64,000 bases of DNA from an uncultured Actinomycetes bacterium (lineage in GTDB: Bacteria; Actinomycetota; Acidimicrobiia; IMCC26256; DASPTH01): the NCBI GenBank assembly GCA_963725775.1, contig CAVRZT010000006.1, positions 14,734-78,733 on the forward strand, given 5' to 3'. Below the pieces are notes generated by a model, which did no database searches, was not told the origin of the DNA, and saw nothing but the letters and a program-made list of their open reading frames with translations. This document shows positions 1 through 64,000 of the stretch, piece after piece; within the stretch, counting starts at the first letter, position 1; every line of letters starts with the position of its first letter. The translations under genes were made by a program, and so were the position numbers.

Positions 1-1226
1 GCTCGGCCACTGGCCCGGCACGGCCCACGCGGCCGACCGGCTCCGCGGGAGCGGCTCCCTCGCGTCGTCGGCGCAGGGTCGTCCCTGGGACACACGGCTC
101 GGCGGCGCGACGCGGACCGAGGCAGGGCTCCGCACGGAGGCGCCCACGCTGGTCCTCCTCGACCCCGGGACGCCGACCGGCCTCGTGCGGCTGCGAGTCG
201 ACGGCGCGACGCCCCCGTGCCCCGCGCTCGGTGTGGCGGGCCGACCCCCGCGGCGACCACCTCCGGGTCGAGGTCGGGACGGGAGTGGCGCGGCTGGTAC
301 GCCGGCGGGGCGGGCGCGACGAGGAGGTGGCGCACGGCGAGCTTCCCGGCGGACCGAGCGTGATCGAGGTGACCGATGACGACGCGACGGTACGCGTGCG
401 CGCCGACGGGAGCGAGATCGTCGTGGCGTCGTCCGATCCGGGATCACCCGACGCGACCGCGGTCGGGCTCCTGCTCGCGGAGCCGGGAGAGTACGCGGCC
501 TACGACTTCGAGGCCCACCCGCGGGAGATCCCGATCCCGGTGGAGCTGCGCCTCGCGGCTGCGCCCTGGCGGGCGGGCGAGCACGTGCTGGTCGACGACG
601 ACTTCGCCGGCGAGCGCGCCGACCTCGATGGCCGGCCGGTCGTGACCGGGAGCTGGACCCGCCGCGTCGGCCACGGGCGCTTCGCGCTCGACGGCGAAGG
701 CCTCGTCGTCGCCGAGGCGCCCGACCGGACCGCCTACACGGTGCCCTGGCCCCACCCCGACTTCGCCGACGTGACCGCCCGCATCGTCCCGCGACGGATC
801 GGCAAGCACCGGTCGCGCGCCGGGGTGATCTTCCTCGAGGACACCGACAACTTCGTGATCGTGAACCTCTGGTTCAACGACCGTCCCGACGGCGCGGCCT
901 CGGTCTCGTCCTTCTTCCGCACCAACGGCCGCGAAGAGGTGTACGACGCGGTGTGGGTCAACGTCGGCGACCGCGTGCAGTGGGACCGCGCCGTCGACGT
1001 GCGCGCCGCGTTCGACGGTGACCGCTACCACGTGGCCCTCGACGGCGAGCCGGTGCTGTGGCGCGCCGTGCGCGACGTCTACCCGCGCGCGCGACCGCTC
1101 GCGGTGCGTGAGGTGGGCGTGGTGGCGAACTGGGAGTGGGGGCTCGACACGGGCAGCCGCGTGCTGCGCTTCACCGCCGCCACCGACCGCTCAGTCGGGC
1201 GTGGCGACGATGTGCAGCACGGTTGA
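1..1226 (+). CDS. hypothetical protein, 5' partial, with one frame break near 228-240
   Basis: Open from the window edge. The high-GC3 frame for 2-228 (..LVLLDPGTPTGLVRLRVDGATP..) switches to the frame of ORF 231..1226 with no stop. No family motif recognised. Its 3' end overlaps the next, convergent gene by 36 nt. Confidence 0.5.
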   Translation, partial: SATGPARPTRPTGSAGAAPSRRRRRVVPGTHGSAARRGPRQGSARRRPRWSSSTPGRRPASCGCESTARRPRAPRSVWRADPRGDHLRVEVGTGVARLVRRRGGRDEEVAHGELPGGPSVIEVTDDDATVRVRADGSEIVVASSDPGSPDATAVGLLLAEPGEYAAYDFEAHPREIPIPVELRLAAAPWRAGEHVLVDDDFAGERADLDGRPVVTGSWTRRVGHGRFALDGEGLVVAEAPDRTAYTVPWPHPDFADVTARIVPRRIGKHRSRAGVIFLEDTDNFVIVNLWFNDRPDGAASVSSFFRTNGREEVYDAVWVNVGDRVQWDRAVDVRAAFDGDRYHVALDGEPVLWRAVRDVYPRARPLAVREVGVVANWEWGLDTGSRVLRFTAATDRSVGRGDDVQHG

Positions 1227-1970
1227 CGGACTGCCGGCGTACGAGGGCGCGAGCGTGCGCACCGAGTAGCCGACGGCCTCGAGGCGGGTCCGGACCCGAT
1301 CGAGCTTGTCCGCCGCGGCCGCGGCGTCGCGGTCGTCGACCTCGCACAGCACGATGGGACGAGCATCGCGCAGGAGCCCCTCCATCCCGGTCAGGACCAG
1401 GGACTCGGCGCCCTCGACGTCGATCTTCACCAGATCGGGGCTCCGGACGCCCGACCGCGCCACGAAGCCGTCGAGCGACACCGCGGGCACCACGAGCGCG
1501 CCGGTGAAGTCGGGCGGGCGGTCGTCGGCCGACACCGTCGCCCCGCCCGGGTGCCGGGAACGCAGGAGCTCAACGGTGCCCTCGGCGTCGGTGACCGCCA
1601 CCGCGTGCACGTGGACGTTGCGCAGCCGGTTGCGCCGGGCGTTGACCGTCACCTCGTGCGCGCACTCCGGCAGCGCCTCGAACGCGTGCACCTCACCGCC
1701 GGGTCCGACGAGCCGGGCGGCGATCAGGCTGTAGAACCCGACGTTGCTGCCGACGTCGAAGACGACCTGCCCGGGTCGGAGCGCTTCGGCGAACGCCTCC
1801 TGCACCGGTGGCTCGTTCGTGCCCTCCGAGTAGTCGGCGCTCGCGTGGCGCCGACCGATCCGCAGCCCCTTGCCGACGCCGGCGCGGACCGTGCGCGGCC
1901 GCAGCTCGCGCGCTGCATCGCGCGCGGTGCGCGCCAGCGCCCGGGCGCGTGCTTCGAGCCCGCCGCTCAC
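1191..1970 (-). CDS. FkbM-family SAM-dependent methyltransferase
   Basis: C-terminal 260 aa of ORF 1191..2642. Motifs VFDVGSNVGFYS and LVKIDVEGAE. The GTG start at 1970 overlaps the upstream stop (GTGA). Confidence 0.85.
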   Translation of the reverse strand: MSGGLEARARALARTARDAARELRPRTVRAGVGKGLRIGRRHASADYSEGTNEPPVQEAFAEALRPGQVVFDVGSNVGFYSLIAARLVGPGGEVHAFEALPECAHEVTVNARRNRLRNVHVHAVAVTDAEGTVELLRSRHPGGATVSADDRPPDFTGALVVPAVSLDGFVARSGVRSPDLVKIDVEGAESLVLTGMEGLLRDARPIVLCEVDDRDAAAAADKLDRVRTRLEAVGYSVRTLAPSYAGSPSTVLHIVATPD

Positions 1971-3166
1971 AGCACCGAGACCGACGCGGCGACGCCGAGC
2001 GTCGCCAGCTCGGCGCGCACCTCGGCCTCGTAGGCCGCGTTGCTCACGATGACGCGCTCGAGTGGCGCCCGGCCGGGCAGGTCGCCGGGAGGGATGACCT
2101 CCTGCGCGGTGCCCGGCACCCGCGAGCCCCACTTGCGCGGGTTGACGTCGACCGCGACCCCCACCGCTCCCGGCGCCACCGCGTTCAGGAACATCACGCC
2201 CTTGGCGCCCGCGCCCCACAGCACCGTGCGTTCGGGTGACGCGGCGTCCAACGCCGCCTCCCAGCGCGCCACGTTGTCGCGGTGGCGGCGCCCCGCGCCC
2301 TCGGCGAGCGCGACGAACGCGCCGACAGCGGCGCGGTCCGGGTCGCTGGCGACGGCCTGCGTCGCCGGTGTCGCCTCGACCGAGAGGAACTGCCCGCCGA
2401 ATCGCTCGCGCAGGTCGGTCACCGCGAAGCCGGCCGCCTCGACCGTGCTCCGCAACGCGGGGGCGCTGAAGTACGAGCGGTGTTGGTAGATCACGTCCCA
2501 GAGTCCGGCGGCACCCAGGGTGAACCCGGCGTTGGGCACCTCGAGGTAGAGCACGCGCGCGCCCGACCGCTCCATGCCCCCGCGCACGGTCCGCAGGAAC
2601 TCGACCGGCGACTCGAGGTGCTCCAGCACGTGCCGCGCGCACACGAGATCCGCGGGACCGTCGGCGCTCTCGTCACCGTAGAACTCGGTGACGAACTCGA
2701 GGTCGAGGTCAGCGCCGGATGCCGCGACCTCCCCGTTGTACGACGGATCGAACCCGATGCCGCGCGCCGCGCCGGCCCGGCACAGCATCGCCAGGAACTC
2801 GCCCTTCCCACTGCCGATCTCGACGACCACACCACCATCGAGGTGGTGGTCGTCGATCAGGTGCCGAGCGAGGTCGGTGGCGTAGGCGTGGAACGAGGGC
2901 GAGAAGAACTGCGAGTTCTCGTAGTCGCCGTCGTACTCGACGAGGGCCGCCTCGAACGCCACGTTCCCGACGTACGAGCACCGCTCGCACACGGACAGTC
3001 GCATGTCACCGCGGGGCACGCTCCGGGCCTCGTCGGCATCCTGGAGGATCTGGGTGCACTGCACCGGCACGGCGTCGAGCGCCAGGATCGGCCGCAGCCC
3101 CCGGTGCCCGCACACCGGACAGACGCTCTCGGGCCTCGCCCCGGGCGTGCTCACCACCCCACCCAT
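1967..3166 (-). CDS. Zn-ribbon class I SAM methyltransferase, NDP-hexose C-methyltransferase-like
   Basis: Internal ATG 3166 of ORF 1967..3322. Has CPVCG..CERC Zn-ribbon, VVEIGSGKGEF SAM motif and a C-terminal LWGAGAKG domain. Paralog of 37924..39136. Confidence 0.8.
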   Translation of the reverse strand: MGGVVSTPGARPESVCPVCGHRGLRPILALDAVPVQCTQILQDADEARSVPRGDMRLSVCERCSYVGNVAFEAALVEYDGDYENSQFFSPSFHAYATDLARHLIDDHHLDGGVVVEIGSGKGEFLAMLCRAGAARGIGFDPSYNGEVAASGADLDLEFVTEFYGDESADGPADLVCARHVLEHLESPVEFLRTVRGGMERSGARVLYLEVPNAGFTLGAAGLWDVIYQHRSYFSAPALRSTVEAAGFAVTDLRERFGGQFLSVEATPATQAVASDPDRAAVGAFVALAEGAGRRHRDNVARWEAALDAASPERTVLWGAGAKGVMFLNAVAPGAVGVAVDVNPRKWGSRVPGTAQEVIPPGDLPGRAPLERVIVSNAAYEAEVRAELATLGVAASVSVL

Positions 3167-3414
3167 CCCCTCCGCCGACGTTCGACCGACCACGCAGAGT
3201 AGTCGTGATCGGGGACGGCCCGGGACCGGGCTCAGCCGACGGCCCCCCTTCGGCAGCGGGTCGTACCTGACGGGTTCGGGTTGCCATGACCGGTTCGGGT
3301 CGCTGCAGGGCGCTGATCCCACCCCGGATTTCCCCGTTCAGAACACCCTGGGGAAGCCGATAGGCTTGACAGGCCCCCCTGAAGGGCCCATCCCGCCGGC
3401 CAGACGGTGTGCGA

Positions 3415-3440
3415 CCGACGAACACCACCGACGAACACCA
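3415..3440. repeat. perfect tandem 13-mer (CCGACGAACACCA x2) in a divergent promoter region
   Basis: Read directly: 3415-3427 and 3428-3440 are identical. The repeat lies 43 nt upstream of ATG 3483. Confidence 0.85.
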
Positions 3441-3482
3441 GGGGCAGGCAGTGTCCTGCGCCCGCAGACGAAGGGGCTTGGA

Positions 3483-4433
3483 ATGCGAACGCTCGTGACC
3501 GGAGGCGCCGGTTTCATCGGCTCCAACCTGGTCGATCGCCTCGTGGCGGACGGCGCCGACGTCGTCGTCCTCGACGACCTCTCGACCGGATACGCGGAGT
3601 ACGTGAACCCGGCGGCCGAGCTGGTCGAGGGCGACGTGGCCGACCCCGAGGCCGTGGCGCGCGCCGTGGCGGGATGCGAGGTGGTGTTCCACCAGGCCGC
3701 CCACCGGGCGGTCTTCCGCAGCGTCGAGCACCCGCTGGCCACCGACCGCGCGAACACCGGGGGCACGCTCGCGGTGCTCGTCGGCAGCCGCGACGCCGGC
3801 GTCCGTCGGGTGGTGGCGGCGTCGTCCTCGTCGGTCTACGGCGGTTCCGAGATCCTCCCGACGCCGGAGACGGCGCCGTTGCTCCCCCGCTCGCCGTACG
3901 CGGTTTCGAAGGTCGCGGGTGAGCACTACTGCCGCGTGTTCTGGGAGCTCTTCGGGCTCGAGACCGTCTCCATGCGCTACTTCAACGTGTACGGGCCCCG
4001 CCAGCGGCCCGACAGCCAGTACGCGGCGGTGATCCCGCTCTTCATCGATGCGCTCCAGCAGGCCGAGCCGCCAGAAGTCCACGGCGACGGCCACCAGAGC
4101 CGTCACTTCGCCTACATCTCCGACGTGGTCGAGGCCAACCTGCGTGCCGCGTCCGCGCCCGCCGACCAGTGCGCGGGCGGCGCGTTCAACATCGCGGGTG
4201 GGAACACCTACGACCTGCTCCAGCTCCTCGGGATCCTCGAGGAGATCATCGGCACCTCGGTGCCGCCCCGCCACACCGACCCCCGCGCCGGCGACGTCCG
4301 CAACACGTTCGCCGACGTCTCCGCCGCGCGCGACGCCCTCGGATACGAGGCCGCGGTCTCGTTCGAAGAGGGGCTGCGCCACACCGTGGCGTGGTTCACG
4401 ACCGGCGATCGCGCCGAGGAGTCCGTCCGATGA
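3483..4433 (+). CDS. NAD-dependent epimerase/dehydratase (UDP-hexose 4-epimerase family)
   Basis: ATG 3483 inside ORF 3003..4433. Motifs VTGGAGFIGSNL and catalytic YAVSK. The stop overlaps the next start (ATGA at 4430). Confidence 0.9.
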   Translation: MRTLVTGGAGFIGSNLVDRLVADGADVVVLDDLSTGYAEYVNPAAELVEGDVADPEAVARAVAGCEVVFHQAAHRAVFRSVEHPLATDRANTGGTLAVLVGSRDAGVRRVVAASSSSVYGGSEILPTPETAPLLPRSPYAVSKVAGEHYCRVFWELFGLETVSMRYFNVYGPRQRPDSQYAAVIPLFIDALQQAEPPEVHGDGHQSRHFAYISDVVEANLRAASAPADQCAGGAFNIAGGNTYDLLQLLGILEEIIGTSVPPRHTDPRAGDVRNTFADVSAARDALGYEAAVSFEEGLRHTVAWFTTGDRAEESVR

Positions 4434-5752
4434 GCAACGAGCTCCTGACCAAGGCCCTGGCCGCCATCGACGAACGGACGGCCAAGATCGTCGTCGTCGG
4501 GCAGGGATACGTCGGGCTCCCCGTCGCGATGCGGGCGGCGGAGGTCGGCTTCCGCGTCGTGGGCTACGACACCTCGCCGGCGCGCATCGAGGCGCTCCAG
4601 AGCGGCACCTCCTACGTCGAGGACATCTCCGACGAGCAGCTCGAGTGGGCGCTGCGCCAACGGGTACTGGCCGACGCGCGACCCGCTCGACATCCGCGCC
4701 TTCGACGTCGCGGTGATCACGGTGCCCACGCCACTCGCGCGACGGCGCCCCCGACCTCTCGTACATCGAGGCCGCCGGCCGCGACGCTCGCCCGCCGACT
4801 CGAGCGCGGGCGCGACTCGTCATCCTCGAGTCGACGACGTATCCGGGCACCACCGAGGAGCTGCTGCGCCCGATGCTCGAGGAGTCCGGCCTCACGGGCG
4901 GCGTCGACTTCTTCCTCGGCTACTCCCCGGAGCGGATCGACCCGGGCAACCCGACCTGGAACGTTCGTGAACACGCCCAAGGTGGTGTCGGGCATCGACG
5001 CCGCGTCGCTTGCCGCGGTCGAGGCGTTCTACGGCGCGCTGGTCGACAAGGTCGTGCCGGTGGGCTCGCACCGCCGAGGCCGAGCTCGTGAAGCTGCTCG
5101 AGAACACGTTCCGCCACGTGAACATCGCGCTGGTGAACGAGCTCGCCATGTTCGCCGAGCGAGCTCGGCGTCGACATCTGGTCGGCGATCGAGGCGACGC
5201 GTCGACCAAGCCGTTCGGGTTCATGCGCTTCACGCCCGGTCCCGGCGTCGGCGGTCACTGCCTGCCGATCGACCCGTCGTACCTCGCCGTGGCGGGTGCA
5301 ACGGCGGCTCGGACAGAGCTTCCGCTTCGTCGAGCTCGCCAACGACGTCAACAGCCACATGCCGGACTACGTCGTGCACGCGGATCGATCGTCGCTGCTC
5401 AACCAGGCCGGCCGCTGCCGTGAACGGCAGCCGGATCCTGCTGCTCGGCCTCGCCTACAAGGCGGGGACCTCCGACTGGCGTGAGTCGCCGTCGATGCGG
5501 GTGGCCGAGCGGCTCGTCGCGCTCGGCGCCGACGTGCGCGGGCACGACGCGCACATCCCCCAGGCGGTCGACCTCGGCATCGACATCCCGCGGGTCGCGT
5601 GCGACGAGGACGAGCTCCGGGCGGCCGACCTCGTGATCCTGCTCGTCGACCACCCCGACCTGCCCTACGAGAGCATCTGCCGGGACGCGAGCCTGCTCCT
5701 CGACACCAAGGGCCGCCTGCGCAACGAGCAGTTCACCGGGGAGATGCTCTGA
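4430..5752 (+). pseudogene. nucleotide-sugar dehydrogenase (UDP-glucose/GDP-mannose dehydrogenase family), about 10 frame breaks
   Basis: Motifs VVVGQGYVGLPVA, ITVPTPL, YSPERIDPGN, GGHCLPIDPSY and LLGLAYKAGTSDWRESP are all present. They are spread over three frames (ORFs 4169.., 4713.., 4873.., 5010.., 5296..). Confidence 0.8.
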
Positions 5753-5764
5753 GCGCGACCGCGC

Positions 5765-6969
5765 TCAGCCGTACCGCAGGCGCGGGAGCCCGCCCGAGAC
5801 CCGCTCGAGCAACGCATCGGCGAGGAACTTCGCCGCCCAGTTGAGGTAGCGGAACGACCCGTAGCCGCCCCACAGCGGCGCGGAGCCGGGCACGCCACCG
5901 TGCACGCCCGGGCGCCCGTTCAGCGGTTGGGCGCGCTCGGCGCTCTCCAGGAGCCCGTCGCCCCAGGCCGCGAGCTCGGGGTCGGCGCTGACGGCGTGGA
6001 GCCGCGCGCTGCAGAGCGCGAGCTGCGCCGAGCCGGTCACACACGAGAAGCGGGCGGCCGGGGCCCACCCCGGCGTGAAGAGCGCGACCACGTCGTCCCC
6101 CCGACGCGCGGAGGCGTCCACCGCCCACGCGTCGCGGAGGCTCCGGCACGCGCGACGCGCCGTCTCGAAGGTCGAGTCCAGCCCGGGAAGCGTGAGGGCG
6201 GTCTCGAGCAGGCCCTCGATGGTGTAGGCGATCGTGTGCGTCAGCGCCGGCTTCCCCTGGTTGAAGCTCATGTGCTCGATCCAACCGTCGTCGTGCGCGC
6301 CGCGGCACACCCAGGAGACGGAGCGTCGGGCGGCGTCGGCGAAGGTGGGCTCGTCGAGGACCACCGCGGCGCGGGCGACGGCCCACGCGACCCGCGCGGT
6401 AGTACGCGGCGCGGCACACCGTGGAGCGACGACCGGATCCACGCGCCACTCGGGTCCTGCTCGCCCACGAGCCACGTGCAGGCGCGGCGCGCGCCGTCGG
6501 CGAAGCGCTCGTCGCCGGTGTGCTGGGCCAGGGCGACCAGCCCGAAGACGACCTGTCCCGTGTTGAACACCGACGGCCGGGAACCCGCGGCGCCGTCCTC
6601 ACCCACCAGACCCCCGGCCACGAAGCCGGACGCATCCTGGATCCCGAGCAGCCAGTCACCGATGGCGCGGGCGCGGGCGACGGCGCCGGGCCGGCCGGTC
6701 ACCGCGGCATGGTGCAGCAACGTGCCGATGATGTAGCCCGACGTCTCGGGATACGCGGGTTGCCAGCCGCGGGCGAGGTCGTAGCGGGCCGCCACGCCAC
6801 CGGGGACGGCGGCCTGCGCGTCGCGCGAGCCAGAGCATCGCCGCGTCGAGGTGCTCGACGTCCGCCCCCGCCTCCCCGCGCCGTTCGCGCACCAGCGCGC
6901 CGACCACGCGGGGCGGGCCAACGTGGCGGCACGCGCCATCTGCTCGCGACGGGCGGCGATCGAAGCCAT
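5765..6969 (-). pseudogene. alpha/alpha-toroid (prenyltransferase/terpene-cyclase-like) protein of unknown role, 3 frame breaks
   Basis: ORFs 5765..6475, 6268..7122 (from ATG 6969) and 6656..6907 join into one protein of about 400 aa. Segments such as YPETSGYIIGTLL, QDPSGAW and HDDGWIEH resemble this fold. The family call is from memory only. Confidence 0.45.
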
Positions 6970-8147
6970 ACGACGTTGCTCCTGCTCTCTCGTTCTCTCG
7001 GCCCGCTCAGCGCCCCGCGCGCGTGGTCGCGGCCCGCCGGAGTGCCGAGCACGCTCACCAGCTCCGCCGACAGCGAGGCGAGCCATCGCTCGCGACTCAT
7101 CTCGTCCGCGGCGAGGCGGCACGCGACCCGGGTCGCGGCGGGGTCGGCGGCGACCCGGGCCCGGAACCGGAGGATCTCCTCGGCCGTGGCCACCGGGTCA
7201 CCGAAGGGGTCGACGAGCACCCCGGCACCGGTCTGCCGGATGATGTCCGCGACGTCCCACCCGACGTCGGTGGTGACCACCGGTACGCCGCTGGCGACGT
7301 ACTCGCCGAACTTGGTCGGGAACGACGCCTCGTTCACCACGTCGGGGAGCCGCACGAGGAACGCGAGCTCGGAGCGGGCGAGCTCGGCCGCGACCGCGGC
7401 CGGCGTCTCGGCCGCGGTCATGGTCGCGTGGGAGTCCGGGATGCCGTGCAGCAGCGCGCGCGCCCGCTCGTCGCGTGACACCACGAGGAAGCGGAGGTCC
7501 GGATCGCGTCGGTGGAGCTCGCGCCAGATGGGCGCCAACACGTCCACGCCCTGCCACGGCGCGCCCGAGCCGACGTACGTCATGGTCGATCGCGCCGCGA
7601 CAGCGGGAGGACGGAAGATCTCGCGGTCGACCGACGTCGGCGCCTTGGCCCAGCGGCTGCCCGGCATCCGCCGCTCGACCAACCGTCCCATCGGCGCGGA
7701 GACGACCACGGTGAGGTCGGGGCGCGGCCCGATCCGCGCCGCCCACCACATCGCCGCCACCAGCGCCTTCGAGCGTGCCGACGAGTCGTAGAGCAGCCGC
7801 TCCTCGGGGATGCCGTTGACCGCCCACACCAGATGGGCCGGTCGGACCGCACGCGCGTACGCGAGCGAGGTGAAGCCGATGCCCATCACGTCGTCGTGCG
7901 CGGGCATCGTGCGGCGGAGCATCCGGACCACGGCGGGGAAGGCGCGCCAGCTGCCGTCGACCTCCTCCGACCGGGCGACGAACGGCCGCTCCGCCCGGAG
8001 CTTCGCCACCACCTCCCGGGACCCGTCGGCCCGGTACCCGGGATTCAGCCACACGAAGTCGACGGGGGTACGCGCCTCGGCCAGGGCGTCGAGCAGGAAC
8101 CGCACGCGCCGGCCCTGGAACGGCCCCCGGTACAGCACGGTGGTCAC
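6699..8147 (-). CDS. GT-B fold glycosyltransferase (GT4-like); 3' end uncertain
   Basis: GTG 8147 (GTGA overlap). C-terminal FPTKFGEYVASGVPVVTTDVG motif. The in-frame stop comes only at 6699, 270 nt inside the next gene. A TGA at about 7007 in another frame suggests an indel removed the real stop. Confidence 0.7.
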   Translation of the reverse strand: MTTVLYRGPFQGRRVRFLLDALAEARTPVDFVWLNPGYRADGSREVVAKLRAERPFVARSEEVDGSWRAFPAVVRMLRRTMPAHDDVMGIGFTSLAYARAVRPAHLVWAVNGIPEERLLYDSSARSKALVAAMWWAARIGPRPDLTVVVSAPMGRLVERRMPGSRWAKAPTSVDREIFRPPAVAARSTMTYVGSGAPWQGVDVLAPIWRELHRRDPDLRFLVVSRDERARALLHGIPDSHATMTAAETPAAVAAELARSELAFLVRLPDVVNEASFPTKFGEYVASGVPVVTTDVGWDVADIIRQTGAGVLVDPFGDPVATAEEILRFRARVAADPAATRVACRLAADEMSRERWLASLSAELVSVLGTPAGRDHARGALSGPRERESRSNVVWLRSPPVASRWRVPPRWPAPRGRRAGARTARGGGGGRRAPRRGDALARATRRPPSPVAWRPATTSPAAGNPRIPRRRATSSARCCTMPR

Positions 8148-9072
8148 TGGAACTGCTCCGACCGCCAGACCCGCCGCGCAACGGGTGGCACCGTCGCGAT
8201 CACGACCCGCAGCGCGTTCCGGCCCTTGCGCCGCGGATCGTGCGCGGTTCGGAACGCGCGGCCGAGGTACCGCCGCGCGTCGGGGTAGCGCTGCGCGCGC
8301 GCGGCCGCGACCCCGGCCACCGCCAGGTAGTCCGCAAGGGTGTCCGGTGACCGGGCGAGCTGCTCGCCGTGGTGCTCGACCAGGTACACGGCCGAGGCCA
8401 TGAGCCGCTCGGGCTGGTTGCGGGGGCGGTCCTCCGGCGCCGCCAGCACGAGCTGCACGAGCGGCGCGTCGATCACGCCGACCTTCCACCCCTCGGCCCG
8501 ACAGATCGGGAACACCCGGAGGGCGAACTCGGTCTGGTGGTTGGCGGTGAGTCCCTCGGTGAACCCGCCCGCGGCGAAGTACGCCTCGCGGGTGACCGCG
8601 AACGTGCCAGCGCGGATGAGTCCCTCGAAGCCCTCGAACGTGTCGCCGAGCGGATGGGGCTTGAACGGAGGGAGCGGTCGCCCGTCGGGGTCCACGCACT
8701 CCGCTGCCCAGCTGACGACGGTGTACCCGTTCGCGACCACCGCACGGGTGACGCTCGACAGCCACGCCGGGAGCAATCGGTCGTCGTCGTCGAGGAAGGC
8801 CAGGAAGTCGCCGGTCGCGCGCGCCGTGCCGGTGTTGCGCGCCGCCGACAGCCCGCCGTTCTCACGCTTCACGTACACCAGCCGTGGTTGTCGATCGCGG
8901 CGACCCGTTCCGCGGTGTCGTCGGTCGAGCCGTCGTCGACCACGACCAGCTCCAGGTCGCCGTCCTGCTGGTCGAGCACGCTGCGCATCGCGCCGACGAG
9001 CACGGGACCACGGTTGTAGGTGCAGATCACCACGCTGAAGCGCGGTCTGCTCTCGCCCCTGTCTGCGTCCAT
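8144..9072 (-). CDS. GT2-family glycosyltransferase (one frame break near 8885)
   Basis: ATG 9072. FSVVICTYNRG..VVVDDGSTDD sits in ORF 8869..9324 and continues as ENGGLSAARNTG..FLDDDD in ORF 8144..9217. One C appears to be missing in AACCAC. Confidence 0.8.
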
Positions 9073-9212
9073 CGAGTCCAAACTTCGCCTGCGTGCAGCC
9101 GTGGTGTCGCGCGCCGAAACCCGCCGGCAGTGCGCGGCCACAGTGTACGGATCGGCACCACGCGGGCCGTCCTGAAGGGGCACTGACGGTACTGGGGCTC
9201 CGTGGGGACCGG

Positions 9213-9218
9213 TACAAT
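9213..9218 (+). promoter_or_regulatory. candidate -10 box TACAAT upstream of 9302
   Basis: An AT-rich hexamer matching TANNNT in a GC-rich divergent intergenic region, 84 nt upstream of ATG 9302. No convincing -35 element. Confidence 0.25.
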
Positions 9219-9301
9219 GGTGTGTCTCATCCGCCACGGGCGATCGACGCCCGCGACGCCCCCGGCCGTGCCGGCGTCGGCGGCGCCGACGGAGACCTCG
9301 C

Positions 9302-10624
9302 ATGCTGGCGACCGACCCGACCACTCAGACCCCGCTCCGTTGGGTCTTCATGCCGGTCGAGGTGAAGGCGCGCGAGCTCGAGTCGCGGGTGCTGCTCGCC
9401 GCCGCGCTCGCCGAGCGGGGCTTCGGGGTGCTCGTCGGACGCAAGGGCAACCTCGACGCCATCGCCGACCAGCTGCCCCGGGGCATCTTCGTCATCAAGA
9501 GCTGCGAGCGGTACCTCCGTCCCGGGATCGAGTACCGGCGCCGGCTGGGGCACGTGATGACGTGCCTCGACGAGGAGGGCTTCGTGTACGCGACGGCGGA
9601 GGACTACGCGGCGCGGCGCCTCGACGACGGCACGCTACGGCAGCTCCGGCACTTCTTCGCGTGGGGCCACGACCAGCGCCAGGTCGTCTGCGACTACTAC
9701 CCGCGCCACGCACCCCAGGTCTCGATCACCGGCAACCCCCGGGTCGACCTGTGGCGACCCGAGCTGCGCGCGCTCCACGATCCCGCCGCCGGCGCGTTGC
9801 GCGACGCGCACGGCAGCTTCGTGCTCGTCGCGTCCGCCTTCGCCCACGTGGTGAACGCGCGCGGCGAGGAGTACGTGATCGACGCCGCCCGTCAGGCGGG
9901 CCGCTTCGCCACCCCCGACGGTGAACAGGGGTTCCGCGCCTACCTCGACCACTCGCGGAAGTTGCTCGACGCCCTGACCGCCGCGGTGCCGAGGGTCGCC
10001 GACGCGCTCCCCGCCGGCACGAAGGTCATCGTCCGGCCCCATCCGTCGGAGGACCTCGCGCACTGGCTCCCGCTCGCCGAGCACCCCCGCATCGAGGTCA
10101 CCCGCGAGGGCAGCGTGACCCCGTGGCTGCTCGCCTCGAGGGCGCTGGTGCACTCCAACTGCACCACCGGCGTCGAGGCCACCCTGCTCGGCCGACCCGC
10201 GATCGCGTACGCACCGGTCGAGGATCCGCGCTACGACATGAACGTGCCCAACGCCGTCAGCCACGTCGCCCACGACGAGTCCGAGCTCCGCGACCTCGTG
10301 TGCGCGGCGGTCAGCGGCGACCCGCTCCCGCCGACCCCCGCCAGCCGCGAGGCGCTCGAGCGGCACGTCAGCGCGCTCGAGGGCGAGTTCGCGTTCGATC
10401 GCATCGCCGACGTGCTCGAGTCGCAGCCGGTGCGACCGGCGCCGCTCGCGCCGACGGCGTTCCGCGGCGTCGGCGCGATGGTCAGGACCGCTCCCCACCG
10501 CGCCGCACGCCGCGTCCGGCGCCGCACGGCCGTCGGCCCCGGAGCGCGCGCGAAGTTCCCGCACGGGCACACCACCGAAGCCGAGGTCGCCGAGATCGTC
10601 ACCAGGATGTCGCGCGCGTCCTGA
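9302..10624 (+). CDS. surface carbohydrate biosynthesis protein-like (candidate nonulosonic-acid transferase)
   Basis: Intact 440-aa ORF. The N-terminus MPVEVKARELESRVLLAA recalls, from memory, a family that accompanies NeuB/NeuA genes. No catalytic motif verified. The start could instead be ATG 9350. Confidence 0.55.
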   Translation: MLATDPTTQTPLRWVFMPVEVKARELESRVLLAAALAERGFGVLVGRKGNLDAIADQLPRGIFVIKSCERYLRPGIEYRRRLGHVMTCLDEEGFVYATAEDYAARRLDDGTLRQLRHFFAWGHDQRQVVCDYYPRHAPQVSITGNPRVDLWRPELRALHDPAAGALRDAHGSFVLVASAFAHVVNARGEEYVIDAARQAGRFATPDGEQGFRAYLDHSRKLLDALTAAVPRVADALPAGTKVIVRPHPSEDLAHWLPLAEHPRIEVTREGSVTPWLLASRALVHSNCTTGVEATLLGRPAIAYAPVEDPRYDMNVPNAVSHVAHDESELRDLVCAAVSGDPLPPTPASREALERHVSALEGEFAFDRIADVLESQPVRPAPLAPTAFRGVGAMVRTAPHRAARRVRRRTAVGPGARAKFPHGHTTEAEVAEIVTRMSRAS

Positions 10625-10697
10625 ACCGCTTCCACGAGATCCGGTGCGCCGAGTACGACGACGACATGTTCACGCTGCTGCCGGCCGGGTGCGGGCC

Positions 10698-11171
10698 GTG
10701 ACGTCGCTCGCCGGCATCCAGCTCGTGATCTCCGACTTCGACGGCGTCATGACCGACGACCGGGTGCTCGTGTTCGACGACGGGCGCGAGGGCGTCGTGT
10801 GCTCGCGCGCCGACGGGCTCGCGTGCGGCCTGCTCCGTGCCGCCGGCATCGAGACGGTCGTGGTGTCGACCGAACGCAACCCGGTCGTGTCCGCCCGGGC
10901 CCGCAAGCTGGCGATCGAGGTCGTCCAGGACTGCCCCGACAAGGCGGCGGCGGTCCGGGCCCTGCTGGCCGAACGGTCACTGGAGCGCGCGCACGCCGCC
11001 TACATCGGGAACGACGTCAACGACCTGGGTGCGTTCGACGAGGTCGCGGTCCGTATCGCGCCGTGCGACGCGCACGCCACCGTGCGGGCCCGGGCCGACG
11101 TCGTCACCCGCGCCGCGGGCGGCACCGGCGTGCTCCGTGAGGTGGCCGACCTGCTCCTCGCCGAGCGATGA
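10698..11171 (+). CDS. KdsC-type HAD-IIIA sugar-acid phosphate phosphatase
   Basis: GTG 10698. HAD motif I is ISDFDGVMTDD and motif IV is GNDVNDL. About 157 aa. The stop overlaps the neuA start (ATGA). Confidence 0.8.
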   Translation: MTSLAGIQLVISDFDGVMTDDRVLVFDDGREGVVCSRADGLACGLLRAAGIETVVVSTERNPVVSARARKLAIEVVQDCPDKAAAVRALLAERSLERAHAAYIGNDVNDLGAFDEVAVRIAPCDAHATVRARADVVTRAAGGTGVLREVADLLLAER

Positions 11172-11903
11172 GCCCTCGGGGAGCCCCCGAGGTCCTCGCG
11201 CTGGTGCCGGCGCGGGGCGGCTCCAAGGGGCTCCCGCGCAAGAACGTGCGCGACTTCCTCGGTCGCCCACTGCTGCACTGGTCGATCGACGCCGGGCTCG
11301 GGGCCCGCCGGGTCAGCCGCGTGCTCGTGTCGACCGACGATCGCGAGATCGCCGAGGTCGCGCGCGCGGGAGGCGCCGACGTGCCCTTCCTGCGTCCCGG
11401 ATGAGCTCGCGGGAGACCGCGTGCCCGACCTCCCCGTGTTCCAGCACGCGCTCGCCTGGCTGCGCGGCAACGAGGACTACGTCCCCGACCTGGTCGTGCA
11501 GCTCCGGCCCACGTCGCCGCTGCGCCCCGACGGCCTCGTCGACGAGGGCATCACGCGGCTGCTCGCCGACGACGAGGCCGACTCGCTGCGGGTGGTGACG
11601 GAGCCGGGCGAGAACCCGTTCAAGATGTGGCGCATCGAGGAGGGCGTGCTCGTGCCGCTCGTCGACAGCGGGATCGAGGAGCAGTACAACCGCCCTCGTC
11701 AAGAGCTGCCGGGCGCCTACTGGCAGATCGGGACCCTCGACGTGATTCGGACCTCGACCATCGTCGAGCGGGCGTCGATGTCCGGCCGTCGGATCCTGCC
11801 GCTGGTCGTCGGGCGGGAGCTCGCCGCCGACATCGACGACGCCGAGTCGTTCCGGGCGGCGGAGGACGCGGCCCGGAGGTTGGGGCTCGAGGCGTCACCG
11901 TGA
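11168..11903 (+). CDS. neuA: CMP-nonulosonic acid synthetase (acylneuraminate cytidylyltransferase family), one frame break
   Basis: Motifs ALVPARGGSKGLPRKN and QLRPTSPLR. Split into ORFs 11168..11404 and 11421..11903 by an extra G at about 11398 (CCCGGATGAG). Confidence 0.85.
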
Positions 11904-12896
11904 AGGTCGCGGTCGTGGGCACGGGTGCCGCCGGCCGGCGCCACCTCGGCACGCTCGCCGAGCTCGGGATCACCGACCTGGTCGCCGTGAACGAGCACCG
12001 CCCGGGCCCACCGGTGGTCGTCCCCGGGGCCGAGGTCACCACCGTGCACCGGTTCGGCGACGCGATCGCCTCGGCGCCCGATGCGGTGATCGTGGCGAAC
12101 CCCACCTCGTTGCACGCGCCGGTCACCGAACGGGCGGTGCGGGCGGGGATCCCGGTGCTCTGTGAGAAGCCGCTGGGCGTCGACGGCGACGAGGCCGCCC
12201 GCGTGTCCGCGCTGGCCGACGAGCGCGGCGTGCTGGTGGCCGTGTGCTGCCAGTTCCGGTTCCACGAGCAGCTCCTCGAGCTGCGCCGGCAGCTCCACAC
12301 GGGCGCGCTCGGCGACGTCGTCGACGTCGTGGCCAGCCAGGGCGAGCACCTCGCCGACTACCACCCGGGCGAGGACTACCGGACGTCGTACGCGGCCCGC
12401 GCCGCGCTCGGGGGTGGTGTCCTGCGGACGCAGGTGCACCTCCTCGACGTCGTGCACTGGCTCGTGGGGCCGTTCCGGAGCGTCTTCGCGGTCGGGGGCC
12501 GGCGTACCGACCTCGAGCTCGACGTCGAGGACAGCGTCAGCTTCCTCCTCGAGAGCCGGTCGGGGGTGGCGGTGCGCGGTCACGTCGACTACTTCCGCCG
12601 GCCGCGTCGCTTCACCGTCGACGTCACCGCGACCGGCGGGAACGCGACCTGGGACTACTACGAGGGCACGCTCGCGTGCAGCGGGGCCGCGACGCGCACC
12701 ACGACCGTGCCGTTCGACCGCGCCAGCGCTCTTCCGCGCCACGGTCGCCGACTTCCTCGGCGCGCTCCGCGACGGCACGCCCCCGCGCACCAGCGCGGAT
12801 GACGGCGTCGCGGTCCTGCGGATCGTCGACGCGGCACGGCGGTCGATGGCCACGGGCACGCTCGAGCGGATCGACGCCGAGGAGACCACACCATGA
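11900..12896 (+). CDS. Gfo/Idh/MocA-family oxidoreductase (one frame break near 12715)
   Basis: GTG 11900 (GTGA overlap). Motifs VAVVGTGAAGRRH and CEKPLG. The last ~60 aa lie in the frame of ORF 12162..12896. Confidence 0.8.
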
Positions 12897-13714
12897 CTTC
12901 GCTGTCGCTGTTCGACCTCACCGGACGCCGCGCCGTCGTCACCGGCGCCGGTGGACTGCTGGGCCGCGAGTTCTGCCGCGCCCTCGTCGACGCGAACGCC
13001 ACCGTGTACGCGCTCGACGTCGACGATCGCGCGCTCGAGCGCGCCGCCGACGAGTGCGGGGCGACGCCGGTGCGGTGCGACGTGACCGACGAGGACGACG
13101 TCGAGCAGACGATCGCGCGACTCGCAGACGGGGGAGCCCTCGATGCCCTCGTCACCAGCGCGGCGATCGACCCGAAGGTCGACGACGCGGGGAAGTTCGC
13201 GTCGGGCGCCGACGGGGATCCCGCGACCTATCCGCTCACCCTGTGGGACCGGAGCCTGCGGGTGAACGTCACCGGGACGTTCCTCGTGGCCCGCGCCGCG
13301 GGCCGGGTGATGGCCGCCCAGGACGGAGGGGCGGGCCGCGGCTCCATCGTCACCGTCGCGTCGACGTACGGCCTGGTGGCGCCCGACCCCCGCCTGTACC
13401 GGGAGCCCGGCCTCGACGTCCCGGCGTGGAAGCCGCTCGACTACCCGACGTCGAAGGGCGCGATCCTCGGGCTGACCCGCGCGCTCGCGGCGGCCTACAC
13501 CGGCACCGGGGTCCGGGTGAACTCCCTGACGCCGGGAGGTGCGGCCGCGGGCCAGGACGACGGCTTCGTCGAGCGGTACTCGTCACGCACCATCCTCGGC
13601 CGGATGGCCCGACCGGAGGAGTACCGCGGGCCGATCGTCTTCCTCTGCTCGGACGCGTCGTCCTACATGACCGGCGCGAACCTGGTGGTCGACGGCGGCT
13701 GGACCGCGCTCTGA
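12893..13714 (+). CDS. SDR-family oxidoreductase
   Basis: Intact 273-aa ORF. Motifs VTGAGGLLG and YPTSK. ATGA overlap with the previous gene. Confidence 0.9.
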   Translation: MTSLSLFDLTGRRAVVTGAGGLLGREFCRALVDANATVYALDVDDRALERAADECGATPVRCDVTDEDDVEQTIARLADGGALDALVTSAAIDPKVDDAGKFASGADGDPATYPLTLWDRSLRVNVTGTFLVARAAGRVMAAQDGGAGRGSIVTVASTYGLVAPDPRLYREPGLDVPAWKPLDYPTSKGAILGLTRALAAAYTGTGVRVNSLTPGGAAAGQDDGFVERYSSRTILGRMARPEEYRGPIVFLCSDASSYMTGANLVVDGGWTAL

Positions 13715-13724
13715 CGACGACGGC

Positions 13725-14456
13725 TCAGCCGGCGCGTCGGGCGCGGATCGCCTCGAGGAGCAGGTCGCGACCGGTCTCGGGGTCGTGGTCGAGCGCCACG
13801 GTCGCCACCCGGTCGAACGGTCCGAGCTCGTCGTGCGTGAGCTCCCACCATCTCGACTCCTCGACCAGCGCGGCGGTCTGCGGATCGAAGCGGTGCCGCA
13901 CCGGGCGGGCGGGGTTCCCGACGACGATCGCGTAGGGCTCGACGTCGCGGGTGACGACGGCGCCGGCGCCCACCACGGCCCCGTTGCCGATGGTGACCCC
14001 GCGCAGCACGACCGCGTGGCAGCCGATCCAGACCCCGTGACCGATGGTCACGGGCGACTTCACCAGGTGCTCCCGCAGGCGGCGGTCGAAGTATGCCGGG
14101 GACGTCGACGTCGACAGGTAGCCGGTCGGGTGGTCCTGCCCGTAGACGCACACCAGCGGGGCGAGCTGGCAGTAGTTGCCGATCGCGACCGGACCCACGA
14201 CGTGGCAGCTCTCGCCGAGCGTGGTGCCGTACCCCACCGAGACCGCGTCGCCGAAGGACGTGTAGCGGCCGACCTCGTTGTCCCCGGCGAAGGTGACGCG
14301 CTGCTCGCCCCGCACGCCGTCGGCGATCACGACCCCGCGGTCGAGCCGGCGCGGCGATGCCGCTCGCCGCGACAGCGACCGCGCGACCCGGGTGGCGATG
14401 CCGCTGGCGCGCGCACGGGTGCGGGCGTGTACCGGGCTGGTGGCCGACGCGGTCAC
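13725..14456 (-). CDS. hexapeptide-repeat acetyltransferase (CatB/Vat-like)
   Basis: GTG 14456 overlaps the neuB stop (GTGA). Left-handed beta-helix repeats IGHGVWIGCHAVVLRGVTIGNGAVVGAGAVV. Confidence 0.8.
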   Translation of the reverse strand: MTASATSPVHARTRARASGIATRVARSLSRRAASPRRLDRGVVIADGVRGEQRVTFAGDNEVGRYTSFGDAVSVGYGTTLGESCHVVGPVAIGNYCQLAPLVCVYGQDHPTGYLSTSTSPAYFDRRLREHLVKSPVTIGHGVWIGCHAVVLRGVTIGNGAVVGAGAVVTRDVEPYAIVVGNPARPVRHRFDPQTAALVEESRWWELTHDELGPFDRVATVALDHDPETGRDLLLEAIRARRAG

Positions 14457-15334
14457 GAGACCTCGCCGGCGACCGCCGCCCACTTGAGCTTCGCCCGCTG
14501 CGGCCGCTCGACATCGAGGATCTCGGACGACTTGACCGCCAGCGCCTCCGCGGTCTGCTCGAGGTTGCGCTGGACCCGGCGGAGACCGTCCGGTTCCAGC
14601 GACGCGGCGTGGTCGGTGCCCTTCCACGTCCGATCGAGCGTGAAGTGACGCTCGATCCAGGTCGCCCCGACGGTGAACGCGGCGACGTCGAGCGAAATGC
14701 CGAGATGGTGGCCCGAGTAGCCGATGGCGTCGACGTGCATCCCGTACGCGTCGACGAGGCGGGGGATCTCGAGCAGGCACGCCTCGGCCGGCTCGATCGG
14801 GTACCCCGAGGTGCACGCGTAGACCACGACGTCGCCGAGACGACCGCGATCGGAGAGCAACGCCATCATCGCGTCCTCTTCGGCGCGTGTCGTCATGCCG
14901 AGCGAGACGTGGAGCCCGCCGCCGAATTCGTCGCACGCGACGCGCAGGAGCTCGCCGTTGGTGTTGACCGCCGACGGGATCTTGAGGTACGTGGGCTCGA
15001 GCGACGCGATCTCGAGCAGGCTCGGCACGTCCCAGACCGAGCAGCCGTACACCACGCCCCGCGCGTCGCAGTACTCCTTCAGACCCCGGTGCTGCTCGAG
15101 GCTGAGCTCGAGGTACTCCCGGTGCTCCCCGTAGGTCTCACCGAAGGAGTTGCGTGGCTCGGGGTGCGGCGCCGCGTAGGCGCGCTCCGAGAGGAGGTCG
15201 CGCACGCTGCGCTTCTGGAACTTCACGTGCTGGACCTCGCAGAACGTGTCGGCCACGTCGACGAAGCGGCGCGCCAGGTCGACGTCGCCCATGTGGTTGC
15301 AGCCGATCTCGGCGACCAGTACTGGTGTGCGCAT
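14453..15334 (-). CDS. neuB: N-acylneuraminate (nonulosonate) synthase family protein lacking the C-terminal SAF domain
   Basis: ATG 15334. Motifs VAEIGCNHMG, VKFQK and ERHFTLD. The protein ends soon after the TIM-barrel core (293 aa). Confidence 0.85.
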   Translation of the reverse strand: MRTPVLVAEIGCNHMGDVDLARRFVDVADTFCEVQHVKFQKRSVRDLLSERAYAAPHPEPRNSFGETYGEHREYLELSLEQHRGLKEYCDARGVVYGCSVWDVPSLLEIASLEPTYLKIPSAVNTNGELLRVACDEFGGGLHVSLGMTTRAEEDAMMALLSDRGRLGDVVVYACTSGYPIEPAEACLLEIPRLVDAYGMHVDAIGYSGHHLGISLDVAAFTVGATWIERHFTLDRTWKGTDHAASLEPDGLRRVQRNLEQTAEALAVKSSEILDVERPQRAKLKWAAVAGEVS

Positions 15335-15422
15335 ACGAAACCGCCCTCCGCGCTCCCGACCCCGGCCCACCAGGATACCACTCTCCGTGAAGCGTCGTGC
15401 CACGAAGAGTGACAGAATCGGG

Positions 15423-16316
15423 TCAGGAGGGTCCGGTGACCATGTCGCGGGCGGCCCGACCGAGCTCCCCGACCCCGTGGTACAGGTGGGAGGGGCCCCA
15501 GACCCGCACCAGCTCCGCCGTGCACCGGGCGCGCTCGCCGAGCGGCAGTCGGGCCCGTCCGATCGCCCGGGCGGCCTCGACGAAGCGTCGGCCGCGGGGC
15601 AGCACGAACCGCGACCGGCTCGACGGATCGAACCAGCGGCGCACCGCGAGCGGGGTGGTGTTGGCCTGGTATGCCTGTCCAGCGTGCATGCGGCGCATGA
15701 AGAGCGCGGCGTCGAGCTCGTGGATCTCGCCGGCGAGGGCGAGATCCAGGATCAGCACGAGGTCGGAGTCGTTGTAGGCGCCGAAGAGCGGGGTGCCCCG
15801 GAGCACGTCGAGCCGGATCAGGCCGAACACCGCGTTCGCCAGGCCGAGGTGGCGCAGGCACTCGCGCACCCGCACGTGCGGCTGGGCCTGGCGCAGGTCG
15901 AGCCCGTCGTCGTACTCACGCTTCACCTCCCCGCGGTCGTCGATGAGCACGGTGCGGGGATAGGCGACGACCGCGTCGGAGCCGTCGAGCTCGACGACGC
16001 ACCGGGTGAGGTACGAAGGCGCGCACAGGTCGTCGTGCCCGCACCACTTCAGGTACCGGCCACGCGCGCGGTGCACCAGGTGGTTGTAGTTCCAGATCGC
16101 GCCCCGGTTGACCTCGTGGCGTTCGAAGACGATCCGGGCGTCGCGCGCCGCGTAGGCGCGGACGAGGTCGGGGGTGCCGTCGGTCGATCCGTTGTCGGAG
16201 ATCAGGAGCTCGAAGTCCTGGAACTCCTGCGCGAGCAGCGACTCGAGCGTCTCGGCGAGGTGACGCTCGCCGTTGTAGACGGGGAGGGCGAGGCTGACGG
16301 TGACCACGGTCGTCAA
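15423..16316 (-). CDS. GT2-family glycosyltransferase
   Basis: TTG 16316 (TTGA overlap) or GTG 16307. Motifs SLALPVYNGERHL and LISDNGSTDGT, with a downstream HDD. Confidence 0.8.
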   Translation of the reverse strand: MTTVVTVSLALPVYNGERHLAETLESLLAQEFQDFELLISDNGSTDGTPDLVRAYAARDARIVFERHEVNRGAIWNYNHLVHRARGRYLKWCGHDDLCAPSYLTRCVVELDGSDAVVAYPRTVLIDDRGEVKREYDDGLDLRQAQPHVRVRECLRHLGLANAVFGLIRLDVLRGTPLFGAYNDSDLVLILDLALAGEIHELDAALFMRRMHAGQAYQANTTPLAVRRWFDPSSRSRFVLPRGRRFVEAARAIGRARLPLGERARCTAELVRVWGPSHLYHGVGELGRAARDMVTGPS

Positions 16317-17374
16317 CCCACCAGCACGTCGGCGATCCGCGCCGCGGCCCGGCCGTCCCAGAGCGCGGGGGCGCACGGCGTCGCCCCGTCCCGCCACACC
16401 CGGACGGCTTCGGCGACCATGCGATCGGGATCGGTGCCGACCAGCGTGTTCGTGCCCTCGGTGACGGTGATGGGCCGCTCGGTGTTGTCCCGCACGGTCA
16501 GGCACCCGACGCCCAGCACCGTCGTCTCCTCCTGGACGCCGCCCGAGTCCGTGAGCACCAGGCGCGCCTGCGCCTCGAGCGCGATGAAGTCGAGGTACGA
16601 CTGCGGCTCGATCACCCGCAGCCCGGGGATCGGGCCGTGGCCCGCGAGCCGACCCGCGGTCCGCGGGTGGGCGGGGAACACGAGAGGGTGCTCCCGGGCG
16701 ATGCGGGCGAGCCCGTCGAGGATGCGGCCCAGCACGACGTCGTCGTCGACGTTCGACGGCCGGTGGAGCGTGACCAGCCCGTAGGCCTCGGGTTCCAACC
16801 CGAGGTCGCGCAGCACCGGACGGGACCGCGCCCGTTCGAGGTTGGCGAGGAGGGTGTCGACCATGACGTTGCCGACCAGGTGGACGCGGCTGGCAGGGAC
16901 GCCCTCGGCGAGGAGGTTCTCCACCCCGTCGGGCGAGGGCGCGAACAGGACATCGCTCACGTGGTCGGTGACGACCCGGTTGACCTCCTCGGGCATGTCC
17001 CAGTCACGGCTGCGCAGCCCGGCCTCCACGTGGGCGACGGTCGCCGGGCTCTTCGCCGCGACCAGGCTGCACGCCATGGTCGAGTTCACGTCGCCGACGA
17101 CCACGACCGCGTCGGGCGCGAGCCGTTCCACCAGGGGCTCGAACGCGAGCATCACCCGCGCCGTCTGCTCCGCGTGCGTGCCCGATCCCACCTCGAGGTG
17201 CCAGTCGGGGCGCCGGAGACCGAGATCGTCGAAGAACACGTCGCTCATCGCCGAGTCGTAGTGCTGACCGGTGTGCACGAGGTCGACGCCGACGCCCCGC
17301 GCCTCGAGCGCGTCGACGACCGGCTTGACCTTCATGAAGTTCGGCCGGGCGGCCGCGACGCAGATGACCCTCAT
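16313..17374 (-). CDS. wecB: UDP-N-acetylglucosamine 2-epimerase, non-hydrolysing type
   Basis: Intact 353 aa. Motifs HTGQHYD, HVEAGLRS and DSGGVQEE. Confidence 0.9.
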   Translation of the reverse strand: MRVICVAAARPNFMKVKPVVDALEARGVGVDLVHTGQHYDSAMSDVFFDDLGLRRPDWHLEVGSGTHAEQTARVMLAFEPLVERLAPDAVVVVGDVNSTMACSLVAAKSPATVAHVEAGLRSRDWDMPEEVNRVVTDHVSDVLFAPSPDGVENLLAEGVPASRVHLVGNVMVDTLLANLERARSRPVLRDLGLEPEAYGLVTLHRPSNVDDDVVLGRILDGLARIAREHPLVFPAHPRTAGRLAGHGPIPGLRVIEPQSYLDFIALEAQARLVLTDSGGVQEETTVLGVGCLTVRDNTERPITVTEGTNTLVGTDPDRMVAEAVRVWRDGATPCAPALWDGRAAARIADVLVG

Positions 17375-17390
17375 GACCGGGAGCGGCGCG

Positions 17391-18788
17391 TCAGGACCGG
17401 GCGCCGACGAGCTCGTTGTCGCTGACCTCGTCCTGCTCGACGATCGGGCGCTTGCCGTGGGGGATCGCGTACGGCATCGCCAGGATGACGAGCAGGAACG
17501 GGAGGAGCTGCACGCGCTGGCGCACCATGATGCCGAAGTTGCCCACGCTCGAGAACGCGAAGATGAAGCCGAGCGAGAACACCACCGAGAAGGTCACGTA
17601 GGGGATCTTGACCATGGCGCGCGGCAACGCACCCAGCCTCCGGTAGGAAGTGACGAACAGCGCCAGGATCAGCACGCCTTCCAGCGAGGCGATGGCCGCC
17701 ATGATGTTGTGCGCCTCGAACGGCCACGGTCGGAAGACCACAGCCATCGTGGCCTGCACGAAGCCCAGAGGTCCGCTCACCGGTTCGGCCTGGAACTCCG
17801 AGCCGCCCTCACTCGACTGCTGATTGGTGTAGTTGAGCACGCTCTGGACATTGGTGGCGTCGAGCTTCTTCGTCCCGAAGAAGTTCTCCACCTGGCTCAG
17901 CACGAAGACGCCGACCAGCACCAGCAGGATGAGGCCGCCCACCTTGGCGATCGGACTCGTGATCGACGCCTTGCGCGCCGGGCGCAGGATGAAGGCGGCG
18001 AACAGCGCGAGGAACACCACCAATGACACGTGCGGCCGCACCAGGATCGTGGCTCCGAGCCCGAGCAGGAGCAGCGGGATGCCTCCGTGCCGGTAGGTGA
18101 GCATGCGGGCCACGCCGTACGCGGCGATGCCGAGGCCGAACGTCATCCACGCTTCCTTGCCGATGCTCGACGACCAGAAGAGCAGCGACGGCAGGAAGAA
18201 CACCATCAGCGCGTACCGGCGGTGGTCGCCGCCCGGCACCGCGAGGCGGAAGGCCCGGTAGAAGAAGTACAGGCCCCAGAAGCCGATCCACGAGAAGACG
18301 AGGTACCCGCCCACGATCGTGGAGCCGGTCAACGTGTACAACCACCCGGTGGCGATCTCGATGAAGCCGGTGCCGATCAGCTTCACCGGGATCGCCACCG
18401 AGAAGTCGCCGCCGCGGATCAGCGGCGCCAGCTTCTGGCCCCATTCGTGGTAGGCGACGGAGTCGTTGCCGCCGTACACCGAGAAGACGACGAAGTAGCG
18501 GACCATGGAACCGGCCAGCTTCAGCACCATGGCGGCGATGAAGATGCCCGCCATGTCGTTCTCGCCGTTGCGACGGGCGAACCGCAGCAACACCGGGATC
18601 GACAGGCCCACGAGGACCGGGCCGATGACCAGACCGCCCCAGGTGTCGTAGGTGTCGATCGCCATCGCGCGCACCAGCACCGCGAGGTACACGAAGATCC
18701 CGGCCAACCCGATCGCCGACCAGAGGTAGACCGGGTGCTCCCGCACCGCGAGCGTGCGGCCGCCGATCCAGTACCGCGCCGCACTCAT
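17391..18788 (-). CDS. polytopic membrane protein, possible Wzy-like glycan polymerase
   Basis: Intact 465 aa. About 11 hydrophobic spans plus one large hydrophilic loop (..TKKLDATNVQSVLNYTNQQSSEGGSEF..). No diagnostic motif; the call rests on context only. Confidence 0.55.
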   Translation of the reverse strand: MSAARYWIGGRTLAVREHPVYLWSAIGLAGIFVYLAVLVRAMAIDTYDTWGGLVIGPVLVGLSIPVLLRFARRNGENDMAGIFIAAMVLKLAGSMVRYFVVFSVYGGNDSVAYHEWGQKLAPLIRGGDFSVAIPVKLIGTGFIEIATGWLYTLTGSTIVGGYLVFSWIGFWGLYFFYRAFRLAVPGGDHRRYALMVFFLPSLLFWSSSIGKEAWMTFGLGIAAYGVARMLTYRHGGIPLLLLGLGATILVRPHVSLVVFLALFAAFILRPARKASITSPIAKVGGLILLVLVGVFVLSQVENFFGTKKLDATNVQSVLNYTNQQSSEGGSEFQAEPVSGPLGFVQATMAVVFRPWPFEAHNIMAAIASLEGVLILALFVTSYRRLGALPRAMVKIPYVTFSVVFSLGFIFAFSSVGNFGIMVRQRVQLLPFLLVILAMPYAIPHGKRPIVEQDEVSDNELVGARS

Positions 18789-19928
18789 GCCGCACCCAGG
18801 ACCCGGTCGTAGATGGCCTCGGCGCGCCGCACCGCGGCGACGAGGTCGAAGTCGCCGGCCCGACGCGCCCCGTTGGCGCCCAGCTGGGCAGCCAGGCCGG
18901 GGTCGCGCAGCACCTTCTCGAGCCGCGACGCGAACGTGCTGGTGTCGCCGCTGGTCACGAGGTAACCCTCTTCACCGTCGGTGATCACCTCGGGGATGCC
19001 GCCGACCGCGGTCGCCACGCACGGCAGACCGCTCGCCATCGCCTCGAGCATCGCGATCGGCAGGCCTTCGAACTCTGAGCTCAGCGCGAACACGTCGAAC
19101 GCGGGCAGCAGGTCGTAGACGTCGTCACGGAGCCCGGTGAAGTGCACCCGGTCGGCCATGCCGAGCGACACCGCGTGTGCCTCCAGCTCCCCGCGCAACG
19201 GCCCGATGCCGACCATCACGACGCGCGTCGACTCGGCACCGGCCATCTGCGCGACCGCGTCGAGCAGCATGCGCTGGTTCTTCTTGCTCGTGAAGTTCCC
19301 GACCGTCCCGACGACGGGGACGTCGGCGGTGAGTCCGAGCAGCGCGCGCCCGTGGCGGCGCGCGTCGGGGCCGCGCCGGATGGATTGCGGATCGGGGCCG
19401 TGCAGCACGACCTCGACCGGTGGGCACGCCGGGCCCCAGTGGGGCGGGCGGATCGACGCCGCGACCGCGTCGGAGACGGCGATGACCGCCGAGTTGCGCG
19501 GATAGGTGATCGCGTTCGCCCAGCGGGTGAGCGGGCGGTAGCGGTCCCAGAGGTTGTGCTCGGTGTGCACGATCGCCGGTGGTCGCCGGGGCAGCACCGT
19601 GCCGCGCCGCGACCGCGGGGACCGGCATGTGCGTGTGCACGAGGTCGAAGGCTCCGGTGCGCACCAGGCGGTGCAGCCGGCCGACCCAGCGCGGGTCGAG
19701 GGCGCGACCCCCCTCGAGGCAGTGGACCGTGATGCCCTCGGCCTCGAGGTCGGCGACGAAGGCGTCCTTCCAGGGGAGCACGTACGCGACCTCGACGTCG
19801 AAGCGCCGGCGGTCGACGTGGCGGGCGGCGTCCACGATGAGACGTTCGGCGCCGCCACGCCCAAGGCCCTTGGCCAGCCAGAGCACCCGGACCGGCTCGG
19901 TCGCGCCCGCGGAGTCGGAGCGTGTCAC
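18785..19928 (-). CDS. GT4-family glycosyltransferase (one frame break near 19600)
   Basis: GTG 19928. The N-terminal half is in ORF 19125..20486. The C-terminal half, with SSEFEGLPIAMLEAMASGLPCVAT, is in ORF 18785..19864. ATGA overlap at 18785. Confidence 0.8.
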
Positions 19929-19930
19929 GG

Positions 19931-21584
19931 TCAGGCCGGCGGTTCGGCCGCGTCGTCGACCAGCGGGTCGCCGGTGGCGGGCCCGGAGTCGACGACGGGC
20001 TCGTAGGGCGTCGGCCGCGACCGCGCCGCGTCCTTCGACACGTACGCGCGGTAGTAGCCGCGCACCTCCGGCAGCGACTGCGCGCCGACGAGGACCACGC
20101 CCGCGATCGGGGCGCCCAGGCGGGTGAGCCGCTCGGTGGCGCGCCGCGCGGCCTCGGTGCCGGTCGAACCGGCACGCCCGACGATCACCACGTCGTCGAC
20201 GAGGGGGATCATCGCGCTCATGTCGTCGGTGGCGAGCACCGGTGGCGTGTCGACGACGACGATGTCGGCCATCCTGCGGGCCGCGCCGAGCAGGTCGGCG
20301 CCGTGCGTGAGCAGCTCGCCGGGGTTGCTGATGGGCCGCCCGCTCGGCACGATCCGCACGTTCGGGATGCCGGTGTCGCACACCACTGCGGCGAGGTCCT
20401 TGCCGTCGGCGAGCACCTCCACCACGCCGGGGGCGTCCTTCGGCGCGCCGAGGTAGGTGTCGATCGCCGGGCGCCGCAGGTCGCACGACAGGACGATGAC
20501 CCGCTTGCCCGACTCGCCGAAGGCGGCCGCCAGGTTGGCGACGCAGGTCGACTTGCCCTCGCCCACGCTCGGCGAGACGACCATCACGGCGTGGGCGTGG
20601 TCGTCGGCCGGCCGCGCCTCCGCACCGAGGCGGGCCTGGTCGGCCCGCACGTCACCGGCGGACTGCCGGCTGCGGGGCGCGAGCAGGAGCGTGGACCGGA
20701 GGCTCCGGTACGCCTCCGACGGCGGGGAGTCGGGGGCGTCGTGCACGATCACCGGGCCCTTGCGGAGCTGCGCGGCGGGACATGAACGGGATCTCGGCGA
20801 TCACCGGGAACCCGAACGCCTCCTCGGCCGCCTCGCGGCTGTGCAGGCGGGTGTCGAAGCGGGTCAGCAGCAGTGCCAGCCCGGTGCCGATCAGCAGCCC
20901 GACCGCGCCGGCGATGAGCGCGCGCATGGCACGGCTGGTGCCCGAACCCGATGCGACGGCGACGGCCGATTCCACGCTCTGCAGCCCCGAGGTCGCCGGC
21001 CCCGCGCCCTGCAGGCCGGAGAGCGACTGGCTCTCCGTGCTCAGCGAATCCTGGAGCGTCGCCCGCTGGGCGTCGCCGAGGGGGGTCGGGGGAGCCGCCG
21101 CGATCTGCGCCTGCACGTCCGCGACGCGCTGCTGCTGCTTCTTGACCGCGTCCTCCCACTCGGTCCGGGCCTTGCCGTCGATGCTGGCGATCAGCTGCTT
21201 GGCGTACGCGTCGGCGACCGCGGCGGTCTGGTTCGGGTTCGCGCCGGTCGCCTCGATGGTGAGCGTCCCGCCCACCGCGTCGGCCGTGGCGGTGACCGTC
21301 GGGAGGTCGGCGAGCGGGGTCTTCAGCTCGGCGGAGACCATCCGCGGCACCTCGCCCCGCGTGACGAGGATCGCCATCTGGTCGAGCGACGGGATACCGG
21401 TGGTCTGGCCACCGCCCGATGCGGCACCGACCGACAGCAGCGTCTGCGACGCGGTGTAGTCGGTCGAGCTCGCCGGGACGACGACGAGGGCGAGCACGAC
21501 GCCGACGACACCGCACGCAGCGATGACCCACCACCACTGTCGCAGCGCTCTCAGATACTGGATTGGTTCCACGCGCCGCTCCAC
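19931..21584 (-). CDS. polysaccharide co-polymerase / BY-type tyrosine autokinase (Wzc-like), one frame break near 20770
   Basis: Wzz-like N-terminal domain with 2 TM segments (ORF 20652..21584). Kinase Walker A SPSVGEGKST, A' VLSCDLRRP, B IVVVDTPP and a GYYRAY tail (ORF 19931..20752). Confidence 0.8.
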
Positions 21585-23501
21585 TCCGCTGCGGCGAGGT
21601 CGATGACGTCGTCGGCGGTTCCTGAGGTCGAGTTGGCGAGCGCGACCATGGAGCGCGCCACAGTGTCGTCCTGCCTCTCGGCAGCACCGACGAGGTCGGC
21701 GAGACTGCCGTCGAGAAGGTTACCCGGTACGAGAACCGGCTCGAGACGAACGATCGATTCGTGGGCCGTCGGCTCGCAGACCTCGTCCGGCGAGGAGAGC
21801 TCCTCCTCCAGCTTCTCACCCGGGCGCGTCCCCACGACCTCGATGGGGATCTCGGTGGACACGGCGTAGCCGGACAGCCGGATCATCCGCTCGGCGAGCT
21901 CGTAGATCCGCACCGGCTGGCCCATCTCGAGCATGAACACCTCTCCCCCTTCGGCGAACGTGGCCGCCTGGAGGACGAGCTGCACGGCTTCCTCGATGCT
22001 CATGAAGTACCGGGTCATGTCCGGATGGGTGACCGTGACCGGGCCACCGGCCGCGATCTGACGCTCGAAGGTCGGGATCACGCTGCCCCGGCTGCCGAGG
22101 ACGTTGCCGAACCGCACCGCGCACCGGCGCCCCGCCGGCCGCGAGCCGCGCAGCACGATCTGCTCGCCGAGCCACTTCGACGCGCCCATCACGCTCGACG
22201 GCCGGACGGCCTTGTCCGTGGAGATGAACACCATCAGCTCCGTACCCACGGCCTCGGCCGCGGCGACGAGGTGCGCCGTGCCGACGACGTTCGTCTCGAT
22301 CGCCTGGCACGGGTAGTCCTCGAGCACGGGCACGTGCTTGAGCGCGGCGGCGTGGAACAGCACCTCCGGCCGGTGCTGCTCGAAGACCCGCATGAGCGGC
22401 AGGAGAGAGCGGATGTCGCACAGCACGGAGTCGACCGGGCCGTCGACGCCGGCAGCGGCGTCGTGGAGGTGGGTCTCGTCGTTGTCGACGATCGCAAGCG
22501 ACGCGGGGTCGAACGACGAGATCTGCCGAGCGATCTCCGCGCCGATCGAACCGCCGCCGCCGGTGATCATCACCCGCTTGCCCGCGAGGAGGCGGCGCAC
22601 CTCCTCGTAGTCGGTCTTCACCTGCTGGCGGCCGAGGAGGTCCTCGATGTTGACGTTGCGGACGTCGCGCAGCGACACGCGCCCTCTGATCATCTCGCTC
22701 AGCGGCGGCATGACCTGCACGGGCACGTCGGCGGCCTCCGGCGGCCGCGGCGACCCGGCGCACGAGGTCGCTGCCGGCCGAGGGGATCGCGAGGAGGACC
22801 CGGTGGACGGCGAGCTGCGGGCACAGGTCGGCGAGGGCGTCGATCCCGCCCTCGACCGGCACTCCGAGCAGCGCGTGACCCTGCTTGCGCGGGTCGTCGT
22901 CGAAGACCGCGACCGGGATCATCCCCGCCGACGGCGTCCGCAGCATCTCGCGCACGATCGAGGCGCCGGCCTCGCCGGCACCGACGACCGCCACGCGCAT
23001 CCCCGCGGTGGTGGTGACATCGGCCTGCTTGCGCACCGCGAAGAGCCGCGACTGGAACCGGATCCCGCCCACGAGGAGCATCGTCAGCACCGCACCCATC
23101 ACGACCACCGAGAGCGGGACGCGACTGCGGTCGACCACGAGGTACACGGGCACGAGCACCGCCAGCGCCACCGCGTCGGCGAGCAGCACCTGACGCGCCT
23201 CGACCACGCTGGCGTGGCGCCACATCTGGCGGTAGAGCCCCCACGTCGAGTTGGAGACGAGGTGCACGACCAGCGCGATCGGTAGGAAGGCCGCGAACCG
23301 CGACCAGTACTGCGCCGGGACCTGGCCGTCGAAGCGCAGGAGGAGGACCGCGAGGTACGCGACGCCGACGAGCAGGGCGTCGAGCAGCACCAACGGCAGG
23401 TCGGTGCGCACCCTGCTCACGGTCGTGACGGTGCGCTGCAGACGCTTCCGGATCGCGCCGGACTCGCTTTCGGCCGCCCCGGATTCCCGCTGCCAGCCCA
23501 T
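21551..23501 (-). CDS. membrane-anchored UDP-GlcNAc 4,6-dehydratase (CapD/PglF/WbpM family), one frame break near 22735
   Basis: N-terminal 4-TM plus Rossmann part in ORF 21816..23501. Catalytic part with ITGGGGSIG and STDKAVRPSSVMGASK in ORF 21551..22726. GGGAGG sits 6 nt upstream of ATG 23501. Confidence 0.85.
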
Positions 23502-23716
23502 CGAACCTCCCGCCTGCGACCAACCCCCCCACTGCCCTGACTCGCCCCCGAGGGATACCGCGAGGTGACCCGCCGGGAACGCTACTTGTGCTCACGCTCT
23601 GTGGCAAGTCGGCCCCGGACCACCGTGACGAGAGGCACAGCCCCCCGAGAACGGGCGGTCGATCACCACTCTGGGTGGTCCCGCACCGCACGCCCGCTGC
23701 CGACGGACGGGGGCGA

Positions 23717-24562
23717 TCAGTACCCGGCCAGGACCCCGAGCTTGCGGCCGTACTCGAGCGAGCGGCCGTAGAGCCACAGGCCGAGCGGGTACACGACGAT
23801 GAGGAACGCCACGAGCATCAGCACGGACAGGGCCGGCGAGGGACCGCTGATCGATCCGCCGTCGGCCATGAGCAGCTTGCGGACCGCGGTGAGCACGTAC
23901 GTCATGGGGAGGCAGTAGGCGAGCCACCGCAGGAACTCGGGGAGCAGCGACACCGGGAAGGCGACACCCGAGAGCACGACCATGCCGAGCTGGTAGAGCG
24001 ACAGCACCGGGTCGGCGCGCTTCGACAGGACCTTCACGCTCGCCGCGAGTACGCCGACGGCGTGCGCGGACGCGACGCCGAGCGCGATGATGAGGATCGC
24101 GAACGGCAGCTGCGTGTAGACGATCTGCGCGCCGAGCGCCAAGCCGATGAGCGCGATCACGAGCGTGGTCGCGACGGTGCGGAAGATCGGCCACACGACC
24201 ATGCCGAACGACAGCCATCGCCAGCTCACCGGTTCGACGAGCAGGGTCTCGAAGGTGCCGTTGCCGAGCAGGAAGTCGAGCTGGTTGCTGAACGCCGAGA
24301 GCGCGCCGTTCATCATCGTCGAGACCACGAAGCCGAGGAAGACGAACGTGTAGTAGTCGCCGCCGACGTTCTGACCGGAGTCGACGAGCTGCGCGACGAA
24401 GTAGTAGATGACGGGCTGCGACAGCAGCGAGACCACGGTCATCACGAGCGCGAGCGGGTAGGCCAGCGCCTCCTGGTAGCCCATCCAGACGAACACCGCG
24501 AGCACGCGCAGCCCTCGCCTCACCGGCACGCGCGCGGACGCGATCGAGGTCGCGATCGACAT
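23717..24562 (-). CDS. ABC-2 type transporter permease
   Basis: Intact 281 aa with six hydrophobic spans. Lies immediately downstream of the ATPase gene. Confidence 0.85.
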   Translation of the reverse strand: MSIATSIASARVPVRRGLRVLAVFVWMGYQEALAYPLALVMTVVSLLSQPVIYYFVAQLVDSGQNVGGDYYTFVFLGFVVSTMMNGALSAFSNQLDFLLGNGTFETLLVEPVSWRWLSFGMVVWPIFRTVATTLVIALIGLALGAQIVYTQLPFAILIIALGVASAHAVGVLAASVKVLSKRADPVLSLYQLGMVVLSGVAFPVSLLPEFLRWLAYCLPMTYVLTAVRKLLMADGGSISGPSPALSVLMLVAFLIVVYPLGLWLYGRSLEYGRKLGVLAGY

Positions 24563-24564
24563 CG

Positions 24565-25643
24565 TCAGCGACGATCCGAGACGAGCTTCGCCAACAGGTC
24601 GCGCAACGGCATCTTCGCCTCCGTCACCGACACGATGTCACCGACGAGCGGCCCGAGGTGCACGAGGAGCGTGCCGGGGTCGTGCTCACTGGCGACGACC
24701 ACCCGCTTGTCCTCGACCGCCTCGACGTCGACGCCGTCGAGCTCGGTCAGCGCCCGCGCGCCCCCGCCGCAGCCGACTCGTCGCAGAACTGCACGACCAG
24801 TCGGGGCAGCTCCCACAGATTGCGGAGCGAGTCGAGGTGGCCCCAGTGCACCAGTTGGCCGCGATCGAGGAACATCACGTTGTCGCGCAGTGCGTCGATC
24901 TCTTCCAGGCGGTGCGAGCTCAGGAGCACCGCGATGCGCAACTCGTAGGTGAGTCGTTGGATCAGGCTGAGCAACTGGTGCGCGCCGATCGGGTCGACGG
25001 TACCGGTCGGCTCGTCGAGGATCAGCACGCGCGGGCGGTGGAGCAACGCGCGTGCGAGCAGCAGGCGCGCGCGCATCCCGGTGGACATGGCGTGACACGA
25101 GTAGTTGCGCGCGTGCGCAAGGCCGACCATCTCGAGCGTCTCGTCGATGCGCTTCTCGAGCTTCGGCGAGCCGAGCCCCTGGAGACGGCCGTGGAACCAC
25201 AGATTCTGATACGAGGTGTGGCGCAGGAACAGCGTCTGCGAGTCGGCGGGCATCCACCCGACCAGGCCGCGCACGCGTCGCGAGTCGGTGGTCGCGTCGA
25301 GACCCATCACGGTCGCGGTGCCCGACGACGGCGTCGTGAGTCCCATGAGGATGCGGAAGAGCGTCGACTTGCCCGCGCCGTTCGGACCGACGACCGCGCA
25401 CACCTCGCCCTCGCGCACCGACATCGACACGCCGGCGAGCGCCTGCACCGGGTGGTCGATCGCCGACTTCAGCAGGAACCGCATCCATCGGCCCGACGGC
25501 TCGTAGACCTTGGTCAGCGAGTCGACGATGATCACCGGTTCGACGGCGCCGGAACCCACGTTCGTGTCCACGTCACCGCCCGTGGCCTGACTCGGGGATT
25601 CGGTCCGACCGGTCAGGCCGATCGCGCTGGACATCCGCCTCAC
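24565..25643 (-). CDS. ABC transporter ATP-binding protein with C-terminal extension (one frame break near 24765)
   Basis: Walker A GPNGAGKST, signature MSTGMRARL, Walker B VLILDEPT (ORF 24747..25643). The tail continues in ORF 24565..25488. The break lies in a G5/C5 run. Confidence 0.85.
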
Positions 25644-25735
25644 GTTAGCGGCTCGGGTGGGTCCGCCTGAACGCGGAGCGTGAGAACCGGGCCACCGAGG
25701 CCCGTAGACTCCTTCCCATCGATGACGACGTCTCC

Positions 25736-26341
25736 GTGCTGTTCGTCTGCACCGGCAACCAGTGCCGCTCGGTCATGGCCGAGGCGATGCTGCGCGCCCG
25801 GCTGGGTGAGTCGCCGGTCACGGTGAGCTCGGCGGGACTCGCCAGCAGCGGCGTCGCGCCACCGCGCCCGGTGCTCGCGCAGATGCGCAAGCGGGGCCTG
25901 GACGTGAGCGCGCACCGCAGCCGGCTCGTCGACCGCGCCCTGGTCGAGGAGTCGTCGCTGGTGCTGGGGGCCAGCCGGACGCACGCGTGGGAGGCCGTGG
26001 CGATGATGCCCGAGGCCATCACGCACACGTTCACCTTCAAGGAGCTGATCCGCTTGGGGGACCGGTTCGGCTGGCGCACCGACGGCGAGACGTTCGAGAG
26101 CTGGTTGGGCCGCATGCACGAAGGGCGACGGTCCTGCCTGCCCGTCCACGTCGGCGACGACATCTTCGACCCGATCGGCCACCGCCGCCGCACCTACGAG
26201 CGGGTCGCGGACGAGATCGACGACCTCACCACGCGGCTGGTGCCGTCGCTCCTGGACGATCGCCGGGTCGAGGAACCGGCGCCGCTCGTCTGGCGGGCCC
26301 CGGCGCACTCGGACACCCGACCGGTCGACGAGGGCGACTGA
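25736..26341 (+). CDS. low-molecular-weight protein-tyrosine phosphatase
   Basis: GTG 25736. P-loop VCTGNQCRS and Asp loop DDIFDP. Carries an unusually long C-terminal tail. Confidence 0.85.
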   Translation: MLFVCTGNQCRSVMAEAMLRARLGESPVTVSSAGLASSGVAPPRPVLAQMRKRGLDVSAHRSRLVDRALVEESSLVLGASRTHAWEAVAMMPEAITHTFTFKELIRLGDRFGWRTDGETFESWLGRMHEGRRSCLPVHVGDDIFDPIGHRRRTYERVADEIDDLTTRLVPSLLDDRRVEEPAPLVWRAPAHSDTRPVDEGD

Positions 26342-26353
26342 CGCCGCGGCGGC

Positions 26354-27417
26354 TCAGAACAGCTCGACGTCGCCGAGGTGCAGCTGCCAGTCCGCCGGGT
26401 CGGCGCCCGGCGGGGACCCGTCGAGCACCCGCTGCACGAGGGTCGGGCCCTGGCCGGGGACCGGCACGCACCCGCCGACGCCCGGGATCCGCACCCGCAC
26501 CAGGTAGTCGGCGCCGCTCGCCGTGACGCGCGGCCCGGCAGAGCCTCGCCACCGTGCGGGCGTCGCCGCCCGGAACGAGCACGTCGACGACCGCCGCCTC
26601 GACGGCCGGACCGCGGCGCCGCACCCGGAAGACCACCGCGCCGTCGGCGAGGGCGGACCCGGAGCGCAGGACGCGGTAGTGCAGCGGCGCGAACCCGTAC
26701 CGCCAGCGCAGGAACTCGGGCGTGCGCCGGGTCGCGAGCCCCACCGGACGGGGGACGGCGTCGAGCAATCCCGACGTGGCGGCGAGGTCGGCGAACACCT
26801 CCGCGGCCGGATCCCCCGCCTCACAGGGCTGTGACCACTTGTCGGCCGCCACCCGCGCCCGTACCAGTCGCACCAGCGGACCGAGCCCGCGGGGTCGAGC
26901 CTCGATGGGGACCCTGCCGACCTCGCGCCAACCCATCTTGAGGTAGCCGGGTCGGCTGCGCTCGTTCGGGGTGTTGAACACGAACGACGTGCCCTCCTCC
27001 CGTAGCTCGTCGAGCGCGCCGAGCGTGAGCCGGGAGAACACCCCTCGGCCCTGGGCGTCGGGGTGGGTCGCGGTGTCGACCGCGCGCACGGCCCCGAACG
27101 TGCGCCCGTCGCCGTCGAACTCCCAGCGCATGAACGTGCGGAAGCCGACGATGCGCCCGCTGTCCGGTTCGACCGCCACCCAGGCCGGCGAGCGGCCGAA
27201 CGGGTTCTCGAAGTGCTTCCACGCGAAGAACGGTGCGTTGGGCTCCTCCGCCGCGCCATCCCATCGTCGCACCGAGCAACGCCAGCACCTCGACGGTGTC
27301 GTCGTCGGTCGCACGCCGCACGAGCAGGTCGGGCAGTGGATCGGGCACACGGACACCTGCGTCGTCGGGCTCGCCGGACGGGACCCGGCGGGTGAGCCCA
27401 CCGGGGACGGTTACCAT
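26354..27417 (-). CDS. GNAT-family N-acetyltransferase (~350 aa type), two frame breaks
   Basis: ATG 27417. The GNAT core VDTATHPDAQGRGVFSRL is in ORF 26226..27401, with ends in two other frames. Breaks at about 27245 and 26535. Confidence 0.7.
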
Positions 27418-27447
27418 GCGCCCTCGCGACCGACGGCCGAGCGCGTC

Positions 27448-28293
27448 ATGGTGGAGAGCATGGTATCGACGAGACAGGCGGCCCGCGCGCTCGCACTCCG
27501 CGGCCTCAAGGTCACCGCCGCGGCCGCCGATCGGGTCCGCCCTCCCGGGCGTGGTGTCGTCTTCCTGGCCTACCACTGCGTCGGCGCGGGGACCGGCCTC
27601 GAGATCGACCTGGAGCCTGCCGCCTTCGACGAGCAGATGGCCGCGCTGGCGGAGCTCGGGACGGTCGTGGAGATCGACGCGGGGCTCGCCGCGCTCGCAG
27701 GGCCCGCGCCCGACGGACCCGACCCGGTCGTCGTCACCTTCGACGACGGCACCTCCGACTTCGCCGAACACGCGGCGCCGATCCTCGAACGGCACCGGAT
27801 CCCCGCGACGCTCTACCTCGCCACCGACTTCGTCGAGCGCCAGGTGCCGTACGCCTACGGCGCGCGCCCCCTCACCTGGGCGGCACTCCGCGACGCCTGC
27901 GCGAGCGGTCTCGTGACCGTGGGCTCGCACACCCACACCCACGCGGTGATGGACGCCGTCGACGGGCCGACGGCCGACGACGAGCTCGGACGTTCCGTCG
28001 CCCTGATCGAGGAACACCTGGGCCGGCCCGCGGAGCACTTCGCCTACCCGAAAGGGGTCGCCGGGACCCCCGAGGCCGACGCGGTTGTACGCCGCCGGTT
28101 CCGGTCCGCGGCGTTGGCCGTGGTCGCCACCAACCCCTACGGCACCACCGATCCCTACCGCCTGGCCCGCTCGCCGATCCAGGTGAGTGACGGGCAACGC
28201 TGGTTCGAGCACAAAGTGGCCGGCGGCATGGCCTTCGAGGGCACGTTGCGCCACCTCCTGAACCGTCGCCGCTACGCCGGCCTCACCACCTGA
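27448..28293 (+). CDS. polysaccharide deacetylase (NodB/CE4-like)
   Basis: ATG 27448 inside ORF 26971..28293. Motifs VVVTFDDGTSD and GSHTHTH. Confidence 0.85.
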   Translation: MVESMVSTRQAARALALRGLKVTAAAADRVRPPGRGVVFLAYHCVGAGTGLEIDLEPAAFDEQMAALAELGTVVEIDAGLAALAGPAPDGPDPVVVTFDDGTSDFAEHAAPILERHRIPATLYLATDFVERQVPYAYGARPLTWAALRDACASGLVTVGSHTHTHAVMDAVDGPTADDELGRSVALIEEHLGRPAEHFAYPKGVAGTPEADAVVRRRFRSAALAVVATNPYGTTDPYRLARSPIQVSDGQRWFEHKVAGGMAFEGTLRHLLNRRRYAGLTT

Positions 28294-28332
28294 AGCCGGC
28301 GCGCCGTACGGCACACGACGGAACGTCGGCGT

Positions 28333-29505
28333 TCAGCCGCCGAAGAGCGTGAGGCCCTTGCGCCCGGCGACGTCGCGGTAGGTGTCGAGCACCGTCCGCA
28401 CCACGTCGCGCTCGTCGAACTCGGCCCGTGCCTTGGCCCGCCCCGCCGCGCCCATGCGCGCGCGCAGGTCGCCGTCGGCGGCGACGGCGCGCAACGCACG
28501 CGCCAACGCGACCGGATCGTCGACCGGCACGAGCATCCCGGTGACGCCGTCGTCGACGACCTGACGACACCCGCGGATGTCGGTCGCCACCACCGGGAGA
28601 CCCATCGCCGCCGCCTCCATCGCCACGCGGGGGAACCCCTCACGGTGGGAGGGGAGCACGAACACGTCGAACGCCGAGTAGAGGCGGTCGACGTCGTCAC
28701 GCATGCCGAGGAACCGCACGCCGTCGGCCGCCGCCGCCTCGATGAGCGCGGCGGGCAGGCGGTCCGACTTCTCGGGGTCGTCGGGCCCGACCACCGCGAG
28801 GACGACGCCGGGCCCGAGCGACCGCGCCGCCTCGAACAGCTCGGGGTAGCCCTTCTCCGCGACGAGGCGGCCCACGGTGCCCACGACGACGTCGTCGGGC
28901 GCGGCCCCGAGCTCCGCGCGGGCCGCGGCGCGCTCCGACGGCCCCACCCGGTCGGGGTCGAACCGGGCGAGGTCGACGCCGTTGCCGAGCAGCCGGGCGC
29001 GGCGGCGGCGGGTGATGCGCCACCGCCGCGTGAGCTCGAGGTCTTCGGGGTTCTGGAACAGCTCCGCGTCGGAGAACCGGGCCACGACCGCCTCGAGCGC
29101 GTAGACGAGCAGGCGCTTCGACCACGCGTCGTCGTCGGCCGCGTAGAGCCCGTGGACGGTGTTCACCACGACCGGCACGCGGGCGAGGCGCCCGACGACG
29201 CGGCCGTAGAGCCCGGGCTTCGGGTTGTGCGTGTGCAGCACGTCGACGTGCTCGCGCCGAAGCACCTTCCAGAGCTCCCACGCGGCGCGCAGGTCGGCCG
29301 AGACGTGCATGCCCCGCGTCGACGAGGCCAACGCGAGGTGCCGCACCCCGTCCGCCTCCAGCCCGGCGACGTAGGGACCCGGCGCGCTGATGCCGATGGC
29401 GACGCCGCCGAGCTCTTCCACCGCCCGGAGCTGGGGGAACAGCAGGAACCGCAGGCTGCTGTCGACGGTCGTGAGGTGCGCGACCGTCGTCGGGCTGCCG
29501 TTCAC
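28333..29505 (-). CDS. GT4-family glycosyltransferase
   Basis: GTG 29505 (GTGA overlap). Motif PSHREGFPRVAMEAAAMGLPVVATD. This is the intact C-terminal part of ORF 28333..30105. Confidence 0.85.
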   Translation of the reverse strand: MNGSPTTVAHLTTVDSSLRFLLFPQLRAVEELGGVAIGISAPGPYVAGLEADGVRHLALASSTRGMHVSADLRAAWELWKVLRREHVDVLHTHNPKPGLYGRVVGRLARVPVVVNTVHGLYAADDDAWSKRLLVYALEAVVARFSDAELFQNPEDLELTRRWRITRRRRARLLGNGVDLARFDPDRVGPSERAAARAELGAAPDDVVVGTVGRLVAEKGYPELFEAARSLGPGVVLAVVGPDDPEKSDRLPAALIEAAAADGVRFLGMRDDVDRLYSAFDVFVLPSHREGFPRVAMEAAAMGLPVVATDIRGCRQVVDDGVTGMLVPVDDPVALARALRAVAADGDLRARMGAAGRAKARAEFDERDVVRTVLDTYRDVAGRKGLTLFGG

Positions 29506-30215
29506 GGTCGGGGGACCCGCTCGGAGCCGAACCCGAGCAGCTCCGCCGCGTCGACGAGGTCGGGCACCTCCCGGTCCACGTCGCCCGTGCTGACCACGCC
29601 GGCGTGGAGCGACGCCGGCCGCCGGACCCGAACCGTCCGCCAGCCGAGGGCGCGCGGCGCCGAGAAGTCCTTCGCCGGGTTGTCCGCCAGGTACACGTTG
29701 TCGGCCCCGCGGGTGCCGAAGCGCGCCTCGATCAGCTCGAAGGCGCGCGGGTGCGGCTTGGCGAAGCCGGGACCGAACTCCTCGGTGAAGACCACGACCC
29801 CGGCCCAGTCGGCGACGCCGAGCGCCTCGACCTTCGCGCGCTGGCTCGCCAGCGGACCGTCGGTCACCGCGGCCAGCGCCACCCGCCCCCGGAGCCGGTC
29901 CACGAGCGTCACCGCGTCGGGGAGCATGGCGATCACCGGCCGGTGGTTCCGGTAGCACTCGACCATGGCCGCGACCGTCGCGGATGTGGGCTCCATCCCG
30001 ACCCGGCGCAGCGCGGCGTCGAACGCGTCGCCGCGTCCGCCCGCGAGGAAGTGCTCCCAGGCGGCGTCCCCGACGCCCGCGACACCGAGCTCGCCCGCGG
30101 CCCACGCGCCGACCGCGTCGAAGCCGCTGCGGACGTACTCCCGCTCGAGGTAGAGCGTGTCGTCCACGTCGAAGACGACGCAGCGCGGGGCGATCGGCAC
30201 CTCCACGCGGCTCAC
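29502..30215 (-). CDS. HAD-superfamily hydrolase
   Basis: GTG 30215 (GTGA overlap). HAD motif I VVFDVDDTLY and a later ADNPAKD. Confidence 0.8.
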   Translation of the reverse strand: MSRVEVPIAPRCVVFDVDDTLYLEREYVRSGFDAVGAWAAGELGVAGVGDAAWEHFLAGGRGDAFDAALRRVGMEPTSATVAAMVECYRNHRPVIAMLPDAVTLVDRLRGRVALAAVTDGPLASQRAKVEALGVADWAGVVVFTEEFGPGFAKPHPRAFELIEARFGTRGADNVYLADNPAKDFSAPRALGWRTVRVRRPASLHAGVVSTGDVDREVPDLVDAAELLGFGSERVPRP

Positions 30216-31198
30216 AGGCCCGCGTCGACGCGGTCGACGAACACCGCGTCGTCGTAGCGGAGCATGACGACGCCCGCCCGCCACGGCGCCGCCGGTTCGC
30301 TGAGAGGAGCTCCGGTCGTCTCCTCGACCAGCCATTGCGCGAACCGCGCGCCGGCGGCGGCGGCGAGCGGGTAGCCGCCGCCGAACCGGGCGTTGACCTC
30401 GATCACCGCGAGCGTGCCCGACTCCTCCTCGCGGAAGAGCTGGACGTTCAGCGCGCCGAAGGCGTCGGGCAGTCGGTGACCGATCTCGCGGGCCAGGTCC
30501 TCGACGTCGTCGAGGCGCACGGTCACCGCCTTGCTCACCTCACCGCCCCGCACCTCGAGCCGCCGGCGCGGGACCGCCTCGCGCACCCGGCCCGCCCGGT
30601 CGACGTAGACGTCGACCGTGTGCTCGTGCCCGCCCGCCAGCGTCTGGACCAGGTCGTCGCCGCCGCGCGCCGCGACGTCGAGCGCAGCCGCGTCGGCGAC
30701 CAGGGCTACCCCGATCGACGCGCTCCCGCGGCGTGGCTTGACGACCAGTGGGAACGGCCAGTCCCCGGCGGAGCGCGCGACCGCCGCGGCGTCGGCCTGA
30801 CGCACGGTCGGGAAGTCGTTCGCGACGAGCCACTCGTGCGTGTGGACCTTGTCGGACCCGATCGCCACCGCCGCCGGTCCGGACACCGCGACGGTGATGC
30901 CGCGCGCCGCGAACTCGTCGCGATGCGCGGCCAGCACCGGGAGCTCGGTGTCGATGGTCGGGACGACGAGGTGGATCTCCTGCTCCCGGCAGAGGTCGAG
31001 CAGCGCAGGGACGAACTCGTCGCTCGTGCACCGGGGCACGAGGACACCGGCGTCGGCGACCTGGAACGCCGCCGACGCCCGCGACACGTCGGTCGCGACG
31101 ATCCGGCCGTCATGTCCCGTGCGCGCGAGCGCGTCGCGAAAGCAGCCGAGCAGCGCGACCCGGCGCCCCGCCGACGAGAGGAGCACGTTGCAGGTCAC
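30212..31198 (-). CDS. ATP-grasp domain protein (carbamoyl-phosphate-synthase-L-like ligase)
   Basis: Intact 328 aa. Motifs FPLVVKPRRGSASIGV and VIEVNARFGGGYPL. GTGA overlap at both ends. Confidence 0.8.
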   Translation of the reverse strand: MTCNVLLSSAGRRVALLGCFRDALARTGHDGRIVATDVSRASAAFQVADAGVLVPRCTSDEFVPALLDLCREQEIHLVVPTIDTELPVLAAHRDEFAARGITVAVSGPAAVAIGSDKVHTHEWLVANDFPTVRQADAAAVARSAGDWPFPLVVKPRRGSASIGVALVADAAALDVAARGGDDLVQTLAGGHEHTVDVYVDRAGRVREAVPRRRLEVRGGEVSKAVTVRLDDVEDLAREIGHRLPDAFGALNVQLFREEESGTLAVIEVNARFGGGYPLAAAAGARFAQWLVEETTGAPLSEPAAPWRAGVVMLRYDDAVFVDRVDAGL

Positions 31199-31860
31199 GG
31201 GCGCGACCCCTCGTCGGTCGACGGCGCGTCAGCCGGTCCCTCGTCGACACGGAACTCCGGCATCGTCGCGTGGCCTCCGTGGGCGATGCCCTGCGGACGC
31301 ACCATCTGCTGCACCGTGCTGGCGAGGATCCTGACGTCGAGCCGGAGCGTGCGGTGGTCGACGTACCACACGTCGAGCGCGAACTTGTCGTCCCACTCGA
31401 GGTCGTTGCGCCCGTTCACCTGCGCCCAGCCGGTGATGCCGGGCCGCACCTCGAGGCGCCGGGCCTGCGTCGGCGTGTACCGCTCCACGTACCTCACCGG
31501 CAACGGGCGCGGCCCCACCAGGGCCATGTCACCCCGCAGCACGTTGAAGATGGAAGGCAACTCGTCGATGCTGGTCGACCGGAGGAGCGCACCGACCCGG
31601 GTGATGCGCGCCGCATCCGACTCCGGGATGGTCTCCCCGGGTCGCAACCCGCGCATGGTGCGGAACTTGAGGAGCTCGAAGGGCCGACCATCCATCCCGG
31701 CGCGGCGGTCGCGGAAGAGCACGGGTCGACCCATCGTCGCGAGCACCGCGAGCGCCGCCACCGCGAGGACCGGTGCCGCGACGACGACCATCGCGGTGGC
31801 GAGCACGACGTCGACCAGCCGCCGCGACACCTCCCGGAGCCCCGTGACCACCGCATTCAT
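31195..31860 (-). CDS. small PglC/WbaP-C-type undecaprenyl-phosphate sugar phosphotransferase
   Basis: ATG 31860. Single re-entrant helix, then motifs KFRTM and DELPSIFNVLRGDMALVGPRP. Confidence 0.9.
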   Translation of the reverse strand: MNAVVTGLREVSRRLVDVVLATAMVVVAAPVLAVAALAVLATMGRPVLFRDRRAGMDGRPFELLKFRTMRGLRPGETIPESDAARITRVGALLRSTSIDELPSIFNVLRGDMALVGPRPLPVRYVERYTPTQARRLEVRPGITGWAQVNGRNDLEWDDKFALDVWYVDHRTLRLDVRILASTVQQMVRPQGIAHGGHATMPEFRVDEGPADAPSTDEGSRP

Positions 31861-32045
31861 CGACTGGCGTCCTCGTTCGACATCGTGACCCGACGCAACG
31901 CGCCCGTGCCCCCGTACCCGCGTGCGAGCCGCCCATGGTAGAGGGCTCCCCGACCGGTGCCGTCCGTCCGTGCACCCGCGCCTCGGTACGCTGCGTCGGC
32001 CGGACACCGGTCCGCGAACCACGCCGCCGGTCGCGGGAGGTGGGC

Positions 32046-32966
32046 ATGCACGCGATCGCGGACGTCATCAGCGAGCCGGCGTTCCTCGGTGCGCTGGCGG
32101 TCTCGCTGGGGGGATCGCTGCTGGTCCTGGTCCTGGTCCTGGTCCCGGGCGGCGTGCGCACCCGTGCCCTCCCGGTCGGCGGCCTGCTGATCGCCGCCGC
32201 CACCGCTGTTGGCCTCGTCGTGTCCGACGCCCTGGCCGGCGGCACGCGCTGGCTGCTCGCCGGCTCGCTCGTCCTGGCGCTGGGCGGGAGCGTCCGCCGG
32301 GCGCTCCCCGCGGTCGGGATCGTCGTGCTCGCCGCCGGCGCGGTCGGCATCTCGTACGCCGTCGCGGTGGTCGACGGCAGCACCTGGGTGCGGGTGCTGG
32401 TGATCGGCGCCACGACCGCCGGCGCGCTGGGCACGGCCCGGGTCGACCGGACGTACGCCCGCTTCGGGCTCGGCCCGTGGCTGCTGGCGGTGACGGCGGC
32501 CGGGGTGTTCGTGTGCGTCCCCGACACCGAGCAGGCGATCCCGCTCTTCGCCGCCTCGCTGGGGCTCCTGGTCGCGCTCCGCCCTCCGGCGAGCCTGCGC
32601 CTCGGGAGCGCCGGCGCCGCGGTCGGGATCGGTCTCGTGCTCTGGGCCGCGGCCGTGGGCGGCACCGGACGGCCGGGTTCGGTGGTCGGGGCGGCCGGCT
32701 GCCTGGGCATGCTCGTGGTCGAACCCGTGGTCGAGGCGCTCCTCGGCGCCCGGCGCGTCGCACCTCCCGGGGCAGCACCGGCCCGCCCCGACGGACCGGA
32801 CGGCACCCGGACGCTCACCGTTGGCGTCGTGCACGTGGTGGTGGTGCTGTTCTGCGCCCGCGTCGCCGGGTTCCGGTCGTCTGCGGCGGTGGCCGGGGTG
32901 CTGGTCACGCTGGCGCTGGTGGCGGCGGGCGTCCTCCTCGCCGTTGCCTGGCGACCACGACGCTGA
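32046..32966 (+). CDS. hypothetical polytopic membrane protein
   Basis: ATG 32046 in ORF 31935..32966. Ala/Gly/Leu/Val-rich with about 8-9 hydrophobic spans and high GC3. No family recognised. Confidence 0.5.
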   Translation: MHAIADVISEPAFLGALAVSLGGSLLVLVLVLVPGGVRTRALPVGGLLIAAATAVGLVVSDALAGGTRWLLAGSLVLALGGSVRRALPAVGIVVLAAGAVGISYAVAVVDGSTWVRVLVIGATTAGALGTARVDRTYARFGLGPWLLAVTAAGVFVCVPDTEQAIPLFAASLGLLVALRPPASLRLGSAGAAVGIGLVLWAAAVGGTGRPGSVVGAAGCLGMLVVEPVVEALLGARRVAPPGAAPARPDGPDGTRTLTVGVVHVVVVLFCARVAGFRSSAAVAGVLVTLALVAAGVLLAVAWRPRR

Positions 32967-32975
32967 CCCGGTCGG

Positions 32976-33182
32976 TCAGCGCCGGCCGAACAGGAGCAGC
33001 CAGGCGACCGGGGCCAGGATGATCGCACTCACGAGCAGGCCGATGAGCGGGAGCCCGCCCCGGGCGATGGTGATGACCAGCACGGGGACGGCGAGCAGGA
33101 CGAGCACGATGATCACGAGCGCCAACGCCGGCACCCGCCCGCGGCGTCCCGTCGTCACACCCGGCCCTTCGTCCACACCCAC
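32976..33182 (-). CDS. hypothetical small two-TM membrane protein
   Basis: 68-aa ORF with a GTG start. Two hydrophobic spans, RR tail, host-like GC3. Convergent with 32046..32966. Confidence 0.4.
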   Translation of the reverse strand: MGVDEGPGVTTGRRGRVPALALVIIVLVLLAVPVLVITIARGGLPLIGLLVSAIILAPVAWLLLFGRR

Positions 33183-33278
33183 CTCCGACGTTTCGCCGCT
33201 CGCGACGTTTCGCCGCTCGGCCGTCCAGCTTTGCCCACTTCCGGCGCGGAACGGTGGATATCCGGCGGGTCCGCGACC

Positions 33279-34358
33279 TCACCGCCACAGGTCGTCGAGC
33301 ACGCCCATCCATTCGGCTGCGACTCGCTCGAGCGTGAACCGCTCGCGGCACCGTCGACCGGCGTGCGCCCCCAGCTGCTCGCGGTCGGCGAGCGCCCGGT
33401 CGATCCCGCCCGCCAGCGCACCGGCGTCGCCGGCCGCCACGAGCACCCCCGTGCGGTCGGGGACCACGATCTCCCGCACGAACCCGACGTCGGAGGCGAC
33501 GACCGGGAGCTCGCAGAGCCCGGCCTCGATGAGCACTGCGGGCATCCCCTCGGTGCGGCTGGGGAGCACGACGACGTCGGCAGCGTGGTACTGCGGACCG
33601 GGATCCTCGGTTCGGCCGAGGAACCGGACCCGCCCCGGGGCGTCCGCATCCGCGAGGCGCTCCAACCGGTCCCGTTCGAGACCGTCGCCCACGATCAGGA
33701 GCGTGAGGTCCGGGCGTGCCGCCACCGCCGCGATCGCGACGTCGACGTTCTTCTCCGGGCTCAGGGCGCCGACGTAGAGCGCGACGGTCGCGGTGTCCGC
33801 GAGCCCGAGTGCGTCACGCGCGGCGCGGCGCTCCCCGGGACCTGCGGGCACGAAGCGCGTCCCGTCGACGCCGTTCGGCACGATCCGCACGCGGTCGGGC
33901 CGCACGCCCAGGGTCGTGGACAGGACGTCGGCCGTACCCGAGGTCAGCGCCACGATCCGCTGCATCCGGGCCAGCAGGAGCCGGGTCCGGAGCCGGCGCG
34001 CCCGGGTGTTCGACCACTGGAGCGGGTCGCCGATGTTGCGGTACACGATCGGACGCCCGAGCCCGACCCCCGCGACGGCGCAGGCCGGGAGCGTGGTCGA
34101 GCCGTGCGCGACGACCGCGTCGGCGGCGCCCATGCGTCGTCGTAGGGCGGCGAGGGTCGCCACGCCGAGGCGGGTGGACCCGAGGGTCTCCACCGGGAGG
34201 CCGCCCGAGGCCCCGGGTGCGAGGGCCAGGGTGGTCACGCGGACCGTCGGCTCCAGCGCGGACGCCAGGGACAACGCGAACACCTCCGCACCCCGCGGGT
34301 CGGTGGAGGCGACGATCTGGAGGACTTCCCGGACCGCCGCGTCCCGCGCGCCCGTCAT
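33279..34358 (-). CDS. GT4-family glycosyltransferase
   Basis: ATG 34358 (ATGA overlap). Motif PSRTEGMPAVLIEAGLCELPVVASD. This is the C-terminal part of ORF 33279..35642. Confidence 0.85.
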   Translation of the reverse strand: MTGARDAAVREVLQIVASTDPRGAEVFALSLASALEPTVRVTTLALAPGASGGLPVETLGSTRLGVATLAALRRRMGAADAVVAHGSTTLPACAVAGVGLGRPIVYRNIGDPLQWSNTRARRLRTRLLLARMQRIVALTSGTADVLSTTLGVRPDRVRIVPNGVDGTRFVPAGPGERRAARDALGLADTATVALYVGALSPEKNVDVAIAAVAARPDLTLLIVGDGLERDRLERLADADAPGRVRFLGRTEDPGPQYHAADVVVLPSRTEGMPAVLIEAGLCELPVVASDVGFVREIVVPDRTGVLVAAGDAGALAGGIDRALADREQLGAHAGRRCRERFTLERVAAEWMGVLDDLWR

Positions 34359-35518
34359 CCGGTGAGCGCCCGGCGGTAGAACTCGAGCATGCGGGCGGCC
34401 ACCGCGTCGATGGTGAACCGCTGGACGAACCGCAGGTACCCGACCTCGACCCGCGCCGCCGCCGCCTCCGGCTCCCGCAGCGACGCCACGATGGCGTCGC
34501 CCAGCAGCCCGGCCGCGTCCGCAGGCACGAGGATCGCGCACGACTCGTCGACGACCTCGCGGATCTGGGGGATGTCGCTGACCACGACCGGCACCTCGAG
34601 CGCCATCGCCTCCATCACGGATCCCGGGGAACCCTCCCGCCGGGAGGGCAGGACGAAGAGATCGGCCGCCGAGAGCAGGTCGCCGACGTCGGTCCGGGCG
34701 CCGAGGAAGCGGACGGTTCCCTGGAGCCCGAGCCGCTCGACGGTCTCGCGCAACGCGTCCGAGTGGGCGCCCTCGCGGCCCGCGACCACGAGCTCGGCGT
34801 CGGGGGTCGCCGCACGGACCGTGGCCATCGCCTCGACCAGGACGTCGAGGCCCTTCTGGTGTTCCTGCCGCGCGACCGCGAGCACGAGCGGCCGGCCCGG
34901 CGCCACGCCGAGTCCGGCGCGGGCGGCGTCGCGGCGCTCGGGGAGTCGCCGACCGAGGGTGGCGGGGTCGCGGCCCCGCGGCACGACGTCGATGCGGTCC
35001 CGGGGGTAGTGGAGGTGGCCGGCCATCTCGTCGGCGATGAACTCGGAGACCGCGTGCATCCGGGTCGTGAGACGGGCGGTGGCGGCGTCGACGCCCTGCG
35101 CGGCGCGCACCTTCCACACCCGTAGCTCGGGGTCGTCGAGGTGCGAGTCCCCGTATCCCTCGTTCACCAGGCTGGACACGACCGGGGTCCGGGCGAGTCG
35201 CGCCGCCAGCCGGCCGCAGACGTCCGCCTCGTACAGCGTCGTGTGCACGAGGTCGGGGCGGCGGTCGCGCACGAGCGCCCGGAGCCCGCGCACCCAGTCG
35301 AGGCGGCGCGGCGGGGTCCCGATGAAGGTGACGCGGGCCCCGGACTCGGCGAGCACGTCCTGGAGCCCGGGACGGTCGTGGAGGTACACCACCTCGAGCT
35401 CGACCCCGGACCCGACGTAGTGCGGGGCGAGCGCGGCCAGCGAGCTCTCGGCACCGCCGGCGACCAGGCTGTCGATGACGTACAGGAGGCGGATCCCGCC
35501 TGTGGCGTCGGCACCCAT
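34355..35518 (-). CDS. GT4-family glycosyltransferase
   Basis: ATG 35518. Motifs LLYVIDSLVAGGAE and PSRREGSPGSVMEAMALEVPVVVSD. The rest of ORF 34355..36778 is antisense to the next gene. Confidence 0.85.
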   Translation of the reverse strand: MGADATGGIRLLYVIDSLVAGGAESSLAALAPHYVGSGVELEVVYLHDRPGLQDVLAESGARVTFIGTPPRRLDWVRGLRALVRDRRPDLVHTTLYEADVCGRLAARLARTPVVSSLVNEGYGDSHLDDPELRVWKVRAAQGVDAATARLTTRMHAVSEFIADEMAGHLHYPRDRIDVVPRGRDPATLGRRLPERRDAARAGLGVAPGRPLVLAVARQEHQKGLDVLVEAMATVRAATPDAELVVAGREGAHSDALRETVERLGLQGTVRFLGARTDVGDLLSAADLFVLPSRREGSPGSVMEAMALEVPVVVSDIPQIREVVDESCAILVPADAAGLLGDAIVASLREPEAAAARVEVGYLRFVQRFTIDAVAARMLEFYRRALTG

Positions 35519-35637
35519 GCCGGCAGCTCCTCGGTTCGCGTCCGGTCCGCAGAAAGATCGACTGGCCCGCCGACGTCGTGGCGGGACCACCGTAACCCCG
35601 TCGCGGCCGTCCGGACGGGAGGGTCCCCGAACGGCAA

Positions 35638-35643
35638 TACACT
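35638..35643 (+). promoter_or_regulatory. candidate -10 box TACACT placed for a leaderless transcript of 35651
   Basis: The TANNNT hexamer ends 7 nt before the A of ATG 35651. No Shine-Dalgarno purine run lies between them. Confidence 0.3.
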
Positions 35644-35650
35644 TTCCCGG

Positions 35651-36613
35651 ATGCGAATCCTCGTCACCGGCGGTGCCGGCTACATCGGCTCGCACCTCGT
35701 CGACTCGCTCTGCGAAGCGGGTCACCAGGTCAGCGTGCTCGACAACCTCACCACCGGACGGGTGGCCAACCTGAATGGCCGCCTCGGAGAGGTCCGGTTC
35801 GTGAACGGTTCCATCCTCGATGCCCCCCTGGTGGAGCGGGAGGTGGAGAGCGTCGAGATGGTCTTCCACCTCGCCGCCGCGGTCGGGGTGCGGCACATCG
35901 TCGACTCCCCCCTCGAGTCCCTGCTGGTGAACACCCGGGGCACCGAGAACGTGCTGAGCTCCTGCTTCAGGTACTGGCGGAAGGTCGTGGTCGCCTCGAC
36001 GTCCGAGGTCTACGGCAAGACCTCCAAGGTGCCGATGTGCGAGGACGACGACCGGGTCCTCGGCCCGACGACGGTCCACCGCTGGTCGTACTCGACCGCC
36101 AAGGCGATCGACGAGCACCTGGCGTTCTCGTACGCCGCCCACCAGCTCCCCGTCGTCATCGTGCGGTACTTCAACTCGTACGGCCCGCGCCTCGACGAGC
36201 GCGGGTACGGCTCGGTGGTCGCCAACTTCCTCCGGCAGGCGCTGAACGGCGAGCCGCTCACGGTGCACGGCGACGGCCTCCAGAGCCGGTGCTTCACCTA
36301 CGTCTCCGACACGGTGCGCGGCACCGCGCTCGCCGGCTTCACGCCCGAGGCCGAGGGCAAGGTGATCAACCTCGGGAACCCCCACGAGACGACCATCCTC
36401 GAGCTCGCCGAGAAGATCCGCGACGCGGTCGGCTCGCGCTCGGGGATCCAGACGACCGCCTACGAGGAGTACTACGGACCCGGCTTCGAGGACACCCGGC
36501 GCCGGGTGCCCGACATCACCCGGGCCGGGGAGATCCTCGACTGGCGGCCGGAGATCCAGCTCGAGGAGGGCCTCGGGCGGACCATCGAATGGTGGGCGAA
36601 GACCAAGACCTAG
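35651..36613 (+). CDS. NAD-dependent epimerase/dehydratase (UDP-glucuronate decarboxylase-like)
   Basis: ATG 35651 in ORF 35141..36613. Motifs VTGGAGYIGSHL and YSTAKAIDE. Confidence 0.85.
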   Translation: MRILVTGGAGYIGSHLVDSLCEAGHQVSVLDNLTTGRVANLNGRLGEVRFVNGSILDAPLVEREVESVEMVFHLAAAVGVRHIVDSPLESLLVNTRGTENVLSSCFRYWRKVVVASTSEVYGKTSKVPMCEDDDRVLGPTTVHRWSYSTAKAIDEHLAFSYAAHQLPVVIVRYFNSYGPRLDERGYGSVVANFLRQALNGEPLTVHGDGLQSRCFTYVSDTVRGTALAGFTPEAEGKVINLGNPHETTILELAEKIRDAVGSRSGIQTTAYEEYYGPGFEDTRRRVPDITRAGEILDWRPEIQLEEGLGRTIEWWAKTKT

Positions 36614-36699
36614 CCGTTCCCGCTCCTCAAGGCGGTACGCGCGCCGGCCGAACACCCGTGGGGAGACCTGGGAGCGGGATGCAGTGAGGAGACACGACC

Positions 36700-37923
36700 A
36701 TGGAGACGAGTGACGCGCCGCGGTGCCGTTCGTGCGGAGCACCGGACCTGCGCACGTTCCTCGACCTGGGCATGACACCCCTTGCCGACGCCCTCGTGCC
36801 GCCGGGCCCGCCCGACGCGCCCGAGCCGCGCTTCCCGCTCGAGGTCGCGTTCTGCCCGTCGTGCACCCTGGTCCAGATCCTCGAAGAGGTACCGCCCGAG
36901 CAGCTGTTCGTCGACAACTACCTGTACTTCTCGTCGTTCTCCGACCACCTGCTCGAGCACTCGCGCCGCCACGCGCTCGACCTCGTCGAACGTCGCTGCC
37001 TGTCCGGTGACAGCCTGGTCGTCGAGCTCGCGAGCAACGACGGGTACCTGCTGCGCAACTTCGTCGACCAGGGCGTGCCGGTGCTCGGCATCGACCCCGC
37101 TCCCGGGCAGGCCGAGGCGGCCGAGCAGGTGGGCGTCCCGACGCTCACGGAGTTCTTCGGCACCGACCTCGCCCGCCGGTTGGTCGACGAGGGCCGCCGC
37201 GCCGACGTCATCATCGCCAACAACGTGATGGCGCACGTGCCCGACCTCAACGGCTTCGTGGAGGGGATGTCACTCCTGCTGGCCGACGACGGGATCATCA
37301 CGGTCGAGAACCCCTACGTGCGCGACCTGATCGAGCACGCCGAGTTCGACACGATCTACCACGAGCACTTCTGCTACTTCTCGTGCACCGCGGTCGACGC
37401 CCTCGTCCGCCGACACGGCATGTACCTCAATCACGTCGACTACTTCCCCGACCTGCACGGCGGGACCCTCCGGTGGTGGATCGGCAAGCACGAGGACGTC
37501 AGTGACGACGCCCGCCGCTACCTCGACGACGAGGCCGCGACCGGCATGCGCGAGTTCGAGCACTACCGCGACTTCGCCGAGCGCGTCACCCGGATCCAGC
37601 GGTCGCTGGTCGGGCTCCTCCAGCAGCTGCGGGCCGACGGCAAGCGGATCGCCGCGTACGGCGCGGCCGCGAAGGGCAGCACGCTCGTGAACAGCTCGGG
37701 GATCGGCACCGACCTGGTCGAGTTCGTGGTCGACCGGAACGTGCACAAGCAGGGGCTGCTGATGCCCGGCGTGCACATCCCCATCCGCGCCCCGGAGGCC
37801 CTCATCGAGGAGCAGCCCGACTACCTGCTGCTCCTCGCGTGGAACTTCAGGGACGAGATCGTCGCCCAGCAGGACGAGTACGCCCGCCGCGGCGGCCGGT
37901 TCATCGTCCCCGTCCCGGAACCG
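36700..37923 (+). CDS. NDP-hexose C-methyltransferase-like protein (TylCIII type); no stop before the next module
   Basis: Zn-ribbon CRSCG..CPSC, SAM motif VVELASNDGY, and a C-terminal AYGAAAKGSTL domain ending GGRFIVPVPEPVV. The frame then reads straight on to 38298. Confidence 0.8.
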
Positions 37924-39136
37924 GTGGTGCTGTGGAGCGCGTCGGCGGAGCAACGGCCGGTGGACCCGTCGCTGGTGTGCCCGGCGTGCGGCCACGCCGG
38001 TCTCGACGTGTTCTACGAGCAGGCCAGCATCCCGGCCCACAGCACCCTGCTGCTGCCGAGCCGCGAGCGCGGTCTCGTACCCGCAGGGCACGCTGCGCCT
38101 CGGGTTCTGCACGAGCTGCGGCTTCATCACGAACACCGCGTTCGACGTCGGGCTCAACGAGTACTCGCGCCTGATCGAGGAGACGCAGGGGTACTCGCCG
38201 TACTTCCGGAACTGGTTGCGCGGCCTCGCCGACGAGTTCGTCGAGCGTTTCGACCTGCACGACAAGGAGGTACTCGAGATCGGATGCGGCAAGGGTGAGT
38301 TCCTCTCCTTCGTGTGCGAGGCCGGCCACGACCGCGGCCTCGGGATCGACCCCTCGTACATCGAGGGTCGGCTCGAGTCACCCGCGCTCGAGCGGATGAC
38401 CTTCCTCAACGAGCTCTACTCGGAGGCCCACGAGCCTCTGGTCGGTGACGCCGTCGTGTGCCGCCACACGCTGGAGCACATCGGTCCGGTCGCTGAGTTC
38501 GTGCGGACCGTGCGCCGGTCGATCGGCGACCGACGCGACGTCGTCGTGTTCTTCGAACTGCCGGAGACGCTCCGGGTCCTGCGAGAGTGCGCGTTCTGGG
38601 ACATCTACTACGAGCACTGCTCCTACTTCACCCCCGGCTCGCTCGCCCGGCTGTTCCGCCGCGAGGGCTTCGACGTCGTCGACGTCGAGCTCGATTACGG
38701 CGACCAGTACATCGTGCTGTACGCGCGGACCGCCTCCGGCGACGACCGCGTGCTGCCGCTCGAGGACGACCTCGCCGAGACCGCGGCGCTCGTCGACCAG
38801 TTCCGCGTCGAGGCTCCCCGGCGGCAGGCCGAGCTGGCAAAGCTCGCGACGGCCGCGCACGCGTCGGGGCGGCGCCCGGTCATCTGGGGCGCAGGTTCCA
38901 AGGGCGTGTCGTGGCTCACCACGCTGGGCCTCACCGAGGAGATCGAGTACGCCGTCGACGTCGACCCCCACAAGTGGGGCATGTTCATGGCGAGCACGGG
39001 CCAGGAGATCGTGGGGCCCGACGCCCTGCGCGACTACCGGCCCGGGGTGGTGTTCGTGATGAACCCGATCTACGTCGACGAGATCCGGGGCGACCTCGCG
39101 GCGCGCGGGCTGCAGCCCGAGCTCGTTCCCGTCTGA
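37924..39136 (+). CDS. Zn-ribbon class I SAM methyltransferase, paralog of 1967..3166 (one frame break near 38068)
   Basis: In-frame GTG at 37924/37927. Motifs CPACG..CTSCG, VLEIGCGKGEF and IWGAGSKG. N-terminal 48 aa are in the frame of 36700 and the rest is in ORF 38216..39136. Confidence 0.75.
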
Positions 39137-39150
39137 ACGCCCACCGACCG

Positions 39151-40448
39151 ATGGACCAGCCGCGCATCGGCGTCGTGTCCGTGCCGTGGACGGGTGTGCC
39201 CCCCAAGAGCAGTTTGGGGAGCATCGGCAACATCGTCCACGAGATCACCCGGCCGCTCGTGGACCGCTACCGATTCACCCTGGTCGGCGGCACCTCGCGT
39301 TCGCGAGAGCGCGAGGTGTCCGGCCCCGAGTACGTCGCCGTCGACGACGCCGTCGACCGCCGCTGGCTCGACCCGCTGGCCCGGGCCACCGCGTTCGCGC
39401 GCGGCGATCGCCGGGCCGACGCGCAGCTCGCGTCGTTCCACCGGCGGTACGCGTCGGACGCCGCGGCACACCTGGCGACGGCGCGGTGCGACGTGGTGCT
39501 GGTCCTGGAGTACCCGCAGTGGATCCCCATCCTCCGGCGCCGCGCTCCCTGCCGCGAAGATCCTCTACTGGGGCGAGTCCGGGATCTCGGTGCTGACCCA
39601 CGGCGACGCGTTCGCGACCTACGCCAGCGGCGCCGACGGCGCGGTCGCGTGCAGCCGGTACGTGCAGGGGTGCATCGAGGAGCGCGCGCCCGCGCTGCGC
39701 GGCCGCGTCCACGTCGCGTACAACGGCTTCGATCCCGAGCGCTTCCGGCCGGTGGAGGACGGAACCCGGTCCTCCACCATCGTCACCGTCGGGCGCGTGA
39801 CCCCCGACAAGGGCACGCACGTCCTCGTCGACGCGTTCCGGTGCCTCGCCGCCGACCGCCCCGAGCTCGAGCTGGTGATCGGCGGACCGCTCTGGATCAC
39901 CGATCCCGGGTCCTTCGGCGGGCTCGGCGTCGGGCACGAAGACGAGATCGAGCTGCTGGCGCGCCCGAACCTGCCCACCCTCCGCCAACGCGTGGAGCGC
40001 AAGGCCCGGCGCCGGCCGGCGGGACCGCTCCCGTTCCGCACCGAGCTCGAACGCCGGAGCGGCCCGGTCGGCGACCGGGTCCACCTGGTGGGCTCCCTGC
40101 TCGCCGACGACCTCCCGGAACGGCTGCGCGGCGCGCGGGTGTTCGTCCAACCCTCGCTGGTCGAGGAGGGGTTCCCGCTGAGCGCGGTCGAGGCCCTGGG
40201 CTCCGGCGTGCCGCTCGTCGTCAGCGACCGTGGCGGGAGCCTCGAGATGGTCGAGGACGGCGAGAACGGCTTCGTGGTCCCGTCGGGCGACGCGACCGCG
40301 CTGGCCGAGGCGTTGCGGCCCATCGTCGACGATCCCGCGGTGCACGACCGCATGAGCTCACGGGCGCGTGAGCTCGCGCCGCGCTTCTCGTGGCCCGCGA
40401 GCGCCGAGGCGTTCGCCGGCGGCGATCGAGGCCGTCCTCGGCCGGTGA
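39151..40448 (+). pseudogene. GT4-family glycosyltransferase, at least 2 frame breaks
   Basis: ATG 39151 (ORF 38587..40371 frame). Switches near 39540 to the ORF 39194..40555 frame (PSLVEEGFPLSAVEALGSGVPLVVSD). A third switch near 40415 gives ..AAIEAVLGR-TGA at 40448. Confidence 0.75.
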
Positions 40449-40460
40449 GCCCGTCGCCGG

Positions 40461-41513
40461 TCAGCCGGCGGAGTGCGAACCGGTGGCGTGGGCGTCCGAC
40501 CAGCGGAGGTCGCTCCCCAGCCGGCTCTCGGCGAGGAGCTCCCGGACCCGCATGATGCGCTGGAGCCGCGGACCGGTGAGGTCTTCGAGCGAGAGGCCCG
40601 CCTCCCGGTAGGCGTCCCGGAGCTCCTCGACGCCCAGCGCGACCGTCCAGCGCGGCTCGAACCCCGGCACCGTCTCGGCCAACAGGTCGCAGTTGACGCG
40701 GTAGTTCCGGAGGTCCGGTCCCGCGTCGTCGGCCAGGGTCACGGTGCTGCCGGGCACGAGGTCCCGCACCAGGGCGGCGACGTCGCGGATCTGGTAGTTC
40801 TCCTTCGTCGCGCCGACGTTGAAGGCGCGGTCGTGCACCACGTCGCGGGGCTGCTGCATCAGGCCCAGGAACGCGCGGGCGATGTCCTCGATGTGGACGA
40901 GCGGGCGCCACGGCGTGCCGTCGCTCTTCAGGAACACCTCACCGGTCGTGACCGCGTACCCGACGAGGTTGTTCACCACGAGATCGCCCCGGAGCCGGGG
41001 CGAGACTCCGTAGGCCGTGGCGTTGCGGAGATAGGTCGGGCTGAACGAGTCGTCGGCGAGCGCGGCGAGGTCCTGCTCGGCCCGTACCTTCGACCACCCG
41101 TAGGGAGTCACCGGGTTGAAGGACGCGCTCTCGTCGAGGAAGTCGTCACCGGCGGCCCCGTAGAGGCTGCACGACGACGAGAAGAGGAACCGCTCCACGC
41201 CCGCTCGCTTCGCCTGCTCGGCGAGGTGCGTCGTCCCCCGGTGGTTGATGTCGTACGTGCACTCCGGATCGAGGTCGCCGAGCGGATCGTTCGAGATGCC
41301 GGCGAGGTGCACGACGGCGTCGAAGCCGAGGAGGTCGTCGCTGGTGACATCGCGGATGTCGCGGATGCGGTCGTCGAGTTGCGGCGGTTCGCCGAGGTCG
41401 CAGCCGTCGAACAGCCCGCTGTCGAGGCCGACCACGTCGTGGCCGGCATCCTGGAAGAGCGGCACCAGGCGGGTACCGATGTACCCGCGGTCGCCGGTGA
41501 CGAGGACGCGCAT
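40461..41513 (-). CDS. NAD-dependent epimerase/dehydratase
   Basis: ATG 41513 within ORF 40461..42392. Motifs [12 protein letters not shown] and YGWSKVRAE. Intact. Confidence 0.85.
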
Positions 41514-41515
41514 GA

Positions 41516-42286
41516 TCAGCTCCACACCTTCCACGGCGGTTCGCCGGAGTCCCACAGCCGCTCGAGCAGCTTCTTGTCGCGCAGCGTGTCCATGCACTGC
41601 CAGAACCCGGAGTACTGGTAGGCCATCAACTGGCCGTCCTTCGCGAGCCCCTCGAGCGGTTCGAGCTCGAACTGCGTGTCGTCGCCCTCGATGTAGTCGA
41701 AGATCTCCGGCTCGAGCACGAAGAACGCGCCGTTGATCCAACCCTCGCCGGTCTGGGGCTTCTCCGAGAACTCGACGACCCGCGACCCGTCGAGCTCCAT
41801 GTGCCCGAAGCGGGCCGGCGGCCGGACCGCGGTCATCGTCGCCAGCTTGCCGTGCGACCGGTGGAACGCGAGCAGGTCGTCGAGGTTCAGGTCCGTCACC
41901 CCGTCGCCCCACGTCAGCATGAACGTGCCGTCGTCGAAGTACGGAGCGAGGCGCTTGATCCGTCCGCCGGTCGCCGTGTAGAAGCCGGTGTCGATCAGGT
42001 CGACGGTCCAGTTCTCGCGCTCGCCCTCGTGGAGCTGCACGGCACCGTCGGCGAGCTTCACGGTGAGGTTCGTGGCGAGCGAGCAGTACTCGACCATGTA
42101 CCGCTTGATCACATCGCCCTTGTACCCCAGCGCGACGACGAACTGATCGTGGCCGAAGTGCGCGTAGCACCTCATGATGTGCCAGAGGATCGGCTTGCCG
42201 CCGATCTCGACCATGGGCTTGGGCAGCACCTCGGTCTCCTCGGCCAGGCGCGTGCCGAGACCGCCCGCGAGAATTCCCACCTTCAT
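41516..42286 (-). CDS. rfbF: glucose-1-phosphate cytidylyltransferase
   Basis: Intact 256 aa. Motifs [10 protein letters not shown] and [16 protein letters not shown], with a C-terminal [10 protein letters not shown]. Confidence 0.9.
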
Positions 42287-42538
42287 CGCACACCTCCCAT
42301 CCTGTACCTCGAAGTCGAGACCATGGCCCGGACCCGCACGAACCGCCCGATGAGCCCGACGAAGTGGTCACGTTACCACGCTTCGCGGCCAATCCTCGAC
42401 GAAACGCGCGCAGCGTGGTTCCCGTTCAGATCGGCGGTGCGGACGCCGACGACAAGGGGAGACACCGAATTGCCATGCCGTGCGAATACCATTTCCTCTC
42501 TGATGGACTGATGGCCGTAGACCGCGCCGGAGCACCCC

Positions 42539-42853
42539 GTGAAGGAACGTCGCTCGAAGCTCGACATGCTCTCCCGGTCGCTGAACCGCGTCGCGCTCGT
42601 GCTCCTCGTCGCCTTCATCGTCTCCGGCATCGGCGCGATCGACTACGTCGCCAGCGAGTTCCCCGACGCCGGCCTGTGGCGCTACTTCACCGCCATCGCC
42701 GATTCGGGGTCGTTCCTCGTCGCCGCGGTGGTGGCCTGGGTGGGCAGCGCGATCATCCAGGCGCTCGCCCGGGTCCGCACCAGCCTGCTCGAGGCGATGA
42801 TCGCCAGCCGCCGCGACCCCGACAACGAGTTCGAGCCGCCTGTCCGCTGGTAG
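42539..42853 (+). CDS. hypothetical small membrane protein
   Basis: GTG 42539. 104 aa with two hydrophobic spans and host-like GC3. Follows a 250-nt lower-GC divergent intergenic region. Confidence 0.5.
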   Translation: MKERRSKLDMLSRSLNRVALVLLVAFIVSGIGAIDYVASEFPDAGLWRYFTAIADSGSFLVAAVVAWVGSAIIQALARVRTSLLEAMIASRRDPDNEFEPPVRW

Positions 42854-43714
42854 CTACCGGTGCTCCGCGGCGGGCGACCACCGCGTGCGGTGGAAGCGCT
42901 CGGTCGGGGCGAGCAGGGCGTCGAGGAAGGCGCCGCCGCCGACGTCGCCGAGGGTCGCCCACCGCGGATCGGGGAGGTACCGGGTCGTCTGCGAGCGGTA
43001 CTCGGCGAGCGCGGCGCGCTTGTCGTCGAGCACCCCGGACACGTCCAGGCAGGTCGAGAACTCGCGGTAGAGGCGTGTCCCGCAGCCGACGGCACGGGTG
43101 GTCTTCAGGATCCGGCGCGCCTCGGGGAGGCGACGCAGCGGCGGCGGCGCGCTCCACCGGCTGAGCGGGAGCGGCACCTTCGGCCAGTGGTACCAGCACC
43201 ACACGGCGTACTCGCTCAGGTCGACCGGGCACCCGTGCTCCTCCAGCGCCTGCCGCGTCACCCGGTTCGCCTCGTGGTGGTCGCGTTGCGGTTCGAGCGC
43301 CGACGGGGTGAACACCTCCTCGGGCGACGTCCGCGCCAGCAGCGTCGTGAGGCCGGCGACCGCGGCCTCACGGTGATCGGCGAGGCGACCCTCGGGCAGG
43401 TCGAGGAAGGACACGCCTGCTTCGGGGACGCCGAGACGAGCCGCAGCCGCTACGGCTTCGGCCCGCCGGATCTCGCCCAGGCGCGCGCCGTCGATCAGCG
43501 CCCCGTGCGACGTCGAGCCGTCCATGAGAAACACGATCGACACCTCGGCGCCCGCGCGTCGCTTCGCCGCGATGGCGCCCCCGCACCCCAATGTCTCGTC
43601 GTCCTGGTGGGGCGAGACGACGAGGGCGGGCCGCGACAGCTCGGCGGCGGGGTACGCGGTGGCGCGCTGGTTCCCCGCGTCGCGAAGGACCTTGTTGACG
43701 GCGCGACGCAGCAC
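42854..43714 (-). CDS. PIG-L/LmbE-family N-deacetylase
   Basis: Intact 286 aa. Motif VVSPHQDDETLGCGG with a later HHEAN. Confidence 0.85.
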   Translation of the reverse strand: MLRRAVNKVLRDAGNQRATAYPAAELSRPALVVSPHQDDETLGCGGAIAAKRRAGAEVSIVFLMDGSTSHGALIDGARLGEIRRAEAVAAAARLGVPEAGVSFLDLPEGRLADHREAAVAGLTTLLARTSPEEVFTPSALEPQRDHHEANRVTRQALEEHGCPVDLSEYAVWCWYHWPKVPLPLSRWSAPPPLRRLPEARRILKTTRAVGCGTRLYREFSTCLDVSGVLDDKRAALAEYRSQTTRYLPDPRWATLGDVGGGAFLDALLAPTERFHRTRWSPAAEHR

Positions 43715-43730
43715 GGGCCTCCCGTCGGCC

Positions 43731-44621
43731 TCAGAGGAACAGCACGCGCCAGCGCACGCTGCCGACGAGCCGACCGATCCGGTACGGGAAGCGCTCCGCG
43801 ACCACGTTCCGGCACCGGCGGCTGACCGCGGCCGCAGGGAGCAGGCCCAGATTGCGGACCCAGTCCTTCCCGACCCGCCGCCAGGAGTCCCGGGGCATCC
43901 CGCGGTCGCGGAAGTCGTGGTAGAGGTGCACCTCGTCCTTCGCGTAGGCGTACCGGCGCTTCACCCGTCCCCACGGTCGGTCACGGAGCCGGTACTCGAT
44001 CTGGGCGTCCGGTGCGAACCCGACGTCGGTGCCCTCGAGCTGGGCCCGCCAGAAGAACTCGACGTCGTCCGACACGTCGAAGTTCTCGGCGAAGCCGCCC
44101 AGGCGTTCGAACGTCTCGCACCGGACCAGGGCGTTGCAGGTCGATCCCGACGGGAGGAACCCCAGCTTACGGGCCAACTGCTGGGGGACGCGCGTCCAAT
44201 ACTCGGGGAGCGGCACGCCCGGGTTGAGCGTCCGGTAGTCGATCGCTCCCGCGACCACCTCGTGGTGTTCCCCCGCCTCGACGAGCGAGGCCAGCCAGTG
44301 GGGCTTGACGATGTCGTCCTGGTCGCAGAAGACGAGATACCGTCCGTGCGCCGCGGCGGCGCCGACGTTACGGGCGTGCGGCGCCCCCCGACGATCGCTG
44401 GCATCCACGACCGTGAGCGCGAGCAGCGTGGCGAAGTGGGCGCAGACGGCCAGGGTCATGGCGTCGCTCGAGCCGTTGTCGGCGACGATCACCTCCCACG
44501 TGCCCAGGAACTGCTGACCGAGGAGCGCGTTGAGCTGTTGCGCGAGGAACGCGCCGCCATTGAGCACCGGGATGATGATCGAGACCAGGACGTCCACGTG
44601 CACCCCCGAGGGTTTCACCAC
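43731..44621 (-). CDS. GT2-family glycosyltransferase
   Basis: Intact 296 aa. Motifs SIIIPVLNG, VADNGSSD and CDQDD. Confidence 0.85.
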   Translation of the reverse strand: MVKPSGVHVDVLVSIIIPVLNGGAFLAQQLNALLGQQFLGTWEVIVADNGSSDAMTLAVCAHFATLLALTVVDASDRRGAPHARNVGAAAAHGRYLVFCDQDDIVKPHWLASLVEAGEHHEVVAGAIDYRTLNPGVPLPEYWTRVPQQLARKLGFLPSGSTCNALVRCETFERLGGFAENFDVSDDVEFFWRAQLEGTDVGFAPDAQIEYRLRDRPWGRVKRRYAYAKDEVHLYHDFRDRGMPRDSWRRVGKDWVRNLGLLPAAAVSRRCRNVVAERFPYRIGRLVGSVRWRVLFL

Positions 44622-44741
44622 CCAGAAGACCGCCCAGGCTGAGTGTGGACGGCAATGGTACCCCTGATCGGTGGTCCCTTCGCGCGGAACGTGCCCGACC
44701 CACGCAAATTGCAGCGCAGAGTGGCGGCGACGGCCCGGCCG

Positions 44742-45869
44742 TCAGGGACGTGCGGTCTCCAGCACCCCCGCCGCCACTCGATCGACGTCGGCGTCGCTCA
44801 TGGCCGAGCCGCTCGGGAGGCAGACCCCGGTGCGGAAGATGGTCTCGGCGACCGCGCCACCCCGGACGGGGGCGTCCCGGAACAACGGCTGGCAGTGCAT
44901 CGGCTTCCAGGCGGGGCGGGCCTCGATGTCGAGGGTGTCCAGGTGGCGGCAGATCGCACCCGACGACGCGCCGAACTCCTCGGCGTCGACCGTGGCCACG
45001 GTGAGCCAGTTGGTGGGTCGGCCGCGGGGGTCGTCCGGCATGAACCCGATCCCGGGCGTCGATCCCAGCCGCTCGCGGTAGCGGCGGTTGATCTCCCGCC
45101 GCCGCTCGATCCGGGCCGGGAGCGCGCGGAGCTGGGCCCGGCCCACCGCAGCGAGCAGGTTGCTCATCCGGTAGTTGTACCCGGTCTCGCTGTGCTCGTA
45201 GTGGAGCGCGTCGTCGCGGGCCTGCGTGCTCAGGAACCGAGCGCGAGCGATGAGCGCGGGGTCGTGCGCCACCAGCATGCCGCCGCCGCTCGTGGTCATG
45301 ATCTTGTTCCCGTTGAACGAGAACACCCCGAGCGCGCCGAACGACCCGGCGGCGCGGTCGCGGTAGGTCGCGCCCAGCGCCTCGGCCGCGTCCTCGATCA
45401 CGGGGACCTCGTACCGTGCGCAGCACTCGAGGAGGGCGTCCCAGTCCGCGCACTGGCCGTAGAGGTCGACCGCCAGCACCGCGGCCGGGAGCCGGCCCGC
45501 ATTCGCCCGCTCGCGCAGCTCCTCCTCGACCAGGTTCGGGTCGAGGTTCCACGTCGCCTCGTCACTGTCGACGAACACCGGTCGCGCACCCACGTACCCC
45601 ACCGCGTTCGCAGTCGCCACGAAGGTGAGCGTGGGAACCAGCACGTCGTCGCCCGGACCCACATCCGTCAGCAACAGCGCGAGGTGCAGCGCCGCGGTGC
45701 CGCTGGAGAGCGCCGCGGCCGACGGCACGCCGACGAACGCCGCGAGCTCCTCCTCGAACCCGTCCACGTGCGGGCCGAGCGGCGCGATCCAGTTCGAGTC
45801 GAACGCGTCGAGCAGGAACGACCGTTCCTCGTCGGCGACGTGCGGAGGGGAGAGGAAGAGCCGGGCCAC
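44742..45869 (-). CDS. DegT/DnrJ/EryC1/StrS-family PLP-dependent sugar aminotransferase
   Basis: Intact 375 aa. Motifs SSGTAALHLAL and FSFNGNKIMTTSGGGML (PLP lysine). Confidence 0.9.
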   Translation of the reverse strand: MARLFLSPPHVADEERSFLLDAFDSNWIAPLGPHVDGFEEELAAFVGVPSAAALSSGTAALHLALLLTDVGPGDDVLVPTLTFVATANAVGYVGARPVFVDSDEATWNLDPNLVEEELRERANAGRLPAAVLAVDLYGQCADWDALLECCARYEVPVIEDAAEALGATYRDRAAGSFGALGVFSFNGNKIMTTSGGGMLVAHDPALIARARFLSTQARDDALHYEHSETGYNYRMSNLLAAVGRAQLRALPARIERRREINRRYRERLGSTPGIGFMPDDPRGRPTNWLTVATVDAEEFGASSGAICRHLDTLDIEARPAWKPMHCQPLFRDAPVRGGAVAETIFRTGVCLPSGSAMSDADVDRVAAGVLETARP

Positions 45870-45981
45870 CGCAGCACGCTACCAACCGCCGCTGATCCGA
45901 CTTGCCGCCTCCGGCACACTAAATTTCCCCAGCCACCCCGGTGCGCGGGCAGACGCGCGCGCCGCCCACCCGGAGGACCTC

Positions 45982-47538
45982 TTGCCCGACCGCACGCCGG
46001 ACCCTGCGGACGGCGAGCACCAGCGGTACACGCTCCCGAACGAGTACGGGCCCGCTCGCTCCCCCCAGCCGGACGACCTCGATCTCTTCGACGACGTCAC
46101 CCCCGCGGTGACGGTGCAGCGCGACGCGGTCCCGCCGCGCGTCGATCCGGTCGCGCCCGTCGCGGCCGCGGCAACCGTCGCGGCCCCGGTGGTCACGGCG
46201 CCGCCGCCGGATGCGCCGCCGGCCGGTGACCCCGTGACGAACGGCGGTGGTGCACCGCGGTCGCGCCGCCAGATCCGTGAGCAGCGCGAGCGCGAGCAGG
46301 CCGCGAAGACGTCGACCAAGAAGCACCAGCCCCGTTCGAAGCGGTCGAAGTGGATCCGGCGCGGCGTCGCCATCGCCGTCGTCATCCTGCTGATCCCGGT
46401 GGCGGTGTCGTACGTCGACTACCTGCAGCGCCCCGGCAGCGACACGATCTCGGTGAAGACGGTCGAGTGGATCCGTGACCACGGCGGCAACGGCGTCGTC
46501 AACACCATCGAACGCTGGTGGTACACGAACAACCCGCCGCCCACCGGCGGCAAGCCCAGCGCGATCAAGGTGCAGGACACCGTCACCGAGACCACCGGGA
46601 AGAAGGGCAACGCGCCCATCGTCTACCCGGAGATCCAGCGGCTCCCCCCGCCGACGGTGCGCGTCGCCACCCCTGCCACCGAGGTGGAGCCCAACGAGGG
46701 CGTGTGGCAGCCGACCGGGCGGCTCGTGTCGGGCCAGCCGGCCGTCTACACGACGTACGTGCGCCCCGACGCGGTGCACACCTCGTACTACACCGCCCTC
46801 ATGTGGCTCGACACGAAACTGCTGCGGGCGAACTACATCGTCGGGTTGGAGCAGCCCGGGGGCAACGGGCCCAACCCGTGGGGCTCGCAGATCCCCGAGT
46901 CGGAGCGCGGCAACACGATCGCCGCGTTCAACTCCGGCTTCAAGATGGACTCCGCCAACGGCGGCGCGTACCTCGACGGCGTGACGATGGTTCCGTTGCG
47001 CGACGGGTCGGCGACGCTCATCATCCGGCAGGACGGCAGCGCGGACGTCGGCGTGTGGGGACGTGACTTCACCATGACCCCCGACATCAAGGCCGTGCGC
47101 CAGAACCTGGCGCCGATCGTCGACAACGGCCAGCTCAACCCCGAGCTGCGCGAGGACGACACCACCGCGTTCGGCGCGACGCTCGGCAACAACGTCTACG
47201 TCTGGCGATCGGGGGTCGGGGTCACGGCCGACGGCGCGCTCGTGTACGCCGGCGGTCCGTCGCTGTCGGTCGTCGCGCTGGCGCGCACGTTGCAGTCGGC
47301 GGGTGCGGTGCGAGCCATGGAGATGGACATCAACACCGACTGGGTGAGCGCGTTCACCTACGTGCCCCAGGACCCGAACGTGCTCAACTCACCGATCATC
47401 GGCGTGAAGCTCCTCGACAACATGTCGCACGACGGGAGCCAGTACCTCCAACAGAACTCGCGCGACTTCTTCGCCTTCACCGCCGACGCCAAGGTCGTCG
47501 CCCCCACCCCGACGACCACCACGACCAAGAAGAAGTAG
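45982..47538 (+). CDS. membrane-anchored phosphodiester glycosidase family protein (NAGPA/DUF2233-like)
   Basis: In-frame TTG 45982 in ORF 45625..47538 (start uncertain). Pro/Ala-rich N-terminus, basic stretch, one TM (GVAIAVVILLIPVAV), then a catalytic-like domain (AAFNSGF, GVGVTADG). A TAAATT hexamer lies at 45920. Confidence 0.7.
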   Translation: MPDRTPDPADGEHQRYTLPNEYGPARSPQPDDLDLFDDVTPAVTVQRDAVPPRVDPVAPVAAAATVAAPVVTAPPPDAPPAGDPVTNGGGAPRSRRQIREQREREQAAKTSTKKHQPRSKRSKWIRRGVAIAVVILLIPVAVSYVDYLQRPGSDTISVKTVEWIRDHGGNGVVNTIERWWYTNNPPPTGGKPSAIKVQDTVTETTGKKGNAPIVYPEIQRLPPPTVRVATPATEVEPNEGVWQPTGRLVSGQPAVYTTYVRPDAVHTSYYTALMWLDTKLLRANYIVGLEQPGGNGPNPWGSQIPESERGNTIAAFNSGFKMDSANGGAYLDGVTMVPLRDGSATLIIRQDGSADVGVWGRDFTMTPDIKAVRQNLAPIVDNGQLNPELREDDTTAFGATLGNNVYVWRSGVGVTADGALVYAGGPSLSVVALARTLQSAGAVRAMEMDINTDWVSAFTYVPQDPNVLNSPIIGVKLLDNMSHDGSQYLQQNSRDFFAFTADAKVVAPTPTTTTTKKK

Positions 47539-47634
47539 CGCCGCCCGGCACCTCGTCGTGGCTTCACTCGTGCGCTTCTCAGGAGTCTCGACCATGGCGC
47601 GAGCAAAGCGCGCGGGTATGACACTGATCGTTCC

Positions 47635-48031
47635 TCAGCGCGGATCGAGGTCGAGGCTGGCGGAGTTCATGCAGTAGCGCTGGCCGGTCGGGCCGGGGCC
47701 GTCGGGGAACACGTGACCGAGGTGGCCGCCGCACCGCCGGCAGACGACCTCCTCGCGCACCATACCGTGGCTGCGGTCGACGATGACCTCGACGGCGTCG
47801 GCCACCATCGGCTCGGTGAAGCTCGGCCAGCCGGTGCCCGACTCGAACTTGGTCGACGCGTCGAACAGCTCGGCGCCACAGCCGGCGCAGCGGTACACGC
47901 CGTCGTCGTGACAGTCCCAGTACTTGCCGGTGAACGCCCGCTCGGTGCCCGCCTGGCGCAGCACCTGGTACTGCTCCGGGCTCAGCTCCTCGCGCCACTC
48001 GCTCGTCCGTCTTCTCGATGCGATCCGTCAT
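47635..48031 (-). CDS. msrB: peptide-methionine (R)-S-oxide reductase (one frame break near 47998)
   Basis: Motifs [21 protein letters not shown] and RYCMNS. The N-terminal [10 protein letters not shown] is in the ORF 47579..48061 frame, displaced by an extra C. Confidence 0.85.
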
Positions 48032-48420
48032 GTCTGCTCCTCGGGCAGGTACACCCAGCACTCGATCTCCACCAATGCAGCCGCGGGCAGTGCCGCGACG
48101 CCGACGGTGGTGCGCGCGGGCCGGTGGGCCCCGATCGCGCCCTCGTACAACGCATTGACCGTCGCGAAGTTCCCGAGATCGGTGAGGAAGATCATGGTCC
48201 GGGCGACGTCGCCCCAGTCGGCCCCGAGGTCGCCGAGCACCGCGACGATGTTGGCCAGCACCTGGGCGGTCTGGGCCTCGATCCCCCCGGCCACGAGCTG
48301 GCCGTCGGCGGCGATGCCGATCTGCCCGGCCATCACCACGAAGTCGCCCGCCCGCACCGCGGGCGAGTACGGGCCCGCCACCGGCGGCGCGCTCGGCGTG
48401 GCGAGCGGGTGGACGCTCAT
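48028..48420 (-). CDS. RidA/YjgF-family reactive-intermediate deaminase
   Basis: ATG 48420. 130 aa reading ..[39 protein letters not shown] overlaps at both ends. Confidence 0.85.
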
Positions 48421-49829
48421 GCTCCCGCGCCGCTGAGACCGTCGACGGTCGGGTCGTGCCAGCGGTCGGGGTCGGTGATGAGGCGGTCCTGCTCCTCCGG
48501 CCCCCACGTGTGGATCTGGTACGGGTACGCGGGGCCGTGGTCGGTGAGCACGTTGTCGACGACCCGCCACGACGCCTCGACCCCGTCTTCCCGGGCGAAC
48601 AGCAGCGTCTCGCCGTCGAGCGCGTCGCCGAGCAGCCGCTCGTAGGCCGACGCCTCGCCGGGGTGGTCGTTGCACAGGTACAGCTCGACGTTGTCGCCCA
48701 TGAAGCCGTCGCCCGCGGCCTTCACCCGCACGCCGGCGGCGATCGAGATGCGCGGGTTGAGCTGGAAGCGGAAGTAGTTGGTGTCGTGCGGGGTCTGCTC
48801 GTACTCGGCGAACACCGCCGCCGGCGGACGGTGCAGCTCGACCCGCACCTCGGTGCACGTGACCGGCAGGTTCTTGCCGGCGCGGATGTAGAAGGGCACG
48901 CCCGCCCAGCGCCACGAGTCGATGTGCACACGCACCGCGGCGAACGTCTCGACGTCGGAGTCGGGCGCGACGCCGTCTTCGTCGCGGTAGCCCTCGAACT
49001 GACCGCGCACGATGTCGTCGGGCTTGAGCGTCTCCATCGCGGCGAAGATGCGCTCCTTGCCGTCGCGCAGCTCCTCGACACCGGGCCCGACCGGCGGCTC
49101 CATCGCCAGCAGGCCGACCGTCTGGAACAGGTGGTTCTCGATGACGTCGCGCAGCGCGCCGACCTCCTCGTAGAACTTGCCGCGGCCCTGCACGCCGAAG
49201 TCTTCCGCCATGGTGATCTGCACCTGGCGCACGTAGTTGCGGTTCCAGATCGGCTCGAGGAACGAGTTGGCGAACCGGAAGTAGATGATGTTCTGGATCG
49301 CCTCCTTCCCCAGGTAGTGGTCGATCCGGAAGATGTTCTTCTCGGGGAACACCGAGTGGAGGACGTGGTTGAGCTCCTCGGCCGACGCGAGGTCGCGCCC
49401 GAACGGCTTCTCGATGATGACGCGGGCGTTGTCGGCGCAGCCCGACGCTGCCGAGGCCCTCGACGACCGTCTCGAACATGCTCGGCGGGATGGCGAGGTA
49501 GTGCGCGGGGCGCTTGCAGTCGCCGATCGCCTTCTTGAGCTCGGTGAACGTCGACGCGTCGTTGTAGTTGCCGTCGACGTACTTCATGAGGCCGGTGAGC
49601 GTGTCGAACGCGCCTTCGTCGTCGACGCCGCCGCCGTACTCGGTGATGCTGTCGCGGGCGCGGTCTTGAGGTCGTCGACCGTCCACTGCGACGACGCCAC
49701 GCCGATGACGGGCACGTCAAGCTCGCCCTTCTTCACCATCGCGTAGAGCGCGGGGAAGATCTTCTTGTGGGCGAGGTCGCCCGACATCCCGAAGAAGACG
49801 AGCGCGTCGGAGGGATCGGTGGCGGGCAT
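48417..49829 (-). CDS. zwf: glucose-6-phosphate dehydrogenase (two frame breaks, ~49660 and ~49440)
   Basis: [15 protein letters not shown] (ORF 49584..49829), [10 protein letters not shown] and RIDHYLGKE (ORF 48417..49352 frame). The middle part is in the ORF 48028..49686 frame. Confidence 0.85.
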
Positions 49830-50844
49830 CTACTTCGCCTTCTCGTCGTGGCCGCCGAACTCCTTGCGCATGGCGGAGAGGAGCCGGTCGGCGAAGTCGG
49901 CGCCGTCGCGCGACGTGAACCGGGCGTAGAGCGCGGCGCTGAGCACGTCGGCGGGGACGCCTTCGTCGACCGCGGCGTGGATGGTCCAGCGGCCCTCGCC
50001 GCTGTCGGACACACGACCCTCGAAGTCCGACAGGTCGTGGTTCTGCGACAGCGCGTGCGCGGTGAGGTCGAGCAGCCAGCTGGCCACGACGCTGCCGCGC
50101 CGCCACACCTCGGCGACGGCCGGGATGTCGAGGTCGTACTGGTAGTACTGCGGATCGCGCAGCGGCGCGGTCTCGGCGTCGGCCTGGTGCTCCTGGGTGC
50201 CGACATCGGCGTGGTGGAGGATGTTGAGACCCTCGGCGTAGCTCGCCATGATCCCGTACTCGATCCCGTTGTGGACCATCTTCACGAAGTGACCGGCGCC
50301 GTTGGGACCGCAGTGCAGGTAGCCGTTCTCGGCGGTCGACGGGTCGCCGGTGAGCCCGGGGGTGCGTTCGGCGGTGTCGACGCCGGGGGCGATGGTCTTG
50401 AAGATGGGGTCGAGATGGGTGACCACGTCGTCCTCCCCGCCGATCATGAGGCAGAAGCCGCGCTCGAGGCCGAACACGCCGCCGCTGGTGCCGACGTCGA
50501 CGTAGTGGATGCCCTGCGGCTCGAGGCGGGCGGCGCGGTCGATGTCGTCGCGGTAGTAGGAGTTGCCGCCGTCGATGATGATGTCGCCGGGCTCGAGGTG
50601 GTCGACCAGCTTGTCGATGGTGTCGTCGACGAACGCGGCGGGGACCATGATCCAGATCGCCCGGGGCTGTTCGAGCGCGGCGACGAACTCCTCGATGGTG
50701 AACGCGCCGGTGGCCCCTTCGCCGGCGAGCTGCTCGACCGGCTCCTTGCTCACGTCGTAGGCGACGCACGTCGTGGCCGTCGCGCATCAGGCGGCGCACG
50801 AGGTTGGCGCCCATGCGGCCGAGGCCGATCATCCCGAGTTGCAT
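49830..50844 (-). CDS. gnd: 6-phosphogluconate dehydrogenase, short decarboxylating type (one frame break near 50765)
   Basis: MIGLGRMGANL at the N-terminus (ORF 49717..50844 frame). The rest, with GNSYYRDD and HFVKMVHNGIEYG, is in ORF 49830..50753. Confidence 0.85.
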
Positions 50845-50885
50845 CCTGCTCCCTTTCGTCGGACCCCCAGCTTGTCAGGCGCCGT

Positions 50886-51673
50886 CTACACCTTGAGACA
50901 CAAGGTGAAGCGCTGCACCGGCAGGAAGCCCATCTTCACGAAGCCGGGCCTCGAGTAGTCGCTCGTGAACGCGACGGACGGTTGGTCGGGGGCTTCGTTC
51001 ACCCGAGCCCAGACGAGGGCCGACCACACGCCGCGTCGTCGTCCGGTGTCGAGGGTGGCGGCGAAGCAGAGGTTGACGACGCCGTGGGCGTTCAGCGCGG
51101 CGGCGGCCGACGCGGGTTCGCCGTCGACCAGACCCACGCGGAGGCTGACCGGCGAGTCGAGGAGGGCGTCGGGGAACACCGCGCCGGGTGGGGCGTCCTT
51201 GGCCTCGTCGATCGGGTAGCCCTCGATGGCGATGCGTTCGAGCGCGCGCAGGTCGTCGGGGGACGTGACGTCGCGCACGTCGACACCCTCGCGGGTGGTC
51301 GCGGTGACCGGGCCGGGGGCGCGCACCACGAACATGGGGTGGCCGGCGAGGTTCCAGCCGCGGGCCGACAGGTCCGGGAGCGGCCAGACCGAGAGGAGGA
51401 GCTTGGGGCGCCCGGCCGCCTCGGCGTAGAACTCGTCGATGCGGTCGAGCACGGCGTCGGCGGGATCGGTGACCGGACGCAGGAGCACCGCCATGTTGCT
51501 GTAGGCGACGGGGCCACCGCTGTCGACGGTGACGACGTCGTCGTCGGCGGCGTGGCGGGCGGCGGGGCCCGAGGCCATGGCCCGCACGACGTCGGCCTGG
51601 TTGAACACGAATCGGCGGAGGACGGAGTCGTCGATCGGTTCGCTGGCACCCCACCCGGTGGCGAGCGGCTCGT

Positions 51674-51677
<4 letters not shown>
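50886..51677 (-). CDS. GNAT-family acetyltransferase
   Basis: Intact 263 aa with a GTG start (GTGA overlap with the pgi stop). C-terminal GNAT core ..[15 protein letters not shown]... Confidence 0.6.
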
Positions 51678-53283
<1,606 letters not shown>

Positions 53284-53332
53284 CCGGGGAGCCTACGACC
53301 GTTGCAGGGACAGTGTCTCCGACCGTATCGGT

Positions 53333-53403
53333 TCATCTGTTCCTAGGGGCCGATGAGTACCGGGACGCCGGCGGATCCGCTCATCTGTTCCTAGGGACCG
53401 ATG
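53333..53403. repeat. two 23-bp direct repeats TCATCTGTTCCTAGGG(G/A)CCGATG upstream of pgi
   Basis: Read directly: 53333-53355 and 53381-53403 match at 22 of 23 positions, 48 nt centre to centre. Each contains the CCTAGG palindrome. Confidence 0.85.
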
Positions 53404-53414
53404 CACGCACGGAG

Positions 53415-54839
53415 TCAGAGGCCGTAGGCCTCGAGGAGGCGGAGCCAGATTTCGCTCACGGTCGGGAACGCCGGGACGGCGTGCCAGAGCACGTCGAGCG
53501 GGACCTCACCGACGATCGCGATGGTCGCGCCGTGGAGCATCTCGGCGACGGCGGGGCCGGTGAACGTGGCGCCCACGATCACGCGGCGGGCGTCGTCGAC
53601 CACCAGTTGGCACGTGCCCTCGATGCCCTTGCCGTGCACCGCCGCGCCCGCGACGTCGCCGGTGCCGTAGCTCACCACCTTCACCTCGACGCCCTGCTCC
53701 CGCGCCTTCGCCTCGGTGAGCCCGACCGATGCCAGCTGCGGATCGGTGAACACCACCGCGGGCACGGCGCGATGATCCGCCCACGCTTCGATCGCCGAAC
53801 CGCGCAGGATCGCGTCACCCGCGATGCGGGCCTGGTACTTGCCCACGTGCGTGAGCAGCGAGCGGCCGTTGACGTCGCCGATCGCGTACAGCCACCCGCC
53901 CTCGACGCCAGTGGCGCGCAACTGGTCGTCGACCTCGACCGGCTTCCCCGGTTCCAACCCGACCGCCTCGAGCCCGAGTTCGCCGGTGTTGGGCCGACGA
54001 CCGGTGGCCACGAGGATCTCGTCGGCGGTGAACGTCCGCCCGTCGTCGACGGTCAACGTGACCGGGGCGTCGTCGCCACCGACACGCCGTGCACTCGTCG
54101 CCTTCACGTCGAGCACCACCGTGATGCCCTCGGCCGCGAACGCCGCCTGCAGCTCCTCGCTCGCGAACGGCTCGAGCTGCGGCACGAGGCGCGCGGCCTG
54201 GTCGACCACTGTCACCTCGCGCGCGCCGAGCCGCTTCCAGGCCTGGGCCATCTCGCAGCCCACGGCCCCGCCCCCGAGCACCAGCAGCCGCTCGGGCACC
54301 GCCTTCGCGCTCGTCATGTCACGGCTGTCCCACGTGCGAATGTCGCGCAGGCCATCGATCGGGGGCACGACCGCAGACGACCCGGTGGCGATCACGACCG
54401 CCTTGGCCGCCTCGAGCCGCCGCACCCCGGCGCCGCCGGGGAGCTCGACATCGACCCGCCGTTCACCGACCAACCGGCCCCGGCCGCGCACGACGACACC
54501 GCCGACGTTCTCCACCCACCGCGCCTGGCTCTCGTCGTCCCAGTGCGAGGTGATGTCGTCGCGCCAGTCGAGCACCGCCTGCACGTCGAGCTCGCCGGTG
54601 ACCGCGGCCGCCGCCCCCGGCACCCGCCGCACCTCGGCCAACGCCTCGCCCGGGCGCAGCAACGCCTTGCTCGGCATGCACGCCCAGTACGAGCACTCAC
54701 CGCCAACGAGCTCGGCCTCGACGATCGCGATGCCCGCCCCGCAGTCGACGCAGCGCCCGGCAATGTTCTCGCCCGCGGACCCACCACCGATCACGACGAC
54801 GTCGAACTGCTCCACCGGCTGCGCGTCCGTGTCGGTCAT
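53415..54839 (-). CDS. FAD-dependent pyridine nucleotide-disulfide oxidoreductase (dihydrolipoyl dehydrogenase/mycothione reductase family)
   Basis: ATG 54839 in ORF 53415..54959. Motifs [10 protein letters not shown], redox Cys pair [13 protein letters not shown] and [10 protein letters not shown]. Intact. Confidence 0.85.
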
Positions 54840-54897
54840 GCGCCCAGTCTCCCCGGTTTCGGCGGGACGTACGCCACCGGTACGCCACAATGTCGTC

Positions 54898-55658
54898 ATG
54901 ACCACAGTGCTCGGCATCGACATCGGCGGCACCGGCATCAAGGGCGCCCCCGTCGACACCCGCAGCGGGCAGCTGCTCGCGGACCGTCACCGAATCCTCA
55001 CGCCCCACCCGGCGACGCCCGACGCGGTGAGCGGCGTCGTCGGCGAGCTGGCGAAGTTCTTCGAGTGGACCGGTCCCGTCGGGCGCGACGTTCCCGGCGA
55101 TCGTGAAGGACGGCGTCGCCTACAGCGCGGCGAACGTCGACCCGGCGTGGATCGGCACCGACGCGGCCACGCTGTTCGCGGGCGCGATCGGCGGCGAGGT
55201 CACGGTGGTCAACGACGCCGACGCCGCGGGCGTCGCCGAGATCGCGTTCGGCGCGGGCAAGGGTCGCGACGGGCGTCGTGATCCTGGTGACGCTCGGCAC
55301 CGGCATCGGCAGCGCGCTGTTCGTCGACGGCACGCTCGTGCCCAACACCGAGCTCGGCCATCTCAAGATGGGAAAGAAGGACGCCGAGCAACGGGCCGCC
55401 GAGAGCGTGCGCGAGGAGCAGGGCCTGTCGTGGAAGGAGTGGTCGGCGCGCCTCGACGAGTACCTGCACATGGTCGAGGCGCTGTTCTCCCCCGACCTGT
55501 TCATCGTCGGCGGCGGCATCAGCAAGAAGTCGGACAAGTTCCTGCCCCGGCTGACGATCAGCACCGAGATCGTGCCCGCGCAGCTGCTCAACGAGGCCGG
55601 CATCGTGGGCGCCGCGCTCGCGCACGTGCAGCGCGCGGGCGTGCTCCACACGGATTAG
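54898..55658 (+). CDS. ppgK: polyphosphate glucokinase (ROK family), two frame breaks (~55085, ~55275)
   Basis: Motifs [35 protein letters not shown] and GGGISKK lie in three frames (ORFs 53824..55281, 55103..55822, 55278..55658). Confidence 0.85.
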
Positions 55659-56021
55659 TCGGGCGGTGTCGCGGATCGGCGTGCGCCCGGCGAACCCGGC
55701 GTCGGGCCAGTGCCACCAGTCGATGGCGTCCTCGCCGTCGAGCCAGCAGAGCAGATAGGTCGCGCCCGACGGCGCGAGCGCCGGGAAGTCGATCAGCCCG
55801 CGCTCCGGATCGCGCACGATGATGCCGTCGGCCTGGAGCTCGCCGATCAACCGGGCGATCTCGGTGTCGAGGCGCGCGCCCTGCCCGTTGGCGGTCGGGC
55901 GCGCGGTGAGGAGCTCGCGGATCCGCTCGACCTTGTCGCGCACGTCGGGCAGCGCGTCGGTGGCTTCGGCGAGGGTCCAGTGGCGCACGCAATGACCATA
56001 GGGGCACGCGAACGCCCCCAC
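55655..56021 (-). CDS. DUF2203-family protein (3' end uncertain)
   Basis: N-terminal 120 aa of ORF 55209..56021 (..[28 protein letters not shown]..). The in-frame tail runs antisense through ppgK. A TAA at about 55654 is reachable by a 1-nt shift. Confidence 0.55.
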
Positions 56022-56035
56022 TACGCTTCCCGCCG

Positions 56036-56972
56036 ATGACTCGGGTCGGGTTCCTCGGGCCGCACGGCACGTTCGCCGAGGAAGCGCTGCTCACCCAGCC
56101 CGATCTCGCCGCGGGCGAAGCGGTGCCGTTCCGCGACGTCCCGCACGTCATCACCGCGGTCGAGCGCGGCGAGGTCGACCTCGGCATCGTGCCGATCGAG
56201 AACTCGATCGAGGGCTCGATCACGGTCACGCTCGACACGCTCGCGTTCGACACCGACCTGCTGGTGCAGCGCGAGGTCGACCTGCCGATCTCGCTCCACC
56301 TGTGCGCGCGCGCCGGGCACGAAGCTCGCCGACATCACGACGGTCCTGTCGCACCCGAACCCGCTCGGCCAGACGCGCATGTGGCTGGCAGAAGCACCTG
56401 CCCGACGCGATCGCCGTCGCCGCCAACTCCACCGCCGAGGCGGCCCAGCAGGTGGCGAAGTCGCGCAAGCGGGGCATGGCGTCGATCGGCACGCGTCAGG
56501 GCGCGGTCAACGCCGGCCTCGAGATCCTCGCCAGCGAGATCGAGGACCACCCCGAGAACCAGACCCGGTTCGTGGTCGTGGGCCACGGCATCCCCGCGCC
56601 GACCGGCCACGACAAGACGTCGATCGTGTGCTTCCAGCGCCAGGACCGCCCGGGCTCGCTGCTCGCGATCCTGCAGGAGTTCGCGGCGCGCGCGCATCAA
56701 CCTCACCAAGCTCGAGTCGCGGCCGACCAAGCGCGACCTCGGCGACTACTGCTTCTTCATCGACTTCGAGGGCCACCTCGACGACGAGCTCGTCGCCGAC
56801 TGCCTCCGCAACCTCGCGGCGAAGCAGGCCCAGGTGAAGTTCCTCGGCTCGTATCCGGTCGCCGGCGACGACGGCCACGTGCGCCGGCAAGGCCGTCACC
56901 AAGGCGTGGCGCGACGCCGAACACGTGGCTCGAGAGCTGCGCGGCCAGATCCGTTCCGAGGACACGCTGTGA
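56036..56972 (+). pseudogene. pheA: prephenate dehydratase, about 5 frame breaks
   Basis: Motifs [31 protein letters not shown] and an ACT-domain tail are present but alternate between the frames of ORFs 56036..56983 and 56302..58416 and the third frame. Confidence 0.85.
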
Positions 56973-56979
56973 GCGCGTC

Positions 56980-58240
56980 ATGATCGACCTCCGCCGCCTC
57001 CGCGACGAACCGGAGTACCGCGCCGGCATCGAACGCAAGCGCGTCGCGCGACGGGCTGATCGACGAGGTGCTCGCGGCCGACGCCGCGCGGCGCGCGCTG
57101 CTCACCCGAGGTCGAGGAGCTCCGCGCGCGCCAGAACGCGGCGTCGAAGGAGATCGGCAAGGCCGCGCCCGACGAGCGGCCGGCGAAGATCGCGGCCGCC
57201 GGCGCGCTCAAGGAGGAGCTCGCAGGGCGTCGAGGCCGACGCTCGCCGAGGCTCGACGCCGCGCTCCGCGCGCTCGCGCTGCAGGTGCCGAACCCGGCCG
57301 ACGCGTCGGTGCCCGACGGCGGTGAGGACGACGGCGCGGTCGTGCGCGTCGTCGGCGACACCCCGCCGCCGCCCGCCGCTCGACCACGCCGCGTTCGGCG
57401 AGGCGATGGGCTGGGTGGAGACCGAGCAGGCCGTCCGCATGAGCGGCTCGCGCTTCGCGTACCTGATGCGCGAGGCGGTGCTGCTCGAGCTCGCGCTCGT
57501 GCAGTGGGTGATGACGAGCTCGTCGGCGAGGGCTTCACGCCGGTCGTGCCGCCGGTGCTCGTGCGCGAGCAGGCGATGGAGGAGGCCGGCTTCTTCCCGA
57601 CCGACCGCAGCCAGGTGTACGAGGTCGACGACGGCGAGCTGTTCCTCGTCGGCACGAGCGAGGTGCCGCTCTCGGCGCTGCACCGCGGCGAGATCCTCGC
57701 CGCCGACGGCCTGCCGCTGCCGCTACGCCGGCATCTCGACGAACTTCCGGCGCGAGGCGGGCACGTACGGCAAGGACACGCGCGGCATCTTCCGCGTGCA
57801 CCAGTTCGACAAGGTCGAGATGTTCTCCTACGCGCGATCCCGCGACGTCGTGGGACGAGCACGACGCGCTCCTCGCGATCGAGGAGTCGATCGTCGGCGG
57901 GCTCGGGCTGCCGTACCGCGTCGTGAACATCGCGGCCGGCGACCTCGGCGCCGCCGCGGCGAAGAAGTACGACATCGAGGTGTGGCTGCCGTCGGAGGGC
58001 GCGTACCGCGAGCTCACGTCGTGCTCGAACTACCTCGACTTCTCGGCCCGCCGGCTCGCGACGCGCGTGCAAGGGCGACGCGCGGCAACGAGCTCGTGCA
58101 CACGCTCAACGGCACCGCGTGCGCGATCGGCCGCACGCTCGTGTTCCTGTTCGAGCACTACCAGGACGCCGACGGCGGGTTCGCCGTGCCCGACGTGCTG
58201 CGCCCCTACACCGGCTTCGACCGCGTCGCGCCGTCGCTGA
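56980..58240 (+). pseudogene. serS: seryl-tRNA synthetase, about 9-10 frame breaks; exact stop unclear
   Basis: [12 protein letters not shown] start, motif 2 NFRREAG, and motif 3 region [17 protein letters not shown]. Segments are scattered over all three frames. The frame of the last segment runs on into the tRNA. Confidence 0.85.
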
Positions 58241-58266
58241 ATCGTGCCCCGCCTAGCCTGACGGGC

Positions 58267-58351
58267 GGAGGGGTGCCAGAGCGGCCGAATGGGACGGTCT
58301 TGAAAACCGTTGAGGCGCAAGTCTCCGAGGGTTCGAATCCCTCTCCCTCCG
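58267..58351 (+). tRNA. tRNA-Ser (anticodon UGA)
   Basis: Hand-folded. Acceptor GGAGGGG/TCCCTCC, anticodon arm ACGGT-CTTGAAA-ACCGT, long variable arm, T-arm GAGGG-TTCGAAT-CCCTC, discriminator G. No encoded CCA. Confidence 0.9.
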
Positions 58352-58366
58352 CCCTCTCCCTCCGCC
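58341..58366. repeat. tandem duplication of the tRNA-Ser 3' end (CTCTCCCTCCGCC x2)
   Basis: Read directly: 58341-58353 (the last 11 nt of the tRNA plus CC) is repeated exactly at 58354-58366. Confidence 0.85.
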
Positions 58367-58415
58367 ATCGTGATGTCGCGAGACATCGTGGACACGCGAA
58401 CCTGCAGCGACGCTA

Positions 58416-58720
58416 GTGGGCTTCTCGGTTGAGGCCTTGGTAGCGGCTGGTGGGGTCGATGGTGAGGTACGGAACTTCGGGATCGCGAGTTCCACGTCGC
58501 CGGCCTTCGTCGCCAACGGCTTTCGGGCGGGTCCCGTTGCGTTGGTTCGTGCGACTCTCCGTGCGTTCGTGACGCCCAGTACCGATCACCTCGGTTGCTT
58601 CGGCATCGATGAGCGCCTGGAGGACCATCTCCACACTCGAGCGGATCAGATCGACATCGCCACCCACCAGTTCCCCGCGCAACACCGGTCGGGTGTGCAT
58701 ACGGTCGCCTACACCCCTCC
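58416..58720 (-). mobile_element. IS256-family transposase remnant (N-terminal ~95 aa, frameshifted and truncated)
   Basis: ORF 58413..58772 reads ..DLIRSSVEMVLQALIDAEATEVIGTGRHERTESRTNQRNGTRPK... ORF 58253..58516 continues ATKAGDVELAIPKFR. This matches the remembered IS256/IS1081 N-terminal pattern. No catalytic DDE part is present. Confidence 0.6.
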
Positions 58721-58945
58721 GACACCAAGCGCCGCAACGGTTATCGGGCGACGGCCCTCCCGGCGGCATCACCGCGCCGCCACAACGGGGTGCGGCGGGG
58801 ACAGTGATAGCCCATCGCGTCGATCGGGGACGTTCGGCCCTTGGCGCGGGTGCCTTGGGGCGCGATCATGCCCTCGAGAGCGCGGCCTTTCGCATGAAGG
58901 GGTACTCCGAGGCGGCGTGCGAGCGTGCTCAGGACGGGGTGAGAA

Positions 58946-59503
58946 ATGAGCAGAACCCGGGGTCGTCGCGTTTCGTGCTGGATTGGGGTGCTGGGGGTTG
59001 CTCTTGCGCTCGGGGGTTCCGCAACTGTGGTCGGCGCTGACGAGTCCACACCGGCACATCCTTCGGTCAGCTTCCCGCTGACGACGGTCGTGGAAGGGGA
59101 GCCCGGCACGATCCACGACATCACGTCGAGTGACGTGCCAGCGGACCTCGTAGGTCAGGAATGTTCCGTCACGGTCACTGCCAACAACAACGAGTCCATC
59201 CATCCTCACACCGACCTCATCATTGCCTCCGGGAGCGACCAAGTCGTCGTCCCAGACGTTGAAGCCACTCCGGGCGGGAGCACGACCGGTAACGGAGCGC
59301 TGACGCTCACGGTGACGCTCACCGTGTCGGTCAGGCTCGGACCGGACGGCGTATTCTCGGGCGGCGGATCCGTTGACCTGGTATGCACCCCCGTGACGCC
59401 GGCACCGATAGTTCAGCCCGTCACGGAAGTCGGCGGGATCTTGGTGGCCGGGCCACCGGCCGCGCCGCAAGCCGTTGCGGTCGCGCCAAGCTTCACGGGA
59501 TAG
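58946..59503 (+). CDS. hypothetical secreted protein (atypical composition)
   Basis: ATG 58946. Signal-peptide-like N-terminus (RRVSCWIGVLGVALALGGSATVVGA). Thr/Val/Gly-rich. Local GC is visibly lower, about 53% over 59161-59220 by hand count. Confidence 0.5.
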   Translation: MSRTRGRRVSCWIGVLGVALALGGSATVVGADESTPAHPSVSFPLTTVVEGEPGTIHDITSSDVPADLVGQECSVTVTANNNESIHPHTDLIIASGSDQVVVPDVEATPGGSTTGNGALTLTVTLTVSVRLGPDGVFSGGGSVDLVCTPVTPAPIVQPVTEVGGILVAGPPAAPQAVAVAPSFTG

Positions 59504-59555
59504 GGGCGCGGCCCTGTGGCGGCTCCGAGCAGTCGCCGCGAGCGGGAGTCGGCCC

Positions 59556-59900
59556 ATGTCCGTGTCTCGAGCACTGGGCCAGGCGTGGTGGGCGCCGCTG
59601 GCCGCCCTGTTGGTGGTGGGCCAACTCGTCATCGCGGTGTTGTTCGGATTCGAGCTCGACGACGACACCGAGAGCGGGGTCGCCGGCATCGTCATCGCGC
59701 TCGCCGGCGCGGTGATCCTGGCGTTCAGTCTGGGGGACCGCCCCCGCCGGCGCGTGCGCGGCGACGTCGCCATCGTCATCGGTTCCCTGATCGCCATGGT
59801 CTGGTTCTGGAGCCTGGTGATGCCGCTCCTCGCGATCGTCGTGCTCGTCGGACTGTTCATCACGGAGCTCCGGGATTCTCGTCGCGCCCGTGTGAGCTGA
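59556..59900 (+). CDS. hypothetical small membrane protein
   Basis: Internal ATG of ORF 59475..59900. Three to four hydrophobic spans. No family recognised. Confidence 0.4.
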   Translation: MSVSRALGQAWWAPLAALLVVGQLVIAVLFGFELDDDTESGVAGIVIALAGAVILAFSLGDRPRRRVRGDVAIVIGSLIAMVWFWSLVMPLLAIVVLVGLFITELRDSRRARVS

Positions 59901-59903
59901 CCA

Positions 59904-60785
59904 ATGGCTCGCATCCTGGTGACCGCGGCCGGCTATCGCGGCGACGTCCTCCCGTTCGTCTCGGTTGCCCGCGAGCTCGTGGCCCGCGGGCATCACGTCG
60001 ACTTCGTGGTGCCGTCGGGCTTCCACGACGCGTTCGCCGACGAGCCGGTGACGCTCCACCGCCTCGGCGTCGAGCTCTCGCCGCGCGAGCTCTTCGGCGT
60101 CCATCGCGACGTCTGGGACCGGTATGGCACCGCGCTCGGTGCCGCGCGAGCGACACGGTGGATGGTCCGGTACGGCGCGCTCGAGCACCTCGACCCGGTG
60201 TACGACTCGCTCGCGCCCATCGCCGCGCGCTCCGAGCTCGTGCTCATGCACAACGTCATCGTCCCCGCGCGATGGGCTGCGGAGATGAACGGCGTCCCGT
60301 GCGCGGCGCTCCACGTGGTGCCGAGCCTCATCCCCAGCGACGAGCGACTCCCGGAGATGCGTCCGATGCCCGCGCCCCGGGGTCGTGCGGGCCGGGCGAT
60401 CAACCGACTCGCGTGGGCCGGCTCGACGCGGACGATGGAACTGGTGTTCTCCGCGAACCGAACGCGGCGAGCTGATCGTGGAAGCGTTCGACGACCTTCA
60501 GGTCCGCGGCATCTTCCTCGTGGGCGACCCGTCGAACATCACGGGACGGCTCCAGGGTCGACCGGGCGTGTGGCCGTTCGTTCCGCTGCATCTCGTGATA
60601 CCGAGGTGCGCCATCCGTCGGCCCGATCGGCGCGCTGCCGCTCGTGCACCGGCTCGTGACCGACGACCGGCTCGGGGAGCGTGCGCGAGGATTCGCGGCG
60701 CAACTTGCGGGCGAGCACGGAGCCGCTCGCGCTGCTCGACGCGATCGACGCCGTCCTCGAACCGCGCGACCATTCCGCCCGCTGA
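59904..60785 (+). pseudogene. GT1-family (MGT/UDP-glycosyltransferase-like) glycosyltransferase remnant
   Basis: N-terminus MARILVTAAGYRGDVLPFVSVARELVARGHHV. The frame changes at about 60470, 60610 and 60720. The HHGG(x)GT donor-binding region seems to be missing. About 294 codons against the ~400 expected. Confidence 0.55.
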
Positions 60786-60808
60786 ACCACGTCAGTCGGG
60801 AGGTCCGT

Positions 60809-61188
60809 GTGAAATCACCGTGGAAGACGAGCGCGGCGCTCGAGCCGGATCGGGAGTACCTGGTGCTCGCGTCGAGCATCCCCGCGAAGAGCCTGCGGTC
60901 GACGCCGAAGATGTTCCGGGGTTCCTCCGCGGTGCGCAAGCAGCTGCGTCGGCCGACGGGCTGGTCGGGTTCTCGATGCTGGCGAGCCCGATGCGGAAGT
61001 ACTACGCCACGCTCTCGGTGTGGCGCGACGCCGACGCTCTGAACGTGTTCGTCGCGGACAGCCCGCACCACGAGATCATGAGTGAGCTCGCTCCCGAGAT
61101 GGGAGCGACCAAGTTCGTGCGGTGGACGATCGCGGGCGCGGCCGGACGGCCGTCGTGGGACGACGCGTTGCGGCGCCTCGGGCGATGA
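60809..61188 (+). CDS. DUF3291-like small protein (one frame break near 60945)
   Basis: GTG 60809 preceded by GGGAGG. The N-terminal part is in ORF 60644..61042. The C-terminal part (GLVGFSMLASPMRKYYATLSVWRDADAL) is in ORF 60385..61188. Confidence 0.5.
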
Positions 61189-61665
61189 GCGCCGACCCGC
61201 TCCCACGTCCCACCGGGCCGTACCCGATCGGACGAACCGCGATCCGGTGCACCGACCCGGGCCGCGGTGTGCGAGTACACGGCCGCCGACCTCCGCTCCG
61301 TCGCCGACCAGCTCGAGCATCTCGAGCGGAACGCGGCGCTGGAGTGGTGTCGCACCGACCCCCGATGCTGCGGCCGCGGTGGACCTCGACGGGTGGCGCA
61401 CGGTCGACCGGGTCGGCGAGCCCGCGGCACCGTGCAGGTGACGGGCGCGACGCACATGAGCTTCACGGACCTCCCGTTCTTGCCGCTCCGCGACGACAGC
61501 CCCGCCCGGGCGATGCTGAACCAGACCTCGATCGACCCGATGCGCATATGGCGCATCACGAGCGACCTGCTCCTGGCGTTCTTCGCCGAGCACCGCGACG
61601 GTGAACCGAGCACCATCGATGCAGTGATCGCCGACGTGCCGGAGGTGCAGCCCGGGCCGCCGTGA
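61185..61665 (+). pseudogene. alpha/beta-hydrolase (lipase/PAF-acetylhydrolase-like) remnant with internal deletions
   Basis: ATG 61185 (ATGA overlap). The N-terminal LPRPTGPYPIGRT joins directly to ..YTAADLRSVADQLE.. and then ..VTGATHMSFTDLPFL... The nucleophile-elbow region is absent. About 160 codons. Confidence 0.45.
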
Positions 61666-61674
61666 TCCCGGTGC

Positions 61675-62553
61675 TCACAACCAGTCGATGCGGTGGAACC
61701 ACGCGATCAGCACGACCGTGACGACGGCCATGATCGATCCTGCGGTGACCCAGGAACCGGAGCCGGGCAGACCGTCGATGTTCATGCCGTACCAACCGGT
61801 GATGACCGCGTTGACGGCGAACACGCCGCCCCAGGCGCCGATCGCCTTGTTGATCTCGTTCTGGCGCGCCGAGATCAGGCTCATCCGGGCGTCGGTCGTC
61901 AGCTCGAGCCGACGATCCAGACCGTCGAGGTCGGATTCGAGCATCGTGAGCGCCCGCGCCCGGGCGTCGATCGCGTCCGACGTGCGCACGGAGTCACCGC
62001 TGGTCGGCGCCAGACGCCGCAGACCGATCAGCACCGCGTGGTTGCGCCGGAGGCGGCGTCGCGCGTCGCCGATGTCGCCCGCCAGTCTCAGGCCGTCGGC
62101 AACGACGTCCTCGGACGACTGCCGGCTGCTGGCGCTCCCGATGACGGCCAACGCATGCGCCTCGTGGTCACGACCGAGTTGCTCGATCGTCGCCTCGTCG
62201 CGCTCGACGAGCGTGTCGACCAGACCCAGCACGCTCGCGGTCGACGAGCCCGGCGCGCTCTCCACCACCAGATGCGCAGCCGCCGCGTCGACCAGCCCGT
62301 CGGCGGCGGCGTGCGCCGTCAGCACGCACGACCCTGACGCGACGACCAACGTCGTCAGATCGCGAGCAGACGTCACGCCGAACTGCAAGGCGCCCTGCAC
62401 GACCCGCGGGCGCAGCGATCGATCGGGGTCGGCCAACCATCCGATCGCAGGCTCGGGGAAGCCGAGCGTGCGCGCCACCGTCGTGAGGGTCGCGTCGTCG
62501 GCGTCGATCGCGTCGAACCAGGTCGCTGTCCGAACTCGGTACGCTCGCACCAC
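61675..62553 (-). CDS. corA: CorA-family divalent-cation transporter
   Basis: C-terminal part of ORF 61675..62937. GTG at 62553/62550. YGMNI signature followed by two TM segments. Confidence 0.8.
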   Translation of the reverse strand: MVRAYRVRTATWFDAIDADDATLTTVARTLGFPEPAIGWLADPDRSLRPRVVQGALQFGVTSARDLTTLVVASGSCVLTAHAAADGLVDAAAAHLVVESAPGSSTASVLGLVDTLVERDEATIEQLGRDHEAHALAVIGSASSRQSSEDVVADGLRLAGDIGDARRRLRRNHAVLIGLRRLAPTSGDSVRTSDAIDARARALTMLESDLDGLDRRLELTTDARMSLISARQNEINKAIGAWGGVFAVNAVITGWYGMNIDGLPGSGSWVTAGSIMAVVTVVLIAWFHRIDWL

Positions 62554-62662
62554 CGGGGGGAACGGGCACGAAGTCGGTGCTCCCACCGACAAGCTGGCGC
62601 ACCGCAGCCACCGGGCGAGCGTAGCGGTGGCTTGCGGCGTCGTACCGAGGGGTGGACCAGAC

Positions 62663-63505
62663 ATGAGCGACGACGGACGGTTGGCGGGGAAGGTGGCGGT
62701 GGTCACCGGGGGCGGCAACGGGCTCGGGCGCGCCACCGCCGTGCGCTTCGCCGAAGAGGGCGCGGCCGTCGTCGTCGCGGACCTGCTCGACGGTCCCGGA
62801 CACGAGACGGTCGCGGAGATCGAGTCGCTCGGCGGCCGAGCCGTGTTCGCCTCCGTCGACGTGACCAGCCGGGCCGACAACGACGCCATGGCCCGCACCG
62901 CCATCGAGCAGTTCGATGGGCTCCACGTGGTGGTCACTGCGGCGGGCGTCGCCAGCGGCGGCTACGTGTCGGGCGACCTGGAGCTGGCCGAGAAGAACAT
63001 GCGCGCCCGTGGCGACGCCGGCCCCGCCCGCGGGTTCGTGAACCTCGACATCGATGACTGGCAGTCGGTCCTCGACATCAACCTCACCGGCACGCTGAAG
63101 TCGTTGCAGTCGTGCGTCGGCGCGATGCTCGACCACGGGTGCGCGCGCGACGCCAGCCTGATCACGATCGCGTCGATCGGAGCCAAGCATCCCGACGCCG
63201 GGTCGTTGCAGTATGGCGTGTCGAAGGCCGGCGTGTGGTGGCTCACCAAGAAGCTGGCGCGCGAGCTCGTGGGTGAGGGCATCCGGGTCAACGCGATCGG
63301 CCCGGGCTTCATCGAGACCAACATGACCGCGATCATGCAGTTCATGCCCGAGGCCGCGCAGCGGCACGTGCTCAACCAGATCCCCATGGGCCGCATGGGC
63401 ACACCGCGCGAGATCGCGAACACCGCGCTGTTCCTCGCCAGCGACGAGGCGAGCTACTTCACCGGCGAGATCCTTCATCCCGATGGCGGCTTCTTCACCG
63501 AGTAG
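62663..63505 (+). CDS. SDR-family oxidoreductase (FabG-like)
   Basis: ATG 62663 in ORF 61688..63505. Motifs VTGGGNGLGRA and YGVSKAG. Intact. Confidence 0.9.
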   Translation: MSDDGRLAGKVAVVTGGGNGLGRATAVRFAEEGAAVVVADLLDGPGHETVAEIESLGGRAVFASVDVTSRADNDAMARTAIEQFDGLHVVVTAAGVASGGYVSGDLELAEKNMRARGDAGPARGFVNLDIDDWQSVLDINLTGTLKSLQSCVGAMLDHGCARDASLITIASIGAKHPDAGSLQYGVSKAGVWWLTKKLARELVGEGIRVNAIGPGFIETNMTAIMQFMPEAAQRHVLNQIPMGRMGTPREIANTALFLASDEASYFTGEILHPDGGFFTE

Positions 63506-63514
63506 AACTTCGCC

Positions 63515-63797
63515 GTGGCCCGCATCGTCCTCGTCCACGGAGCGTTCAACGAGCTGTGGGGCCCCAACGAGCTGAACGCCCCTGGTCGACGGCAAGGGCC
63601 AGTGGCCGGGCGCGGTCGAACGCTGGGTGAACGTACGCGCGGTCGGCGACCAGGCCGCCGCGGTGCCGTTGGCCGAACGCTTCGGCGACCGGGTCGAAGA
63701 CGTGCTGGTCGACAACGGGCACCGCGCGCACGCGCCTGAGCCCTACCTCAACTCGTCGGTCACCGGCGCGGCGATCGCCGACGCGCTCCGCCGCTGA
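63515..63797 (+). pseudogene. remnant of an alpha/beta-hydrolase-like gene (N- and C-termini only)
   Basis: ARIVLVHGAFNELWGPNEL (ORF 63515..) joins, in another frame, to ..WVNVRAVGDQAAAVPLAERFGDRVEDVLVDNGHRAH..-TGA at 63797. Only about 94 codons remain. Confidence 0.4.
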
Positions 63798-63828
63798 GCG
63801 ACACCTTCATCCGCTTCATCCGCGTCGC

Positions 63829-64000
63829 TCAGCGAACATCCTGGAGGGCGCCCATCAGCGAGCTCAGCCGACGCCGGGCGCGGCGGCGGACGTTGGCCGG
63901 CGTCGACGGGTTCTCCGCTACGGCCCGCACGACCTCCGGATCTCCGTCGCGTGCCAGCGCCTGCAACTGCTTCGCCGGAGTCGCCGGGTTCGCCGCCACC
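63829..64000 (-). CDS. hypothetical protein, 3' end only (repeat NP.TP motifs)
   Basis: The reverse strand reads ..[56 protein letters not shown]-stop (TGA at 63829-63831). Open to the window edge. Confidence 0.4.
   Translation of the reverse strand, partial: VAANPATPAKQLQALARDGDPEVVRAVAENPSTPANVRRRARRRLSSLMGALQDVR

Follow-up and report, generated by a model that had tools for sequence, protein, structure and literature searches.

In the Campylobacter route to undecaprenyl-diphospho-diNAcBac (PglF, PglE, PglD and PglC), the 4-amino group of the sugar is acylated by the acetyl-CoA-dependent PglD. In C. jejuni HS:2, the C-terminal ATP-grasp amidoligase of Cj1438 and the HAD phosphatase Cj1435 carry out a ligation to a phosphorylated partner, which is followed by dephosphorylation. 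To our knowledge, among the N-acylating ATP-grasp enzymes that stand alone, only Pyl of Bacillus cereus has been defined biochemically. According to the 2014 work, as it is summarized in PMC11626204 and PMC8987622, Pyl joins 2-oxoglutarate to UDP-4-amino-FucNAc. PglB2 of Neisseria meningitidis, in which a phosphoglycosyl transferase and an ATP-grasp domain form one protein, makes glyceramido-acetamido-trideoxyhexose, GATDH (PMC11130364, PMC6959607); according to the reviews, pglB2 was inserted together with an ‘ORF8’. The Cj1438 amidoligase and Cj1435 are named in C. jejuni papers, where the amidation of glucuronic acid with ethanolamine or serinol is described (e.g. PMC11800397), and the glucosyl-3-phosphoglycerate synthase and its phosphatase, as outlined in PMC3240985, are a further precedent for ligation with subsequent dephosphorylation.

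The window analysed here, 64,000 nucleotides from an uncultured Actinomycetes bacterium, is high in GC and looks like a locus for a polysaccharide of the actinobacterial cell envelope, with an ABC-2 exporter. Four minus-strand genes, all in one direction, were identified between 28333 and 31860 by a GC3-based gene call and the ORF list. They code for a PglC-like small monotopic phosphoglycosyl transferase (31195..31860, 221 aa, the first gene), an ATP-grasp carboxylate-amine ligase (30212..31198, 328 aa), a HAD-IA phosphatase translationally coupled to it (29502..30215, 237 aa) and a GT4 glycosyltransferase (28333..29505, 390 aa). Since the minus-strand tetranucleotide GTGA occurs at all three junctions (31195-31198, 30212-30215 and 29502-29505), each stop codon overlaps the next GTG start. 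The operon with these overlaps, as described in the initial annotation, was thus borne out by the gene calls, the Pfam assignments and the sequence at the junctions. A Shine-Dalgarno motif, GAGGA, lies 9 nt 5' of the ATG of the transferase, and all four genes are intact with a strong GC3 coding signal. The same order with 4-nt overlaps was also found in Acidimicrobiia and other Actinomycetes MAGs; given this recurrence, the arrangement exceeds chance. Divergently from the transferase gene, a polytopic membrane protein is encoded on the plus strand (32040..32966), for which searches of Pfam and NCBIfam gave no match; its orthologues (41-83% identical) keep the same divergent position in the related loci L003, L004, L006 and L008.

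The transferase matched Bac_transf in Pfam (E 3e-59), and its top PDB match was the C. concisus PglC (8G1N/8E37, E 2e-47, residues 9-203 aligned). In the ATP-grasp protein, PylC-like_N and ATP-grasp_3/ATPgrasp_Ter were recognized (E 5e-25 and 3e-12). It aligned in full with the NCBIfam model PRK12767.1-4 (NF009405) and scored 316 bits, which is under the curated cut-off of 390; PRK12767, ‘carbamoyl phosphate synthase-like protein’, is the same family, to which no function is assigned in spite of this misleading name. In the PDB, 2PN1 (E 2e-37) was the sole specific relative, a structural genomics entry from Exiguobacterium sibiricum labelled ‘carbamoylphosphate synthase large subunit’. It shares family and fold with the window protein, the AF2 model of which (pLDDT 95.5) gave a TM score of 0.85-0.90 against it in Foldseek. 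The window protein keeps the invariant ATP-grasp residues K117, K154, E192, N269 and R271, and also E267, which varies only rarely in the family. The HAD protein (Pfam Hydrolase/HAD_2; Hydrolase, E 1e-14) carries the DxDxT motif as D16-V-D-D-T20, read from the sequence; its nearest NCBIfam models were TIGR02253 (E 2e-21), pyrimidine nucleotidase and phosphoglycolate phosphatase, every score being under the cut-off. In the GT4 protein, Glycos_transf_1 and Glyco_trans_4 (Glyco_trans_4_4) were found (E 7e-37). Orthologues of the GT4 protein, 68-81% identical, occupy the same place after the HAD gene in L003, L008 and L014, and a GT4 gene also follows the HAD gene in the B. cereus-group cassette L095. 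The GT4 protein of the window probably extends the acylated, lipid-linked sugar by a second one.

The genes which would supply the amino sugar were located elsewhere in the window, as had been noted before. The minus-strand gene at 44742..45869 codes for a PglE-like UDP-4-keto-6-deoxy-HexNAc aminotransferase of the DegT family, the sole DegT match in the six-frame translation; its top PDB match was C. jejuni PglE (1O61/4ZTC, E 6e-89), it scored 370 bits against the LegC family of NCBIfam (cut-off 420), and it shares 60% identity with the DegT protein encoded in the ATP-grasp operon of L002 and L011. The membrane-anchored, PglF-like UDP-GlcNAc 4,6-dehydratase (21551..23501, minus strand; top PDB match C. 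jejuni PglF 5BJU, E 7e-67) is likewise real, has no second copy of its kind in the window and is 50% identical to the PglF of ATP-grasp cassettes elsewhere, but it is split over two frames, Polysacc_synt_2 (E 9e-102) lying in the frame of 21551-22726 and CoA_binding_3 in that of 21816-23501. Compared with the in-frame orthologue of L006 there is one extra base, inserted near 22739; this single-base frameshift is probably an assembly error. The aminotransferase lies about 13 kb and the dehydratase about 6 kb from the operon.

Thus PglF-, PglE- and PglC-like proteins of the Campylobacter route are all present in the window, whereas PglD is not, and the ATP-grasp and HAD proteins would stand in that step. 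The initial annotation had proposed PglB2 as precedent, which agrees with the literature. The likeness is one of architecture, with an ATP-grasp in place of the acetyltransferase domain of PglB, and the PglB2 product is the reducing-end sugar on undecaprenyl phosphate, as is proposed here (PMC11130364, PMC6959607). The fused arrangement is matched exactly by two relatives of the window protein (P0414 and P0333), in both of which a HAD follows. In the window, however, transferase and ATP-grasp are separate genes with a 4-nt overlap, and a HAD is coupled to them, while for Neisseria a phosphatase is not described in the literature covered; besides, the Neisseria system is an O-linked protein glycosylation of a Gram-negative bacterium and the window apparently serves a cell-envelope polysaccharide of an actinobacterium. 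B. cereus Pyl, biochemically the nearer precedent, had been missed. As far as it is described in PMC11626204, Pyl is also a stand-alone ATP-grasp, encoded in a polysaccharide operon together with a small monotopic phosphoglycosyl transferase and an aminotransferase of the DegT family; it uses ATP to N-acylate a UDP-4-amino-6-deoxy-HexNAc, and the acid is not acetate, as would be the case here. On the other hand, the Pyl acid is unphosphorylated, no HAD is reported for the pathway in these descriptions, and the gene order in B. cereus ATCC 14579 is apparently different (PMC9912610, PMC4595770).

In order to follow the neighbourhood of the family, 80 metagenomic loci with ATP-grasp proteins 35-60% identical to that of the window were surveyed. 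A HAD gene lay directly downstream in 47/65 informative loci, a phosphoglycosyl transferase within 3 kb in 45/71 and a DegT gene within 3 kb in 27/56, while a PglD-type gene was present within 6 kb in only 1/35. In other phyla, orthologues of the window HAD, 44-60% identical, lie directly downstream of the ATP-grasp gene. Co-directional cassettes of transferase, ATP-grasp, HAD, DegT and PglF were found on many metagenome contigs as well as in Planctomycetota, Verrucomicrobiota and Bacillota. Since members of the family from many phyla share operons with genes like pglC, pglE and pglF but hardly ever with one of the PglD type, N-acylation of a UDP-4-amino sugar is the best reading, and the ATP-grasp protein is proposed as an N-acyl ligase for UDP-4-amino-4,6-dideoxy-HexNAc. 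The suggested link between the HAD and the ATP-grasp also proved real, both from the survey and from a genuine ATP-grasp::HAD::PglD-like fusion (P0478). The latter comes from an organism of 40% GC, and the other two frames contain 53 and 83 stops; it sits in a PglF-DegT-[fusion]-transferase-GT4 operon.

Most likely, the operon starts a glycan with a bacillosamine-type amino sugar bearing a non-acetate acid on its 4-amino group. The chemical steps are read from the domain identities, the translational coupling, the conserved neighbourhood and the fusions. The PglF-like dehydratase and the PglE-like aminotransferase would convert UDP-GlcNAc to UDP-2-acetamido-4-amino-2,4,6-trideoxyhexose. The ATP-grasp would then form the acyl phosphate of a carboxylic acid and join the acid to the 4-amino group. 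This acid would bear a phosphate ester, which the HAD would cleave either after the ligation, on the UDP-sugar adduct, or immediately before it, on the free acid. The PglC-like transferase would transfer the acylated sugar phosphate to undecaprenyl phosphate and the GT4 would attach the next sugar. That the ATP-grasp N-acylates the 4-amino sugar is quite probable, and the action of the HAD on a phosphate of the acyl donor or adduct is slightly favoured. The acid would most likely be 3-phosphoglycerate, and the sugar would then carry a glyceramido group like GATDH of Neisseria; this is a first guess, the second being a phospho-amino acid, and a glyceroyl group specifically is rather doubtful. 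The whole pathway, as the initiating module of a surface-glycan pathway, falls a little short of an even chance. The distance of the supply genes, the frameshift of the dehydratase and the NCBIfam scores of the ATP-grasp and HAD proteins under the curated cut-offs count against it, and the unphosphorylated acid used by Pyl counts against a phosphorylated one.

A PglD/NeuD-type acetyltransferase had been reported as missing, and in the six-frame translation of the whole window no PglD_N-type acetyltransferase was found. Two other acetyltransferases had been overlooked, however. The hexapeptide acyltransferase at 13725-14330 has a PglD match limited to the repeat region and reached 65 bits against the cut-off of 160.8 for NeuD/PglB/VioB. 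The other is an Eis-like GNAT (Acetyltransf_9, E 1e-11), encoded on the minus strand at about 26357..27330, roughly 1 kb downstream of the operon, with two frameshifts; the intact 329-aa orthologue from L003 aligns to three different window frames. This gene lies beside the operon also in L003, L004 and L006, adjoins the transferase in L015, and may code for a capping N-acetyltransferase. Among the relatives there are genuine fusions of the ATP-grasp to an N-acetyltransferase domain of the PglD type, which may come first or second (P0122, P0167, P0169, P0201, P0235, P0515), and to FemAB-like aminoacyl transferases (P0126, P0204, P0268); one fusion to a WecA-type transferase and a tandem ATP-grasp protein were also seen. 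Because of these PglD-like and FemAB-like fusions and the GNAT about 1 kb away, the idea that the ATP-grasp simply replaces the acetyltransferase, as first suggested, is too simple, although non-acetyl N-acylation is still the best reading.

Such fusions and the nearby GNAT suit a hydroxy acid no better than an amino acid as the donor. In the same pathway, the ATP-grasp could join an amino acid or phospho-amino acid (e.g. O-phospho-L-serine) to N4, the HAD would strip the side-chain phosphate and the neighbouring GNAT would cap the new alpha-amine with acetate; elsewhere a fused PglD-like, a FemAB-like or a formyltransferase enzyme would serve as cap, the product being a 4-(N-acetyl-aminoacyl)amino sugar. 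The tandem protein, the syntenic GNAT, a formyltransferase gene directly before the ATP-grasp-HAD pair in Ensifer and a distant homologue on an E. coli plasmid with DegT and GNAT alongside fit this, and the triple fusion requires three consecutive activities on one substrate. However, most cassettes have no nearby cap (FemAB-like 4/35 and GNAT9 1/35, besides the single PglD), the HAD is unlike phosphoserine phosphatase by NCBIfam, and the use of phosphoserine would need a rationale, free serine being abundant. Since enzymes of the PglD/NeuD family can also O-acetylate, the PglD-like fusions are no proof of an amine. We consider an amino-acid donor unlikely.

The HAD may also be only accessory to the ATP-grasp step, as 18/65 loci lack it directly downstream, it was found in 0/6 loci of the clade with WecA-type transferases, and no alignment column or residue parted the HAD-linked from the HAD-less ATP-grasps when both groups were aligned. 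A Pyl-like ligase could then use an unphosphorylated acid such as 2-oxoglutarate, as B. cereus Pyl does with no phosphatase step in the accounts given in PMC11626204 and PMC8987622. The HAD would be unrelated to the acyl group: it would hydrolyse the UMP released by the transferase, thereby pulling the reversible reaction, or have another housekeeping role. Its weak NCBIfam matches do include the pyrimidine 5'-nucleotidases YjjG, TIGR01993 and PRK09449. In P0478, however, the HAD is fused to the ATP-grasp and not to the transferase, and it is the ATP-grasp that it follows in most loci; the WecA-type transferases release UMP too, yet have no HAD. Moreover, the B. cereus-group homologue P0319, the cassette of which reads PglF-DegT-transferase-ATP-grasp-HAD-GT4, shares no more than 31% identity with the window protein. 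This explanation seems improbable.

It is very unlikely that the PglF-like and GNAT genes are true pseudogenes of a decayed pathway, the original product of which is no longer made. The insertion in the dehydratase, the two frame changes in the GNAT gene and an apparently 5'-truncated G6PD gene in the window would agree with decay, but the four operon genes are intact, and in L003, L004 and L006 the same genes, including those for ATP-grasp, HAD and GT4, are frameshifted at other positions. Frameshifts that differ in position between close relatives are typical of MAGs assembled from long reads with indel errors.

Chemistry of the Cj1438/Cj1435 type, in which the ATP-grasp would amidate a glycan uronic-acid carboxylate with the phosphate of ethanolamine or of serinol and the HAD would dephosphorylate the amide, is extremely improbable. 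The same pair of enzymes in a surface-polysaccharide locus, with the same order of ligation and dephosphorylation, speaks for it, as do the UDP-sugar 6-dehydrogenase genes that a few relatives (L011, L102, L104) have within 10 kb. In C. jejuni, however, the sugar (glucuronate) provides the carboxylate and the amine is the partner with the phosphate, whereas here the conserved partners, which are the transferase, DegT and PglF and neither a dehydrogenase nor a PLP decarboxylase, indicate an amine on the sugar, the phosphoglycosyl transferase fusions point to a nucleotide-sugar amine substrate, the cassette has no uronate-forming or amine-phosphate-forming gene, and no UDP-sugar 6-dehydrogenase was found among the scanned window genes.

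N-acylation of UDP-4-amino sugars by ATP-grasp enzymes is already known from PglB2 and B. cereus Pyl. The HAD-coupled ATP-grasp cassette, on the other hand, appears to be undescribed, and the same genes, as yet uncharacterised as a set, are found together in six or more phyla of bacteria.

The four genes which the initial annotation had placed in one overlapping series were recovered on the minus strand with every coordinate correct, by the GC3-based gene caller and by the mechanical ORF list alike. They encode a PglC-like transferase (31195-31860, 221 aa; Pfam Bac_transf, E 3e-59), an ATP-grasp ligase (30212-31198, 328 aa; Pfam PylC-like_N plus ATP-grasp_3/ATPgrasp_Ter), a HAD hydrolase (29502-30215, 237 aa; Pfam Hydrolase, DxDxT motif at residues 16-20) and a GT4 glycosyltransferase (28333-29505, 390 aa; assigned by Pfam). 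All three junctions read GTGA on the coding strand, the stop codon being shared with the next GTG start. The transferase is of the small monotopic type and its top solved relative is the Campylobacter concisus PglC (8G1N, E 2e-47). The G+C content of the window is 70-76%. No promoter or terminator was found between 28000 and 32300, a scan which is uninformative since about zero would be expected at 74% GC. Divergent from the transferase gene, a polytopic membrane protein without Pfam or NCBIfam match is encoded on the plus strand (32040-32966), and its position is kept in the relatives from Actinomycetes and Acidimicrobiia (41-83% identity).

The sugar-supply genes named in the initial annotation proved to be real. 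The top solved relative of the PglF-type 4,6-dehydratase (21551-23501) is C. jejuni PglF (5BJU, E 7e-67) and that of the PglE-type aminotransferase of the DegT family (44742-45869) is C. jejuni PglE (1O61, E 6e-89); each is the sole member of its family within the window. In other bacteria the transferase, ATP-grasp, HAD, DegT and PglF genes occur together as a cassette. Since the window DegT and PglF share 60% and 50% identity with these cassette copies, they are regarded as the partners of the operon, despite distances from it of 13 kb and 6 kb, respectively. The absence of a PglD-type acetyltransferase likewise held, with zero PglD_N matches in any frame of the window. A hexapeptide gene (13725-14330) is matched by the PglD-family models in its repeat region only, and resembles the Vat/CatB-type enzymes more. 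A GNAT gene (Acetyltransf_9, Eis-like; 26357-27330, minus strand) had been overlooked. It lies approx. 1 kb past the GT4 gene. All close relatives show it in synteny with the operon, and in one of the homologous loci, L015, it adjoins the transferase.

The gene neighbourhood is the decisive evidence for the predicted function of the operon. In a Planctomycetota genome the transferase, ATP-grasp, HAD, DegT and PglF genes are all co-directional, in another lineage the order is GT4::transferase, ATP-grasp, DegT, PglF, and in Acidimicrobiia the transferase, ATP-grasp, HAD and GT4 genes follow each other with 4-nt overlaps, an arrangement identical to that of the window. The cassette of the B. cereus group consists of PglF, DegT, transferase, ATP-grasp, HAD and GT4, its ATP-grasp protein (P0319) being 31% identical to that of the window (E 4e-54), and annotated records with the module include a Priestia plasmid, Roseibium, Ensifer and Segatella copri. 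The neighbours of the ATP-grasp gene were also classed with phmmer seeds in 80 further metagenome loci, in which the ATP-grasp protein was 35-60% identical. The HAD gene stood directly 3' of it in 47 of the 65 informative loci. Of 71 loci, 45 had a phosphoglycosyl transferase within 3 kb, and 27 of 56 had a DegT gene within the same distance. Within 6 kb, 10 of 35 loci had a PglF-like gene and one of 35 a PglD-type gene. Besides these genes, uncharacterised NTP_transf_5 (PF14907) nucleotidyltransferase genes lie beside the cassette in Deltaproteobacteria, Planctomycetota and another lineage (L001, L002 and L011), and APH/choline-kinase-like genes lie near it in L002 and L011; neither has a counterpart in the window. 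A distant ATP-grasp homologue (27% identical) is carried by an O-antigen-like block on an E. coli IncR plasmid (L097; NZ_LR890610.1, 23.7-32.6 kb), together with RfbA, dTDP-glucose dehydratase, DegT, GNAT, a PLP enzyme and a glycosyltransferase. An attempt to tie this homologue to a known O-antigen structure showed its gene in only four complete E. coli genomes out of 5426, in each case on a small plasmid.

The cluster representatives of the ATP-grasp family and the later matches were also surveyed for fusions. Two monotopic transferase::ATP-grasp fusions (P0414, P0333) are each followed by a HAD gene and flanked by DegT, and in P0267 a WecA-type polytopic transferase is fused to the ATP-grasp domain. 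Further partners are a PglD-type acetyltransferase domain, in both orders (P0122, P0167, P0169, P0201, P0235, P0515), a FemAB-like aminoacyl transferase (P0126, P0204, P0268) and a second ATP-grasp domain in tandem (P0127). The 761-aa P0478 unites ATP-grasp, HAD and a PglD-like domain, and its gene lies between PglF and DegT on one side and transferase and GT4 on the other. This is a real open reading frame, since it comes from an organism of 40% GC and the two other frames contain 53 and 83 stops. Taken together, the fusions indicate that the ATP-grasp enzyme acts on the nucleotide sugar used by the initiating transferase and that the HAD protein is its functional partner. They also show that the ATP-grasp enzyme does not always displace the acetyltransferase, since in some lineages the two work together, and the earlier proposal of a replacement is in this respect an oversimplification.

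At the protein level the window ATP-grasp (PF21360, E 5e-25; PF15632, E 1e-13; PF02655, E 3e-12) shows the PylC-like_N then ATP-grasp_3/ATPgrasp_Ter order of the 2PN1/PRK12767-type ligases. The NCBIfam PRK12767 'carbamoyl phosphate synthase-like' models align with it over their full length, below their cut-offs (top model NF009405, 316 bits against a cut-off of 390, aligned over 2-316 of 320). Its only specific solved relative is the structural genomics entry 2PN1 (E 2e-37), to which the model of pLDDT 95 was superposed by Foldseek with a TM of 0.85-0.90; past 2PN1 the PDB matches were solely generic ATP-grasp folds (biotin carboxylases, PurK, PylC), and thus gave no pointer to the acid. Since the matches to D-Ala-D-Ala ligase, RimK, LysX and PylC were marginal (E 1e-8 to 1e-4), the protein does not group with the peptide ligases unrelated to sugars, a grouping which the initial annotation had considered contrary to its proposal. 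Across 42 diverse homologues K117, K154, E192, N269, R271 and G274-G275 are invariant and E267 is nearly so (90% or more), and all the conserved catalytic and Mg/ATP-binding residues are present in the window protein, as is the E[ILV]N[APS]RFGGG motif. An R-rich loop, PRxRLEVRxGEVSKG, is conserved in the family. An exhaustive search of a library clustered at 50% identity gave 621 representatives of this large family at E <= 1e-30. Its conservation is unusual, as members from Actinomycetota, Planctomycetota, Deltaproteobacteria and Acidimicrobiia share 55-61% identity. The HAD protein aligns end to end with Pfam Hydrolase (2-191 of 191) and carries the subfamily IA motifs, namely D16-V-D-D-T20, the T in AAVTDGP, the K in FAKPHP and the D in LADNPAKD; in the PDB it is related to archaeal proteins that are themselves uncharacterised and to designed enzymes derived from these.

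Several known systems resemble this arrangement. The Campylobacter diNAcBac module has its PglF-, PglE- and PglC-like enzymes represented in the window, while PglD (PglD_N plus left-handed beta-helix) is absent. The Neisseria precedent put forward in the initial annotation was borne out, as the ATP-grasp/phosphoglycosyl-transferase PglB2 is credited with GATDH, the glyceramido sugar; PglB2 and PglB are mutually exclusive, and an 'ORF8' came in by the same insertion as PglB2 (PMC11130364, PMC6959607). In PglB2 the ATP-grasp domain is C-terminal to the transferase in one protein, an architecture shared by P0414 and P0333 but not by the window, where separate genes overlap by GTGA. The setting is shared: PglF-like and PglE-like genes, but no PglD_N-type gene, occur in the window, and in relatives they lie in one operon. 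A closer biochemical precedent, not cited in the initial annotation, is B. cereus Pyl, an ATP-grasp enzyme which ligates 2-oxoglutarate to a UDP-4-amino sugar (cited in PMC11626204 and PMC8987622). The window enzyme is similarly stand-alone with the transferase adjacent, and DegT lies in the locus, and adjacent in relatives. The cluster members of P0319 gave no link to Pyl or to strain ATCC 14579, and the locus tags in PMC9912610 and PMC4595770 suggest a gene order in ATCC 14579 unlike that of the cassette.

In the proposed mechanism a UDP-4-amino sugar would be made by the PglF-like and PglE-like enzymes and N-acylated by the ATP-grasp enzyme with a non-acetyl acid, the HAD protein would remove the phosphate of that acid, the PglC-like transferase would put the product on undecaprenyl phosphate and the GT4 would extend the lipid-linked sugar. 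The N-acylation by the ATP-grasp enzyme is the step we consider probable; that the HAD protein removes a phosphate belonging to the acid is slightly favoured. A precedent for ligating a phosphorylated partner which is then dephosphorylated is glucosyl-3-phosphoglycerate synthase with its phosphatase (PMC3240985). A glyceroyl group derived from 3-phosphoglycerate is a tentative assignment. It is favoured since 3-phosphoglycerate is universal and free glycerate is not, since no natural product other than glyceramido is known for a PglB2-type enzyme, and since the PglB2-like fusions of the family are followed by HAD. The broader idea that the ATP-grasp/HAD pair would constitute a general N-glyceroyl amino-sugar route, in which 3-phosphoglycerate is ligated and then dephosphorylated as the chemistry of PglB2, with 'ORF8' being the HAD, and would have been spread as a mobile five-gene cassette over at least six phyla, with the B. 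cereus group and gut Bacteroidota among the carriers, is possible but doubtful.

The acyl group may instead be an amino acid or phospho-amino acid subsequently capped by the GNAT protein; the PglD, FemAB and formyltransferase associations of the ATP-grasp family speak for this reading, which we consider rather unlikely. We give a similarly low probability to a Pyl-like reaction with an unphosphorylated acid, the HAD protein having another job, although cassettes without HAD exist and no residue separates the HAD-linked from the HAD-less ligases: in no alignment column did conservation reach 85% in one set while staying at or below 40% in the other, and the clade associated with WecA-type transferases showed four mild differences and no more. 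The last of these alternatives is amidation of a uronate. In C. jejuni the ATP-grasp amidoligase Cj1438 reportedly works with the phosphatase Cj1435, a phosphorylated partner being ligated and then dephosphorylated, and the window ligase is likewise paired with a HAD phosphatase. Both proteins are named in C. jejuni papers (e.g. PMC11800397). Amidation of this type is unlikely here, as neither a UDP-sugar 6-dehydrogenase nor an amine-phosphate-forming PLP enzyme was found in the cassette or among the Pfam-scanned window genes, the sole DegT of the window being PglE-like.

Two genes of the locus are interrupted in the assembled sequence. The PglF-like dehydratase is divided between two frames by one extra base near 22739 (minus strand) in a CCGG run, compared with the in-frame orthologue of L006, its N-terminal CoA_binding_3 and C-terminal Polysacc_synt_2 parts being otherwise intact, and three window frames of the GNAT gene (26357-27330) align to the intact 329-aa orthologue of L003. 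Since in the closest relatives (75% identical; L003 and the 'uncultured Actinomycetes' MAGs L004 and L006) the frame breaks fall at other positions in the same genes, those of the window are probably assembly indel errors, and decay of the pathway in this organism, with true pseudogenes, is improbable. Further errors of this kind probably affect 48417-50753 (minus strand), where the N-terminal domain of G6PD is missing except for its final 21 residues and 6-phosphogluconate dehydrogenase is matched in fragments; the genes that follow at 51703-54839 encode PGI and a member of the pyridine nucleotide-disulphide oxidoreductase family. An apparent ATP-grasp::HAD fusion, P0046 (562 aa, L003 10001-11689), was rejected as a frameshift artefact of a high-GC MAG: ATP-grasp residues 1-270 lie in frame 2, 271-328 in frame 3, and the HAD again in frame 2. 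It serves as a warning for Rosetta-stone inference from such MAGs, where wrong-frame read-through may proceed without stop codons.

The operon is part of a glycan locus of large size, extending from about 13.7 to 47.5 kb. Its other genes encode several glycosyltransferases of families GT2 and GT4, a pair of ABC-2 exporter proteins (23717-25571), a low-molecular-weight phosphotyrosine phosphatase, a ParA/BY-kinase-like ATPase, a PIG-L deacetylase and, convergent on the operon, a polysaccharide deacetylase. The locus also has a CDP-glucose pathway with two C-methyltransferases. This second nucleotide-sugar pathway (35651-42286) comprises the glucose-1-phosphate cytidylyltransferase RfbF, which scores above its curated cut-off, a pair of genes resembling NDP-hexose C-methyltransferases, of which one has the zinc-binding Methyltransf_13 domain, and two SDR epimerase/dehydratases; the gene content points to a C-methylated CDP-deoxyhexose as a constituent of the same glycan. 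The minus-strand genes at 13725-17374 encode the hexapeptide acyltransferase, a NeuB-family synthase, a GT2 and a non-hydrolysing UDP-GlcNAc 2-epimerase (WecB, above cut-off). They are no canonical nonulosonic-acid set; the synthase is short, divergent and without SAF domain (168 bits against the NeuB cut-off of 400). Beside the PglE-like gene, a large plus-strand protein (45982-47538) is matched weakly, below the cut-off, by NAGPA (phosphodiester glycosidase; E 1e-4) and may act in the processing of a phosphodiester-linked glycan.

Systems in which an ATP-grasp enzyme N-acylates a UDP-4-amino sugar for an initiating transferase are already known. A HAD partner that looks obligate and so broad an occurrence of the cassette appear undescribed, and no paper describing the HAD-coupled cassette was found in the literature search. 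The window is an actinobacterial member of this group with a split cassette. The result is a functional prediction, open to direct testing, for a protein pair that is very widespread and lacks an assigned function; it would be no surprise to a specialist. A defined ATP-grasp/HAD step would give function to proteins annotated as 'ATP-grasp domain-containing protein', 'carbamoyl-phosphate synthase large subunit' and 'HAD family hydrolase', and would add a new donor sugar to the panels for deorphanising small phosphoglycosyl transferases (PMC11626204). It may also explain how glyceramido or aminoacyl-amido sugars arise; the synthesis of the N-glyceroyl pseudaminic acid of Tannerella was genetically unresolved according to a 2017 paper (PMC5378307). 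Which sugar comes first in a bacterial surface glycan, and which N-acyl group it bears, influences antigenicity, recognition by phages and by the immune system, and the specificity of the later enzymes.
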